64,000 nt of DNA from Oculatellaceae cyanobacterium bins.114 (GCA_033764315.1 JANRJA010000028.1:1-64000), one strand, 5' to 3'; positions 1-64,000 are shown, counted from the first letter of the stretch. Translations and numbers: made by a program. Notes: generated by a model from the sequence alone, not told the origin.

Positions 1-65
1 GGCTTGGAAAACAATGGGGCAAACGTTACGATTAAGGGTAGAAATTCTTGCGGTAGCAGGTTCAT
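1..65 (-). CDS. Putative transposase, N-terminal 21 codons (runs off the window edge)
   Basis: Manual translation of the minus strand from ATG at 65-63; open to the window edge. Confidence 0.5.
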   Translation of the reverse strand, partial: MNLLPQEFLPLIVTFAPLFSK

Positions 66-135
66 CAGGATAAATCCAACAACTCTTTCCTGATCTTGCT
101 ACCTTTCCTCCACTTCAAAATGGATAAAGTCGAGC
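1..135 (-). mobile_element. One end of an IS701-like insertion sequence (partial; continues beyond the window)
   Basis: Minus-strand ATG at 65 gives MNLLPQEFLPLIVTFAPLFSK, resembling N-termini of IS701-like DDE transposases (…FAPLFSxxVW…). Candidate terminal repeat ATGGATAAAGTCGAGC at 120-135 is followed by TTAG. Confidence 0.55.
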
Positions 136-295
136 TTAGAACTTAGAACTTAGAACTCAGCACTCAGAACTTAGCACTCAGCACTCAGCACTCAGCACTT
201 AGCACTTAGAACTTAGAACTCAGCACTCAGCACTCAGCACTCAGCACTTAGCACTTAGAACTTAGAACTCAGCACTCAGCACTCAGCACTCAACA
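135..295. repeat. Heptamer tandem repeat array, 23 x CT(T/C)AG(A/C)A (STRR-like)
   Basis: Direct reading: contiguous 7-bp units CTTAGAA/CTCAGCA/CTTAGCA/CTCAGAA from 135 to 295; the last unit is the variant CTCAACA. Confidence 0.97.
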
Positions 296-348
296 CTTCT
301 CCATAAAATCAGCGTTCAACTGTCCTTGCACCTGGTCAAATCGGCAAC

Positions 349-2277
349 TTAGACGGGCACAAAGGTGAGTTTATCAATCCGAACATGTTCGGTATTGTTT
401 TCAATACCTTTCAACCCAATCGTGTCTCCTGGTGCCAGTGTTACATTGGCGATCGTGTGACTGGTCAGATTGCTAGAAGACGTCGATGAGCTACCCAAGC
501 TTTGATTAAATTGCCAGGAAGACACCGTCTGATCTTCGACACTTAAGGAGGCAGAGGCAACTCCATCGGTTTCATCAAAATAACCGACCACAATGTTGTA
601 GCGTCCTTGCACACCCGTGAAGTCAAAGGACGCGGTGCCCTGCTCATTAGCCGCCCCATCGTTAAAGCTAATCACCTTGCCACCTGATGCAGAGGACACA
701 GCTTCCTGACGAAAGCCCGTTAGTTGAGTGATATTTTCTGCTTCAACCGTTATGGTTTGAGCGGTGGCTGTGGTTGGGGTGGGTGAAGGACTGGGAGATC
801 CTAAATTTAACGCTTGGGTAGAAGCGGCTCCACTATAGAGTTGTGATTGCGGAATCACCTCTCGCTGTTGGCTGCCGCTAGACCATTCCAACTTAGAGAT
901 CGCGTTCCCAGTATTGTCAAAATATTCCAACTGAATGTCGTAGCGTTGCCCAGCCTCCAAGCGAATTTTGCCACTGGTTGTTTTAGTCGATTGATTGCGC
1001 CAATTATTGACAATCTGTTGACCATTGACCCACAATCGCACCCCATCATCAGTCGAGGTGTAGAATGTGTACTCTTCACTATAGCGGGGTTGAATTTGCC
1101 CTTTCCACCGCACTGAGAACGTATCAGACCCCACTGTAGAATCGGGCGACCCACTGCCCCAATTAAAGTTCACTGTGGAATCGGTTCGCTTCACTGCTGC
1201 GTTAGTAAAGTCTGTGTTGTTGAAATACTCCCCATATAAACCGTTGCCTGTACCGTTGATGGGGCTTGGAGGTGTAGGAGTCGGAGTAGGAATTGGGGCA
1301 GGGGCAGGAGTTGGGGTGGGGCTAGGCAGAGGAGTGGCGGCATCTCCAGAGGGTGCTGTCCAACGAATGATGGATCCGTCCTCACTACTGGTCAGAATGG
1401 TGCCATCTGGAGCAAAGTCGATATATTCAATCCCTTGAGCGTGTCCCTGAACGTTTTGAACTAATCGCCAATCTGAGGTGCGGTAGACGCGCAGGGCACT
1501 GGTCGATCGCGTGCCATCCCCACCGCCTCCACCCACTACTAATGATTTGCCATCGGGACTCCACGCCAATGACTCCACAATGTAGGCATCGTTTGGAATA
1601 TCAACGCGGCTGACCAGGGTGCCATCTAGCCGAAAGACGCTGAATGACGTATCTTTGCCATTGGCAGTGGCAATCAAGTCGCCATCGGGGGAGAGCCGCA
1701 CTGACTTCACGGAACCCCCACTAGCCGCGGCTGTGAATGAGCGAATTTGAGTGCCATCAGAGGCTCGGTTGATGTAGACGCGACGACTACTTCCAGCAGA
1801 AATGATGGACTGTGAGTCTTTTGTAAACTCAATCGAGTTGGTGGCTCCGCCTGTCGAAAAGGAGTAACGCCGTGACCAGTCAGAGGTGTTGTACACGTTG
1901 ACCGAGTTGCCATTGGCAAATGCTAGCAGTTGCCCATTAGGACTCCACGCCATGCCATCTACTTCAGAGGCTGACAGACTTCTGAGTAACTGACCATTGC
2001 TTGCCTGATAAATTTTGACTCCACCAACGTTGCCACCTGCTGCAATGTATTGTCCGTTTGGTGAGAAGGCGATGGATTCAATTTCGCCAGATGTGCCAGT
2101 GTTGTTGTTGAATTGGGCTTCCCAGAGCTTTTGTCCGGAACTGCTGTAAAACCGCAGTTTACCGTCTGCTGCGCCTGCTGCAATGTAGCGGGCATCTGGG
2201 GAAAATTCAGCTACCTCAGAGGTACCCGATAGCCCCCTTGGATCGACTGTTTGTTGCCAAAGAATCGATGGACTCAT
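349..2277 (-). CDS. WD40 beta-propeller + Pro/Thr linker + PA14 domain + C-terminal CBM-like domain protein
   Basis: Repeated (F/W)SPDG/SPNG WD40 units; PA14 signature GLYGEYFNN…NFNWGSGSP…FSVRWKGQI…DDGVRLWVNG; C-terminal VEAEN…ASGG…YFDETDG…RIDKLTF module. Confidence 0.85.
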   Translation of the reverse strand: MSPSILWQQTVDPRGLSGTSEVAEFSPDARYIAAGAADGKLRFYSSSGQKLWEAQFNNNTGTSGEIESIAFSPNGQYIAAGGNVGGVKIYQASNGQLLRSLSASEVDGMAWSPNGQLLAFANGNSVNVYNTSDWSRRYSFSTGGATNSIEFTKDSQSIISAGSSRRVYINRASDGTQIRSFTAAASGGSVKSVRLSPDGDLIATANGKDTSFSVFRLDGTLVSRVDIPNDAYIVESLAWSPDGKSLVVGGGGGDGTRSTSALRVYRTSDWRLVQNVQGHAQGIEYIDFAPDGTILTSSEDGSIIRWTAPSGDAATPLPSPTPTPAPAPIPTPTPTPPSPINGTGNGLYGEYFNNTDFTNAAVKRTDSTVNFNWGSGSPDSTVGSDTFSVRWKGQIQPRYSEEYTFYTSTDDGVRLWVNGQQIVNNWRNQSTKTTSGKIRLEAGQRYDIQLEYFDNTGNAISKLEWSSGSQQREVIPQSQLYSGAASTQALNLGSPSPSPTPTTATAQTITVEAENITQLTGFRQEAVSSASGGKVISFNDGAANEQGTASFDFTGVQGRYNIVVGYFDETDGVASASLSVEDQTVSSWQFNQSLGSSSTSSSNLTSHTIANVTLAPGDTIGLKGIENNTEHVRIDKLTFVPV

Positions 2278-2295
2278 TCGTTTTCCTCCTGGAGA

Positions 2296-3048
2296 TTAGA
2301 TCAATATCAATTGTTTTGATGCGAGGCTGGCGATGTAGGCATCGACTTGCTGCTGCATCCAGTTTTCAAACAACTCGTTTAGCAGGTGTTGTCTTGTTGC
2401 CGCATCAAGTTGAGCAGGTAACAACTGTTCCAGTCGCAAAATCACCCACCATTCACCAACAGGCATGGGATAGCAAATTTCACCGGGGGCTGATGAGATC
2501 AGTTTTCGTCTCACATCGATGTGGGGCTTGGTGAGAGCACAAGGACCAATCATGCCGCCTGTGCTGCGTTCAAACCCTTCTGAGTATTCTTTTGCCAAGT
2601 CTTGAAAGGATTCTTCGCCTTCTGCTAGTCGGCAATAAAGCTCTAGGGCTAATCCTTCATCCTTGACTCGAATAAAGCTGTAGATGACTTGATCGAGATC
2701 GTCTTTGCGTTTTAGGAAATAGGTTCTAAGCCGTAATCCCCATTGTTTGAGCTTGAATTTATCAAGCTTGATTTGGCGTTCGATCCATTGCAAAAAGTGT
2801 TGTTGATCTCGAAAACCCTGTGACAAAATCCACGCTTGTTGTTGATCATCTGTGAGTAATTGATCTTGAGAGAGCAGCATTTGCACACGAGTATGGATCT
2901 CAAGTTGATCACAGGTAAAAGGGGCGATCGCTTCATCAATGATGAGTTCTCGCACAAGCGATGGCAGCAGACGGTGTTCTGCTAAAAGTTTGATGATCTT
3001 TCTGGAACTGCCCAAACGATCACTTATGTTTGATTGTTGCAAAATCAA
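2296..3048 (-). CDS. PpiC/parvulin-type peptidylprolyl isomerase (cyanobacterial T1SS-associated type)
   Basis: Motifs YFLKRKDDLDQVIYSFIR…ELY…EGEESFQDLAKEYSEG…GG.IGP; TTG start is uncertain. Confidence 0.85.
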   Translation of the reverse strand: MILQQSNISDRLGSSRKIIKLLAEHRLLPSLVRELIIDEAIAPFTCDQLEIHTRVQMLLSQDQLLTDDQQQAWILSQGFRDQQHFLQWIERQIKLDKFKLKQWGLRLRTYFLKRKDDLDQVIYSFIRVKDEGLALELYCRLAEGEESFQDLAKEYSEGFERSTGGMIGPCALTKPHIDVRRKLISSAPGEICYPMPVGEWWVILRLEQLLPAQLDAATRQHLLNELFENWMQQQVDAYIASLASKQLILI

Positions 3049-3581
3049 TCCTCAAAGCTACCAAATGTGCCGTTAGGAAGCGATCGCAATGTCATTCAAC
3101 ATTGTGTGAATTGAAATCCAGGTAAGCACCATCAAGACATTGGAAGACTAAGTTCCAATTTTGTAATCAGCAGCAATGGACTTCAAAAATTCCTAACAGC
3201 TAAAGGAGTGGAAATCAGAGATTAAATAGGGAGATGCATTCATCGTTAACCGAATTTCCCTGATATTTTTGTTTGCCGACTCCGTTGAGCCACTGATAGT
3301 TGGGAACGTTAAACTTCGTGACGAGCGCACTACAAAATAGTTCCAGTTGAGTCGAAATTTTGTTACAAGCGATCGCACAACTGTTTGGAAATACAGCAAC
3401 TTGTAGCCAAAATTTGTTTCTAAGAAAGTGGAACCTGCACCCAATTTTTCTTTTAATTGCTATCAACTAAATGTGTCAAACGAGACGGTAGAAGCACCCA
3501 GTTGATTTAGTTTGTTGGTGTTTTGGAGCGTGAAATCGCGCCTTTATGTAACCAAATGTATCAGTAAGATTTGGGTTTGGC

Positions 3582-5222
3582 CTATATCTTAGGACGGGTA
3601 ACTAATACCCAATCTTCAAAAGTACCAACGATTTGTTGAGGCTCTAACTCTAGTGATCGCACTTTTTCTGAGCTGATGAGCGCATAGGGTTGATTTATTT
3701 GTCTCCAGTCTTTCCACCACTTCTTCAGTTGGTTATCTGTAGCAGGGATAACGCGGCGATCGCTGTAAAAGTCGAGTGAGGGGCGTTGATAGGCAAATGA
3801 GGTATAGATGACTTGATTGGGGGGAGTATTTTTTTGAATGAACTGTGCCACAGGCTTGACTGGGTAGGCTTCGTTTAACTCCCAAAGCCAGTTATTAGAG
3901 GCCATCAGCAACACCAGAGCAAGATAGGTTCCCCAAATTAATACTGGGATGAATTGCGGATCTTGTCTGGCGACTAATACCGTTGTCACGGTTAGGGTGA
4001 GAGCGAGTAGAGCGAAAATGACAGCCAGATCGGGTTCTAAGGGTGAACTGAAGCCCGCAAAATAGACTGCACCTGCTGTCATGACCAAAATAAAGAGACT
4101 AAAAACCGTCACCCAGACCTCAGAGTAAGGGGTGAGGGGAGGTTGTTTTACCCCAATATGGCGTCCTTGTTCCCACATGAATGACAGTTGGTTGCCACAG
4201 ATTAACGCCAACGCAGGATATAACGGCAAAACATACCACGGAAGCTTGGTTGACATGGCTGAAATGGCAATGAAATAGATACCACCCCAAGCGATCGCCA
4301 GTTTTGCCCAACCCAGGTTGCGATGTTCCCAAGCGTGCTTTAGACCCAAGGGCAAGAACAGTAACCAGGGAAAGCCATACTTCACAATTTCCAGCAGATA
4401 GTACCAGGGAGGCCCAGAGCGATCGTCAACTGGTTTCACCACCCGCTCGGCAGACTGTTCAAGGAAGTGAGTATTGATAAACGACTGCCCATAGTGTTGC
4501 CATTGTGCCCCATACCACAGCAACACCGGAGAACATCCCAGCCCAATGCCCAACCACAAATAGGGAGAGGTCAACAGACGGGGCGTATCCCAAATTAGAA
4601 ACGCGAGGGCGATCGCCCCCAGCAACACGCCCATCATCACCCCTTTGGTCAGGCAGATCAACCCCAACCCAATGCCGATGCCCAAGGCATAGCGTGTATC
4701 TCGGCGCGATCGCAATACACACCACATCATCAGCATCAGAAAACACAGCACGGCTCCATCTAACATAGCCAATCGACCCTGTCGAACGACAGGCAGGGTC
4801 GTTAAATAAACCAGAGCTGTAAATAGAGCGGGAGTGCGGTAGTGAAACAACTCACGCCCAACGCCATAGAGCAACGGCACCGAAAACGCAGTTAATATCG
4901 CACCGGGTAAGCGGGTTGTCCACTCATTCACGCCGCCAATCGAATAGGCGATCGCAATTAACCAATGCATCAGGGGCGGTTTGTTGAAATAGGGTTCATC
5001 CCCTAAAGTGGGATACAACCAGGTCGATAAATCAGATTTGGCTTGCAACATTTCTCGTGCCACTTGGGCAACGGTTCCCTCGTCCCAATCGCGCAATGTC
5101 ACTCCGCCTAGATCAATGCCAAACAAGACAGCAGCGGCTATCAGGAGTATCCCCACCCACAACCAATCCGTTTGGTCAGGTCTGCGACGCAACCAATTCT
5201 CAGACTGCCCCAAAACTTGCAT
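3582..5222 (-). CDS. ArnT/PMT (GT39/GT83-like) membrane glycosyltransferase
   Basis: LRDWDEG, PYFNKPPL, RLAMLD, LTKG and TKLPWYVLP motifs; many TM segments. Confidence 0.9.
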   Translation of the reverse strand: MQVLGQSENWLRRRPDQTDWLWVGILLIAAAVLFGIDLGGVTLRDWDEGTVAQVAREMLQAKSDLSTWLYPTLGDEPYFNKPPLMHWLIAIAYSIGGVNEWTTRLPGAILTAFSVPLLYGVGRELFHYRTPALFTALVYLTTLPVVRQGRLAMLDGAVLCFLMLMMWCVLRSRRDTRYALGIGIGLGLICLTKGVMMGVLLGAIALAFLIWDTPRLLTSPYLWLGIGLGCSPVLLWYGAQWQHYGQSFINTHFLEQSAERVVKPVDDRSGPPWYYLLEIVKYGFPWLLFLPLGLKHAWEHRNLGWAKLAIAWGGIYFIAISAMSTKLPWYVLPLYPALALICGNQLSFMWEQGRHIGVKQPPLTPYSEVWVTVFSLFILVMTAGAVYFAGFSSPLEPDLAVIFALLALTLTVTTVLVARQDPQFIPVLIWGTYLALVLLMASNNWLWELNEAYPVKPVAQFIQKNTPPNQVIYTSFAYQRPSLDFYSDRRVIPATDNQLKKWWKDWRQINQPYALISSEKVRSLELEPQQIVGTFEDWVLVTRPKI

Positions 5223-5606
5223 TCTTATCCTTCCACTGATGGAATTTAAACCCTAGACCCCACCCTCAACATTGAGCGACAGAGCCTGATCTAAAAATGT
5301 GATATAGACTACGAATCACAAATTATCACTAACACTCATCACCGTCCTTTATTGTGAACTGTTCATTCTCAAAGTGGCAGTGAATTATCTCAATGTTTTG
5401 TAATTTTGTTATCAAGTTTTGAGGAAAAATCAGAATAATAATCGTGGAAAAATTTTCCTCTAATGCTTTAATTTGACCTAAGCGCGTTAAAAACCCACTT
5501 TTGGAGAATTTTCTCCCCATTCACACTTTTCATTGGTGCCTTTCTCATTCTCTCTGCCCTCTTGTCTTCTACTGATATTGTTAACAGTAGGGTTTGGCGA
5601 TTTGTC

Positions 5607-6662
5607 ATGGATGTTTCTATCATCGGAGCGAGTGGCGATTGCGGACGAGAGATTGTCACCCAATTGCTGGTGGCACGTGTGGTATCGCCGTCAGAGCGAT
5701 TGCAATTAGTAGGGCGAGCGGGTGGGCGCAGTGCTCAGATTTTGGTGGGGCTATGCAGCGATTTAGAGGATGCCTATGCTGAAATGGCTCCTGAATTAGA
5801 TGTGGCATTACAGCCTGAAGATGTGGTGGGGGATGTGATTGTCATGGCAGCCGGAGCCACGGTGGGTGGCAAGGTGACCTCCAGATCTGAGCTAGCACAA
5901 GTGAATCTGCCGCTGTTTGAGAGCTATGCCAAGGCGATCGCCCGCTATGGACACGGTCACGAAATCATCATTGTGGTGACAAACCCGGTTGAACTTGCGG
6001 TTGAGGTGTTTAGTCGTTATCTCGATCGCCATCAAGTAATTGGCATTGGGGCTTACTCTGACTCCTTGAGGTTTCGCCGCGAGATCGCGGCTGATGTGGG
6101 CATTCGACGACAACTGGTGCAAGGCTTTGTCGTCGGCGAACACGGCGATGGCCTGGTACCACTGTGGAGCAGTGTGCAAATTCAGGGAATGGATACGGAG
6201 GAATTGCAGTCCATCTTAAAGCGGTTGCGGCGGGGTCGGTTAATTCATGCGTTTCCTGATGAGGTGAGTCGCGAAAAACAGATTGTGCTGAATAATCTGC
6301 AAGAAAACAATGTGCAAGATGTTTATGAATATGTCGATCGCCTGCCTCCCGATCTGAGAGTCGTGATCAAGCCCTATGTCACCCATCTGTCAGGGGCTAA
6401 AACGATTTCTGCCACGGCTAACGTTACGGTTGATCTGGTCAAAACTTTGCTGGATGGCAAAGAAATCGTCGTGTCTGGGCAGGTGCAACTCGAAGGCGAG
6501 TTTTATGGCATTCACACTCCCATTGGGGTGCCGATTGTGGTGACTCCGTTTGGCTGGACTCAGGTTGTGCCCTTGCAATTGTGGGAAGAGGAGGCTCAAT
6601 TACTCAAACGTCTTGCTGAGCAACTCAAACGGCGACTCAAAGAGGATTGGCGACATGCATGA
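5607..6662 (+). CDS. Lactate/malate dehydrogenase-family protein (atypical specificity loop)
   Basis: Rossmann IIGASGDCG, VVTNPVE, SDSLRFR and catalytic GEHGD motifs; ATG at 5607 chosen as the start. Confidence 0.85.
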   Translation: MDVSIIGASGDCGREIVTQLLVARVVSPSERLQLVGRAGGRSAQILVGLCSDLEDAYAEMAPELDVALQPEDVVGDVIVMAAGATVGGKVTSRSELAQVNLPLFESYAKAIARYGHGHEIIIVVTNPVELAVEVFSRYLDRHQVIGIGAYSDSLRFRREIAADVGIRRQLVQGFVVGEHGDGLVPLWSSVQIQGMDTEELQSILKRLRRGRLIHAFPDEVSREKQIVLNNLQENNVQDVYEYVDRLPPDLRVVIKPYVTHLSGAKTISATANVTVDLVKTLLDGKEIVVSGQVQLEGEFYGIHTPIGVPIVVTPFGWTQVVPLQLWEEEAQLLKRLAEQLKRRLKEDWRHA

Positions 6663-7122
6663 ACAACGCTGGGTATTTGTAGTCCAGGCTCTTGATAAGC
6701 CGGGGGTGTTGACCGCCGCTGCATCGGTTTTCTCGAATCGAGGCGTGTCCCTTGAAGGAATCTTGGGTAGTGGCATTGCGGCTACTACGGCTGAGGATGC
6801 GCGGCTGATTTTGAGCTTTCGAGCGGTTGAACGTAAAAAAGATCTGTTGTTGCGGGCGTTGCAACGGTTAGCCAAAGTGGTGCATGTGGATGTCTATCTC
6901 TATACGGATCCGCGATTAAGAGCGATCGCCATTGCCAGAGTTTCTAGCCTTGACGCTCTTACTGTTGCCGACACCACCCTAAGACATGAAATGATTTCGC
7001 AAACTCCAGATGAACTGACCGTGCTATTTACAGGCAGCACCACGGCGATCGAAACCGTTATTGAGACACTGCGGCAACACGGTGTCTTACTGGATGTTGT
7101 TGGGTCAGCGATCGCGGTATGA
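6655..7122 (+). CDS. ACT-domain protein resembling acetolactate synthase regulatory subunits
   Basis: N-terminal VVQALDKPGVLTAAASVFSNRGVSLE is an ACT signature; ATG at 6655 overlaps the upstream gene by 8 bp. Confidence 0.75.
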   Translation: MHEQRWVFVVQALDKPGVLTAAASVFSNRGVSLEGILGSGIAATTAEDARLILSFRAVERKKDLLLRALQRLAKVVHVDVYLYTDPRLRAIAIARVSSLDALTVADTTLRHEMISQTPDELTVLFTGSTTAIETVIETLRQHGVLLDVVGSAIAV

Positions 7123-7160
7123 CCCCACCCCTGCTCGCTGCCTTCCCAAATCGTCCTCCC

Positions 7161-7187
7161 GTACAGATGCGATTAATCACGTCTCTG
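7161..7187. repeat. REP-like palindrome GTACAGA(C/T)GCGATTAATC(G/A)CGTCTC, copy 1
   Basis: Imperfect palindrome between convergent genes; near-identical copy at 8984-9008. Confidence 0.75.
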
Positions 7188-7193
7188 TCTGCC

Positions 7194-8240
7194 CTACAAC
7201 CGTGCAGCACAAATTGCTGCCCCGATTAAACCCACATTGGAATTAATAATCACATGTACTGGTACCCGCTCAACCAGTGGGCTGACCCGTCCTTTGGCCG
7301 AAAACGCTTCTAAAAAGGTGCCCGATTTCATCAGGGTCAGGTTTTTGGCTGCAATGCCGCCCGCCAAATATAGACCCCCGTAGGGCAAAAGTTTTAGTGC
7401 CAGATTACCTGCCTCTGCGCCATAAGCAGACGCAAACAGTTGCATGGTTTGTTCTGAGAGGCGATCGCCTTCTGCTGCCGCTTTAGAAATCACTGCGGCT
7501 GGGTCTACCGTCTTCTCACTCATGCCCACCTCACCTTCCCAGGTGCGAATCTGCTCTGCTACCACAGGAGATTCATCTGAGACGTAGCGATCGCGCAAAA
7601 ACTGATAGACCGACACAATGCCCTGTCCTGAAACCACTCGCTCAACCGATACACGGCTAATCTTGTGTTTCTCTAAGAGATAGCGCATCAATTGAAATTC
7701 CAGTTCTGAGCGGGGGGCAAAATCGGCATGGCCGCCCTCTGAAGGATAAATCTTGTAGCTGTCGCCTTGACGAATTAAGAACCCTTGTCCCAATCCGGTG
7801 CCTGCCCCAATCACCGCGATCGGGGCATTCTCATCTAATTCTCCCACCTGCAACGTTTGCAAGTCTGAGGGTTCTAATCCCAAAACCCCGTATCCTACGG
7901 CTTCAAAATCATTGATCAACGACACCTGACCAATCATCAATTCTTCTTGAAGCCTCTCTCCACTTAAAGACCAGGGCAAGTTTGTCACCCGTGAGGTGTT
8001 ATTGACAACTGGACCTGCCACTGCAAAACAGGCCTTCTCTAATTTTGGAAAACTAACCAGTTCGAGTTCGGCTGCCACCAAAAACTTTCGCACCAATGGC
8101 ACTAAGTCTAAAAATTCAGCACTGGCATAGCGGTTTTCATACAACGGTTTGAGCTTTGTTTTGCCGTCACTTGTTTCAACTTCGACCAACCGCAAAATCG
8201 TCTTCGTTCCACCAATGTCTCCTGCCAGCAATAGTGTCAT
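7194..8240 (-). CDS. glk: Glucokinase
   Basis: LAGDIGGTKT, INDFEAVGYG, GAGTGLG, SEGGHADFAP, SVERVVSGQG, GGLYLAGGI. Confidence 0.95.
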   Translation of the reverse strand: MTLLLAGDIGGTKTILRLVEVETSDGKTKLKPLYENRYASAEFLDLVPLVRKFLVAAELELVSFPKLEKACFAVAGPVVNNTSRVTNLPWSLSGERLQEELMIGQVSLINDFEAVGYGVLGLEPSDLQTLQVGELDENAPIAVIGAGTGLGQGFLIRQGDSYKIYPSEGGHADFAPRSELEFQLMRYLLEKHKISRVSVERVVSGQGIVSVYQFLRDRYVSDESPVVAEQIRTWEGEVGMSEKTVDPAAVISKAAAEGDRLSEQTMQLFASAYGAEAGNLALKLLPYGGLYLAGGIAAKNLTLMKSGTFLEAFSAKGRVSPLVERVPVHVIINSNVGLIGAAICAARL

Positions 8241-8326
8241 GACTCTTATGCTCCATTCCTTTCCCTATAGTGCTAGATTCCAATTAAAAGTAGATAAGCC
8301 AAACGTTGCAATTTCCCTCAAAGCTT

Positions 8327-8968
8327 ATGAATTTATCGATTGCTGATTTGCGTCGAGACTACACTCTCAAAGGACTTCATGAAACCGAGGTTGATCCTGA
8401 CCCGTTCAAGCAATTTCAGACTTGGTTTGAGCAGGCGATCGCGGCTCAACTTCCTGAACCCAACGCCATGACTTTGGCGACAGCCACACCCGATGGCATT
8501 CCCTCAGCGCGTGTAGTTTTACTCAAAGGCTTTGATCCGCGTGGTTTTGTCTTTTACACCAATTACCATAGCCGTAAGGGGCAAGAATTGGCACACAATT
8601 CCAAAGCGGCTTTAGTGTTTTGGTGGGCAGAGTTGGAACGCCAAGTTCGGATTCAGGGAGACGTTCAACCCGTTTCGGCTGAGGAGTCAGACACTTATTT
8701 TCACAGTCGCCCCATTGGGAGCCAGCTTGGAGCCTGGGCATCTGAGCAGAGCCAAGTAGTTGGCGATCGCACGGTTCTCGAACAACGCCTTCAGGAGTTG
8801 CAGGAACAGTATCAAAATCAGGAGATTCCTCGTCCGCCTCACTGGGGTGGTTATCGCGTCAACCCCTATAGCATCGAGTTTTGGCAAGGGCGACCCAGCC
8901 GATTGCACGATCGATTGCTTTATAAACGGGGCGATCGCCAGTGGGATATTGCTCGACTCTCGCCATAA
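8327..8968 (+). CDS. pdxH: Pyridoxamine 5'-phosphate oxidase
   Basis: [46 protein letters not shown] at 8327. Confidence 0.95.
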
Positions 8969-8983
8969 TCACGATAAAAAATG

Positions 8984-9008
8984 GTACAGACGCGATTAAT
9001 CGCGTCTC
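8984..9008. repeat. REP-like palindrome, copy 2
   Basis: GTACAGACGCGATTAATCGCGTCTC downstream of pdxH. Confidence 0.75.
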
Positions 9009-9178
9009 CCACCCAATTATCTTTCCTCGTGCAACCTTTCAATATGAAATTGAATGGCCTATACAATTAGCTGTCGCACTTCTTCCAGTGTTTCACTTAT
9101 AGCTACACATTCCGGCAAATCAGGAACATAGATTCCATAAACCGCAGAAGCAAGGCTCAATTAGAACAATGCAACCTA

Positions 9179-9401
9179 TTACAATAGCTCAATAAACTCG
9201 TCCACACTCAACCCAACTTGGCAAATAATTGCTCGTAACGTTCCACGAGTCCACTCTTTATGATTTGGAACAACCACTTCAGCATAGAGATCATCGCGAC
9301 GCACAATAATTATGACTACCTTTTTGCCTAACAACGTCAAAGCCAATGCTTTTCAATGCCCTGATGCACTCTGCACCTGAGATACAGGATAATTTGCTCA
9401 T
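9179..9401 (-). pseudogene. hicA: Frameshifted HicA-family toxin
   Basis: MSKLSCISGAECIRALKSIGFDVVRQKGSH, then one extra A (CAT-A-ATT), then IIVRRDDLYAEVVVPNHKEWTRGTLRAIICQVGLSVDEFIELL*. Span is 223 bp (3n+1); ATGA overlap with the hicB stop. Confidence 0.85.
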
Positions 9402-9769
9402 ACATCGACCATAACTGTCTCAAAGCGATCTTCAGGAATCGATCGCCCCTCATCTTGCAACACTTCAAGGTAAAGCTGAATCGCTTCTTTGATATTTGCG
9501 ATCGCCTCTTTTTTGGTTTCACCTTGACTGATACAAGGTGGCAGACTTGGGCATTCAGCTACCCAATAGTTATCTTCATCTGGGTAAACAATTACTTGTC
9601 TTGTGTGAATTAGTTTGCTTGTTATAGCATCTTCAAACAATTCTCTCAGCAACACTCTCTTCTGGTTGTCTGAAAGATGCTTCACTTGACGAATAAAGTT
9701 TTCACCTGTCAACTCTGAAGATGAAGATAGTCTTGTTTCAGGACTATTAATGCTTAACCGTTTTATCAA
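9398..9769 (-). CDS. hicB: HicB-family antitoxin with N-terminal extension (start uncertain)
   Basis: RQVIVYPDEDNYWVAECPSLPPCISQGETKKEAIANIKEAIQLYLE is a typical short HicB; no ATG at the usual position. Confidence 0.75.
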   Translation of the reverse strand: MIKRLSINSPETRLSSSSELTGENFIRQVKHLSDNQKRVLLRELFEDAITSKLIHTRQVIVYPDEDNYWVAECPSLPPCISQGETKKEAIANIKEAIQLYLEVLQDEGRSIPEDRFETVMVDV

Positions 9770-9895
9770 GTAGGGAGGCTTGAGTTGATGCTTAAACTTA
9801 GATCCTTTTCGATGCTTTGCGGTGCGCTTGACCTCTGATCACCTTCGTAAGAGGATGGCATTGCAGTATTCCGATACTACATCTCAAAGCTTAAC

Positions 9896-9928
9896 AAAAA
9901 TCCCCCGCCCAAAGGCAGGGGATTTTTT
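9896..9928 (-). terminator. Intrinsic terminator of psaAB (possibly bidirectional)
   Basis: AAAAATCCCC-CGCC-CAAA-GGCA-GGGGATTTTTT hairpin with A/T tails, about 30 bp after the psaB stop. Confidence 0.85.
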
Positions 9929-9956
9929 AGTTTAAGTGCCTACAGGAGCGATCGCG

Positions 9957-12185
9957 TTAACCGAATCGACTCGATGTTGAGGCAATCAAGAAGGCAGCAT
10001 AGGTGAGGATATAACCCACAGTAAAGTGAGCTAAACCAACCAAACGACCTTGAACGATGGACATTGCCACTGGCTTATCTTTCCAACGAACCAAGTTCGC
10101 CAAAGGAGTACGCTCGTGTGCCCAAACAAGGGTTTCGATCAACTCTTGCCAGTATCCTCTCCAGGAGATTAAGAACATGAAACCTGTTGCCCAAACGAGG
10201 TGTCCAAAGAGGAACATCCACGCCCAAACTGACAAGTTATTCATGCCATAGGGGTTGTACCCGTTAATCAACTGAGCAGAGTTGAGCCAGAGATAATCTC
10301 GCAGCCAACCCATGATAGTAACGGAGGTCTCGTTAAACTGAGCAACGTTGCCTTGCCATACACCGAGGTGCTTCCAGTGCCAGTAGAAGGTCACCCAACC
10401 CAATGTGTTGAGCATCCAAAACATAGCGAGATAGAAGGAATCCCAACAGGAGATGTCGCAAGTACCGCCACGACCAGGGCCATCGCAAGGGAAGCTATAG
10501 CCAAAGTCTTTCTTGTCAGGCATCAGCTTAGAACCACGCGCATCCAACGCACCTTTGACCAAGATCAAAGTGGTGGTGTGCAGACCCAGAGCGATCGCAT
10601 GATGAACCAGGAAGTCACCAGGTCCAATGGTCAAGAACAGAGAGTTCGTTCCACTGTTAATGGCATCTAACCAACCGGGTAGCCACACGTTGCCGTGATT
10701 AGGCCAAGCTGTGGTTGCAATGCTGTCAGGGTTAGACAACAGCGTGTCGAAACCATACAGCACTTTACCGTGAGCCGCTTGAATGAACTGTGCGAACACA
10801 GGTTCAATCAAGATTTGCTTTTCAGGAGTCGCAAACGCTTGCATCACGTCGTTGTGGACGTAAATACCCAGGGTGTGGAAGCCCAAGAACAGAGACACCC
10901 AGCTCAGGTGAGAGATGATCGCCTCTTTGTGATTGAGCACGCGATCTAACACGTTGCCCTTATTCTGAGCCGGATCGTAATCCCGCACCCAGAAGATTGC
11001 ACCGTGAGCAAACGCACCTACCATCAAGAACCCAGCGATGTACTGGTGATGAGTGTAAAGTGCTGCTTGAGTGGTGAAATCCTTCGCCATAAACGCGTAA
11101 GGAGGCAACGAATACATGTGCTGAGCCACCAGAGAGGTGATTACACCCAACGCTGCCAGGTGGATGCCCAACTGGAAGTGCAGCGAGTTGTTGTAGGTGT
11201 CATACAACCCCTGGTGAGGCAAGTTGAACTGACCTTCAGAGCGAGGGCTAAACAGACCTGCTTTAGAATCCAACATCTCTTTGATGCTGTGACCAATGCC
11301 AAAGTTGGTGCGGTACATGTGACCGGCAACGATGAATAGGACAGCGATCGCCAAGTGGTGGTGAGCAATATCGGTCAACCACAGAGACTCAGTTTGAGGA
11401 TGGAAGCCACCCAGAAAAGTCAGAATCGCGCTACCAGAACCTTCTGAAGTGCTGAACACATGATTCAGTGAATCAGGGTTCTCAGCGTACACACCCCAGT
11501 TGCCCGTAAAGAATGGGGCTAGACCAGCGGGGTGAGGTTTGACGGAGAGGAAGTTATCCCAACCGACGTGAACACCGCGAGACTCAGGAATCGCAACGTG
11601 AATCAAGTGACCTGCCCAAGCCAAAGAGCTAACCCCAAACAAACCAGCCAAGTGGTGATTGAGGCGTGACTCTGCGTTCTTAAACCAGGACAAGCTGGGG
11701 CGGAACTTAGGCTGGAGGTGCAACCAGCCTGCAAATAACAGAACGGCTGCCAAAATGAGCAGGAATACAGCACCCTGATACAGTTCGCCATTGGTTCGCA
11801 TACCAATGGTGTACCACCAGTGATAAACGCCAGAATAAGCGATGTTAACAGGGTTTGAAGCACCCGCTTGAGTGAAGGCATCTACAGCGGGTTTACCAAA
11901 GTGAGGGTCCCAAATCGCATGGGCGATCGGGCGGACGTGCAACGGGTCTTGAATCCATTGCTCAAAGTTACCTTGCCAGGCGACGTGGAACAGATTACCC
12001 GATGTCCACAAAAAGATGATTGCAATATGACCAAAGTGAGAAGCAAAAATCTTTTGATAAAGATTTTCCTCTGTCATTCCGTCATGGCTTTCAAAATCGT
12101 GGGCAGTGGCAATCCCATACCAGATCCGACGTGTAGTCGGGTCTTGAGCCAGGTCTTGGCTAAATTTGGGGAATTTTGTTGCCAT
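9957..12185 (-). CDS. psaB: Photosystem I P700 apoprotein A2
   Basis: [22 protein letters not shown] start; [15 protein letters not shown] loop; full length, 742 aa. Confidence 0.99.
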
Positions 12186-12276
12186 AAGTCTTAAATTGAT
12201 CTCCTCAATTCAGCCATCAGCGATCAGCAGAGCCAGAGATTTATCTTAGGAAATTTCTGACCGCCGATGCTGACCG

Positions 12277-14532
12277 CTAGCTTACTGCGATGATTCGAGC
12301 GAGGAAGAATGCCCAAGTGGTGACAATTCCTCCCAAGAGGTAGTGAGCTACCCCAACAGCCCGACCCTGAATAATGCTCAGAGCGCGAGGCTGAATTGCG
12401 GGGGCAACCTTCAGCTTGTTGTGGGCCCAAACAATGGACTCAATCAACTCTTGCCAGTAGCCACGACCACTAAACAAGAACATCAAGCTAAATGCCCAAA
12501 CGAAGTGTGCACCGAGGAACAGCAAGCCATAAGCTGACAACGCTGAACCATAGGAGCCGATCACCTGAGTCGCTTGTGCCCAGAGGAAGTCACGCAACCA
12601 ACCATTAATGGTGATGGCGCTCTGAGCAAAGTTACCGCCGGTAATGTGAGAAACGGAACCGTCCGCATTGACCGTACCCCACACATCTGACTGCATCTTC
12701 CAACTGAAGTGGAAAATAGCGATCGAGAGGGAGTTGTACATCCAGAACAGCCCTAAGAAGACGTGATCCCAACCAGAAACCTGGCAGGTGCCACCCCGAC
12801 CTGGACCGTCGCAGGGGAAGCGGAAGCCGAGTTGCGCCTTATCGGGGATGAGGCGAGAACTACGAGCAAACAGTACGCCCTTCAACAGAATCAGCACGGT
12901 GACGTGGATTGTAAAGGCATGGATGTGGTGCACCATGAAATCGGCTGTGCCGAGAGCAATTGGCATCATGGCAACCTTGCCACCAACAGCCACGACATCT
13001 CCACCGAACACAACACTAGCGGGAGCCAATGCATTTGGAGCGGTGCCACCCGGAGCCAGGGTATGAATGTTCTGAATCCACTGAGCAAATACAGGCTGAA
13101 GCTGAATTGCAGTGTCAGAGAACATGTCCTGAGGACGACCCAACGCACGCATGGTGTCGTTGTGGATGTATAAGCCGAAGCTGTGGAAGCCTAAGAAAAT
13201 GCAAACCCAGTTGAGGTGGGAGATGATGGCATCGCGGTGACGAATGACCCGATCGAGCAGGTTATTTTGGTTCACCTCAGGGTCATAGTCGCGCACCATG
13301 AAGATGGCACCATGAGCCGCAGCACCCACAATCAGGAAGCCTCCAATCCACATGTGATGCGTGAAGATGGAGAGTTGAGTGGGGTAGTCTGTCGCCAAAT
13401 AAGGATAAGGCGGCATGGAATACATGTGCTGCGCCACGATAATGGTCAACGAACCCAGCATTGCCAGGTTAATTGCCAATTGGGCGTGCCAGGAGGTAGT
13501 CAGAATCTCATAAAGACCCTTATGACCTTCTCCAGTGAAAGGACCTTTGTGCGCTTCTAAGATTTCCTTGATGCTGTGACCGATACCCCAGTTGGTGCGG
13601 TACATGTGACCTGCAATGATGAACAGGACAGCGATCGCCAAGTGGTGATGGGCTGTATCTGTCAACCATAGACCGCCAGTAACGGGGTTCAAGCCACCCT
13701 TAAAGGTGAGGAAATCAGAATATTCACCCCAATTCAGGGTAAAGAAAGGAGTCAACCCTTTCGCAAAGCTGGGATAAAGTTCTGCCATCAAACCTGAATT
13801 CAAAATGAATTCATGAGGCAGGGGAATGTCTTTAGGAGCAACCCCAGCATCCAACAGCTTATTGATAGGAAGAGATACATGAATTTGGTGACCTGCCCAG
13901 CCCAGTGAGCCGCAGCCCAATAGCACTGAGAGATGGTGATTCAGCATGGACTCCACATTCTGGAACCATTCCAGCTTGGGTGCCCGTTTGTGGTAATGGA
14001 ACCAGCCTGCAAACAACATCAGAGCAGCCATGACTAGACCACCGATTGCTGTTACATAGAGCTGGAACTCGTTAGTAATACCAGAGGCACGCCAAATTTG
14101 GAAAAATCCAGAGGTGACCTGAATCCCGTGGAAGCCACCACCTACATCTGCATTCAAAATTTCTTGTCCGACAATGGGCCAGACGACTTGAGCACTCGGT
14201 TTGATGTGCTATGGGTCACTGAGCCAAGCTTCATAGTTTGAAAAACGAGCGCCGTGGAAGTACATCCCGCTCAACCAGATGAACACCACAGCCAAATGAC
14301 CGAAGTGTGCACTGAAAATTTTGCGTGAAATGTCTTCTAGGTCACTGGTATGACTATCAAAATCGTGAGCGTCGGCGTGGAGGTTCCAAATCCAGGTTGT
14401 CGTTTTTGGACCTCTCGACAGGGTGCGATCGAAATGACCTGGCTTGGCCCACTTCTCAAATGAAGTAGGAACCGGATCATTGTCAACCACAACCCTGACT
14501 TTTGCCTCTCGCTCCCGTGGGGTAGTTGTCAT
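12277..14532 (-). pseudogene. psaA: Photosystem I P700 apoprotein A1, interrupted by an in-frame TAG at codon 108 (14209-14211)
   Basis: ATG at 14532 ([12 protein letters not shown]…) reads …[32 protein letters not shown]… in one frame to the stop at 12277. All other motifs ([13 protein letters not shown]) are intact. Typed pseudogene only because of this stop, which may be a sequence error. Confidence 0.9.
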
Positions 14533-14922
14533 CAGAGACTCTCCTCTCTCTAGACAAGGAACGATGGATATCCCTCTCCCCAAGCTCTACGTTCGGCAAC
14601 GACTCTCTTCTCAACCCATCCGTAAGTAGCAGATGTTTTATAACCAGGTTCATAAAACCTAGAGCGGGCACGTAACTTTTGTTAAGAGTTCGAGCTGTTT
14701 GAGAAGAGAAAGGGTCAATTCACTACTCTGAATGAAACGGAATAGTAGCCTGACCAAAACCGGGGGGGGTTTCCTAGAGATTATAAAGCGGTGCTGAATA
14801 CCACTTTAATCAGAGTTAACAATAATTCAAAGTGGGAAAATCTATATTTACTCTGCTTTTCAACTTTAGCCCTGAGCAGAAAGGGATTTATCAATCAAAT
14901 TTTGTTTACACATTGAAACATT
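14533..14922 (-). promoter_or_regulatory. psaA promoter and long structured 5' leader
   Basis: Minus-strand TATAAT near 14780-14785; hairpin GGTCA…CTACT…AGTAG…TGACC at about 14713-14755; HLR1-like (RpaB) direct repeat TTTACACA-TT-GAAACATT near 14905-14922. Confidence 0.45.
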
Positions 14923-15299
14923 CTATGATTCTGATAGAGATATATAGAGGATTTAACTTAAGTTTTGTTTGATTACAGCTCATGTGAAAATGCTAAATCT
15001 CTTTGAGAGCAAGGATTTTGGCGGATTTAGGTGACAGATCAGTGATCAAGAGCTAACGTTGCCAATTTCTCAAGGCTTGCCAAAATAGCACTTTTTTACC
15101 ATTTAAATTTGCTTAGGTGGCATTTCTAAAAAATAATTTTGTAGTTACAAAACTATTGATAAACAAATATAAATAATCTCTCAAAAAGCTATCAACTTAG
15201 TGTACTCACGGTTTTTTCAATTTTGTCTATAGACTTTTTACTTGGGATTCAGCATTCAGCATTGGCTCTTTATATATGCAGTCCTACAAACTACTTGAG

Positions 15300-16103
15300 T
15301 TAGACGGCTCGGCTACCCTTGGGGGCATAATTGCCCAACCACTCTAAAGTTGGGTTCAGCTCAAATAAAGTTGCTTTTACCATGCCAATCAAGAGGCTCC
15401 GTCGTTGAAAACGGTGTTTGCGATCGCTAGCGGCTTGTTGTTGCCCTGCTTTATAAGCATCCCAGGAAACATCTGTCATCACGGTAATAGCCAGATCGTT
15501 GACCATTTTTTGGCGAAACTTGACATGAATTTGCAGCAAGTCTTCCAGGCTGGTGTTGGGGTGATAAATTCCTACGTTTTGAGGGTTTCGCCATAGTAAG
15601 GAAATACTGCTGCTTGAGATTAAATCTCCTCTGACATGGGCCAACGTCCAATTTTGAGACAGGTTACTCAAAATGACTGGATTAGCGTTAATCATTTTTC
15701 CATCTGCTCCAAATATTTGCCCGACTTCGGCAAAGCAATAGTGCTGAGGATGGGCGAAGCAGCGTGCTAAGCCTGACGTGGGTTGCAGCGCATAATCTTG
15801 TAAGTGGACAAAGCCAAGGGCTTCTAGCTCTTTTGTCTGTTGTTCTAGCACAGCAACATCAAGCTGAAAGGCAAAGTCATTGGGAGTGACGGGTTGAAAG
15901 TCTAATTGATCAGGGAGCGATCGCATCAGTTTTTGTTTAATGCTGTGCACCTCCCACCCTGTAAAAAACAGCATGATGGCGGCAGCGAGAACCCCATTTT
16001 GCCACCCTGAAAAATACACCACTAAACCTGTGACTAAAGCTGCCCAAAATAAGCTGCTGCCGATCACAAACCAAAACTGTTGAATGCCGCTACTCAGTCT
16101 CAT
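15300..16103 (-). CDS. Hypothetical membrane-anchored protein
   Basis: 267-aa ORF with ATG start and two N-terminal TM helices. Confidence 0.75.
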   Translation of the reverse strand: MRLSSGIQQFWFVIGSSLFWAALVTGLVVYFSGWQNGVLAAAIMLFFTGWEVHSIKQKLMRSLPDQLDFQPVTPNDFAFQLDVAVLEQQTKELEALGFVHLQDYALQPTSGLARCFAHPQHYCFAEVGQIFGADGKMINANPVILSNLSQNWTLAHVRGDLISSSSISLLWRNPQNVGIYHPNTSLEDLLQIHVKFRQKMVNDLAITVMTDVSWDAYKAGQQQAASDRKHRFQRRSLLIGMVKATLFELNPTLEWLGNYAPKGSRAV

Positions 16104-16208
16104 GGGGGCTACCTGTGAATTGTGGGAACATTCGGAGGCTTTATCCGATATAGTGCCCTATGAGCAGACTTTAAATAAAGACAGGGTTGATGCCCAGGAG
16201 TGGCTTAG

Positions 16209-18167
16209 GTGTTTTGCAGACATTGGTGGTGGAGCAACGTAAAACAAGTCTTGGCAATCGTGCTGGTAATGCTAGTCGGTTTGACAACAGCAGGGTGTGG
16301 CAATCACCCCGTCACACGCACTAGTGCCCCCAGTGAGTCTGCCATCTTGACAAATAGGCTCACGGAGGTAGCTCCGCCCGCAACAATTCAAGCCCTGCGG
16401 CAGGCGTTAGAAGCCTATCAGCCCCAAGTCAAAATTCTCAGTCCCCGATCGAATGATGTAATCCAGAGCGATCGCCTCTCAGTAAGGTTTCAGGTCAAAG
16501 ACTTACCCCTCTTTAAAGATGAGGAACTGGGTTTAGGCCCCCACCTGCATGTTTTCCTAGATAACCAACCTTATACAGCGGTTTACAACACCGAGGAGCC
16601 TCTCGTCTTTGAGAATCTGACTCCAGGGACTCATACTATTCGAGCTTTTGCCTCTCGACCCTGGCATGAAAGCTTTAAAAATGAAGGTGCTTTTGCTCAA
16701 ACCACGTTTCACGTTTACACCAAAACGCCTGATAATCTGCCCGACCCCACTCAACCTCTATTAACTTACAGCCGACCTCAAGGGAGTTATGGGGCAGAGC
16801 CAATTTTATTAGATTTTTATTTGACAAATGCTCCCCTGCATCTGATTGCTCAGGAACGATCAGACGATGAAATTCGAGATTGGAAAGTGCGCTGCACTGT
16901 CAATGGACAAAGCTTTACCTTTAATGCCTGGGAAGCCATCTACTTAAAAGGTTTGAAACCAGGTAAAAACTGGGTGCAGTTAGAACTGCTCGATGAAAAC
17001 AACAATCCGTTTAACAACACTTTTAATAACACCGTTCGCGTGGTGACCTACGAGCCTGATGGAGATGATACCCTCTCTAAATTAGTCAGAGGTGATCTAT
17101 CTGAGGCTGAAGCGCGTGGCATGGTTGACCCCAACTACGTTCCTGAGTTGCCTACCCCTGAGCTACCTGCTCCTGAACCTACTCCTGAACTCACTCCAAC
17201 CCCCGTTCCTGAGGCTGACACCGCTCCAGCCCCCCTTCCTAGTCCTGAATCGGTTGTAACTCCTGATTCGGCAGCAGAGCAGACGGAACTGGAACCCTTA
17301 ACCACTGACATTGAAGAAAATCCTGTAACCGAGCCAAAAGAAGAGGCTGAGCCACAAGAGCCTGAACCAGTAGCTCCGCCTCCAACAGAACCCCCAAGCG
17401 AATCTTTGGAAGAGAGTCCTCCATCTGAGCCGACTGAAGGGGAAACTCCAGTCGCGCCCACGCCACCATCTGAACCTGTCAAAGCCAGAGGATTTTTTGA
17501 TCGCTTCAAGCGGCGTGCTCCAGCCTCAACTCCTGCCCCGGTCATGACTCCTGCTCCTGCCCCGACTGAGTCAGAGCCTCTCATTGAACCCAATACTGAG
17601 GAAGCTGCTGACGCCAAAATTGAGTCATCTGACACTGAGTCATCTGATACTGGGGCATCTCAAGAAGAGCCTAGTGTGGAGGAACGGGTTCCTGTATCTC
17701 CGGCACCAGAGACGGCAGTGCCCGCTCCACCATCGTCTGAACCACCACCGTCTGAACCAGCGGCGACCGAGACGGTAGCACCCGATAGAGACACAAGAGA
17801 CACACCTGATGTTGAGGAGGTGCTTGCTGCGCCAACCGTCACATTTGAAGAGAGAGCGGCGGAGAGTTCAGCGGTTGAATCTAACTCAGACGAAACTCCT
17901 ACACTCGATTCTTTACCCGAAAAGTCAGAACCAACCCCTGCTGGGACAGAGCCAAAGCGACCCAGTGGGGAGATCTCGAAGCGATCGCCCGTTCAAGAAT
18001 TTTTTAATCGGTTTCGTTCCCCTGCCCCGGCTCGTCGTGCGGTTGCCCCACCTCCTGCTTCCCCTGAGATTCCGGAGGTGATTGAAATTCCTGAACCTGT
18101 GCTAGAAGTGCCCGATGCAGTTGTCCCTGATTCAGACTCCTCGCCTGAGTTAGGTCAAGAGGGCTAA
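16209..18167 (+). CDS. Lipoprotein-like protein with conserved N-terminal domains and a Pro/Glu-rich disordered tail
   Basis: Lipobox-like LTTAGC; GLGPHLHVFLDNQPY…RAFASRPWHESFKN domain; low-complexity PE-rich C-half. Start uncertain. Confidence 0.8.
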   Translation: MFCRHWWWSNVKQVLAIVLVMLVGLTTAGCGNHPVTRTSAPSESAILTNRLTEVAPPATIQALRQALEAYQPQVKILSPRSNDVIQSDRLSVRFQVKDLPLFKDEELGLGPHLHVFLDNQPYTAVYNTEEPLVFENLTPGTHTIRAFASRPWHESFKNEGAFAQTTFHVYTKTPDNLPDPTQPLLTYSRPQGSYGAEPILLDFYLTNAPLHLIAQERSDDEIRDWKVRCTVNGQSFTFNAWEAIYLKGLKPGKNWVQLELLDENNNPFNNTFNNTVRVVTYEPDGDDTLSKLVRGDLSEAEARGMVDPNYVPELPTPELPAPEPTPELTPTPVPEADTAPAPLPSPESVVTPDSAAEQTELEPLTTDIEENPVTEPKEEAEPQEPEPVAPPPTEPPSESLEESPPSEPTEGETPVAPTPPSEPVKARGFFDRFKRRAPASTPAPVMTPAPAPTESEPLIEPNTEEAADAKIESSDTESSDTGASQEEPSVEERVPVSPAPETAVPAPPSSEPPPSEPAATETVAPDRDTRDTPDVEEVLAAPTVTFEERAAESSAVESNSDETPTLDSLPEKSEPTPAGTEPKRPSGEISKRSPVQEFFNRFRSPAPARRAVAPPPASPEIPEVIEIPEPVLEVPDAVVPDSDSSPELGQEG

Positions 18168-19021
18168 AGGGTGGGGGAAGAGAGAATCTGGAGAATCTTA
18201 CTAACATTATCTAAATCGCCCACAATTCGCCGTACTGGAGGAGGATAGACCTTGACAAGGGTTGGAGTAGCGGCAATTTGGTCACTCTCTGCCATATCAG
18301 GGTGTTTGTAAATATCTACGACTTTGAGCGTGTAGGGATGTTTGAGCGATCGCTCTAGTAATTGGTGTAGGTGCTGCAAAATTCGCTCGGTGGCTGCGCT
18401 ATTGCCCGAAACATAGAGCCGCAACACATAGCCCTGTGTTGTCGGTGTCACTGCCACAGGAGACCACAAAAGATTTGAGCTTTTAGAGTGAGGTTGAGCA
18501 GTGCTGGCTTTAATCTGATCCAGCTGTACGACTAACTCATGGTTTTTCCACAGTTGAGGAAATTGGTTTTGATACGTGGAGATGACAACCGGATCACACA
18601 TATCCTCCAACCCTGGAATGGCTTGCCAAATGACATCGTCAAGCCCAAAGATGGCATTCAGCAGCCCTTGATAGCGCAACACTAGAGGCGATGCCTCTGC
18701 ATAAGTTTCAATCTGTTGAGTCTGAGGATTGAGCCACCGATCGACCGTAGCTGCATAAAACGGAGATAAAAAGTGAGGTAACTCGCCAAGTCCTAACATC
18801 TCTTGCAACGTCGCACACAGTTGCACATGCCAGCGATCGCGCTTGTGGGGGTCAATGCAATACACTAAGTCTCCACCTGGAGTAAATAGCGCAATGCCCT
18901 TAAAAATCTCGGAGTGATGAGTAGTTGAGGACGAATAAACCACAGAACTCACAGTTTTAATTGCTCTAAAGATGTATTGGTGATGAGTTGAGGTGGCTAT
19001 GACAGGCTTTGCCTGCCACAT
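18164..19021 (-). CDS. KaiB-like domain protein with a large N-terminal domain
   Basis: C-terminal GYVLRLYVSG…YTLKVVDI…AESDQIAATPTLVKVYPPPVRRIVGDL is the KaiB fold; true start probably downstream of 19021. Confidence 0.85.
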   Translation of the reverse strand: MWQAKPVIATSTHHQYIFRAIKTVSSVVYSSSTTHHSEIFKGIALFTPGGDLVYCIDPHKRDRWHVQLCATLQEMLGLGELPHFLSPFYAATVDRWLNPQTQQIETYAEASPLVLRYQGLLNAIFGLDDVIWQAIPGLEDMCDPVVISTYQNQFPQLWKNHELVVQLDQIKASTAQPHSKSSNLLWSPVAVTPTTQGYVLRLYVSGNSAATERILQHLHQLLERSLKHPYTLKVVDIYKHPDMAESDQIAATPTLVKVYPPPVRRIVGDLDNVSKILQILSSPTL

Positions 19022-19037
19022 CTAAAGCACTAACATG

Positions 19038-19069
19038 AAAAATGCGGATGCCTTTTTTAAGCACCCGCA
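19038..19069 (-). terminator. Intrinsic terminator after pilT
   Basis: TGCGGATGC…GCACCCGCA stem followed by a T-run on the minus strand. Confidence 0.6.
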
Positions 19070-19094
19070 CCACACTCATGAGTTTTCAGGCAGA

Positions 19095-20444
19095 TTAAAC
19101 ACGACCTCTGAGGATCTGAGCCATTTCATTGGGTTTAGGCGACATTTCGAGAGCTGTTTCTTCGGTGATGCGCCCCGCTTCATAGAGTTTATAGAGGGAC
19201 TGATTCATCGTACACATGCCGTCAAAGGTACAGCGGGGGATGATTGCCTCAATTTCGTCAATCTCACCCTTACGGATATAGTCGCGAATGGCGTCAGTGT
19301 TGATCATGATGTCGTGGAATGCTGCCCGTTTGCCGTCGGTAGTCCGACATAGTCCTTGAGCAATAACCGCCACCAAAGATTCAGCGATCGCCACCCGCAT
19401 GGGAGCTTGCTGATCAGGGGGATAGAGGTTGAGAATCCGCTCAATTGTTTTAACCGCACTGTTGGTGTGCAGCGTTCCCATGACAAGGTGTCCAGTTTGA
19501 GCGGCTTTGAGGGCGGTGTTCACCGTTTCCTGGTCCCGCATTTCACCCACCAGAATGATGTCAGGGTCTTCCCGCAAAGACGCTTTCAAGGCATTGTCAA
19601 ACTTTAGGGTATGCATCCCGACTTCCCGCTGTTTGATCAACGATTTTTGGCTTTTGTGCACAAATTCAATCGGGTCTTCAATGGTGATGATGTTTTTGGG
19701 CATCTCCTTGTTGATGTAATCAATCATGGCTGCCATAGTAGTCGATTTACCAGAACCCGTAGGGCCAGTTACCAACACCAACCCCTTGTGATAATGGCAA
19801 ATATCTTTAAACACGGCTGGCAAATTTAATTGCTCCATCGTCAAGATCTTGACGGGAATCAGACGCAACACCATCGCAGGACCGCGCATCGTATCAAAGA
19901 TGTTGATCCGCACGCGGGCAAAGTCATATTGGGCTGCACCGTCAAAATCAAGCTTGTCTTTAAACCGTTTGATGTCTTCGTCTGACATCAATTCTTCTAG
20001 CCAGCTAAAGAAAGTGGATTGGTCAGTGGTGGGATATTCGGTGATAGCAATTTCGCCTCGGTTACGGAAGCGAGGCACTTCACCCACCCCAGCATGAACG
20101 TCAGAGAAACCCTTGTCATAAGCCTCTTTGATCAGTTGCTCCATCGTTGGATGCCCTGGACTTGGCTTATTGCGACTGGTGCTTTGCATGGGTGGCGGCG
20201 CAGCAGGGCGATGTCCCGCAGGTGGGGGTGGTGCAGGGGGCATTTTAGCCGCCTGATGCGCAGGCATCGTAGGATTTGCTGCCGCACTCGGATTGACAGA
20301 GGTTGAAGGGGGAGTGGCGACGGTTTGCGGGGGCATCATTTGGGTTGACCCGACAGAGGCAGCCGCAGACCCTGATCTGGGAGGAGGCGGAGGGGGAGTA
20401 CGGGGAGCGGGTGGGGGCGTAAGCGGTCGTTGTGCGTCTGTCAT
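19095..20444 (-). CDS. pilT: Type IV pilus retraction ATPase, PilT2-like (Pro-rich N-terminus)
   Basis: GPTGSGKST Walker A, ITIEDPIE, LREDPDIILVGEMRD, TGHLVMGTLHT. Confidence 0.95.
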   Translation of the reverse strand: MTDAQRPLTPPPAPRTPPPPPPRSGSAAASVGSTQMMPPQTVATPPSTSVNPSAAANPTMPAHQAAKMPPAPPPPAGHRPAAPPPMQSTSRNKPSPGHPTMEQLIKEAYDKGFSDVHAGVGEVPRFRNRGEIAITEYPTTDQSTFFSWLEELMSDEDIKRFKDKLDFDGAAQYDFARVRINIFDTMRGPAMVLRLIPVKILTMEQLNLPAVFKDICHYHKGLVLVTGPTGSGKSTTMAAMIDYINKEMPKNIITIEDPIEFVHKSQKSLIKQREVGMHTLKFDNALKASLREDPDIILVGEMRDQETVNTALKAAQTGHLVMGTLHTNSAVKTIERILNLYPPDQQAPMRVAIAESLVAVIAQGLCRTTDGKRAAFHDIMINTDAIRDYIRKGEIDEIEAIIPRCTFDGMCTMNQSLYKLYEAGRITEETALEMSPKPNEMAQILRGRV

Positions 20445-20663
20445 AGACCAATTCTCAATGATAAGGATTGTGCTACAAGTGATAGCTTCAAGGGAAGATG
20501 ATTTAAGTGTGGAGCTGATGCAATGCCTATGCTGCTATTCTGCCTGGAATTACAAAAAATGCAAACCAGCAGTTTATAGCGTTTCTCTACTTATATCTGC
20601 TTTTCTTGAAAAACCTTCACCTTCTTTAGGGTTCCATAGCGATCGCCAAATTGCTGAGGATCT

Positions 20664-20867
20664 TTAGAGAGTGTCTTAAAAGTCTGGATTTGGGCAGCAT
20701 GAACGACTCAAGTCGCAGACCTTGGCGTGAGCCTCAGCCGAACGCTACAAGCACAAAACCTGCCTCCGCAGGAGACAGAAAGCCTGAATCGGCTTGAGTC
20801 TGCAACGGCGGGCTTGGTTGTTGTAGTCGCGGTTTTAGCTGCCAAAAACTGCTTAGATATCTTCTAA
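20664..20867. mobile_element. Degenerate MITE-like element containing a multi-hairpin repeat (copy A, about 20723-20845, minus orientation)
   Basis: Imperfect terminal IRs TTAGAGAGTGTCT…/…AGATATCTTCTAA. The interior reverse-complement starts TGGCAGCTAAAACCGCGACTAC, matching 27583 and 56251. Confidence 0.5.
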
Positions 20868-21236
20868 TCAGAAGATGATAGAGGCTTTCGCCCAGTTAAA
20901 GCTTTTCCTCTGCCACCCTGCCCTAAGTGAAATGTCTACCGCTATGGTTCTTTTTAAGGTTGCCCAGAGCTACAGAATCGTTATCAATTTGGATCAATTT
21001 AGACCAACTTAAATCGATATTTCCGGTGTAATAGCTAAATCTCTCTAAATTCACATCTCTGATTCAGATTTAGATTCAAACCTTGCTAGACCAGGATAGG
21101 ACGTAATAGTTCGATACAGTTGAGTGAAGTTTTTCTAATTTGAATTGAGAAAGCGATAAACCTGATCCCCGAATTCCATTAGAGTGAGAGAAGACTATTA
21201 GATCCCAATTTAACCACTCGAAAGGTATTTCTTCCT

Positions 21237-23150
21237 ATGCATTTGAGTGAAGTTACACATCCCAATCAGTTACACGGTCTATCGATTCCACAGCTGAAGC
21301 AAATTGCCCGCCAAATTCGAGAAAAGCATTTGGATACTGTCGCCGCTAGTGGTGGACATTTGGGTCCGGGCTTAGGTGTGGTGGAACTTACGTTGGGACT
21401 GTATCAGACGCTTGATTTAGATCGTGACAAAGTGATTTGGGATGTGGGGCATCAGGCTTATCCTCACAAACTTATTACTGGACGGTATGACCGATTTCAC
21501 ACGCTGCGGCAAAAGAATGGCGTGGCTGGATATTTAAAGCGGTGTGAGAGCAAGTTTGACCATTTTGGGGCGGGGCATGCCTCTACTAGCATTTCTGCGG
21601 CGTTAGGAATGGCACTAGCACGAGATTTGCGGGGCGATCGCTTTAAGGTGGCGGCTGTCATTGGAGATGGAGCCTTGACGGGTGGTATGGCGTTAGAAGC
21701 CATTAATCATGCTGGGCACCTGCCTAAAACCAACCTGTTGGTCGTTCTAAATGATAACGAGATGTCGATTTCTCCGAATGTAGGGGCGATTCCTCGCTAT
21801 CTCAACAAAATGCGGCTAAGCCCTCCGATGCAGTTTTTGACTGACAACCTAGAAGAGCAGTTCAAGCATTTGCCCTTTGTGGGTGAGTCTCTGTCGCCTG
21901 AGTTGAGCCGCATCAAAGAGGGAATGAAGCGTTTAGCGGTTCCTAAAGTTGGGGCTGTGTTTGAAGAGCTAGGCTTTACTTACATCGGTCCAGTCGATGG
22001 TCACAACCTGGAGGAGTTGATTGCTACCTTCCAGCAAGCTCATCAGCACCCAGGGCCAGTGTTAGTGCATGTGGCAACGACAAAAGGCAAAGGATATGCG
22101 ATCGCTGAGCAAGATCAGGTTGGCTACCACGCTCAGTCTCCCTTTAACCTGGCGACTGGGAAAGCGTTGCCCGCTAGCAAGCCCAAGCCACCTGACTATG
22201 CCAAAGTCTTTGCCCACACTCTGGTGAGATTGGCAGAAAATAACTCCAACATTGTGGGGATTACGGCTGCAATGGCAACCGGAACGGGCTTAGATAAGTT
22301 GCAAGCCAAATTGCCAAAACAGTATATCGATGTGGGGATTGCTGAGCAACATGCGGTCACATTAGCAGCCGGCTTAGCCTGTGAGGGGATGCGTCCTGTG
22401 GTTGCTATCTACTCCACTTTCTTGCAACGGGCATTTGACCAGATCATTCACGATGTCTGTATTCAAAATTTGCCGGTGTTCTTTTGTCTTGATCGAGCAG
22501 GCATTGTTGGGGCAGATGGGCCAACCCATCAGGGGATGTATGACATCGCTTATCTGCGGTGTATTCCCAATATGGTGTTGATGGCTCCTAAAGATGAAGC
22601 CGAGCTACAGCGGATGATTGTGACGGGCATTAACCATATCGATGGGCCGATTGCTCTCCGCTATCCCCGTGGCAGTGGACAAGGGGTGCCCCTGATGGAA
22701 GATGGTTGGGAGCCGTTACCCATTGGCAAAGCTGAGATCTTGCGGCAAGGCGACGATCTGCTCATGGTGGGCTATGGCACGATGGTTTATCCGGCGATGC
22801 AAGCCGCAGAAATCTTAAGTGAACATGGCATTGAAGCAACTGTGATTAATGCTCGGTTTGCTAAACCCATCGATACAGAACTGATGCTACCGCTGGCTCG
22901 CCAGATTGGGCGAGTCGTCACCCTCGAAGAGGGCTGTGTCATGGGTGGCTTTGGGACGGCGTTGGCGGAGGCACTCCTAGACGCTGGGGTTGCTGTGCCG
23001 ATTACCCGAATGGGTGTCCCTGATCTATTGGTCGATCATGCTAAACCAGATGAGTCGATGAAAGCCTTGGGGCTGACGGGGCCTCAAATCGCAGAGCGAT
23101 TGCTCCAGCAATGGACTCCTCAACCTCAACCTGTTGTTGTGAGTGACTAG
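21237..23150 (+). CDS. dxs: 1-deoxy-D-xylulose-5-phosphate synthase
   Basis: [30 protein letters not shown]…[20 protein letters not shown]. Confidence 0.98.
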
Positions 23151-23251
23151 CAACGCTACCATAACCATCGCCAATTGATTTAAGACAAGGGGCTTAAGCC
23201 CCTTGTTGGTTCCTAACCTTTGACTGTCTTAGAGGTTGTAGCTGTTGCTAG
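23147..23251. repeat. Small IR-bounded element carrying the palindrome ACAAGGGGCTTAAGCCCCTTGT
   Basis: Ends CTAGCAACGCTAC / GTAGCTGTTGCTAG; perfect internal palindrome at 23185-23206; related palindrome near 52356-52375. Confidence 0.6.
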
Positions 23252-23310
23252 CCATCAGAGTTTTTCTTCGTTAGCCTAATGAATAGGATGAGTTATGGGC
23301 GGTGAAACGA

Positions 23311-23718
23311 ATGAAGGTATTTATCAGCTATGCAAATCCGGATAAAGAGTTGGCAACACGAGTAACTCATGCTTTGAAGGCTTCTGGTTTTCAAGTCTGG
23401 GATGACTCTCAAATTCTTCCAGGTGAAAACTGGAGGGAAAGCATTGCTACGGCCCTTCAAGAATCGGATGCGATCGTTGTCTTACTCACCCCTAGCTCTG
23501 TCCATTCTCCCACTGTTACACAGGATATTGGCTACGCCCTAGGAAAACAAGACTATAAAGGAAAACTCATTCCTGTTGTTGCAGCCTCTACCGAGCAATT
23601 GCCCCAAGAAGAAATTCCCTGGATTCTGAAACGCCTCCGAATGATCCATATCCCTAATCTTGAAGATGATGAAGAGGGATTAAGGGAAATTACCCAAGCT
23701 CTTAAAGCAGTTGCCTAA
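23311..23718 (+). CDS. Standalone TIR-domain protein (TIR_2-like), Asp at the catalytic Glu position
   Basis: KVFISYA…VWDD…ILPGENW…ALQESDAIVVLLT…SPTVTQDIGYA…KLIPV. Confidence 0.85.
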   Translation: MKVFISYANPDKELATRVTHALKASGFQVWDDSQILPGENWRESIATALQESDAIVVLLTPSSVHSPTVTQDIGYALGKQDYKGKLIPVVAASTEQLPQEEIPWILKRLRMIHIPNLEDDEEGLREITQALKAVA

Positions 23719-23821
23719 TTTAAGGCTAGTTACAACGAATTCATCTTTAAGTAAAGTGTCTAAACTGAATGTCAAGGTTTCACCCCTGAAATCGTTGCTT
23801 CATCTAATCCAGTTGCAACTT

Positions 23822-24247
23822 ATGACACCGAGCGAAGCATTTTTGTCTCATTCCAGCCAGGATCAGGAATTTGTCTCTGCATTAGCGAGTGAGCTTCGAC
23901 GTCATGGCGTTCCGATTTGGTACAGCAAAACCAATATTCTGGGGGCACAGCAGTGGCACGACGAAATTGGCAACGCTTTGAAGAGATGTGATTGGTTCCT
24001 GGTTGTTCTTTCCAATAGCTCAGTGGAGTCAATGTGGGTCAAACGTGAGTTAATCTTTGCGCTTCAACAAAATCGTTTTGAGAATAAAATCGTACCTCTC
24101 TTATATCAACCCTGCGATTATGAGAAGCTCTCTTGGGTTTTACCCAGTTTCCAATTCATTGATTTCCAAGGTGATTTTGAGATCGGTTGCCGGGACATAC
24201 TTCGTCTTTGGGGAATTGGTTATCAATCTAGTTCCAAAAAACCATAG
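23822..24247 (+). CDS. Standalone TIR-domain protein (TIR_2-like)
   Basis: AFLSHSSQD…WHDEIGNALKRCDWFLVVLS…SMWVKREL…KIVPLL…QFIDF; ATG at 23822. Confidence 0.88.
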   Translation: MTPSEAFLSHSSQDQEFVSALASELRRHGVPIWYSKTNILGAQQWHDEIGNALKRCDWFLVVLSNSSVESMWVKRELIFALQQNRFENKIVPLLYQPCDYEKLSWVLPSFQFIDFQGDFEIGCRDILRLWGIGYQSSSKKP

Positions 24248-24351
24248 GCTTCTGGTATATTCGACCCCATGTTAAGTTGTGTTGAGGACTGGCAATGCCA
24301 TTAACCTCGGCTATAACAGAAGCATCGTCACTCACCCATCGCCGCTGACCT

Positions 24352-25410
24352 ATGACTTTTACAAACCAGGTCTATCCCGTTGTTTGGTATGAAGACCACG
24401 TTTTGTTGATTGACCAGACTCGTTTACCCGAAGAATACGACCTCGTCCAGATTAGCCGCTCAGATGACATGGCAGAGGCGATCAAGACGATGATCGTTCG
24501 GGGAGCCCCCGCCATTGGGGTGGCGGCTGCCTATGGGATGTATTTAGGGGCACGGGAAATTGAGACGCGCGATCGCGACCAGTTTTTGTTGGAGTTAGAG
24601 ACGATTGCTAAGCGGTTGAAGGCAACTCGCCCAACTGCGGTGAATTTGTTTTGGGCGATCGACCGCATGATGCGGATGGCACGGCAAACGATCGGCCCGG
24701 TGGACTATTTGCAGGAGATCTTGCTGAAAACCGCGCAGGATATCAACACTGAGGACTTGCAAACCTGTCAGGCGATCGGCGATCACGGGCTGTTAGCGTT
24801 GCCCCAAGAACCCCAACAACTCAGGATCTTGACTCACTGCAATGCGGGGGCATTGGCGACCGCTGGGTATGGAACGGCATTGGGAGTAGTGCGATCGGCG
24901 TGGCGAGACGGTCGGCTAGAGCGGGTTTATGCCGACGAGACTCGTCCTCGGTTGCAAGGCGCAAAACTAACCGCCTGGGAATGTGTTCAAGAAGGCATTC
25001 CCATAACGCTGATTACCGATAGCATGGCAGCTCACTGCATGCAACGCCAGATAGTGGATGTGGTTGTCGTTGGAGCCGATCGGATTGCGGCGAATGGCGA
25101 TACGGCAAACAAAATCGGCACCTATAGCCTCGCTTTGGTCGCTAAGGCACATAACATCCCCTTCTTTGTAGCAGCTCCACTCTCAACCATTGATTTTGGC
25201 TTAAGTGACGGGAGCCAGATTCCTATTGAGGAACGCGACCCCGTTGAAATTTACCAAATTGGTGATACTCGCATTTGTCCCCCGGAAGTTGAGTTTTATA
25301 ACCCGGCTTTTGATGTCACTCCAGCTGAGCTGATCGCAGGCATCATTACTGAGCACGGAGTGGTGAAACCGAGTGAGTTGCTCAACTTCCGGGAGAAGCA
25401 AGCGGTTTAG
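24352..25410 (+). CDS. mtnA: S-methyl-5-thioribose-1-phosphate isomerase
   Basis: [51 protein letters not shown]. Confidence 0.96.
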
Positions 25411-25421
25411 CTGAGGCGGTA

Positions 25422-27236
25422 TTATCCGAGCAATTCCCCTGTCTCTTGCAAGGCATGAAGACGGTGATAGATGCCGCCATGTGCCAGCAACTCCTCATGA
25501 CTACCGACCTCCAGGATTTGCCCCTTGTCAAGCACCACAATTTTGTCGGCTTCCCGGACGGTGCTAAGACGGTGAGCAATGATGATCGTGGTGCGGGTGC
25601 CAAGAATGCTCCGCATCGCCAGTTGAATCGATCGCTCTGATTCATAGTCCAGGCTAGAGGTGGCTTCATCAAACACCAACACATCAGGATTTACCAGCAG
25701 GGCGCGGGCAATGCCCAATCGCTGTCGCTGACCGCCAGATAAGCGCACGCCTCGTTCACCCACAATGGTTTTGTAGCCCTTGGGCAACAGGCGAATGAAC
25801 TCATCGACACGGGCGATCGCACAGGCAGATTCGACCTCTTCTGGGGTGGCATTGGGGTTGCCATAGGTGAGGTTATCTAATAGGGTGCCATTAAACACAT
25901 CCACTTCCTGGTGAACGATCGCCAACTGCCGCCGATAACCCGTGACATCGAGCGATCGCACATCCTGTCCATCCATCAAGATTCGCCCTGATTGCGGCTC
26001 AAAATAGCGGAACAGCAACTTCACCAATGTTGATTTGCCGGAACCCGATCGACCCACCAGTGCCACCGTTTGGTTAGGCTCAATTAGCAAATTGATGTTT
26101 TGCAAGACGGGGCGATCGCGATCGTAACCAAAACTGAGGTTCTCAAAATGCACCTTGCCTGTGAACTGATACTGAGGCACTCCTTCTGGATGGGTCAGCA
26201 CTGCTGCATCCGTTCCACTGGGCAACTGCATAAATTCATGAAACCGCAGCATTGAGGCATAGCGACGAGCAAACACTTCTGCCAGAGCACTGATCGGCTC
26301 TAGCTCAGAATACGCCATGCTCGACACGGTCAGCGTTGTGATGAAATGCCCCAGCGAGATTTGCCCACTCAGGGTTGTCCACAGGGTCAGCCCTAAAATG
26401 CCAAACACACAGGCTTGGATAAAGGTGCGTTGCCACGCAAACAGCGTCACATATCCTCGGTGAATGCGGTAATCGACAAAGGTAAACTCACGCTGAAGTC
26501 GTTGTTGTTGTCGGCTTAGCTCAGCCGTTTCGGTAGCAAAAGCTTTGACCGTCTTGATGTTGGTGATGATTTCCGAGGTGCGACTCTCGGTATTTTCCAT
26601 GTAGCGATCGAGGATTTCTTCCTTGTCAGTGAGTTGCTTGAGTTTCCGCAGGGTAAAGCTGAGGATGAACCCAAACGACACTAAAAACAATAGGGCAATG
26701 CGCCACTCAATCAACCAGATCACGACAAAAATGCCGAGAATGCGGAAGATCTTGGGAAACAACTGTCCGGCAATTTCAGGATAGGTCCAGGTGTGGTTTG
26801 ACAACCCTCTGGCAACCCGTCCGGCAATACGACCGGGGTTGTTTTCGTCGTAAAATTCCAAGGGCAGCGTCAAAATCTTGGCGATCGTTCGGGCGGTGTG
26901 GTCACGGCGGGCACGCAGAGCGATATCCCAGTGAAACCAAACCCCAATCCAGGGTTGAATCGGAGCACGAACCACCGTCACTACAAAAATGAGACCCAGC
27001 AACACGGCAATCGACAGCGATCGCCCCGATTCGACATTTAACAAAGCGGCGATTCCATCAATCAAGCGTTGCAACACACCGTCGATGGGTTGGCTAGATA
27101 CCACGTTCAAAATCTGCCCGATCGCATAGGGCACGACCAGATCAATGATTTCAAATAAACTACTGGCGGCGATACTCAACAGGGCGATCGCTCGGTATGC
27201 CCAAAAATAGCGAACTATATCTCGAAACGTTGCCAT
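25422..27236 (-). CDS. ABC exporter, fused TMD + NBD (multidrug/MsbA-like)
   Basis: N-terminal TM domain; GRSGSGKST, LSGGQRQR, VFDEATSSLD, IAHRLST. Confidence 0.95.
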   Translation of the reverse strand: MATFRDIVRYFWAYRAIALLSIAASSLFEIIDLVVPYAIGQILNVVSSQPIDGVLQRLIDGIAALLNVESGRSLSIAVLLGLIFVVTVVRAPIQPWIGVWFHWDIALRARRDHTARTIAKILTLPLEFYDENNPGRIAGRVARGLSNHTWTYPEIAGQLFPKIFRILGIFVVIWLIEWRIALLFLVSFGFILSFTLRKLKQLTDKEEILDRYMENTESRTSEIITNIKTVKAFATETAELSRQQQRLQREFTFVDYRIHRGYVTLFAWQRTFIQACVFGILGLTLWTTLSGQISLGHFITTLTVSSMAYSELEPISALAEVFARRYASMLRFHEFMQLPSGTDAAVLTHPEGVPQYQFTGKVHFENLSFGYDRDRPVLQNINLLIEPNQTVALVGRSGSGKSTLVKLLFRYFEPQSGRILMDGQDVRSLDVTGYRRQLAIVHQEVDVFNGTLLDNLTYGNPNATPEEVESACAIARVDEFIRLLPKGYKTIVGERGVRLSGGQRQRLGIARALLVNPDVLVFDEATSSLDYESERSIQLAMRSILGTRTTIIIAHRLSTVREADKIVVLDKGQILEVGSHEELLAHGGIYHRLHALQETGELLG

Positions 27237-27344
27237 GCGATTTGCCTCCCTGAAGACCCCCGCAGATTTGAGAAAACGGTAGGGTCAAGTACATGTGGGT
27301 GCGATCGCTCTACTGACGATAGAACGATAACCTAACTGTGCGAT

Positions 27345-27458
27345 AAAAATCGACTCAAGCTGATTGAGCAGCTTGAGTGTGACATTCCTAAGTTGGGATT
27401 ACCGAGTGCGAATAGGTTTGCCTACAACCTACTCGTCTTAAAGACTATCCACGCACAT
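27345..27458 (-). promoter_or_regulatory. Putative attenuator leader of the ABC exporter (uORF + two hairpins)
   Basis: AGGA-preceded uORF MCVDSL* at 27458-27438; hairpin at 27409-27435; perfect 10-bp stem ACTCAAGCTG/CAGCTTGAGT at 27353-27378 followed by CGATTTTT on the minus strand. Confidence 0.45.
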
Positions 27459-27560
27459 TAAAGTCCTAGACTACTAATTGTAGTATAAATGTAGTATAAG
27501 TGCAAGCAATCAATTTTATCATTCGTTAAGAAATTGGAGTTTTTTGAAAACTTTAACTAA

Positions 27561-27721
27561 CGTGAATTCGGGATAAGGATTTTGGCGGTTGAAACCGCAA
27601 CTACAGGAGCAAAACCGACCTGCGTCGGTTCACTCAACCCTTGATTTTCTGTAGTTCGCGAAGGCGAACTTCGCTCTGATAGCTGCGAATTTATTCGCTA
27701 GGCTCTTAAACCGAACTGACG
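27561..27721. mobile_element. 161-bp MITE with 8-bp target-site duplication TTAACTAA, containing multi-hairpin repeat copy B
   Basis: TTAACTAA|CGTGAATTCGG…CCGAACTGACG|TTAACTAA; terminal IRs match 9/11. Confidence 0.8.
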
Positions 27722-27736
27722 TTAACTAAGCAAGCT

Positions 27737-29542
27737 TTAGATAAAAGAACTGGCTCTCAAGGCAGACGGGAGAACCCCTAAAAGCTTGGCAATTGAGCGA
27801 TCGCCCACTTCTAAAATCGAGGCATTCCCTTGCTGCAAAATATCGAGATCTCTAAAGTGCACTCCTCTCGGTAGACTGAGGCGATCGCTACCCAAGGCAA
27901 AATCACGAATCAGAGCGAAGCCCTGGCGATGTAACACAAACGTATCGCGTTCTTGATTGCCCACTAACACGTTGTATCCCACCCCACCCACCAGCAGATC
28001 TTGACCTGCACCACCTAAGAGGCGATCGTTGCCTGTACTGCCATACAACCGATCATCCCCATTGCCAGCGATCAGCATATCGTTGCCGATGCCACCATCC
28101 AATGAATCTTCTCCATTACCGCCAATCAGCGTGTCATTGCCACCCAAACCTAAGAGCGTGTCATCCCCTGCTGCACCATCTAGCACATCTCGTCTGGGTG
28201 TTCCTGATACCGTTTCACCTTGAGGATCTAAAACCCACAGTTCATTACCATGAACACCATCACTTGCCTCAAAATAAAGCCTGCCGCCAAACTGAGTGAA
28301 ATTGGCTGGATTGGAGCCATTGCGACCCAGGTTGATGTCTTGAAGCATCCGCGTTCCCGTGGGTGTGCCATCACTCACCCACAGTTCGCGCCCATGCGTG
28401 CCATCGTCAGCAGTGAAATACAGCTTGTTATTAAATTGAAATAACGGCGGATTTTCAAACGACACAGGATTTGAATGACCACTAGGGTTAATGTCTTTAA
28501 CGAGTTGGGTTCCTGCGGTGGTGCCGTCGCTGACCCACAACTCGTTGCCGTAAATGCCGTCATCCGCGGTGAAATAGAGTTTGCCACCTAACTCAGCAAA
28601 AGCGAGTGGGAATGAATGACCACTAGGGTTAATGTCTTTGACGAGTTGCGTTCCGTCTACTGTGCCGTCGCTGACCCATAACTCTCTGCCATGATCATCG
28701 TCATTAGCACTGAAATAGAGTTTGTCACCAACCACAGTAAAATTAGACGGACTCGAACTGGAAGAGCTGATGTCTTTGACGAGTTGCGTTCCTGCTGCGG
28801 TGCCGTCGCTGACCCACAACTCCTCGCCATACAGACTGTCGGTGCCACTGAAATAAAGCCTGCCACCAAACTCAGTAGGAAATTTAGGATTGCCAATGGG
28901 TTTACTCCAGAGAATGGCATTACTTGTGGGATCGATGACTCCTACAGCCGTCATGTCACTGAAATACAGCTTGTCCTGAAATTCAGTAAACGGTTTTGGG
29001 AACAAAATGTCATTGCCACCTATAAGCTGTTGCGTTCCAGTAGTCGTACCATCTGTCACCCAGAGGTTTGTCGTGAAGACTAATGCGCCCTCTTCAGTCT
29101 TGAAATAGAGCTTGTTACCCGCTTGAACAAAAGCTGTTGGATTGGAATTACCATAAAAAATGTCAGGGGGGTGCTCATCAATATCTTTGAAGAGGTGAGT
29201 CCCAAGACCTGTTCCGTCACTCTGCCACAACTCCTGCCCATGCACCCCATCATCAGCACTGAAATAAAGCTGGTTGAGAAAATTTGTGAAAGATGTTGGG
29301 ATAGAGCTATTTGTGCCTGGATAAAGGTCTTTTAGTAGGTGAGTTCCGCTGGGTGTGCCATCGCTGACCCAAAGCTCAGAGCCATGAGCGGGATCAGCGG
29401 CAGTGAAATAGAGGCGATCGCCCAACTGAGTCAAGGCTTGCGGATGCGAGCCTCCGCCACCGGAGTAAATATCTTTAAAGAGTTTGATTACCCCTGCATT
29501 CCGAGTGGACGATGTTGCGGTTGTCCTGGAATGAGTACTCAT
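27737..29542 (-). CDS. ELWxxDGT-repeat surface protein with C-terminal RTX (GGxGxD) calcium-binding repeats
   Basis: Multiple ELWVSDGT…LVKDI repeats; GGNDTLIGGNGEDSLDGGIGND nonapeptides; no Sec signal, so probably a T1SS substrate. Confidence 0.92.
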   Translation of the reverse strand: MSTHSRTTATSSTRNAGVIKLFKDIYSGGGGSHPQALTQLGDRLYFTAADPAHGSELWVSDGTPSGTHLLKDLYPGTNSSIPTSFTNFLNQLYFSADDGVHGQELWQSDGTGLGTHLFKDIDEHPPDIFYGNSNPTAFVQAGNKLYFKTEEGALVFTTNLWVTDGTTTGTQQLIGGNDILFPKPFTEFQDKLYFSDMTAVGVIDPTSNAILWSKPIGNPKFPTEFGGRLYFSGTDSLYGEELWVSDGTAAGTQLVKDISSSSSSPSNFTVVGDKLYFSANDDDHGRELWVSDGTVDGTQLVKDINPSGHSFPLAFAELGGKLYFTADDGIYGNELWVSDGTTAGTQLVKDINPSGHSNPVSFENPPLFQFNNKLYFTADDGTHGRELWVSDGTPTGTRMLQDINLGRNGSNPANFTQFGGRLYFEASDGVHGNELWVLDPQGETVSGTPRRDVLDGAAGDDTLLGLGGNDTLIGGNGEDSLDGGIGNDMLIAGNGDDRLYGSTGNDRLLGGAGQDLLVGGVGYNVLVGNQERDTFVLHRQGFALIRDFALGSDRLSLPRGVHFRDLDILQQGNASILEVGDRSIAKLLGVLPSALRASSFI

Positions 29543-29576
29543 ACAGTTTCTCCTGGTATGAGATGTTAGATTTTAT

Positions 29577-29623
29577 CCCTAATACAAGTTGTCCTTAAGA
29601 CAAGTTGTCCCCAATACAATTGT
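29577..29623. repeat. Three tandem 15-16-bp repeats CC(C/T)(T/C)AA(T/G)ACAA(G)TTGT
   Basis: Units at 29577-29592, 29593-29608 and 29609-29623, just upstream of the ELWxxDGT gene. Confidence 0.7.
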
Positions 29624-29678
29624 ATTTTGGGGATTGTGGGAAGTAGGGCGATCGCCACTAAACGTTAGGTTCGCTCAA

Positions 29679-32204
29679 TCACTTTGGACAATTTTCGAGT
29701 CGGCTCATCAAGGTAGACAGCATCCAGCTATCTGTGGCGCAGCCTCCCCGTCCATGACCGATGCCCCATGCACGCAATGATTCAGCGATCGGAATTTTCC
29801 AAAACCACAGTGCCGGGAGGTGCCCTTCGGGGGCTTGGGGGGTAAATTTTAAACTGCTGTAGGGCAAAAAGATACGCATTTTTTTGTGCCACCAGCCAAC
29901 GCGATCGCCAAACAGAGCGGCATCCCCCTTATGAGTATCTCGATAGAGACGATGTTGAGCACTAAAGCCAAAGCGTCCACCACTGCTTTCAGTCCACAGG
30001 TGGTCAATCGTCCGCAAATCAACACAAGGGAAGTTTTCTAAGGCAGCGCGATCGAGCCATCCTGCTTTTTCTCGCCCGGTGGCTTTTAGCATAATAGTAA
30101 AGGTTTCTTCATCGGCTCCGCGCCACTGATGGGTGTGCAAGAGTTCGTTCAGAAGGGTGTAGTCAATACCTCGCTCAGAGAGTAACGGGTGTGACGGGGT
30201 TTGAGGTGGCTCTTCCACGGTTGCCACTGGAGGAGACGGTTGGGGCAATGGAGGTGGAGATGAAACGGGTTGAGCGGGCTCCACCACTGGCTCTTGAATC
30301 ACCGTCTCAGGAGGGGGTTGATGCAGGGCTTCTTCGTGTCGCTGTTGTTCAAGTTTTTCCTGTTGTTTCAGAAACAGGTCTGCCTCTCGCGCCGAAGACA
30401 CCTGTTTCTCAACCTGTTGAACATCGGTTTCTCGCAAACCCAGTGATTTTTGCAAATTTCGCAATTCATACCGCGCATACTCACCTGGCGGATATTCCAG
30501 GTTGATCACCTGAGTAAAACGCTGTTCATAGAGGTTCAGTTTGTTTTGATAGGCTTTTTCCTGCTCTCGAATTTTGCCGACGATGCGGGTTTCAACCTGA
30601 GTCACGTCTTCATCGCGCAAACCCAGGTGTTGCTGAAACTGCTTGAGTTCCTGCCGAGTGGTCTCACTGAGGGGCAGTTCTCGATCAACTTCTTGGGCAA
30701 ACTTAAACTCGTAGTGTTGAAGGTTTTGCTGATAGGCTTCGGCGTCGCTCTTATTTTGCTCCATCACCTGCTGCTCAATTCGGCTGACATCATCGTCTCG
30801 CAACTCCAGGGAGTGTTGAAATTTTCGGAGTCCATCGCGGGTGAACTCGCTGATCGGCAACCCTAACGAAACGGCTTGAGTGAACTCATATTCATAATGT
30901 TGCAGCTTCCGGCGATAGGCTTCTTCCTGGGCAGCAAGTTGAGACCGAATTTCGGCTTGAATCGGAGCCACATCCTCGTCACGCAGACCCAGCACCTCTT
31001 GCAATTCCCGTAATTCTGTGGCTGTGCGACTACTAAAGGGATATTCACGACGGGCGATCGCCTCATAAATCTCGCCATATTGCTGAATATGGTTCAATCG
31101 CTCTCGATGCTTAGACTCCCGCTGATATGCCTCTACTTTAGCCGCAATTTCGCGCTGAATCGGGGCCACATCTTGATCGCGCAAGCCCAGATAATGTTGC
31201 AGAGTTTTGAGTTGTTCGTGAATGCCCTCGTTGAGCAGATATTCTTGCTCGATCGGGGCAACGGCATCGCGATACTGTCGCAATAGGTTTTGGTAGTCGC
31301 GGTAAGGTTGCAGCACTTCTTCTTCGATCACCGCTGCATGAATGGGGGATAAACCAAATCGCACTCGTTGGGTATCGAGAATCGTTCGTCCGACTTCTGA
31401 AATCTTGCCCTGACTGGCATATTTCTCGACTTCCTGGCGATAGTGCCGTTGTGGATCGTTGATCTTGACTCTGGCGATCTCAAAGCGGAGATCGGCTTCA
31501 TTCAGCCGAATAATCTTAGGATCAACGCCTGGAGCCGCTTCTGTGACACGTTTGCGGACGTACTCGTGCAACTCATCTGCGGACACACAGCCGTCAAAGT
31601 CGCGATCGGCGACTCCAGTGCTAATGCCTTCTACCAGGTAATGGGTGTAAAGGGAGCGATCGGCGCGTTTTTGTACAAAGGAATAATGCCCATTAGAAGA
31701 CGGCATCAGCACGACCCGTCCTGCTGCACCAAACTGATGCTCTACGCTGATTGGGCTACTATTGCGATCGCTCAATCGCTCATTTGTTAAAGCCTCTCCA
31801 GAGCACCAATCTAAAATCACCACCTGTTGTTTGGATTGGCTCTGCTCAAAACAATCACGAACAAAGTTTGCCGACACCGCTGAGGCTTTAATCAGATGAT
31901 TTTGCTGGTTCTTATAGGTGTTGCGGGCTGCAAAGTAGAGGTTGTGGTGCTCGTCATAGACGCGATGCCCTGAGAAAAACAGCAGCACCAGATCGTTGGA
32001 GGTGTGACTGCTTGACCAGGTTTCGATCGCCTCTGCCATCTCAGATTGACTAGGGTTGATCAGCGGCTTGACCACATCAAAGTCACCGATCTCCTGATTT
32101 TCCAGCACATGCTGTAAGGCTTCCACGTCATTAGAAGCCGCTGGCAGCGGTCTTAAACCTGACCCATATTCACTTACCCCAATCAGCAGCGCAACCCTAG
32201 CCAT
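29679..32204 (-). CDS. Caspase-like (C14) domain + tandem helical repeats + GUN4-like domain protein
   Basis: ARVALLIGVSEY…LPAASNDV…LLFFSGH…VILDWCSG; repeated LQxxLGLRDEDV; C-terminal SERGIDY..L..LL…W.GADEET…FPC.DLRTID.LW…S.GRFGFS.Q…APEGHLP. Confidence 0.88.
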   Translation of the reverse strand: MARVALLIGVSEYGSGLRPLPAASNDVEALQHVLENQEIGDFDVVKPLINPSQSEMAEAIETWSSSHTSNDLVLLFFSGHRVYDEHHNLYFAARNTYKNQQNHLIKASAVSANFVRDCFEQSQSKQQVVILDWCSGEALTNERLSDRNSSPISVEHQFGAAGRVVLMPSSNGHYSFVQKRADRSLYTHYLVEGISTGVADRDFDGCVSADELHEYVRKRVTEAAPGVDPKIIRLNEADLRFEIARVKINDPQRHYRQEVEKYASQGKISEVGRTILDTQRVRFGLSPIHAAVIEEEVLQPYRDYQNLLRQYRDAVAPIEQEYLLNEGIHEQLKTLQHYLGLRDQDVAPIQREIAAKVEAYQRESKHRERLNHIQQYGEIYEAIARREYPFSSRTATELRELQEVLGLRDEDVAPIQAEIRSQLAAQEEAYRRKLQHYEYEFTQAVSLGLPISEFTRDGLRKFQHSLELRDDDVSRIEQQVMEQNKSDAEAYQQNLQHYEFKFAQEVDRELPLSETTRQELKQFQQHLGLRDEDVTQVETRIVGKIREQEKAYQNKLNLYEQRFTQVINLEYPPGEYARYELRNLQKSLGLRETDVQQVEKQVSSAREADLFLKQQEKLEQQRHEEALHQPPPETVIQEPVVEPAQPVSSPPPLPQPSPPVATVEEPPQTPSHPLLSERGIDYTLLNELLHTHQWRGADEETFTIMLKATGREKAGWLDRAALENFPCVDLRTIDHLWTESSGGRFGFSAQHRLYRDTHKGDAALFGDRVGWWHKKMRIFLPYSSLKFTPQAPEGHLPALWFWKIPIAESLRAWGIGHGRGGCATDSWMLSTLMSRLENCPK

Positions 32205-32354
32205 TGATGAATGTTAATAAGGGGGTGGGTTTACTGGTTTTCTAGATGCAGGTTCTAGAAGCTCGGAGTGCAATGACACTCTGTCATCCACAATTTTTTC
32301 AAATTGATCCGGATGACGATCATTCTACTTGTATATATTAGGTTTCTGCATCGA

Positions 32355-32387
32355 TCGACACCAAGATCTCCGACTTTTTAAAAAAGC
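32355..32387. repeat. REP-like palindrome AGATCTCCGACTTTTTAAAAAAGCCGGAGATCT
   Basis: Near-perfect inverted repeat; a related composite copy lies at 33124-33199. Confidence 0.7.
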
Positions 32388-32435
32388 CGGAGATCTGAGC
32401 TTAAGTGAGCGATCGCTCCTCAGCGAAAATGCCCC

Positions 32436-33041
32436 CTATGCCTCACTCCCAAATACCTGGTCTGCCGTTAACTGCAATTCTGGAAACTCAGGGGATGCGA
32501 TCGCCTCACTTCCTTTGACTGTCCCCACTTCTATATAAGCTCCATCCTGGAGTTGCAGCACCGTCACTGTTTGTTCTTCAGGATCAATCAGCCAATACTC
32601 CGGAATCTCACACGCAGCATACTGATCGCGTTTACGGATCAAATCTCTTTCACGGTTTTGCTTTCCTGGACTCAGTACTTCAGCCACTAATCGAGGGGGC
32701 GGCATGTCGAGGGTAATCGTTAACCGTTTTTGGGTCAGAGCGAGATGTTCTGGTCGCAAAATCACCAAATCTGGATAGCGATTGGCACTGTCTCCAGAGC
32801 GCAGAATCGGCACTTGCAACTCAAGACTGTGGATCACGATCAGTCGAGGAGAAATTTTGCCACTGTTAGCGATCGCCAACATCAGACAACGCGCAATCCA
32901 ATTGTTGATTTCTGACTCTGGTGGCACTTCGACTAACTCCCCATTGGTCAGCTCAAACCGACCCTCGCGATGGTTCTCAGGGTCATCGCTCCAGGTCAAA
33001 TACTCTTCAAAGCTGGCGAATTTAATTTTGGATTGAGTCAT
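32436..33041 (-). CDS. Uma2-family (DUF820) putative endonuclease
   Basis: FELTNGELVEVPPES, RYPDLVIL, PRLVAEVLSPG, KRDQYAACEIPEYWLIDP. Confidence 0.93.
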   Translation of the reverse strand: MTQSKIKFASFEEYLTWSDDPENHREGRFELTNGELVEVPPESEINNWIARCLMLAIANSGKISPRLIVIHSLELQVPILRSGDSANRYPDLVILRPEHLALTQKRLTITLDMPPPRLVAEVLSPGKQNRERDLIRKRDQYAACEIPEYWLIDPEEQTVTVLQLQDGAYIEVGTVKGSEAIASPEFPELQLTADQVFGSEA

Positions 33042-33123
33042 GATTCCGCCTTGTGTGGTGGGGGCGATCGTATATCAATTGCTTTTTCCTCACCTTAGCA
33101 CTTGCTTTTCTTTATAAAACCTT

Positions 33124-33199
33124 AGATCCCCCCTTGAATCCCCCTTAAAAAAGGGGACTTTCGCTCGGAACCCTGGAATCTTGAAGATTCTGGGGATCT
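33124..33199. repeat. Composite palindrome: AGATCCCC…GGGGATCT enclosing a CCCCTTAAAAAAGGGG hairpin
   Basis: Direct reading of nested inverted repeats upstream of the Uma2 gene. Confidence 0.6.
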
Positions 33200-33314
33200 T
33201 TTTTCTTTTTCCTGGTTGACACAAAAAATTGTGTAAACGTCTGTAGGGCTTCCTCAGCAACTTCATCAAGCAATACCGATTTACCCAATGGGTTAACTGT
33301 TAAAAGATCTGTTT

Positions 33315-34148
33315 TTATCGTGCTCCTGCATCCTGAAGAATTTGAACTACTTTACTGTGATCGCTTGATCCTGGTTGACGAGGGTTCCCATTTTTATCCA
33401 AGGTTCTACAAGTTTGACTAGTTGCCATAGACAATGGCTTCTCACCCAAGTTATTAGAATAATTTGGGTTAGCACCAGCATTTAGGAGTTCTTGAACAAT
33501 AAATGGTTGACCCTCACATGAAGCAGAAATCAAAGAATCGCTCAAAGCTTCATTTGGAATACTATTCCATCTCGCACCAGATTCAAGTAATTTCTGTACA
33601 AGAGCATCAGTACCAAAACTTGCTGCATGAGAGAGTACGTAGTAAGGCTGATTAAACCAAGTTCGTTCTTTACTTTGATAGTTAGGATCAAATCCTTGAG
33701 TAAGTAACAAATCAATCTTCTCTAGATCATTACTAGATATCGCATCCAACATGTCCCGATACATTTGCTCTGGATTATTCATAATGCTCACATTGCTTTG
33801 GGCATATTCTTTATTGGCTTGATACTCTTGAGCTTTTTGCCGAGCTACTTCATAATTAGGATCTAGCGTTTCAACAGATTCCATCAAGTCAATCGCTTGT
33901 TGCCAAGTATTTGCAACCTCATGCCACTCCTCCAATGTTTGAGCTGTTTGAGCAAGTTCAGCAGCTTCCATCGCTTTATTAACAGCATTTCTAAATGGAT
34001 CTGTTACTGCATTTTGTGTTGTTTCAATAGATTGAGGTTTAATAGATGTTGTTTCAGAGGGTGTGTCATTGGAAGCACATCCAATTAAAAATAAAACCAA
34101 TCCAATAAGAAGTATTGAAACAGATCGTTTCTTAGACTGAATCACCAT
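33315..34148 (-). CDS. Lipoprotein with helical domain and ankyrin repeats
   Basis: Lipobox LIGC; LLTQGFDPN, LLESGA and LLNAGANPN ankyrin-like repeats; AT-rich DNA. Confidence 0.8.
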   Translation of the reverse strand: MVIQSKKRSVSILLIGLVLFLIGCASNDTPSETTSIKPQSIETTQNAVTDPFRNAVNKAMEAAELAQTAQTLEEWHEVANTWQQAIDLMESVETLDPNYEVARQKAQEYQANKEYAQSNVSIMNNPEQMYRDMLDAISSNDLEKIDLLLTQGFDPNYQSKERTWFNQPYYVLSHAASFGTDALVQKLLESGARWNSIPNEALSDSLISASCEGQPFIVQELLNAGANPNYSNNLGEKPLSMATSQTCRTLDKNGNPRQPGSSDHSKVVQILQDAGAR

Positions 34149-34159
34149 TTATCATGTCC

Positions 34160-34786
34160 TTATAGTTTATCTGTCATAATTTCAATAAAAAGTTCTCCGA
34201 GAGCTGTAGTAGTAATTGGCAAATAAACTACATCCTCTCCAAAGAAGCTTTGCCCTGAAATTGCACCGTGAGATATAGCTGTCAGCCCTGTCCGCAATAA
34301 TCCCTGCTGGAAGTCCAGCATATCTGTTGTACTGTATCTTTTTGAATTAACTAGTTGCTGCAAGTCTTCAATATAGGCAAGATCTATAGCAGATGAAAGT
34401 TTGCGAAACTGATCAAAATTAATATAACCTTTGATGTATGCGGTGAATGCTTTGGCAAGGATTTTCGGCTTTTCTAAATCATCCAAGCGATCAAGTATAA
34501 GTACAAGAACTTCCCCCATCCTTTGTTTTAATTTCGGATTTTTCTCAAGTTGATTATAAAATTTTTGTCTCTCTATCTCTTCGATTTTAGAAAGTGAAAA
34601 AATAAATTTTTCAATCTTTTTGAGAAAAATACGATCTCTGATGTTTCTACCAACTCTTGCCAAATTAACTGCTGTACCTAATATAGGAAGATCTTTTATA
34701 AGACCATCATCAAAAACCTGATCTCCTATCACTTCAAAAAGCTCGATGCTAGTATCAAGAACGCTGTCTCCTAATTGCTCTGTCAT
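34160..34786 (-). CDS. Hypothetical protein (AT-rich, probably horizontally acquired)
   Basis: 208-aa ORF with AGGAG Shine-Dalgarno; lacks HIP1 octamers. Confidence 0.8.
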   Translation of the reverse strand: MTEQLGDSVLDTSIELFEVIGDQVFDDGLIKDLPILGTAVNLARVGRNIRDRIFLKKIEKFIFSLSKIEEIERQKFYNQLEKNPKLKQRMGEVLVLILDRLDDLEKPKILAKAFTAYIKGYINFDQFRKLSSAIDLAYIEDLQQLVNSKRYSTTDMLDFQQGLLRTGLTAISHGAISGQSFFGEDVVYLPITTTALGELFIEIMTDKL

Positions 34787-34923
34787 AATGTAACTCCTAT
34801 CCTAATAACTGTTTTCCTGTTGAACTTATTTGAGCCTATGTAATTCAAGTTATCTTTACCAAAACTATCCCTTAGCGACGGAATATAATTCTGAATTAAG
34901 AAATTGAACAGATAATTTTCAAG

Positions 34924-35094
34924 TTAGGGTACAAAGCTTAAGTTTTGTTTGAAATACGACTTGTGGCAATTGATGCTGAGTCCTTCAATGCTCTCGTGTT
35001 GTTCTGATTCCTCTAACCACCGATCGCCCCCCTCATTCACGATCGCATTCACAGAAGAGTCTTTAATACCCGCGATCGCCCAGTTTTTTGCCAT
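34924..35094 (-). pseudogene. Relic of a caspase-family gene: only MAKNWAIA is retained, breaking at HIP1 (35072-35079)
   Basis: ATG GCA AAA AAC TGG GCG ATC GCG matches, from recall, the MAKNWAIxIGIN start of cyanobacterial caspase-family proteins; the sequence after HIP1 is unrelated (56-codon ORF). Confidence 0.5.
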
Positions 35095-35108
35095 CTTCCC
35101 TCAATCCA

Positions 35109-35363
35109 TTAAGATTGCCCCGACGAAATAAGAGAACGCACCGACAAAATCTCATCGGCTCGTAACGCTTCCACTGCCGAGATAGGGACGCTAATCACCG
35201 TTAACGACTCGCCCAACGCATTGAAAACCTCTAACACACATCCCATCTCGCCATCACTGGGATGAGGAACCCAATCTATCAATGTAGCCACATCCCCCGC
35301 CTTCAACCCCTGCTCTGGAAGGTCATGGGTCAAAGCAACGTCCTGGCATAGCTCTAATGTCAT
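35109..35363 (-). CDS. DUF4926-domain protein
   Basis: LELCQDVALTHDLPEQGLKAGDVATLID…GCVLEVFNALGE…V. Confidence 0.8.
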   Translation of the reverse strand: MTLELCQDVALTHDLPEQGLKAGDVATLIDWVPHPSDGEMGCVLEVFNALGESLTVISVPISAVEALRADEILSVRSLISSGQS

Positions 35364-35393
35364 TCTCAAAGCTCCTTTAGTATCTCAACATCA

Positions 35394-35777
35394 TCAGGAA
35401 TTCTCACTGGTTTTCTTTACCTCAGTACGCTTGAACTTTAGAGTAAGGGCACCGCTTCCTCCAAATTTTGTGCCCGACCCTAACAGGCTCAACTGCCCTT
35501 CTGCGTTAACTTCCACCGATAGCTCAATCTCATCCAGTTCCATACCGCCAATCTCTTGAGCTTTTGCCTGAGCTTGCTTCAATACCCGCCCCATCGTCTC
35601 TAAAAAATCTGCCACCCCCTGCTCTAGCTTTTCAACCGGGACAGGAACTCCCGATCGTCCACTAGATGGCGTCCGTTGCCCATCATCAAACGGATTGCGA
35701 CGAACATCGTTACCCCGATCGCCCACCGTCGTAGTATCTGTCACAACCCAGATATAGTTTTCTGCCATGACTGTCAT
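35394..35777 (-). CDS. Peptidase-co-occurring (Pepco-like) small protein
   Basis: VPVEKLEQGVADFL…MELDEIELSVEVNAEGQLSLLGSG.K.GGSGALTLKFKR. Confidence 0.7.
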   Translation of the reverse strand: MTVMAENYIWVVTDTTTVGDRGNDVRRNPFDDGQRTPSSGRSGVPVPVEKLEQGVADFLETMGRVLKQAQAKAQEIGGMELDEIELSVEVNAEGQLSLLGSGTKFGGSGALTLKFKRTEVKKTSENS

Positions 35778-35834
35778 AATTTTCTACATCCACAAGTTTA
35801 GCGAATGGGTTCTGCCCTCGCTCTTTAGCCAATC

Positions 35835-36194
35835 ATGTCTCACGATTCTTTGCCTGAGCGATCGCCCCTGATTAAAACCATTCTGGTTCTCTGTCTCACC
35901 CTATTGAGCCTGTTTGTGCTGTTTCTAACTGCTTTCATGGTGATGCTTTGCAGTTTCTTTGTTACAGATCCTGACCTCTATCCTGGTGACATTAGCGATC
36001 GTGCGGCAACCTATCTTGGTTTTATGGCTATCGGAGGCTGTTTGCTGGAGTGGGGCTTTGTTTGGCTTTTGGTTCGCTATCGGTGGATCGCTCGGTCAAC
36101 CGGAAAGTGGTTGGTGTATTGTAGCTGGGCGATCGCTGCTTTGAATGGGGTGCTGTTACTGATTCCTCTGGTGGCTTGGAAGAGTGCGCTCTAA
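35835..36194 (+). CDS. Small three-TM membrane protein (paralog 1)
   Basis: Hydrophobic ORF; shares RSPLIK.IL..CL.LLSL, GGCLL, RYRW.A.ST.KW and AI.ALNGVLL with the next gene. Confidence 0.75.
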   Translation: MSHDSLPERSPLIKTILVLCLTLLSLFVLFLTAFMVMLCSFFVTDPDLYPGDISDRAATYLGFMAIGGCLLEWGFVWLLVRYRWIARSTGKWLVYCSWAIAALNGVLLLIPLVAWKSAL

Positions 36195-36231
36195 CCAAAA
36201 CTTCTTGAGAAACGTGACCTAAATCAAAACG

Positions 36232-36606
36232 ATGGCTCCAAACCCCTTCCCCTCACAACGTTCAGTTGCACCACCGCCGAAGCGATCGCCCCTAATTAAA
36301 GCCATTCTGCTGTTCTGTCTGAGCCTGTTGAGTCTCGTTGTATTGGGGCTGACAGCTTATGCTATGTCCATTTGGGGCATGTACATTAATCATCCTGGCT
36401 CCGTTGCCGGAAACATCGAACAAACTGTTGCCCAATCTGTCACGCTGGCTGCGCTTGGCGGATGTTTGTTGGATGGGCTATTGATTTGGCTATTAGCGCG
36501 CTATCGCTGGATGGCTCACTCAACGGCAAAGTGGATGTTGTATGGTGTTGGGGCGATCACCGCTTTGAATGGGGTGTTGTTATGCCTGCCTCAAATCCAC
36601 GGTTGA
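36232..36606 (+). CDS. Small three-TM membrane protein (paralog 2)
   Basis: Tandem duplicate of 35835-36194. Confidence 0.75.
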   Translation: MAPNPFPSQRSVAPPPKRSPLIKAILLFCLSLLSLVVLGLTAYAMSIWGMYINHPGSVAGNIEQTVAQSVTLAALGGCLLDGLLIWLLARYRWMAHSTAKWMLYGVGAITALNGVLLCLPQIHG

Positions 36607-36688
36607 CACGTCATAACTGCATCATGTTGCGCCTCTCCAATACCTTCTTTTACCGTTCTTTTTTCCTTCCATCTTCTTTGTTCATCTG

Positions 36689-38074
36689 TCACTCTGCCAC
36701 ACTAATCTCTGGCAATGGACAAATGCCGTTGGTCTCTAATAGGGCTGACCAAAACTGGGTCAGGTCGAGTTCTCCGCGTTGATTTAGGGCGATCGCTTGA
36801 AACAGTTGCGTCGTCGTGACAAGGCAATAGCTAAAGTGTTGAGCCGCACGAATGCAATTGGGTTGAAAGGCTTCTTTGCGTTGCAGAGGGGGTTTGTGAA
36901 ACTCAGTGTTGGCAATCAATACGCCTTTGCCGTGCCAATCTTGTTGCATTAACAAATCGCGCACCCACTGATCTAAATAGCGCAGATCGCTCAGGGGCAG
37001 CACACCCATGCGGGCACGAATCACAACTAAGCCGTCTCGATTGAACGGATCTCGAATTTGAATTGCATCTTGATAGGGCGGTTTAAGGGGGCTGATCTGA
37101 GCACCCAACTCTCGCAGAGCACTGCTAATCACTTGAGCCAAACTCTCAGAGTTTTGTTCATACAGCAAACGGCTAAACCCAGAGGCAACCATGAGTTGTT
37201 GCCGAGCTGAGGCTAACTCTTGCGAGAGATGATTGATGTCTTGTTGATAGGTCAAAATGCGGTCTTCGATCGCTTGCTGATGGGGCAACCGATAGGTATC
37301 TGCCCAGGCAGGAGGTTTTTGCTCTTGGATCAGACCATACCGCTCGCGCAATAACAAATTGATGGCCTCATCCACAGACATCTCGGTTGGGGGTGGCAAC
37401 CAGATGGCAACACCAGAGTCAATCGCTGTTTGGTTGCTTGAGGATGGGTCGGTGCTCGCAGGCAACGCTCGTATGCCTCGCTCAACCCAAGCGGCACGAA
37501 ATTTAAGCTTAAACCCAACGGGTTGTTGAAAACGGTTATAAGCGATCGCCCCCATCCCCACTTGCACATTATTTGCTTTGGGATGAATCACGCGCAGATA
37601 AGTGGCCAATCCTAAAAAGTGAGCTTTGAACTTAGGTGTGGCGTAAAAGAACCAGCGACGCACCTGCTCAAAATAGCCCGCAAACTCCGGTTTGACATCG
37701 CGAATGGTCTCCCCTGACTCCAATACAAATTCTGGGGTGACAGGCAACCACCACATCATCGATTGATACAGGCTATTGCCCTCTAACCCTGGCATACCGA
37801 TACAGACAACTTCGCTGCCGGGGCTAAACAAAAGGCGAGCCAGTTGTTGCCAGGAAGGCAAACGCTCTGGTCGAATGCCAACGTCTGCCTGCTCACTCAA
37901 AAAGGACACCAAGTTGAGAATCACAAGGTCATAGTCAGCCACGTTGATATTGGCTGGCAATTCGCCCCAAGTATAAGCGGTAATCGCTGGGGTACGCACA
38001 GCTGAACCTAGCACCAACACCCGTTTGTTGCCCCGTTTCGATGCCCGTTGAATTGCTTTTTCTTGGGTCAGCAT
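36689..38074 (-). CDS. Hypothetical protein with coiled coil and a possible degenerate restriction-endonuclease-like C-terminal domain
   Basis: 461-aa ORF; coiled coil near residues 265-295; C-terminal LRYLDQWVRD…KGVLIAN. Confidence 0.75.
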   Translation of the reverse strand: MLTQEKAIQRASKRGNKRVLVLGSAVRTPAITAYTWGELPANINVADYDLVILNLVSFLSEQADVGIRPERLPSWQQLARLLFSPGSEVVCIGMPGLEGNSLYQSMMWWLPVTPEFVLESGETIRDVKPEFAGYFEQVRRWFFYATPKFKAHFLGLATYLRVIHPKANNVQVGMGAIAYNRFQQPVGFKLKFRAAWVERGIRALPASTDPSSSNQTAIDSGVAIWLPPPTEMSVDEAINLLLRERYGLIQEQKPPAWADTYRLPHQQAIEDRILTYQQDINHLSQELASARQQLMVASGFSRLLYEQNSESLAQVISSALRELGAQISPLKPPYQDAIQIRDPFNRDGLVVIRARMGVLPLSDLRYLDQWVRDLLMQQDWHGKGVLIANTEFHKPPLQRKEAFQPNCIRAAQHFSYCLVTTTQLFQAIALNQRGELDLTQFWSALLETNGICPLPEISVAE

Positions 38075-38227
38075 GGGAAGGACTGCACTACAAATGGGGT
38101 GAAATTAGCCACGAATTTTGCGTGAGAGCGATGCGAGTTGTTTCCCCCAATGGGGTTATCGCCTTTTTATGTTCACTGCGATCGCTCAGTCAGATGAACC
38201 TCTGTTTAGAGGTCAAGAATTTAATGT

Positions 38228-38281
38228 TGCAAGTCAGTTTGAGAATGCAAGTCAGTTTGAAAATGCAAGTCAGTTTGAAAA
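38228..38281. repeat. 3 x 18-bp tandem repeat TGCAAGTCAGTTTGA(G/A)AA
   Basis: Direct reading; lies in the divergent intergenic region upstream of ndhP. Confidence 0.92.
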
Positions 38282-38444
38282 TAAATTATTAACAGGTAAT
38301 GAGTGCCCTGTCAATTTAATATCAATTTCCAAGGCTCTTTCATGCCGCCTTCTATCCTCAGCCCCCTAGACTTTTTGGGGAGCACCCACTACATTGGGGT
38401 TGATGATTTTTAATATCAACTCCGTTTAGATTTGAGAAAAAACT

Positions 38445-38567
38445 ATGAATGTACAATTGATTCTTCTCGCATTAACCCCTCTATTTATCGTAGCTTGCCT
38501 GTTTTTTGGCACTCGCAACGGGTTTTACGATTCTGAAAACTATCATGGCAACGGCTCAGCTCACTAA
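38445..38567 (+). CDS. ndhP: NDH-1L small subunit NdhP (40 aa; absent from the ORF track)
   Basis: MNVQLILLALTPLFIVACLFFGTRNGFYDSENYHGNGSAH; the FFGTRNGFYD..YHGNGSAH tail is diagnostic. Confidence 0.92.
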   Translation: MNVQLILLALTPLFIVACLFFGTRNGFYDSENYHGNGSAH

Positions 38568-38657
38568 GTCTCGCTTTATGGCCGTTGAATCCTGATATGG
38601 TTAGTTAGCATCCAGTAACATAACTGGGTTAGCGGTGTTTGCAGGAACTTCGTTACT

Positions 38658-40349
38658 GTGACAGAGTTACAGTGTCTATCTTACGGTGTTGGTCATGCCG
38701 ACGAAGGGGTTTGTCTGCTGGTGCGGATGGGGCCCTATAGGGTTTTGCTTGATTGTGGGTTAGCCAACATTGCGTCGCTGATGACGAGTGCTGGGGGGTT
38801 GCCCCCTGCCGATGTGGTGCTCTGTAGTCATGCCCATGCTGATCATGCAAGAGGTTTGTTATCGCTACATCAGGCCTTTCCCCAGTTGCCTATTTATGCC
38901 AGCGAAGTGACCGCCCAACTGTTGCCTCTAAATTGGCTGGGTGAGGAGATTCCATCGTTTTGTCGAGCGTTACCTTGGCGATCGCCCGTTGCTTTTCAAG
39001 AAGGGTTAAGTGCCGAGCTTTATCCCGCAGGGCATCTGCCAGGAGCCTCTGTTTTTGTGTTGACCTACACCACGGCTGAACGGGTCTACACCTTGCTTTA
39101 TACAGGGGATTGTTTTCTCTCAAACTCGCGTTTGGTCGAAGGGTTGCCTCTTGAAGAATTGCGGGGTCTCAAGCCAGATGTCTTGATTTTAGAAGGCAGC
39201 TATGGCACAGCCCGCCATCCCCATCGCCGTCAACAAGAAAATCAGTTGGCGGAACGCATCAATCAGGCGATCGCTGACCAGCAGTCGGTGCTGTTGCCTA
39301 CTCCTACCTTGGGTTTGGGGCAAGAACTATTGATGTTGCTGCGTAGTCATCACCACTTCACCGGACGCAATATTGATATCTGGGTCGATGGCTCGGTCGC
39401 TCTGGGGTGTGATGCTTATCTAGAGTTGTTACCCCACTTTCCCAGTGCAGTTCAAAACTTTGCTCGTCATCAACCCCTCTTTTGGGACGATCGCATCCGT
39501 CCGCGAGTGCGCCGTGTGCCTGCTGAAAAAGGTCAACTGAATCAGTTATTAAACGACCCCCAAACCCCTTACGTCATTCTCACTGACCAGGTGGCTGACC
39601 TTGATCGATATTGTCGGCTTGGCAATGGCTCTTGGACGGTGTTGTTGCCTCACCAACCGGGGCGAGTCGGGGCGATCGAAACGGCAGTCTACAACTTGTT
39701 AGAAGGCTCTAAACCACTTCAAGCAAAGGTACAAACGGGGGAGTTGGTGATAGACACCTATCTTTTAGGGGATCACTGTGATGGACCAGGCACCACCCAA
39801 TTGATTCACAACCTGCGCCCTCAACACGTTGTGTTAATCCACGGCTCCTCGACTTACCTCACCGATTTGACCAGCTTAGAAGAATTGCAAAATCGCTATC
39901 AGTTACATTCTCCTGCCATTGGCACCCTGGTGGAATTGCCTATTGGCGAGACGTTCTTGCAACCTGCTGCCCCTGAAGCTCGCTATGAAGGGGAACTCAC
40001 AGAACTGAGCAACGGGGTAAGTATTTATCTGTCTAGCCCAATCACATCTGATCCGCGTTGGCAAAACTTTGCAGACACCGGGTTAGTCGAAGCCCGTTGG
40101 CAGGGTGAAGAATTGGTGCTGCGGGGAGTCCCTCAACGGGAAATCTTGAATCAGGGAGGTGACTTGACCGCCTTACCCGATATGGAGTGTTGTGAATATT
40201 GCTTGCATTATCGGGGGCAACGCTGCTGGAATCAAGCCTCTCCTTTATTTGGGTTTAAGGTCACTCCTGAGGGCTTTTGTCCAGTCTTTGAGGCTGCTCT
40301 AGAGGGCAATCAAGCCCTGATGGACGATGAAGACGGGGATGAGTCATAA
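38658..40349 (+). CDS. MBL-fold beta-CASP hydrolase (RNA-processing nuclease family) with Cys-rich C-terminus
   Basis: LLDCG, SHAHADH, AGHLPGA, YTGD, ILEGSYG, DHCD, VLIHG. Confidence 0.9.
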   Translation: MTELQCLSYGVGHADEGVCLLVRMGPYRVLLDCGLANIASLMTSAGGLPPADVVLCSHAHADHARGLLSLHQAFPQLPIYASEVTAQLLPLNWLGEEIPSFCRALPWRSPVAFQEGLSAELYPAGHLPGASVFVLTYTTAERVYTLLYTGDCFLSNSRLVEGLPLEELRGLKPDVLILEGSYGTARHPHRRQQENQLAERINQAIADQQSVLLPTPTLGLGQELLMLLRSHHHFTGRNIDIWVDGSVALGCDAYLELLPHFPSAVQNFARHQPLFWDDRIRPRVRRVPAEKGQLNQLLNDPQTPYVILTDQVADLDRYCRLGNGSWTVLLPHQPGRVGAIETAVYNLLEGSKPLQAKVQTGELVIDTYLLGDHCDGPGTTQLIHNLRPQHVVLIHGSSTYLTDLTSLEELQNRYQLHSPAIGTLVELPIGETFLQPAAPEARYEGELTELSNGVSIYLSSPITSDPRWQNFADTGLVEARWQGEELVLRGVPQREILNQGGDLTALPDMECCEYCLHYRGQRCWNQASPLFGFKVTPEGFCPVFEAALEGNQALMDDEDGDES

Positions 40350-40589
40350 ACGGCTGTGATGTTGCCTCTTGTGAGAGCAGCTAGAACAATCCAAAAAGAC
40401 CTGATGTGAATTAGGCTGTAGGGGGACAACCTGTAGGCAAAGGCTCCAGCATGGGTAGCAAACTAGAGTTGCTAAATGCTATGCCCTAAAGAGCTGCAGC
40501 GATCGCACCTGAGTTGCCTTGTTTTCGTGAATCCTCATTTGGTGAACCCTCGTTTCATATTGATTGAATTTCCCTCACTCCCATAAACT

Positions 40590-42377
40590 ATGCGTGATTT
40601 TTTCAAGTTTGTTTTTGCCAGTCTGGTTGGGCTGACGCTCTTTAGTGTTGGTGGCTTGTTTCTGTTAGTGGCGATCGTCACACTTGCTGCCCGTGAAACA
40701 ACTCCTGCTATACAAGATAAAACCGTTTTAGCTTTTGATTTGTCACTCGATATCATCGACACCCCACCCGGCACGTATTCCTCTGGGGCGATCGAGCGGG
40801 TGTTATCGGGGGATGGTGAGGAGAAGATTGCCTTTAGAACTGTGTTAGACACCCTCGAAGCGGCTGCAACAGACGATCGCATTGTTGGGTTATATCTCTA
40901 CAACAGCGTTGACCCAGGAGGATCGGGGTTCGCCAATCTGACCGAGATCCGAGAAGCCCTGCAAGCGTTTCAAGCGTCAGGCAAGCCTATTCTGGCCTAT
41001 GAGATGCAATGGGCAGAGCGCGATTATTACCTCACTTCGGTGGCCGATACGGTCATGCTCAATCCCACAGGGATGATGGAGATGAACGGCTTTAAATCAG
41101 AAACTGCCTTTTTTGCCACCGCGCTTGAAAAATATGGCATTGGTATTCAAGTCACCCGTGTGGGAGCGTATAAGTCGGCGGTTGAGCCGTTTATTCGCAG
41201 CGATCGCAGCCCTGCGGATCGTCAACAAATTCAAAAACTGTTGAGCGATTTATGGGGTGAGTTTTTGCAGTCTGTGGCTAAAAGTCGTGAACTGACTCCC
41301 CAAGCGTTGCAAGCACTGGCAGATCAGGATGGGCTATTGTTGGCGTCAGAGGCAAAAACAGCCGGATTGGTTGATCGGTTGGCTTATCCCGATGAAGCGA
41401 TCGCCGAGTTACATAAACTGACCGGGGAGCCTGACTCCGAAGAAGACTTTCGTCAAGTTAGCCTGCCTGAATATGCAACGATCGCCAAGGATGATCAGGG
41501 TCTTAGTCGCAATCAAGTTGCTCTGATCTATGCCGAAGGCGACATCGTCAGTGGTGAGGGTGGTGATGGACAAATCGGTGGTGATTTCTTTGCAGAGGAA
41601 ATTCGTAAACTGCGGCTTGATGACAATGTCAAGGCGATTGTCTTGCGGGTCAACAGTCCAGGGGGCAGTGCCACTGCATCAGATCTCGTGACCCGCGAGG
41701 TGAAACTGGCAGCAGAGGTCAAACCTGTGATTGTCTCAATGGGCAATCTGGCAGCCTCTGGTGGCTATCAAATCTCGACCTACGCCACTAAAATCTTTGC
41801 TCTTCCTAGCACGATTACTGGGTCGATTGGAGTCTTTGGTCTGCTGCCCAATGTCCAGGCGATCGCCAACAACAACGGTATTACCTGGGATGTTGTCAAA
41901 ACAGGGCAATATGCTGATATTCAGAGCATCACCCGTCCGCGTACCCCCGCAGAAATGGCGATCGTTCAACGCATCACAGATCAGTTCTACACTCACTTTT
42001 TAGATACGGTGGCTGAATCGCGATCGCTGCCTCGACAACGGGTTGCTGAGATCGCTCAAGGACGAGTCTGGTCTGGCATCGAAGCCAAACGCATTGGTCT
42101 GGTAGACGAGCTAGGGGGATTAGAAGATGCCATTCAAGCGGCGGCTGAGGCGGCTAAATTGGGCGATGACTGGCGTTTAGAAGAATATCCTCAAAACAAG
42201 TTGTTTGACGGTCAATTACTCGGTAGCTTGTTGAGCCGTCACAATAGCCAGTCATCCTCACGCGATCCCCTGACCCTGCAATTACAGAACCTGCGGGCTG
42301 ACCTGGAAACCTTAAAAGCAATGAATGATCCGGTAGGCATCTACAGTCGGATTTTGTTTACCCCCAGAATTGAATAA
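40590..42377 (+). CDS. sppA: Signal peptide peptidase SppA (67K type)
   Basis: YKSAVEPF, LRVNSPGGSA, SMGNLAASGGY, TGSIGVFG, AQGRVWSG. Confidence 0.95.
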   Translation: MRDFFKFVFASLVGLTLFSVGGLFLLVAIVTLAARETTPAIQDKTVLAFDLSLDIIDTPPGTYSSGAIERVLSGDGEEKIAFRTVLDTLEAAATDDRIVGLYLYNSVDPGGSGFANLTEIREALQAFQASGKPILAYEMQWAERDYYLTSVADTVMLNPTGMMEMNGFKSETAFFATALEKYGIGIQVTRVGAYKSAVEPFIRSDRSPADRQQIQKLLSDLWGEFLQSVAKSRELTPQALQALADQDGLLLASEAKTAGLVDRLAYPDEAIAELHKLTGEPDSEEDFRQVSLPEYATIAKDDQGLSRNQVALIYAEGDIVSGEGGDGQIGGDFFAEEIRKLRLDDNVKAIVLRVNSPGGSATASDLVTREVKLAAEVKPVIVSMGNLAASGGYQISTYATKIFALPSTITGSIGVFGLLPNVQAIANNNGITWDVVKTGQYADIQSITRPRTPAEMAIVQRITDQFYTHFLDTVAESRSLPRQRVAEIAQGRVWSGIEAKRIGLVDELGGLEDAIQAAAEAAKLGDDWRLEEYPQNKLFDGQLLGSLLSRHNSQSSSRDPLTLQLQNLRADLETLKAMNDPVGIYSRILFTPRIE

Positions 42378-42409
42378 GAAAAAGGCAGAGGGCAGGAGGT
42401 AATACCAAT

Positions 42410-43105
42410 TCAATATGAAGCTGTACCCATTTCTTCATTCTTGGCTCTGATCCGATAAGCACACCGACGATCGCCCTTTAAAATGTGCTCCACCCGCTCA
42501 ACGGTGACGGTTGCTCCTAGCACCGCTTGAAACACATCTAGCTCAGCGTGACATAACCCTGCACAAGTTTGAGCGGCTGCACAGATCGGACAATGGTTTT
42601 CCACCAGTAACCATCCACTCGCTTCCTCAATCACCTCTGCCATATAGCCTTCTAGGTTTCGCAGATAAGCGATCGCCTTGACCCGTTGCTGCCAGGTTGC
42701 GTCGGCTCCCATTTCAACCAATTTGGTTTGATAAGTCTGGGTCTGTCGCCGACTCCGTTCGGTCACGAGTTTCTCCATACCCTCGGTACCAAAGATTGTC
42801 TCTACCCCCCGCAGCACCTCTAAGATCAAATCGGCGTGGCTATCTGGAAAACGGCTTACCGAATGCTCAGTCAATTGCCATAGCTTGACCGGACGCCCCA
42901 TCGATCGCTTTTCTTCTTGATATGTCACCCATGCCTCGGCTTTAAGGCTCTGCAAATGCTGGCGAATGGCCATTGGTGAGACCTGCAACTGGTCTGCCAA
43001 TGCCGTTGCAGTTTGAGCACCCCGCATCTTCAACAAGTGCAGAATTTGCTCTTTCACCTTGTGTTTGACGAGTTCCTCCATAAGATTTGGGTAAATCGGC
43101 TCCAT
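42410..43105 (-). CDS. SufR-like HTH metalloregulator
   Basis: HTH LADQLQVSPMAIRQHL…GRP; EGYMAE…ENHCPICAAA..C..LC..EL…RRCAY Cys cluster. Confidence 0.88.
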   Translation of the reverse strand: MEPIYPNLMEELVKHKVKEQILHLLKMRGAQTATALADQLQVSPMAIRQHLQSLKAEAWVTYQEEKRSMGRPVKLWQLTEHSVSRFPDSHADLILEVLRGVETIFGTEGMEKLVTERSRRQTQTYQTKLVEMGADATWQQRVKAIAYLRNLEGYMAEVIEEASGWLLVENHCPICAAAQTCAGLCHAELDVFQAVLGATVTVERVEHILKGDRRCAYRIRAKNEEMGTASY

Positions 43106-43467
43106 TTCACAACGGGTAGACTAATTTGAAAGCGATCGCCACAGGGCTAAAAACCTGAGAAAAGGAAATCCAATGAAGGTTTCTTGCTACCTCTACCTTC
43201 ATCCTCAAAGGAGTCAGAGCTAACCTCCCAGGTCTTGGAATTGTCAATATAGCTCAAAACCCTATTCCCTGAAGCACTTCTCTTAACGCAGACCAAGCAT
43301 CTAACGCATTCACTAAAAACAAAAGATTGATTTCGGTTTTGAGACTTGGAGTGGCGATCACAAACAGCCTCTACTCCTCTACAATCCTCTATATCCCAGG
43401 GTAAGAATCTTTGCGGCATCGCTATTGCTTTTGGGCGATCGCGGCTCTATCGCCAGACTGAGGGCAT

Positions 43468-43527
43468 TCAATATTTGTAAACAAATGTTTCAATATTGAC
43501 GGCAAAGCGGTATGACGGCTTGACAGC
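43468..43527 (+). promoter_or_regulatory. Promoter/operator region of the RHH-ycf46-ycf35 operon
   Basis: Imperfect palindrome TCAATATT(T)G(T)AAACA-AA-TGTTTCAATATTGA followed by three TGAC(G/A)GC direct repeats. Confidence 0.45.
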
Positions 43528-43585
43528 ACCCAAAAAGCTGAATATGCTTGCAAACATACCCGGGTATTAACCATGTAACCGTTAT

Positions 43586-43936
43586 ATGCAAGACAAAACT
43601 AAAGTTACCTTATATCTCCCGCCAGAACTTCACCGCCAACTCAAAATCCGTGCGGCGGTCGAGGCCGAGCCAATGTCAGCCATTGCAGAACGTGCAATTG
43701 TCTTTTATTTGACACATCCCGGCGTGGTAGATGAGGTAGAAATGAGTCATGGACGGACTCACCAAGTATATAGTTGCCCTGGGTGCGAGAGTCCATTGGT
43801 GTTACGAGAGGGTGAAATGGTTGCCCTGCAAGAGCAGTCCGCTGTCCTGGTTGATGAGGAAATTTCAGTTGCTAAGGTTGGCGTTCCCGTTACCCCCGAG
43901 CAACAAGGTGAGCAAGAGCTTGTTCTTGCTAAGTAA
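43586..43936 (+). CDS. Ribbon-helix-helix DNA-binding protein with CxxC motif
   Basis: KVTLYLPPELHRQLKIRAAVEAEPMSAIAERAI; YSCPGC. Confidence 0.85.
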   Translation: MQDKTKVTLYLPPELHRQLKIRAAVEAEPMSAIAERAIVFYLTHPGVVDEVEMSHGRTHQVYSCPGCESPLVLREGEMVALQEQSAVLVDEEISVAKVGVPVTPEQQGEQELVLAK

Positions 43937-44072
43937 TCCTTGCTGACTAAGGCAATTCATTGTCCTTGAGTTCTGAATTTATTAATCCTAATGCGGCGGT
44001 TCAATCACTTAGCCCAACGGTTTAGAGTCGATTGAAACGGTTCAGCATCTGCCCCCATCCTTTAGGTCGTTA

Positions 44073-45590
44073 ATGATCATGAAAGAAGAGCTAAGTATTC
44101 TAGTTCAAGCTCAATATCCTCTGATCTACCTCGTCACATCTGAGGAAGAGCGGGCAGAGCAGACCATCGCAACAATTGCTCAGATGAAGCCGCAACGTCG
44201 GTTCTTTATCTGGACTGTAACCCACGGTATCGTCGAATATGGGCAACCTCGTAACGTCACACAACACAACACCCTCGCCCCTGAAGCGGCGATTGAATGG
44301 GTGGTGCGTCAACGAGAGCCAGGTATCTTTGTCTTTAAAGATTTACATCCATTCATTGAAGCACCTGCAGTAACCCGTTGGCTACGAGATGCGATCGCCA
44401 GTTTCAAAGATATGCAGAAGGCGATCGTCTTGATGTCTCCCGTACAAAATATTCCCATCGAGCTAGAAAAAGAGATTGCAGTGCTCGATTTCCCGCTGCC
44501 CGATATGTCAGAGTTAAACCAGGTGTTAACTCAGCAGCTTGATCAAATTCGTCCGGCTCGTCGCATCACCACTGAAACTCGTGAAAAGTTGTTAAAGGCC
44601 GCTCTGGGTCTGACCCGTGATGAGTCCGAAAAAGTGTATCGCAAAGCCCAAGTAACGGCTGGTCGGCTCACCGAAGCAGAAGTTGATGTTGTGCTCTCTG
44701 AGAAGAAACAACTGATTCGTCGCAACGGCATTCTGGAATACATCGAGGAAGATGAAACCATTGATGCGGTTGGCGGTTTAGAAGAATTGAAAAAATGGCT
44801 CCGTCAACGTTCTAATGCGTTTACTGAGCGAGCCCGGGAATATGGATTGCCCCAACCTAAAGGGATGTTAATTTTGGGGGTTCCCGGTTGCGGCAAGTCA
44901 CTCATCGCTAAAACTACCGCTCGTCTGTGGGGTTTGCCTCTGCTGCGGTTAGATATGGGGCGAGTATATGACGGTTCAATGGTGGGGCGGTCAGAGGCAA
45001 ATTTGCGAAACGCCTTGAAAACGGCTGAGTCCATTTCGCCTACAATTTTGTTCATTGATGAGATTGATAAAGCCTTTGCAGGCAGCACGGGATCTGCTGA
45101 CTCTGACGGAGGCACCTCCAGTCGTATCTTTGGGTCTTTCTTGACCTGGATGCAAGAAAAAACCTCTCCGGTGTTTGTCATGGCGACAGCAAACCGAGTC
45201 GAGCGGTTACCTGGAGAGTTCTTACGGAAAGGGCGATTTGACGAAATTTTCTTTGTCGATTTGCCCAATGCTGAAGAGCGAAAAGAGATTTTCAATATTC
45301 ACCTGACCAAACGCCGTCGAGATATCGGTCGATTTGATTTGGATCAACTGGTGAATGTGTGTGATGGGTTCTCTGGTGCAGAGATAGAACAGGCGTTGAT
45401 TGCAGCGATGTATGAAGCCTTTGCGGGCGATCGCGAGTTTACTCAACTCGATATCATTGCTGCCATTAAAGCGACCCTACCGCTTTCTAAGACGATGAGT
45501 GAGCAGGTTACAGCCCTGAGAGATTGGGCAAGGCAGCGCGCGCGACCTGCGGCGTCCTCCGTCGCTGAATATCAGCGAATGGAGTTCTAA
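44073..45590 (+). CDS. ycf46: Ycf46-family AAA+ ATPase
   Basis: EEERA, FKDLHPF, GVPGCGKS, LFIDEIDK, ATAN…LRKGRFDEIFFVDLP. Confidence 0.92.
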   Translation: MIMKEELSILVQAQYPLIYLVTSEEERAEQTIATIAQMKPQRRFFIWTVTHGIVEYGQPRNVTQHNTLAPEAAIEWVVRQREPGIFVFKDLHPFIEAPAVTRWLRDAIASFKDMQKAIVLMSPVQNIPIELEKEIAVLDFPLPDMSELNQVLTQQLDQIRPARRITTETREKLLKAALGLTRDESEKVYRKAQVTAGRLTEAEVDVVLSEKKQLIRRNGILEYIEEDETIDAVGGLEELKKWLRQRSNAFTERAREYGLPQPKGMLILGVPGCGKSLIAKTTARLWGLPLLRLDMGRVYDGSMVGRSEANLRNALKTAESISPTILFIDEIDKAFAGSTGSADSDGGTSSRIFGSFLTWMQEKTSPVFVMATANRVERLPGEFLRKGRFDEIFFVDLPNAEERKEIFNIHLTKRRRDIGRFDLDQLVNVCDGFSGAEIEQALIAAMYEAFAGDREFTQLDIIAAIKATLPLSKTMSEQVTALRDWARQRARPAASSVAEYQRMEF

Positions 45591-45749
45591 CAAGCTTTCT
45601 CTCCTGCTCCCAACAGGAGGAAAGGCTAGCTGATGCTAGCAGTTTAAATCTATAGCCGTACTTGTTTGCCCTCCAAAGGTTAAGCCATACGGTATATCTA
45701 CATCAAAACGTTGTCGTTTCTCTCAATTTCTCTACAGGAGGAAATCCAA

Positions 45750-46103
45750 ATGTCTCACTTTAGCACTCTGCGCACCAAGATCACTGACGCTGAAATCCTC
45801 AAGGCTTCCCTGCGGGATCTCGGAATCTCTTTTAAAACAGATGCTGATGTTCGTGGCTACAATGGTCAGCGCGTTCGTTCTGACATCGTTGCTGTCCTCG
45901 AAGGTGAGTATGATCTGGGCTGGTCACGCAATACTGATGGTTCTTTTGACCTCGTTGCTGACCTTTGGGGTGTTGCTAAGAAGCACAACCAAACTGAGCT
46001 GATCAACTCGATCAACCAGAAGTATGCTGTGAACAAAACTCTGGCAGAAGTCAAGCGTCCTGGTTTGCAAAACGCTAACGTTAAGTTGGTTCTGCAAAAG
46101 TAG
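45750..46103 (+). CDS. ycf35: DUF1257 / Ycf35 protein
   Basis: MSHFSTLRTKITD…VRGYNGQ…YDLGW…FDLVADLW…INQKYA; CAGGAGG Shine-Dalgarno upstream. Confidence 0.9.
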   Translation: MSHFSTLRTKITDAEILKASLRDLGISFKTDADVRGYNGQRVRSDIVAVLEGEYDLGWSRNTDGSFDLVADLWGVAKKHNQTELINSINQKYAVNKTLAEVKRPGLQNANVKLVLQK

Positions 46104-46126
46104 TTTTATTAAGCGTTCCCAAATTG

Positions 46127-46162
46127 ACGGGCTAACTCCATCAGCGGGTTAGCCCGTTTTTT
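46127..46162 (+). terminator. Intrinsic terminator after ycf35
   Basis: ACGGGCTAAC…GTTAGCCCGT-TTTTT. Confidence 0.9.
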
Positions 46163-46199
46163 ACTTGATCACTTCCTATATCCCATTCTCTTTTCCCTC

Positions 46200-47108
46200 A
46201 TGAATCCCTTTTCCCCCGATCAGGTTGAGTCCATCAACCAAATGCTGCTCAACTGCGGTGAAAAAGCTACTCAAATGGCAGAGCAACCATTTCAAGTCTT
46301 TGAAAAAGGGGTAAAAGATTATGTTACAAATGTCGATCGCCTGTTAGATGAGATTCTTACAGCGGGGTTTGGGCAATTATTTCCTGACGACGGCATTATC
46401 TCAGAAGAAAATGTTCAATCTCGGCAGGCGTTTCATGCTAATCATCAGCGACTATGGCTGATTGACCCGTTGGATGGTACTGACGATTTTATTCATCACA
46501 AACCTCACTATGCAGTGATGGTTGGATTGTTGCAGGCAGGTGAGCCAATAGCTGGATGGGTATATGCACCAGCATTGGGTCAACTTTACTACGGTGGTAA
46601 AGATTGGGGTTTGTTTCAGCACATCGGTGAACCTGTACTGCAAAGCGGTTTCTTTGACAGGGCGATCGCCCACCCCCAACCTCTCATTCCTATAGAACCC
46701 CCTAGTGTATCCAATGAGTTTTGTCCCATGATCATCGGTGACAAAGATCGACGGGTCTATGGAGAGGCGATCGCCCAACTCATTCCAGGAGTGCAGTTTA
46801 GGGCGATTGGCAGTTTTGGCCTCAAAGTGATGCAAGTGATCAGTGGCAATGCAGGACTCTATCTTTATCTCAACCGCCGAGTAAAGTTGTGGGACACAGT
46901 AGGCCCGATCGCTCTTGCCAAAGCAGCAGGTTTGGTGTGCTGTGATTTAAACGGGCAACCTTTGCAATTTACAGCCAATGCGATTGAGCCAGACAGCCTT
47001 GCCCACCAGCAACCCATCATCATTGGCTGGGCATCTTATGTCGAAGCCTTACAACCTCGACTGCGGCAAGCCATTCACCAGATTGATCCGGCTTGGGCGA
47101 TAGGTTAA
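46200..47108 (+). CDS. Inositol monophosphatase / CysQ-family phosphatase
   Basis: DYVTNVD, ISEE, WLIDPLDGT, WDTVG motifs. Confidence 0.9.
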   Translation: MNPFSPDQVESINQMLLNCGEKATQMAEQPFQVFEKGVKDYVTNVDRLLDEILTAGFGQLFPDDGIISEENVQSRQAFHANHQRLWLIDPLDGTDDFIHHKPHYAVMVGLLQAGEPIAGWVYAPALGQLYYGGKDWGLFQHIGEPVLQSGFFDRAIAHPQPLIPIEPPSVSNEFCPMIIGDKDRRVYGEAIAQLIPGVQFRAIGSFGLKVMQVISGNAGLYLYLNRRVKLWDTVGPIALAKAAGLVCCDLNGQPLQFTANAIEPDSLAHQQPIIIGWASYVEALQPRLRQAIHQIDPAWAIG

Positions 47109-47378
47109 GAAACCGCTTTTTGAGAGGCGGTATTGCTGTGATATCCTAGTTTTTACTAAAGCATCTGCAATGCTTGAATAAAAGCTACAGGCGTTGATCG
47201 ATCTAGAAAATGCTCAGATTCCTGATGTTTCTGGGTAACATAGTTTAATTAGTTAGTAGCCTCTACGTCGCCCACCTCTATCGCTTTTTACTAAAGCTGC
47301 TGTTGCCCTTGGCATGACCTTTAGTATTAAAGTGGATGGCAGTGGAAACACATCAATCCTTATTCTGAGCAGCTTTCC

Positions 47379-48062
47379 ATGCAGACCGCCGTTTTTAGTG
47401 AGCTTTTCCCCCTATTTCAATCTGCCAGCCCAGAAACACTTGACTGGCTGCTATCTATTGCTGTTGAGCACGAATATCCAGCAGACCGGGCTGTCTTGAT
47501 GGAAGATGCTTGGGGCAATGCGGTTTACTTTGTTGAATCGGGCTGGGTTAAAGTGCGTCGCCACGCAGGTGATGAGGTAGTGACATTAGCCATTCTGGGA
47601 CGAGGTGATTTCTTTGGTGAAATGGCGATTCTAGATGAGTCCCCTCGCTCAACAGATGTAGTGGCCCTGTCATCAGTCAAGCTTTTGAGCATTTCTGCCC
47701 AGCGTTTTATTCAGACGCTATTTAAAGACTCTCAACTCCATCACCGCATGTTGCAGTTGATGGTGCGACGGTTGAGACAGACTAATTTTCGCTTTCAACT
47801 CAATCATCAAGCTCCAGCGATCAAGCTCGCTAACACCCTTGTCTTTTTGGGTGAAACCTATGGTCAGCCTTCTTCGCAAGGCACTGAGATTTTCAACATT
47901 CCAGCAAAAGATCTAGCAGATGCTACCAGCATTTCGGTCGATGAAACGACCAAGATTATGGAGAAGTTAGAGAGCAAAGGGTGGATTAAAATCGACACTG
48001 CTAACCAACTGATTTATCTGGTTAACATGAAACAGTTGGCCCATCTAGCAGGCAGAATTTAG
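47379..48062 (+). CDS. Crp/Fnr-family transcriptional regulator
   Basis: cNMP-binding GDFFGEMAILDESPRSTDV; C-terminal HTH. Confidence 0.92.
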   Translation: MQTAVFSELFPLFQSASPETLDWLLSIAVEHEYPADRAVLMEDAWGNAVYFVESGWVKVRRHAGDEVVTLAILGRGDFFGEMAILDESPRSTDVVALSSVKLLSISAQRFIQTLFKDSQLHHRMLQLMVRRLRQTNFRFQLNHQAPAIKLANTLVFLGETYGQPSSQGTEIFNIPAKDLADATSISVDETTKIMEKLESKGWIKIDTANQLIYLVNMKQLAHLAGRI

Positions 48063-48127
48063 ACTGGCTTGGTGCCTATTGTGCAGCCTACAATAAACCA
48101 TAACTGGTCTATTTGTGGCACCCTTCC

Positions 48128-49912
48128 ATGACAGAAGCAACTCAACTTCGCCCAACCTCTCAATCGCTCACCCAGATTGAACTGCACTATCACGTGTCGA
48201 TGCCGCAACCGGAATCGCACTTATTTGAGGTGACGTTGCAGGTGAAGGGCTGGGCAGCGGCTGTGTTGAATTTGAAGATGCCCGTATGGACTCCAGGCTC
48301 CTATTTAGTTCGGGAATATGCCCGCCATCTCCAGGATTTTCAAGCGCAGGGAGCACAACCCCTGACTTGGCAAAAAGTGAGCAAAAATCATTGGCGAGTA
48401 GAAACGCCTGGGGTTGCTGATATAACGGTTCGCTATCGCCTTTTTGCGAATGAGTTGACGGTTAGGACAAACCATCTTGACTCTACTCATGGGTACTTTA
48501 ACCCAGCAGCTCTGTGTTTTTATGTTCCTGGGTTTGAACAAAATCCAATTCGCCTTACGGTTGTGCCACCTCAAGCTGACTGGCGGGTGACAACTCCGCT
48601 AGAGGCGATCGCCGGACAGCCCAACACCTTTGAAGCTCCTGACTTTGACACGTTAGTAGACAGTCCCTTTGAGATTGGTCACCATCAACTGTATGAGTTT
48701 GAAGCATTTCAAAAACCCCATACTCTAGCCGTTTGGGGACAGGGCAATTTAGAACCTGATCGTGTGATTGCTGACACCCGTAAGATTATTGAGGTTGAGG
48801 CAGAGTTGTTTGGAGGGTTGCCCTACGATCGCTACCTGTTTTTGTTGCATCTCTCTTCGCAAGGGTTTGGTGGATTGGAGCACAAAACTTCCTGCACGCT
48901 CAACTACTCTCGCTTTGGCTTTCGCAGTCAAGATAAATACAACCGCTTCATGCAGTTAGTCGCCCATGAATTTTTTCACCTGTGGAATGTCAAACGTATT
49001 CGTCCTAAAGCTCTAGAAGTCTTTGATTATGATGGCGAAAATTACACGCCATCCCTATGGTTTAGCGAAGGCACGACGAGCTACTACGATTTGACAATTC
49101 CCTTTCGGGCTGGCATCTACAACGCTCAAGCGTTTTTACGGGCACTTAGCAAAGAAATCACTCGGTTTCTCACTACGCCTGGGCGGTTGGTGCAACCGTT
49201 GAGTGAGTCTAGCTTTGACGCCTGGATCAAGCTCTATCGCCGTGATGCCTATAGCGACAACTCGCAGATGTCTTATTACCTCAAAGGTGAAATGGTATCG
49301 CTGTTGTTAGATCTGTTGATTCGAGAGCGGCACGGCAATGAGCGATCGCTGGATGATGTCATGCGGCGGATGTGGCATCAGTTTGGTCAAGTTGAAATTG
49401 GGTTCACCGTCGAAGACCTGCAATCGGTGATTGAATCTGTGTCTGATATGTCTCTAAGTCATTTCTTTCATCGCTATCTCAACACCACTGAAGAAATACC
49501 CTTTAACAAATACTTAGAGCCGTTTGGCTTGCAACTGACGGGTGACAATGCTGATGATTATCCTCCTTTTGTGGGTATGGTGGTCAAAACTGAGAATGGA
49601 CGAGAATCAATTAAGTTTGTTGAGGTCGGGTCTCCTGCTCATCAGGCAGGCATTGACATTGGAGATGAACTGTTGGCACTCGATGGAGTGAGAGTCTCGG
49701 CAGATCAGTGGAGCGATCGCCTCTGTGATTACAACCCTGGTGACACGATCCAACTGACGATTTTTCATCAAGACGAATTGAAAACTTATTCAGTCACTCT
49801 GGCAGAACCTCGTTCTACCAATTACCAAATTGTCCCTGTCGATCGCCCTTCAGCGACGCAAGACCAAAATTTTGCCGGATGGTTAGGGTGTTCTCTTGCA
49901 GCCTTGCGCTAG
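48128..49912 (+). CDS. M61-family metallopeptidase with PDZ domain
   Basis: MPVWTPGSY, GGLEH, HEFFHLWN, WFSEGTTSYY, SYYLKG; PDZ GSPAHQAGIDIGDEL. Confidence 0.93.
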   Translation: MTEATQLRPTSQSLTQIELHYHVSMPQPESHLFEVTLQVKGWAAAVLNLKMPVWTPGSYLVREYARHLQDFQAQGAQPLTWQKVSKNHWRVETPGVADITVRYRLFANELTVRTNHLDSTHGYFNPAALCFYVPGFEQNPIRLTVVPPQADWRVTTPLEAIAGQPNTFEAPDFDTLVDSPFEIGHHQLYEFEAFQKPHTLAVWGQGNLEPDRVIADTRKIIEVEAELFGGLPYDRYLFLLHLSSQGFGGLEHKTSCTLNYSRFGFRSQDKYNRFMQLVAHEFFHLWNVKRIRPKALEVFDYDGENYTPSLWFSEGTTSYYDLTIPFRAGIYNAQAFLRALSKEITRFLTTPGRLVQPLSESSFDAWIKLYRRDAYSDNSQMSYYLKGEMVSLLLDLLIRERHGNERSLDDVMRRMWHQFGQVEIGFTVEDLQSVIESVSDMSLSHFFHRYLNTTEEIPFNKYLEPFGLQLTGDNADDYPPFVGMVVKTENGRESIKFVEVGSPAHQAGIDIGDELLALDGVRVSADQWSDRLCDYNPGDTIQLTIFHQDELKTYSVTLAEPRSTNYQIVPVDRPSATQDQNFAGWLGCSLAALR

Positions 49913-49932
49913 GCAGTCCATGTGGGGAAGCG

Positions 49933-50667
49933 TTAGGGGGTGAATTGCAGTTCAGCTAAGCCCAAATACCGGGCTCCTTCCTGGCTTTGCTCAAATCGAC
50001 ATGCCAACACCTCTACACCGAGGGCGATCGCCTCTCGCAACAACTGACCATACAGCGGATCAGCCTTATCTCCGGGGGCAAAGTGCGTGCAATCACCACG
50101 ATTGACAAAATACAACATCACAGCTCTGGCGTTAGGGATGAGATCCGCCAGTTCTCGCAAGTGTTTTTGACCACGAGTTGTAACGGTGTCAGGAAATAGG
50201 GCCAAATACCCTTGAGACCAGGTGGTGTTTTTGACCTCAATATAAATGGGTTGACTACCATCCTCATGGGTTAACAAGAAATCAATTCGGCTCTTTTTGT
50301 CTTGTCCGTAGGGAACCTCCGTCCGAATCTCGCTGTAGTTGCCCAATTGAGGAAAGAGATGGTCGGCTAGAGCGGCCTTGATAACTCGATTGGGCAGGGC
50401 GGTGTTAGTGCCCACCCAAACTGGTCGTTCGTCTGTCACTTCAATCAATTCCCAGGTATAGGCCAGCGATCGCTTAGGGCTTGGGTTGTGAGACACCAAC
50501 ACTCGATTGCCAGGGATGTTAACCCCCGTCATTGGACCCGTGTTGGGACAGTGGGCTGTGACAATTGACCCATCCTCTAAGCAAATGTCTGCAAAAAATC
50601 GTTTGTAACGTTTGATCAGAGTTCCAAAATAAAGCGTGGGATAGGGATAAATCCAGTCAGGTGCCAT
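49933..50667 (-). CDS. sfsA: DNA/RNA nuclease SfsA
   Basis: RYKRFFAD, AHCPNTGPM, SRIDF, IEVKN, FPDTVTTRGQKHL. Confidence 0.95.
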   Translation of the reverse strand: MAPDWIYPYPTLYFGTLIKRYKRFFADICLEDGSIVTAHCPNTGPMTGVNIPGNRVLVSHNPSPKRSLAYTWELIEVTDERPVWVGTNTALPNRVIKAALADHLFPQLGNYSEIRTEVPYGQDKKSRIDFLLTHEDGSQPIYIEVKNTTWSQGYLALFPDTVTTRGQKHLRELADLIPNARAVMLYFVNRGDCTHFAPGDKADPLYGQLLREAIALGVEVLACRFEQSQEGARYLGLAELQFTP

Positions 50668-50691
50668 GACAGAGAAGAAACGACCAATCCG

Positions 50692-51933
50692 CTACAGATT
50701 ATAGGGAATTGGACTTTTTCGCAATCGAATCATGTTGAGAAACGTTCTCCAATTAAGAGATTTTTGAAGCATTCGTTCTTTTAAAGTTTTGGCAGCTTCT
50801 GCAAACCCTCCATCTGCTCCATCAATAAAATGCACTTGACGACCACCCCGCTCAAATACCAAACAGGTCATTAACAATCGATCAGAAATATGGAATCCAT
50901 ACACCAAATTTCCTTTGGAATATTCTTCATCTAAATAATGGAGTAAGTTTGTGCGTTGTGACACATTGCCTGAGATTACCAGTCGCAACATATCGTCGAA
51001 TTTTTGATGGTCAGTAGAATTCACCACTATTCTTTTATAAAGCCCCCAATTCATACCATCCAACACTAGTTTGAAAGCCATGAATAGAGAACCTAACACA
51101 TTTACTAACTTGATTTGTAATAGATAAATTTGTTTGGCTAATTGTTTTTTTGAAGCGGCACGAAGTTTTGTTTCTGCCATTAATTGCTTAGACTGAAACG
51201 TTAGATGAAGATGGTTTGGAGTGACCGGATGAAAGTTTTGATTGGAACCATAGATTTGTTCAATCTCATGTAAAACATTTCGATAAACTTGATAGTTTTT
51301 TTCATGGCTATGAGCGATCGCCAATACCTGTAAAGTCAACACTTCTTCATGACGGCTAGGAATATCTTGCCAACGACATTCTAACCCTGAAAAATCGGCC
51401 TCAAGTAGTTTTCTGCGTCGTCTGAGTTGATAAATATCAGGAATGCTGTATTCTTTAATGAATTCAGTAGCGTAGGCAATACCGCCACCTGTAATCAAGA
51501 CCTGGCTATAGTTTTCTGAAACTTGAAGCTTAGCAATCTTGACTTCAAACCCTGCCGCAATGACAGCCGATACGGGCAAAATGCCGACTCGTAGATAGAG
51601 ATCAAATTGAGATCGAGCAACTCGTTGAACTGCCACTAAAACTTCTTTAACTTTAGCTAATAAAGACGATGGAATTAACAGTTCAGCCCCATCTCCACCA
51701 AACACAAAGGGAACTTCTACTTCACCTGCAATGTTTAAGATAGCCGCGATAGAAGAAGCTCCTAAAAGATTGACTTCTTTGTATTTTCCAGAGGCGATCG
51801 CTTGTGTTGAATTGGTGATGTCGGTTATGATGATGTACCAATCATTGGGAACCGCAACAAAATTATCTGGTTCAATTGCACCTACCAGATTTTGAACGTG
51901 GGGCAAATTGGCATAAAAATCATCATTCAGCAT
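50692..51933 (-). CDS. DUF3095-family protein (cyclase-like fold)
   Basis: DFYANLP, ITDITNST, FVFGGDGA, GLECRW, KFDDMLR, HFIDGADGG. Confidence 0.85.
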   Translation of the reverse strand: MLNDDFYANLPHVQNLVGAIEPDNFVAVPNDWYIIITDITNSTQAIASGKYKEVNLLGASSIAAILNIAGEVEVPFVFGGDGAELLIPSSLLAKVKEVLVAVQRVARSQFDLYLRVGILPVSAVIAAGFEVKIAKLQVSENYSQVLITGGGIAYATEFIKEYSIPDIYQLRRRRKLLEADFSGLECRWQDIPSRHEEVLTLQVLAIAHSHEKNYQVYRNVLHEIEQIYGSNQNFHPVTPNHLHLTFQSKQLMAETKLRAASKKQLAKQIYLLQIKLVNVLGSLFMAFKLVLDGMNWGLYKRIVVNSTDHQKFDDMLRLVISGNVSQRTNLLHYLDEEYSKGNLVYGFHISDRLLMTCLVFERGGRQVHFIDGADGGFAEAAKTLKERMLQKSLNWRTFLNMIRLRKSPIPYNL

Positions 51934-52171
51934 GAGTGAGAATGTGCATTAGACACATCTACAACACAGCAAGTTTCTGACAAAACGCTACATATTTTAA
52001 TTAGAATCTTTAAGTAGAATAGTCTGCACCACAGTTCTATAACTTAACGAGGCTCCCGATGCTTTGTGGGTGATACACCTGAGTAATAGTAATAGACCGT
52101 TCTTACCTGTTCAACGAATTACCGGGAACTATCTCTATTGTAGAAGGAATTTGCAAGTTAAGTTTTTAGTA

Positions 52172-52240
52172 TATAGCAATCCCAAATGGGGTGTGCCTCT
52201 CACAACCCGCTCATCTCACAACTGATTTAGGATAGCTATA
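52172..52240. repeat. Short IR-bounded element TATAGCAATCCCAAAT…ATTTAGGATAGCTATA
   Basis: 16-bp terminal inverted repeats with 2 mismatches. Confidence 0.7.
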
Positions 52241-52326
52241 GACGTTGATCCCGACAGTTGGGCGGTTTGCAAAATGTCCTGACAAAATTTGTACAGTCGA
52301 TCAGCAACGTCAAATCATAAAGGGTT

Positions 52327-52375
52327 ATACCAATTCAATATGAAGCTGCACTAAACAAGGGGCTTAAGCTCCTTG
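52327..52375. repeat. 22-bp repeat ATACCAATTCAATATGAAGCTG plus AAGGGGCTTAAG-type palindrome
   Basis: The 22-mer is identical to 42402-42423; the palindrome is related to 23185-23206. Confidence 0.7.
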
Positions 52376-53059
52376 CCTGTAACCCATCCATATAAAGACC
52401 GTTGTAGGTTGAGCTTTCTGGCGACTGTGTGCAGCGGAGATAGAGAACGCTCAATTGATGCAAAACTTGGCTTCATGTTGCCAAAAGGCTTTTGTCAAAA
52501 ACTGCTGAGTGCTGCCCACGTTTGTCCCTCCTGCTATCCCTTACCCCCAAAGCTTTACATAATCTTGATACCTGCTCAGTTTGTTTTTATCGTCTCCAGG
52601 GAAATCTAAAATAAGCAGCTGTTTTGCACGGTAGCGGCTAATCGACTGAATCCCTTTTCGATCCTTGTTCCCCAACCCTGTTTCAAGATGGGTGAGGGGG
52701 TTGGTTCCATCGTCAAGGTTGAACTTGTGCAGGATGCCTCTCTATCCCCCAAACTAGTGGCTCTGCGCTGTCAACCTCTCCCAAATTTTGGGTAGTAGAG
52801 ACTGAGTGCTGTATCACCAGATTGAGGCTAGATCAGGATGGAAGAGAGACTGGATTTCTGGGCTAGGGTCTGGATTTTTTACGGAAACAATAGCCTGAGA
52901 CAAAGGCGATCGCGCCCTCTAGAAATCAGTCGAGTGGAATTGGGACTGAGATAGCTCAGGTGAACCTGCCAAACTGACGATGATGGTTAGTTTTCCCCAA
53001 CTATCTGGCTTTCAGAACCTTGCAAACAGCTTCAATTACCCTTCTTATTAGAGGACTTA

Positions 53060-53431
53060 ATGATGGTACTTCGGAAGCATCAACGGACTGGTTTGGTGAT
53101 TGCAGGTGTGATGTCGGCGATCGCGTTTACGGCCACTGCTGCACTTGCTCAAAGCCGAGAACTCTGGATGTACAATGGCGACTCAACGACCGTTGAGGGC
53201 TATTTCAATGCGGGCGAAAGCATCTATGCCACCTGTGATTCTGATTGCACCGATCTAGACATTACGCTCTATGACTCTCGTGGTAACGTTGTGGCACAAG
53301 ATCTATTGCCTGACGCAAACCCCATTGTCGTTGCTCCTAGCGCAGGCAATTATCAGGTTTTGGTTTCAATGCCCAGTTGCACCACAGACGCTGGGTGTGC
53401 AGTATGGGTAGACTCAGACCAAGGTTTCTAA
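53060..53431 (+). CDS. Small secreted PPC-like domain protein
   Basis: Signal peptide ending ALA-Q; CDSDCTDLDITLYD…G…D motif; four Cys. Confidence 0.8.
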   Translation: MMVLRKHQRTGLVIAGVMSAIAFTATAALAQSRELWMYNGDSTTVEGYFNAGESIYATCDSDCTDLDITLYDSRGNVVAQDLLPDANPIVVAPSAGNYQVLVSMPSCTTDAGCAVWVDSDQGF

Positions 53432-53450
53432 TCCGTCGTCTCTCTCTCTT

Positions 53451-53498
53451 TTAAAGCCATGGCTGTTCTCTGATCTTAGGGGACAGCCGTGGCTTTAA
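53451..53498. terminator. Long intergenic hairpin (terminator or mRNA stabiliser)
   Basis: TTAAAGCCATGGCTGTTCTCT…AGGGGACAGCCGTGGCTTTAA; about 20-bp stem with G-U pairs. Confidence 0.55.
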
Positions 53499-53530
53499 GA
53501 TTGGGTCGTTAAACCGTACGATGACACAGC

Positions 53531-54076
53531 ATGTATAAATTTGCGGCTGCTTCAGCTAATGAACTCTTTGTGTTTGGTGCGGCTCGACCTGGCTGCACTG
53601 ATCCCCAAGTCCATGCATGGGTCGAGTTCATGCAAAATCAAGGAATTCAGCGGGTTTGCTGTTTACTGTCTGAAACTCAGTTAACTCGCTATTCAGATTT
53701 GCTGGGCGTTTATCAGCAGGCTTTTGGACTCGAACAGGTTTGTTGGGCACCGATTGAGGATTTTAATCTCGTTACCCCGGAAATGCTGATTCATCAGATT
53801 TTGCCTTTTTTGAGCACTGCTAATCAACGGCGTGAGCCAGTAGTCGTTCATTGCTCTGGTGGAGTTGGGCGCACAGGTCATGTTTTGGCTGCTTGGCTCG
53901 TCGCAGAACACGGTTTTTCTAATCAGTTGGCGATCGCGGCTGTGAAACAAACAGGTCGAAATCCCTGCGAAGCCGTTATTGCTGCCCCACTGTGTGGTCG
54001 CAATCCTTGGGTAGTGGCGGCGAAATTGAACATGCTCCTGGATGACTGTCAGCGTTTCAGAAACGGCTTGGTTTAG
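53531..54076 (+). CDS. Dual-specificity / tyrosine protein phosphatase
   Basis: VVVHCSGGVGRTG (CX5R); PIEDF acid loop. Confidence 0.92.
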   Translation: MYKFAAASANELFVFGAARPGCTDPQVHAWVEFMQNQGIQRVCCLLSETQLTRYSDLLGVYQQAFGLEQVCWAPIEDFNLVTPEMLIHQILPFLSTANQRREPVVVHCSGGVGRTGHVLAAWLVAEHGFSNQLAIAAVKQTGRNPCEAVIAAPLCGRNPWVVAAKLNMLLDDCQRFRNGLV

Positions 54077-54205
54077 CGGCGGGTTAAACTCCCCTTGGTT
54101 CAAGCCATGTTTGTTGTTATTTTTGCGCTTGAAACTGGGGCGATCGCGGTTTTATCTACAACTTCGCTTTAAAATTTGGCAAGGAATGCGCAATAGGAAT
54201 CTGGC

Positions 54206-55183
54206 ATGGTAGACATCAAAGATGGATTTGTCGGCAGTGTCGGCAACACACCTCTGATCCGGTTGAATAGCTTTAGTGATGAGACAGGCTGCGAAATCTT
54301 AGGAAAGGCAGAATTTCTGAATCCGGGGGGGTCGGTCAAAGATCGGGCGGCTCTTTATATCATTCAAGATGCCGAAGAAAAGGGAGTGCTCAAACCGGGT
54401 GGCACAGTGGTTGAAGGCACCGCAGGCAATACAGGGATTGGCTTGGCACATATCTGTAATGCCAAAGGCTATAAGTGCCTGATTATCATTCCCGATACTC
54501 AATCTCAGGAAAAGATGGATTTGCTTCGCACCTTAGGAGCCGAGGTTCGCCCTGTGCCCGCTGTGCCTTATCGTGACCCCAACAACTACGTCAAACTGTC
54601 GGGCAGAATTGCCGAAGAAATGGAGAATGCGATTTGGGCAAACCAGTTTGATAACCTGGCTAATCGGCGATCGCACTACGAAACCACAGGCCCCGAAATA
54701 TGGGAGCAAACCGGAGGCAAGATTGATGCCTGGGTGGCAGCAACAGGCACGGGTGGCACCTATGCTGGAGTTACTCTTTTCTTAAAAGAGAAGAACCCCG
54801 ATATTAAATGTGTTTTGGCAGACCCGATGGGCAGTGGACTCTATAGCTTTGCCAAAACAGGAACCATCACCATTGAAGGCAGTTCCATCACCGAGGGCAT
54901 TGGCAATAGTCGTGTTACCGCCAATATGGAAGGAGTGCCAATTGACGAGGCGTTGCAGGTAGACGATCCTACGGCTATTCGGGTGATCTATCAATTACTC
55001 GAAAAAGAGGGGCTGTTTATGGGCGGCTCTGTGGGGATTAACGTTGGGGCAGCGGTTGCCCTAGCCAAACAACTGGGTCCCGGACACACGATCGTCACAG
55101 TCTTGTGTGATGGAGGAACGCGCTATCAATCTCGCTTGTTTAATCGCGAGTGGTTGGCCGCAAAAGGATTGTTACCTGCATAA
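54206..55183 (+). CDS. cysK: Cysteine synthase A family (PLP-dependent)
   Basis: GNTPLI, KAEFLNPGGSVKDR, EGTAGNTG, GTGGT, VLCDGGTRY. Confidence 0.92.
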   Translation: MVDIKDGFVGSVGNTPLIRLNSFSDETGCEILGKAEFLNPGGSVKDRAALYIIQDAEEKGVLKPGGTVVEGTAGNTGIGLAHICNAKGYKCLIIIPDTQSQEKMDLLRTLGAEVRPVPAVPYRDPNNYVKLSGRIAEEMENAIWANQFDNLANRRSHYETTGPEIWEQTGGKIDAWVAATGTGGTYAGVTLFLKEKNPDIKCVLADPMGSGLYSFAKTGTITIEGSSITEGIGNSRVTANMEGVPIDEALQVDDPTAIRVIYQLLEKEGLFMGGSVGINVGAAVALAKQLGPGHTIVTVLCDGGTRYQSRLFNREWLAAKGLLPA

Positions 55184-55227
55184 AGGGCTGTTATTCACGG
55201 CTGTTCTTACATAAAGGGCGATCGCAC

Positions 55228-56190
55228 ATGGGCTTGAGTTATGCCATTTTAGGGGGTGGGGCACTGGGTGGTTTCTATGGAGCACGACTACAACAGGCAG
55301 GAGCAGAGGTACACTTTTTGCTCCGCAGTGATTATGAGCATGTCCGGCAGTTTGGCTTAGTGATTGATTCCCCTGAGGGTGACTTTACATTGCCCCAGGT
55401 CAACGCCTACCGCACCGTTGAAGATATGCCCCGCTGTGATGTGGTGGCGATCGCTCTAAAAACCACTCAAAATCACCTGCTACCCAAACTTCTTCCTCCA
55501 GTTCTCAAAGACGATGGGGTGGTGTTGGTGCTGCAAAATGGGTTGGGAGTTGAGGCCAATGTAGCCGCTATTGTGGGGGGCGATCGCGTCATTGGTGGGC
55601 TGTGTTTCCTCTGCTCTAACAAGATTGCACCGGGACACATTCACCATTTGGATTACAAAAAGATTGACATGGGCGAATATTCTGCTGACTACGCCCCCGT
55701 TGGCATCACTCACCGCATGCAGGCGATCGCCCAAGACTTTGAACGGGCTGAAATTCCCATTGAGCTTGCCGAGGATCTGTTTCTGGCACGGTGGAAAAAG
55801 TTGGTGTGGAACATTCCCTTTAACGGGTTGTCGGTGGTGCTAAATGCAACGACTCACGAAATGATGGCGGATGACCACACGCGATCGCTGGCAGAGCAAC
55901 TGATGCGAGAGGTGCTGGCTGGAGCCGCTGTCTGTATGCAAGCCACGACCTCAGGGGGCGATCGCTGCATTCCAGAGGAGTTCATCCACACGATGCTGGA
56001 TCACACTGCCAAAATGAAGCCCTATCGCACCAGCATGAAAATTGATTACGACGAGCACCGTCCGTTAGAGCTAGAAGCCATTTTTGGCAATCCCCTGCGA
56101 GCCGTGAAGCAAGCAGGGGCGTTTCTGCCGCAGATTACGACGCTCTATCAGCAACTTCAGTTTCTCGATGCTCGTAACCGCAAATTCTAA
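55228..56190 (+). CDS. 2-dehydropantoate 2-reductase (ApbA/PanE family)
   Basis: ILGGGALGG, LQNGLG, WKKLVWNIPFN, RTSMKID…LE; ATG at 55228. Confidence 0.88.
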   Translation: MGLSYAILGGGALGGFYGARLQQAGAEVHFLLRSDYEHVRQFGLVIDSPEGDFTLPQVNAYRTVEDMPRCDVVAIALKTTQNHLLPKLLPPVLKDDGVVLVLQNGLGVEANVAAIVGGDRVIGGLCFLCSNKIAPGHIHHLDYKKIDMGEYSADYAPVGITHRMQAIAQDFERAEIPIELAEDLFLARWKKLVWNIPFNGLSVVLNATTHEMMADDHTRSLAEQLMREVLAGAAVCMQATTSGGDRCIPEEFIHTMLDHTAKMKPYRTSMKIDYDEHRPLELEAIFGNPLRAVKQAGAFLPQITTLYQQLQFLDARNRKF

Positions 56191-56240
56191 AAGCAGAAGG
56201 GAAGGGGAAATGGAGCACAGGGGGTAGGGTGTATTTAGTG

Positions 56241-56373
56241 GTTGGGGGAGTGGCGGTTAAAACCGCGACTACCAGGACAAAACCTGCCTTCGCAGGTTTC
56301 AAACGCCCCAGTCCGCGAAGGCGGACTTTGTTCGGATAGACGCGAATTCATTCGCCGGGTTCAGTCCCCCAAC
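56241..56373. repeat. Multi-hairpin repeat copy C, closed by a GTTGGGGGA/TCCCCCAAC stem
   Basis: TGGCGGTTAAAACCGCGACTAC…AAAACCTGCCTTCGCAGGTTT…AGTCCGCGAAGGCGGACT…GCGAATTCATTCGC; lies between convergent genes. Confidence 0.8.
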
Positions 56374-56459
56374 CCACACATGCGCCCGCAGGGGTATGAA
56401 TATCAATTGAGCACAAAGAGCAAAAACACTGCATCGCTCATACCCCAGCAGAGGTTTTT

Positions 56460-56843
56460 TTAGGCCGCTGCTCGGAAGGCGTGGAATCCTATGCCATTTC
56501 CTTCGGTGTCTTGAATCATGGCAATAAAGCCGGGGTCGCCGATGTCGGTCTTGCCCATCAACAGTTTGCCCCCATTTGGTTCTACGCGGGTCAAGGCTTG
56601 CTCTAGGTTCTCAACTGTGCCGAGATTGAGATAGATCAACGTTCCTGTCATAGAAGGAGTGAGGCGATCGCTTTTGACAATGGCACCTCCAACGGTTGTT
56701 TGATCAGCGGGAAAGAAGGCTTGCGGTTCTCCCATAAAGTCTGCTTTTTGAATCTCGACCCCCAGTACGGTGCTGTAGAAGTCAACCGCGCGATCGAAGT
56801 CAACAGCAGGAATTTCAAACCAATTCACAGCATTCTGCATCAT
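56460..56843 (-). CDS. VOC / glyoxalase / bleomycin-resistance family protein
   Basis: VNWFEIPAVDFDRAVDFYSTVLG…GG…DTEGNGIGFH. Confidence 0.92.
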   Translation of the reverse strand: MMQNAVNWFEIPAVDFDRAVDFYSTVLGVEIQKADFMGEPQAFFPADQTTVGGAIVKSDRLTPSMTGTLIYLNLGTVENLEQALTRVEPNGGKLLMGKTDIGDPGFIAMIQDTEGNGIGFHAFRAAA

Positions 56844-56971
56844 GATTCCTCGTTAGTTACCAGGACTCTTAAAGTGTAGGAGAAGAAGGTGAATAGTACA
56901 ATAATACTAGGTTAAGAATCGATTTGTGCTGGATGCATTTGCTACAGTGAACGGTATCTGGTAGTTCCAGG

Positions 56972-57688
56972 ATGAAACTCATGGTCAGGCAACACCCCAA
57001 TCCTCGATCTAGTTCAGAGCAGGCTCATCTGCCCCCACTTCAAAGTGGCGATCGCCTTACCCGTCCTGAATTTGAACGGCGTTATGCAGCAGATTGCCAC
57101 ATTAAAAAAGCAGAACTCATCGAAGGTATCGTTTACGTGGCATCTCCCTTACGGTTTCAACAACATGCAGAGCCTCATAGCCGCATACATGGATGGCTTT
57201 GGACATACCAAACCGCAACACCAGGGCTACGTCTAGGTATTGAACCAACCGTTCGCCTGGATTTGGATAATGAACCTCAACCTGATATTGTGCTGATTTT
57301 GGATGAAGCAGTAGGAGGGCAGGCGAGGCTAACGGAAGATGGCTACCTGGAAGGTGTCCCTGAATTTGTGGTAGAAATTGCAGCCAGTAGTGCCGCCATC
57401 GATCGAGGCAGTAAAAAGCAAGCCTATCGCCGCAATGGCGTGTTGGAGTATGTCGTTTGGCAATCCTACGACAATCAACTGGAGTGGTTTTATCTCACGG
57501 ATGGCGAGTATCAGTTGCTCTCCCCGGATGCAGATGGCATTCTTCGCAGCCAAGTATTTCCAGGGTTGTGGTTGGCAGTTGAGGCGTTGTTAAGTAATCA
57601 AATGGCGAGGGTGTTGGCAGTACTGCAAGAGGGGTTGCAGTCACCAGAACATCGGGTTTTTGTAGAACAGTTGGAGTTGCGGAAGTAA
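56972..57688 (+). CDS. Uma2-family (DUF820) putative endonuclease
   Basis: LQSGDRLTRPEFERRY, KAELIEG, EPQPD, VVEIAASS, YRRNGVLEY. Confidence 0.93.
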   Translation: MKLMVRQHPNPRSSSEQAHLPPLQSGDRLTRPEFERRYAADCHIKKAELIEGIVYVASPLRFQQHAEPHSRIHGWLWTYQTATPGLRLGIEPTVRLDLDNEPQPDIVLILDEAVGGQARLTEDGYLEGVPEFVVEIAASSAAIDRGSKKQAYRRNGVLEYVVWQSYDNQLEWFYLTDGEYQLLSPDADGILRSQVFPGLWLAVEALLSNQMARVLAVLQEGLQSPEHRVFVEQLELRK

Positions 57689-57789
57689 GACGAGCAATGC
57701 AAAGCAATCTTCCCTTTAAGGCAAGTGCATCGCTTCCTTGCATTAGAACCAGTTTGATAGGATGAAATACACCCTTTGGGATTACCCCT

Positions 57790-58428
57790 ATGTCAATTGC
57801 CATCACCGAAGCTATTACCACACTTGCCGAGGCAGAACGACAATTCAATCTATCGCGTACTGAGGATGTAACGGTTTTCTCAGAGTGGCAAACTCCGTTT
57901 CCAGATCTCTTAACTCGCGAGCAAATGGCTCTCGATGAAGTGCGGCAACGATATCTCTATCAACGCTCGGTTGGGCAATTACTCGAAGGAACAGTAACGT
58001 TATTGCTGGCATCTCCACTGCTCACCATTGCAGGTTTTTATGATCCACCGTTTCGAGTCCGAGCTGAAGAATCGGTGCGGTTAACCCTTGATGATGGGGA
58101 AGAGGTGCTACAAGGACGAATTGATATTTTAGTACTCTTAAACCAGTTTTGGGTGGTGGTGTTGGAGTCCAAAAAAATAGCCCTTTCAGTCTGGACTGCA
58201 CTGCCTCAAACGCTAGCTTACCTAGTGGCAAATCCCCAACCAGAGCAACCCAGCTTTGGCATGATGATCAATGGGGATGAGATTTTATTTGTAAAACTCG
58301 TGCAGGGTTTGCAACGAACCTATGCTGTGTCGCGGGTGTTTGCCCCATTTACGTCCAGCCAAGAACTCTATAGCACATTGCAAATCTTGAAGCGGATTGC
58401 TCAGGTGATTGTAGCGACTACCCTATAG
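57790..58428 (+). CDS. Type I restriction enzyme R N-terminal-like (HSDR_N) standalone nuclease-fold protein
   Basis: LLEGTV…PLL…GF; GRIDILV…VVLESK…PQTLAY…NG..ILF pattern. Confidence 0.8.
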   Translation: MSIAITEAITTLAEAERQFNLSRTEDVTVFSEWQTPFPDLLTREQMALDEVRQRYLYQRSVGQLLEGTVTLLLASPLLTIAGFYDPPFRVRAEESVRLTLDDGEEVLQGRIDILVLLNQFWVVVLESKKIALSVWTALPQTLAYLVANPQPEQPSFGMMINGDEILFVKLVQGLQRTYAVSRVFAPFTSSQELYSTLQILKRIAQVIVATTL

Positions 58429-58706
58429 GCAATTGGCACTGTGACAAGAACCTGAACTGTTGAGCATAGCTTTTGAAGTGGCATGACGAGAATGTATTGA
58501 GGCGAGTAACCAATAAATTACTCTATAGCAAGAAGCTAAACCATAGAGAAAGCCATCTATTGAGTCGTGACGAGAACGAATTGAGCCATCACATCAACGG
58601 TGTGAGAGAACAATATAACGATGCAGAGACACACATCAAGCTGTGGTTGAGCATCACTAAACTGTGTGTCAATGCGATCGCAGACTAACCTCTTTGACAG
58701 AACCCG

Positions 58707-58808
58707 GCGATCGCTCTAACCAACAATCTAATCCTGGTTATGCATAACACGCGAGAGTTTGAACGGGTGGATGGATTGCAGGTTGAAGATTGGGAAATTG
58801 AGGGATAG
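58707..58808 (+). pseudogene. C-terminal relic of a VapC (PIN) toxin, beginning at a HIP1 site
   Basis: From GCGATCGC at 58707: AIALTNNLILVMHNTREFERVDGLQVEDWEIEG*, matching the VapC C-terminal consensus (AIALxxxLxLVTxNxREFxRVxGLxxEDW). Confidence 0.8.
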
Positions 58809-58946
58809 GCGATCGCTGGCAGCAATTGCTCACTCAGCTTGGCTTTTCCAACAGGAGTTGATTCCCCTGTCTGCGAAATCCCCGTTATAAAAGAAGGCTT
58901 TGAACTCTTAAACACGACAATTGAAGTAAAAAGCGCGATCGCTTGA

Positions 58947-59110
58947 GTTCTGATCTCGGAGTTCCGTGTTCTCATCTCGAAGTGTCAAGTCAAAAGGTCA
59001 AAACTTCGGGTTCAGAAGGCAAAGTTCCATGTTAAAAAGGCGAAGCTTCAGGTTCAGAGGTTAAACTTTCAATCTCAGAGAGCAAAGTTCCGTGTTCAGA
59101 AGTTGAAAGG
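58947..59110. repeat. Degenerate 21-bp tandem repeats (heptad-coding relic)
   Basis: Units such as AAACTTCGGGTTCAGAAGGCA / AAGTTCCATGTTAAAAAGGCG / AAGCTTCAGGTTCAGAGGTTA / AAGTTCCGTGTTCAGAAGTTG. Confidence 0.7.
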
Positions 59111-59252
59111 TGAGGATTGAAGAGCAATCGCTTATCTACTGGTTTCAAACGTATGCGTTTTTGGGCGATTCCCGAAACTGGTGTACTGAAGAATAGAAGT
59201 TAAAATAAGGAAAATTTATATTGATAGCTTCTTAGTAAATTTAGATTGAGTA

Positions 59253-61976
59253 GTGGTTAGACACAGAAAGCAGATTATTTTTGTGGGACTCAACATCCTC
59301 TTAATTGGAGGAATAGAATGTCTTGCCTCAAATAGCGTTCAAGCCTTCCAAATTCCGGAGAATCACGTAACCTACCTTCAAGCGACTCAACCGAGTTCTA
59401 ATGCTCAATCAACAGCAACCTCTGGTTCACAATCAACAGCTTCTTCTCAAAATGTGCGTGAACAGATTGTGGGTTGGATTCAGCAAAATCAGCTTCCAAT
59501 TGGCTCTGTCACTATAATCATCTTGAGTTATTTAGGAATCCTTTGGCTGAATCCTCGCCTTCTCTTAAAGGTAATACCAGTCACAGAAATCAAAATACCC
59601 ATGACAGAAATTAAAGTACCGCTGGGCGTTTTGATTTGGCTTAAGTATCAACCTAGAGTTCTAGATGCTTGGGTTTCCGAAAGAATACATCAAGTAGAGA
59701 GTAATTTTGAAGATAGACTAACTGTTAAAGAACGGGTAGTTCATATTCCAATTCCCGTTGAATTAGATGGAAAGAAGCCAGCGATCGCTAATTTCACTCC
59801 TAATGACTTAAAAGCTGTCTTCTCTAAACAATTTACACGTTTAGTAATTGTCGGTGAGGGAGGAGTTGGTAAAACCAGTTTTGCTTGTCAAATTGCAAAG
59901 TGGGCAATGACAGAAAGCAAAGATGAACGCCTTTGCAATCATCGAATGATACCTGTATTGATCGAGGAAGAACTGGAGCCTACTGAAGGAGGGTCACCAT
60001 TATTAGAGGCGATCGCTCTTCAGGTTAAGAATTTACGAGATGATGAAAAACCAGTCGCAGAGGAACTTCTAAAACAACTACTAGAGAAACGACGTATTTT
60101 AGTGATTGTGGATCATCTCTCAGAAATGAGTGAAGCAACACAGAAGGCTACTCGTTTGCGAGATGCTAGTTCTCCAGTGAATGCATTAATTGTTACGTCT
60201 CGAACTGAAGACATCTTAGGGAAAGAAATAACTTACACAACCCTCAAACCACAACGAGTTTCAGGTAAGCAATTGTCCATTTTTATGGATGCTTATCTAA
60301 CTCAACGAGGTAAACGGGACTTATTCAATGACCCAGAATACTTTGATGTACTCCGGCGTTTATCCCAAATTGTGACGGATGAGCGAGATATTACGGTGTT
60401 GTTTGCCAAGCTTTATGCCGATCAGATGATTGCTGTAGCAGAAGGTTTAGTTATAGAAGATTTGCCAGACAATATACCGGATTTGATGTTGAGCTATGTC
60501 AATGAGGTAAATCGGGAGAAGGACAATAAGCTAGACGATAACATCGTTCAACGAGATTTAAAAGTAATTGCTTGGGAGTGTTTGAAGCAAACATTTAAGC
60601 CAGAAACGGCTGAACGAGAAGACGTTATTGAGTGTTTAGCAGCCTTAGAAGGAGAAGGCAGCCCTGCCAAGGAAAGTGCTAAGAAGCGACTGAAATACTT
60701 AGAAGACCGTCTTGCACTGATTCGCACAGTTTCCCCTACTAAAATTAAAATTCGTTTTGTGCTTGACCCTCTCGCTGAATATCTTGCAGGTTTAAATCTA
60801 GTGGAGCTTTATGGTGAAGATGAACAGGCATGGCGATCGTTTTTAAAGGAAGCTAAAAGTAAACCAGGCACACTAGAAGAAATCCGGGGTTTCTTATTAG
60901 CAACAAGAGACTGTTATATAGCTAAGACAATAGAAACAAAAACCTCTAGTTCTGTAATTGAAGAGCTGAATAAGCTAGCAGCCCTAGATTTAGAAATACT
61001 GAAACGAAAACAGCTCAAACAGCGTGTTCGGGATTTAGCTTCTGATCTTTTAAGAATAGATGCTAGGGATCGTGAATATGCTGCTAAAGAGTTAGGTAAT
61101 ATCGGCTCAGCTGCGAAAGCTTCTATTCCTCATCTTATTTCTAGAGTGTTGCAGGATGATAGTGTTTCAGTTCGCAGATGCTCTATTAAAGCGATTAAGA
61201 GAATTGGTTTAGAAACAGATACTGATCATCTAAAATTGCTTGAAGCTCTAAGAGATTCAGATGAGGAAGTTTGTACGGAAGTAGTTGAAGTTCTATCAAC
61301 TCCTAAAATTACTGTAGAAATAGTCGTCTCTGTGCTAATTGAAACTTTAAAGAAGCGCGTCCAATTCCCCAAAGATGAGAGTGGTTTAGTTCGTCGAAGA
61401 CACACTATACATCGAAGCCTTCATGGTGCTATTGAACAAGCTTTAATACGTGCTGGTTCAATAGCAGTGCCTATTGTAATTCAAATTCTAAACGACAAAA
61501 GTGTAGGTGTTCGAGATACAGCCATGATAGTACTTCAAGGTATAGGTGGTAACAAAACGCTTGGACCTCATGCTGGATTGGCGTCTCTTGCTTTAGCAGA
61601 AATTTTAGAGAGTGATGATGTAGGCGATCGTCGTGGAGTATGCTTTGCCTTACAAGAAATTTGTTCAATACAAGAAGAGACATTAGTTAGTAAAAACCTA
61701 ACCAAAGCTCTTTATGATGCTGACCTACTTGTTCGTGTCTTGACTGCTCGCATCTTAATGAAAGTGAAACCACAAATGACAGAACATTTAGTCTCTGGCT
61801 TAGTTAATGCACTAAGAAGCGAAGATTCAACTATTAGGCTCTACGCATGTGTAGCCATTGGAGATACTAATTTAGCTACACAAGAAGTGATTTCTGCGTT
61901 AAAAATTGCTTATGATGATTCTGAAGAGAGAGTCCGGCAAGTGGCATTCAAAGCTCTTAATAAAATCAGTCCGTAG
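59253..61976 (+). CDS. Membrane-anchored NACHT-like (STAND) NTPase with C-terminal HEAT repeats
   Basis: Signal peptide-like N-terminus, then a TM helix; Walker A GEGGVGKT; Walker B ILVIVDHLSE; LIVTSR; LAEYLAG; HEAT/PBS repeats. Confidence 0.85.
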   Translation: MVRHRKQIIFVGLNILLIGGIECLASNSVQAFQIPENHVTYLQATQPSSNAQSTATSGSQSTASSQNVREQIVGWIQQNQLPIGSVTIIILSYLGILWLNPRLLLKVIPVTEIKIPMTEIKVPLGVLIWLKYQPRVLDAWVSERIHQVESNFEDRLTVKERVVHIPIPVELDGKKPAIANFTPNDLKAVFSKQFTRLVIVGEGGVGKTSFACQIAKWAMTESKDERLCNHRMIPVLIEEELEPTEGGSPLLEAIALQVKNLRDDEKPVAEELLKQLLEKRRILVIVDHLSEMSEATQKATRLRDASSPVNALIVTSRTEDILGKEITYTTLKPQRVSGKQLSIFMDAYLTQRGKRDLFNDPEYFDVLRRLSQIVTDERDITVLFAKLYADQMIAVAEGLVIEDLPDNIPDLMLSYVNEVNREKDNKLDDNIVQRDLKVIAWECLKQTFKPETAEREDVIECLAALEGEGSPAKESAKKRLKYLEDRLALIRTVSPTKIKIRFVLDPLAEYLAGLNLVELYGEDEQAWRSFLKEAKSKPGTLEEIRGFLLATRDCYIAKTIETKTSSSVIEELNKLAALDLEILKRKQLKQRVRDLASDLLRIDARDREYAAKELGNIGSAAKASIPHLISRVLQDDSVSVRRCSIKAIKRIGLETDTDHLKLLEALRDSDEEVCTEVVEVLSTPKITVEIVVSVLIETLKKRVQFPKDESGLVRRRHTIHRSLHGAIEQALIRAGSIAVPIVIQILNDKSVGVRDTAMIVLQGIGGNKTLGPHAGLASLALAEILESDDVGDRRGVCFALQEICSIQEETLVSKNLTKALYDADLLVRVLTARILMKVKPQMTEHLVSGLVNALRSEDSTIRLYACVAIGDTNLATQEVISALKIAYDDSEERVRQVAFKALNKISP

Positions 61977-62425
61977 AAGAACATAATTTTGGGAAAAACA
62001 TGAAATTCAAATCACTAAAATCAAAAAAATTAGTCGGTGTTAATCAGTTATTACTTTGTCTCTTCTAGGTTATATCTTTATACCTTCGCCATGTCTTTGC
62101 AAATTTTTAATCACTTGAGTCAAGATGAAGTTTATGCAGATTAATATTGAATTAACTGATGAATATGAATCAAAACTACATTGTTCTCAACAGAAATTGA
62201 GTAGAACAATATTAAATCAGTAATGAGGTAGCGATCAATGCTTGCTAAAATCAATTAGAACTTCACCACAAAACAGCAATAGAAACTTTATAAATCTGGA
62301 TTCATTGGCTGTATTTAGGCAGGCACAAACCTCTTGATTGATTACAAATCTGTGGTTAGTCTACTATCCAAAAACAATTTAATCACTTACAAAATAAATC
62401 CTATAAATGATTTGAAAATGAAGTC

Positions 62426-62758
62426 ATGAAAACTCAAAATATTGAGATTCCCTACGAAAAAATTGCTCACTTCTGTCAGCACTGGCAAGTCACTGAATTT
62501 GCTTTGTTTGGTTCTGTATTGCGCGAAGACTTTCGTCCTGATAGTGATATTGATGTCATGGTGCAGTTTGATACAAATGCTTACCCAACCTTTTTTGATC
62601 TATCAAATATGGAAGATGAGCTAAAAACGATTTTTCAGCGCGATGTTGATCTGGTGACTCGTAAAGGCATTGAATCTAGCCGCAACTATCTCCGTCGTCA
62701 AGCCATTCTTTCATCCGCTCAGGTGATCTATGGAACGCGATCTCCAATCTCTTCTTGA
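62426..62758 (+). CDS. MNT-family nucleotidyltransferase antitoxin (MntA-like)
   Basis: FGSVLREDFRPDSDIDV (GSX10DXD); RDVDLV. Confidence 0.92.
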   Translation: MKTQNIEIPYEKIAHFCQHWQVTEFALFGSVLREDFRPDSDIDVMVQFDTNAYPTFFDLSNMEDELKTIFQRDVDLVTRKGIESSRNYLRRQAILSSAQVIYGTRSPISS

Positions 62759-63068
62759 CATTCTTCTATCTGCTCAAATTGCGACTAACTATCTCGCAGA
62801 GCGATCGCGGGATGACTTGGAAACCGATTTGCAACTGCAAGATGCCGTCGTTCGTAGACTCCTGATTATTGGTGAAGCCTCAAGACGAGTTTCAGAAACA
62901 ACGCGCCAAACTTTATCGACAATACCGTGGGCTGCAATCAATGGCATGAGAAATCGGCTTGTCCATGAATATGATGAAGTTGACCTGGATATTGTTTGGA
63001 GTACTGTAATTAACAGCTTACCTACGCTAATCGAAGAACTTGAGAAAATCGTTCCCCTCAAAATGTAA
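62730..63068 (+). CDS. HEPN / DUF86 ribonuclease toxin (HepT-like)
   Basis: DAVVRRLLIIGEA, IPW, GMRNRLVHEY (RX4HXY); overlaps the MNT gene. Confidence 0.92.
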   Translation: MERDLQSLLDILLSAQIATNYLAERSRDDLETDLQLQDAVVRRLLIIGEASRRVSETTRQTLSTIPWAAINGMRNRLVHEYDEVDLDIVWSTVINSLPTLIEELEKIVPLKM

Positions 63069-63085
63069 ATGCGATCGCCATCACA

Positions 63086-64000
63086 TTAGCTCAAAAAAGC
63101 TTTGACTTTAACTAACAGTGCTCTCAAATTTTGATGAGGCACTAAAAGGTCATTGTGTAACCGTCCTAAAATAATGCCAGGATGCCGTTTTTGACTTTGA
63201 GCAAACTGCTCGATCGCCTTCCGAGAAAATCGAGGTTGATACTTCACCACAAACTCTTGAAGAGCTAGTGGATCAATTAACCAGTTAGCCGCGAGTTGAT
63301 TGGCTTCTACTTCCTCATCGTTGAGTGCCAGATTACCCAAGTCATCCAGATAGCTGCCCTGATGACCTGCGACAATGTGTGCTAATTCATGCATCAGCGT
63401 GAACCAAAATGAATCAATGCGGTTATACCGCAGCGTTAACGCCACAACCGGATGCTTGCCTAAATAGAACGCAGCACCATCCAAATAGGTTTTATTGAGA
63501 TGGGGCACGATAACAAAATGCACTCCCAATGACAAGAGCAAATCAGGAATGCGTCGGATGTCTTCCGGGTTTTCTGTAAGCATCAAAATGCTTGGGATGG
63601 CTTCCTGTACTTGCGCTCGATCAAAGGAACCAACCGTTTGCTGACTGGCTACATTTTCAACTTGTTTTACCCAGGCTAACTGAGCGATCGCCTCTGGGTT
63701 GCGCTCTTGAGAACAGCGAAAATTAATCGCTAGCTTAGGGGTTTCGTCAATCGAATTAATGCCAAAAAAACGGCAAATTTCCTGCTCTAATTCTTGAGTT
63801 GAATGAGTCGATTGAATCCAACCGCGCTTCATTAATTCTGAAATGGGTGCAAGGCTATAAAGATGACTTTTTCGGGCAATGTCTCGTTCGTGATTATCTT
63901 TACGAGCTTGGTGAAGTCTATAGTTGAGTTCCAAATTGGTCCAAAATTCGGCAGATGTACCAAACGCCTCTGCCAACTCCAATGCTGTCTCAGGAGTGAT
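63086..64000 (-). CDS. HigA-type HTH fused to an ImmA/IrrE-like metallopeptidase (N-terminus outside the window)
   Basis: ITPETALELAEAFGTSAEFWTNL (HigA HTH); LTLRYNRIDSFWFTLMHELAH (HExxH). Confidence 0.88.
   Translation of the reverse strand: MTPETALELAEAFGTSAEFWTNLELNYRLHQARKDNHERDIARKSHLYSLAPISELMKRGWIQSTHSTQELEQEICRFFGINSIDETPKLAINFRCSQERNPEAIAQLAWVKQVENVASQQTVGSFDRAQVQEAIPSILMLTENPEDIRRIPDLLLSLGVHFVIVPHLNKTYLDGAAFYLGKHPVVALTLRYNRIDSFWFTLMHELAHIVAGHQGSYLDDLGNLALNDEEVEANQLAANWLIDPLALQEFVVKYQPRFSRKAIEQFAQSQKRHPGIILGRLHNDLLVPHQNLRALLVKVKAFLS

Follow-up and report, generated by a model that had tools for sequence, protein, structure and literature searches.

The psaA gene in the 64,000-nucleotide stretch of DNA analysed here (the window), which comes from Oculatellaceae cyanobacterium bins.114 (GCA_033764315.1 JANRJA010000028.1:1-64000), contains an in-frame amber codon at codon 108, and this TAG is the only defect of the gene. 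On balance, we lean toward the reading that the cells carry a sense codon at this position and that the recorded TAG is either a consensus or base-call error or else an unfixed allele, in the minority or heteroplasmic, that the assembly fixed. The TAG would then be no recoding signal but a lesion of one base that arose very recently, in a psaA on which purifying selection otherwise acts in full; the simplest original codon would be TTG (Leu), one T-to-A change away, and the organism would most likely make ordinary full-length PsaA from the sense codon. We infer that such a sense version exists in the cells. What speaks for it is that the lesion stands alone, that it is shared by none of the relatives among the matches listed, and that TAG is a normal terminator in this DNA.

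At present the case matters mainly for annotation, in which a single base would be enough to relegate an essential, highly conserved photosystem gene to the pseudogenes. If the stop were real and fixed, one would have to ask by what means a phototroph manages when a core gene of its PSI is broken: a second copy, heteroplasmy in a polyploid cell, read-through or a split protein. In that case alone would the gene say something about how far PSI can still assemble when PsaA is interrupted. Full-text literature searches brought up no paper describing a cyanobacterial psaA with an internal in-frame stop. The nearest published case found is the plastid of Karlodinium veneficum, where, in the excerpted text of the source, psaA and psaB both carry in-frame stops in an otherwise photosynthetic organism and 10 of 70 genes contain stops; other genes there require frameshifts, sequence divergence is very high, and RNA editing is the explanation that the authors prefer (PMC3082547). 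Here, by contrast, there is one stop in one gene on a bacterial chromosome, in a sequence that is not divergent. RNA editing of the Karlodinium kind is, to our knowledge, not known in cyanobacteria.

The psaA locus and its internal stop

The features of the locus are collected in Table 1. The codons around the site read AGT GAC CCA TAG CAC ATC AAA CCG on the minus strand, and translation from the ATG gives MTTTPRE...AWLSDP*HIKPSAQ...ARIIAVS* (asterisks, stops), with the internal stop and the terminal TAG as its only interruptions. The first-pass annotation had placed an in-frame amber here, splitting psaA into a 107-aa ORF and a downstream in-frame ORF beside an intact psaB. Its coordinates, codon number and quoted codons agree with the translation, although it left unstated that psaA lies on the minus strand, and both ORFs exist: one at 14209..14583, which gives 107 aa when counted from the ATG, and one at 12277..14157, which gives 626 aa when started from the TTG at codon 126. 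Each matches the PsaA profile of NCBIfam, TIGR01335. The N-terminal piece covers profile positions 1-108 of 752 (E 1.9e-61, 208 bits), and the C-terminal piece by itself covers positions 127-751 of 752, scoring 1370.8 bits against a cut-off of 862.55. PsaB matches TIGR01336 from end to end (positions 1-734 of 734, 1558 bits), as expected of the intact gene that had been claimed. The gene thus has the family profile of a PsaA, but its frame is broken by the TAG at codon 108.

Table 1. Features of the psaA locus, and two further TAG-terminated genes, by position in the window
Feature	Coordinates	Strand	Basis
psaA	ATG 14532 to final TAG 12279-12277	minus	translation of 14640..12277
psaA codons 1-107, N-terminal stromal segment and first transmembrane helix	14212..14532	minus	translation, TIGR01335
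Internal in-frame TAG, codon 108, next base C (CCA TAG CAC)	14209..14211	minus	sequence, translation
psaA codons 109-751, same frame as the N-terminal part, without further lesion	12280..14208	minus	translation, TIGR01335
Terminal TAG of psaA, genuine	12277..12279	minus	translation
TTG, codon 126, first canonical start past the internal stop, 51 nt downstream	14155..14157	minus	ORF list
GAGGAG ribosome-binding motif, 5' of the psaA ATG (14532)	14541..14546	minus	sequence read directly
psaB, intact, 742 aa, 91 nt downstream of psaA	9957..12185	minus	TIGR01336
dxs, ends in TAG	21237..23150		
mtnA, ends in TAG	24352..25410		

Residues 1-107 align one to one with the PsaA chain of PDB entries of the 1jb0 type, and the C-terminal part contains the conserved 12-residue stretch of the PsaA core, which carries the Fx cysteines. 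The gene order, psaA and then psaB, is that of the ordinary cyanobacterial operon (TIGR01335 / PF00223), except that the profile is matched in two pieces and that a TAG stands in place of the Leu or Thr codon at 108; the protein is 92-95% identical to PsaA of Leptolyngbya-like cyanobacteria. Because it has psaB as its neighbour, lies in a housekeeping context and shares 92-95% identity with ordinary PsaA proteins, this psaA is the standard copy and not obviously a dispensable paralogue; on the same context and identity, we also reject the possibility that it is a spare paralogue, far-red or other. At its other end, the gene closes with IAVS-TAG, one residue before the terminal Gly of most relatives, an ending also found in 2 of the 78 relatives among the matches listed.

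Constraint on the gene, codon 108 in relatives, and the search for other copies

A scan of genome contigs gave at least 80 related loci (in at least 888 stretches), with a best identity of 92% among the matches listed; full-length PsaA ORFs could be taken from 78 and PsaB ORFs from 68 of the 80 loci listed, the others being cut at locus ends. At all 390 PsaA columns that are invariant in these 78 listed relatives the window agrees (390/390), where each listed relative itself shows 0-5 private changes, with a mean of 0.6. The claim that psaA shows no other decay is therefore well borne out: there is one internal stop in 751 codons, no frameshift and no change at an invariant column among the matches listed, and dN/dS lies between 0.02 and 0.07. 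The several lesions and relaxed selection of a decaying pseudogene are not seen in these comparisons.

Against the five nearest relatives among the matches listed, dN/dS was 0.035-0.066 for the part before the stop, with dS saturated in two comparisons, and 0.021-0.048 for the part after it, and on either side it falls in the range found among the intact listed relatives. Because dS exceeds 1.2 or is saturated, these ratios show only that constraint held over nearly all of the history of psaA, and a very recent inactivation would leave no trace in them.

PsaB differs from its 68 listed relatives at one of 401 invariant columns, within the control range of 0-6 per sequence among those relatives. 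This sole difference, G452A, is an Ala at codon 452 (10830-10832, minus strand, computed from the codon number), where 68 of 68 listed relatives have Gly.

Position 108 is variable, as had been stated: among the 78 full-length relatives listed, the column holds L in 40, T in 32, I in 3, A in 2 and M in 1. None of them (0/78) has a stop there, and no stop was found at the aligned site in 154 PsaA and PsaB segments from the 80 loci listed, all of which are sense. The codons used by the 78 are TTA (13), ACG (10), ACC (10), TTG (9), ACT (8), CTG (6), CTA (6), CTC (5), ACA (4) and six rarer ones. Among the codons found at 108 in the listed relatives, TTG is the only one separated from TAG by a single change, so that the step from TTG to TAG proposed earlier is indeed one change from a codon in use at this position (9/78). 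On the other hand, a TTG predecessor is plausible but undocumented in the closest lineages among the matches listed: the five nearest relatives listed have ACG, ACT, CTG, ACG and ACC, each two changes from TAG. Two relatives at 92-93%, from Oculatellaceae-like sources, have L at 108 followed by H, and the window also has H after the stop.

Also weighing against a sense codon in the cells, no independent sense-codon copy was found in a collection of 15 billion proteins. Exact look-up returned none of three psaA pieces (626, 107 and 124 aa), nor any of ten otherwise identical full-length PsaA proteins with L, T, Q, Y, K, E, S, W, I or A at 108. The nearest protein in the collection is a metagenomic PsaA, 95% identical, with T at 108, and of 542 short N-terminal PsaA fragments in it none is more than 92% identical to the fragment in the window. 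The PsaA clusters at 90% identity are huge (the nearest has 2151 members), and near-identical full-length relatives could escape similarity searches. Eight of ten other proteins of the window are present, from an NCBI source only, and the absence of psaA beside them would fit a record whose annotation had put psaA down as a pseudogene. As six of these eight are alone in their 90% clusters, there appears to be no conspecific genome in this collection, and no second assembly was found in it; the glucokinase of the window clusters at 90% with that of Oscillatoria sp. FACHB-1407.

The surrounding sequence bears on a base-call error and on a fixed null alike. A six-frame scan for single stops flanked on either side by 70 or more open codons found 16 such sites, of which only the one in psaA lies inside a gene; two others that touch real genes (2296 and 50692) are ordinary boundaries between neighbours. 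The remaining conserved genes in the window, among them dxs, glk, mtnA, sppA, cysK and pilT, each match a family profile over its whole length. Since the assembly is otherwise without poor signs and this is the only in-gene stop of the 16, a random error exactly at this base is improbable in itself. Repeats between psaA and psaB that might mislead an assembler do not reach the site either: twelve short direct-repeat families were found within and between the two genes, none of them over 14209-14211, and misassembly between these paralogues was rejected. The clean neighbourhood cuts both ways, a fixed null in a phototroph being improbable as well.

We hold it possible, if rather doubtful, that the TAG is genuine, present in every genome copy and simply a null, PSI being supplied by a second psaA elsewhere in the genome or else lost from the sequenced line, which would then live on organic carbon or under dim light. 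The TAG does stand in the sequence as given, the window otherwise looks accurately assembled, and a very young null fits the absence of decay as well as an error does. However, no second psaA or psaB lies within the 64-kb window, and the gene affected is the standard copy discussed above. PsaA is required for PSI, and a fixed null in a phototroph should therefore be strongly selected against. PSI-less strains of Synechocystis need glucose and dim light. Such strains of Synechocystis sp. PCC 6803 have been made and used (PMC13183708, citing Shen et al. 1993, in the extract of that source), and to that extent a cyanobacterium can survive without PsaA and PsaB under special conditions (PMC13183708, same extract); those were engineered deletions kept on glucose, however, and nothing here shows a source organism without PSI. 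The window includes a glucokinase gene (7194-8240), to which we give little weight. Glucokinase genes are common in cyanobacteria.

Translation past codon 108

If the TAG were real, full-length PsaA might still be made by read-through, with a near-cognate tRNA (Gln, Tyr or Lys) or a CUA-anticodon suppressor encoded elsewhere decoding the codon; we judge this unlikely. The variability of column 108, with its five residues in the 78 relatives among the matches listed, would make a substitution there tolerable in principle. However, the listed relatives have only hydrophobic or small residues there, and none has Gln, Tyr or Lys; nor is the stop conserved in any of them. The site falls in a non-helical stretch between the helices at 65-92 and 155-180, by hydropathy and a low-confidence model, which is also in keeping with read-through.

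In 52 other ORFs of at least 90 aa, the terminator is TAA in 26, TAG in 17 and TGA in 9, and the psaA terminal TAG, if read through, would add 12 codons before a TAA, a tail absent in the 78 relatives among the matches listed. Global amber recoding, which had already been excluded on the ground that dxs, mtnA and psaA itself end in TAG (as they do), is thus excluded on broader grounds, and a suppressor that worked efficiently would lengthen 17 of 52 neighbouring proteins, besides giving PsaA the tail. Bacteria read through stops at a background level of about one percent or lower, far too little for such an abundant membrane protein.

The first-pass annotation had further called UAG-C a relatively leaky context, and this point does not hold up well. 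After the 17 terminal TAGs of the window the next base is C in 7, G in 6, A in 2 and T in 2; since TAG-C is the commonest terminal TAG context (7/17), the cell evidently terminates well there. A +4 C raises read-through in yeast and tRNA-Gln can misread UAG in E. coli, both of which lend read-through some credit, while for cyanobacteria the same source, in the part that treats them, gives no clear +4 pattern for UAG (PMC5289835, excerpted text).

Within the 64-kb window there is no tRNA gene (0) and no Rfam family, and the 141 nt around the stop show no stable RNA structure: the minimum free energy is -33.8, while 200 shuffled sequences average -37.5 (z = +0.95), 166 of them equalling or bettering the native fold. 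None of the usual marks of programmed recoding is present: the stop is unconserved in the relatives among the matches listed, TAG is a common terminator, and a stimulatory structure is absent.

Two special forms of recoding were considered and rejected. Frameshifting or hopping at CCA-TAG is at odds with the conserved HIKPSAQ that follows directly in the zero frame. Pyrrolysine and selenocysteine are at odds with TAG as a common terminator, with the lack of structure at the site and with a column that is hydrophobic or small in relatives; we know of no Pyl machinery in cyanobacteria.

Alternatively, PsaA could be made as two polypeptides, residues 1-107 with one transmembrane helix and a restarted C-terminal piece, which would assemble into PSI; this we judge extremely unlikely. 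A precedent exists in Chromera velia, where PsaA1 and PsaA2 are made separately and are both found in PSI (PMC12830998, citing Janouskovec et al. 2013); on the excerpted text of that source, it is the only precedent known to us for a PsaA interrupted at the protein level, a PSI core subunit in two pieces that assemble (PMC12830998). The position of the break is compatible with such a split. Hydropathy peaks are centred at residues 80-86 and 163-172. The stop lies 12-15 residues past the first hydrophobic helix and far short of the second, in a loop between helices and not within one; the earlier placement of residue 108 after the first helix agrees with both hydropathy and the model. The DSSP helices of the model (65-92, 100-105 and 155-180) come from an AlphaFold2 prediction with the TAG read as Q and a 21-row alignment, which is unreliable (mean pLDDT 33.9, pTM 0.28), and they count only as agreement with hydropathy. 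From the known topology of PSI, we take the site to be a lumenal loop. Both pieces are equally constrained, but their long shared history would lead one to expect this whichever hypothesis holds.

Re-initiation at the TTG at 14157, which had been proposed for the second piece, is weakened on several counts. The restart drops 17 residues, 9 of them invariant in the 78 relatives among the matches listed. The codon is an ordinary Leu codon, encoding Leu in 78 of 78 listed relatives and written TTG in 18 of them. None of GGAG, GAGG or AGGA occurs in the 21 nt 5' of the TTG, whereas the real ATG has GAGGAG, and no promoter-like site was found near it. In a split of the Chromera kind, the second piece would be expected to bring a start codon and a translation signal of its own and to retain the conserved residues; by that measure the C-terminal piece falls short. 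The Chromera break, moreover, lies between TMH4 and TMH5, its ends are remodelled and it is clamped by a new dedicated subunit, PsaV (PMC12830998, extract); there it is a fission into two genes, whereas here a point stop lies between TMH1 and TMH2 with no start signal of its own, and it is common to no relative among the matches listed.

That the TAG is real in every genome copy of a photoautotroph with no other psaA, with PSI arising from read-through or a two-piece PsaA, is in our view very unlikely. If true, either mechanism would be the first for a cyanobacterium, and a split would be the second independent case after Chromera. The order in which the first-pass annotation had placed the explanations (error, recent null, read-through, split) is consistent with our results, with read-through and split both weakened.

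Other genes of the window

Directly downstream of psaB is an ORF for a HicB-like antitoxin (9398-9769, minus), and near the end of the window is a MntA/HepT toxin-antitoxin pair (62426-63068, plus). At 23302-24247 (plus), two adjacent ORFs of 138 and 178 aa, which overlap by 8 nt, give weak matches to TIR-domain anti-phage proteins (Thoeris ThcB4, retron-TIR; E 1e-8 to 5e-11, far below cut-offs); these may be two small TIR proteins encoded side by side, or a single gene that a frameshift has broken. Two genes for Uma2-family putative endonucleases lie at 32436-33041 (minus) and 56972-57688 (plus), with Pfam E values of about 1e-32 each.

Beside psaA, two ORFs within 15300-18167 (267 aa, minus, and 652 aa, plus) have no NCBIfam or Pfam match at E 1e-5. 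The gene at 18164-19021 (minus) encodes a 285-aa protein whose last ~80 residues form a KaiB domain (Pfam E 4.8e-27), the preceding ~195 being without a family match. At 27737-32204 (minus), a 601-aa protein that combines seven ELWxxDGT repeats with calcium-binding repeats of the RTX type adjoins one of 841 aa that begins with an EACC1-associated type of caspase domain, and at 59253-61976 (plus) there is a 907-aa NACHT NTPase of the STAND type with C-terminal HEAT repeats.
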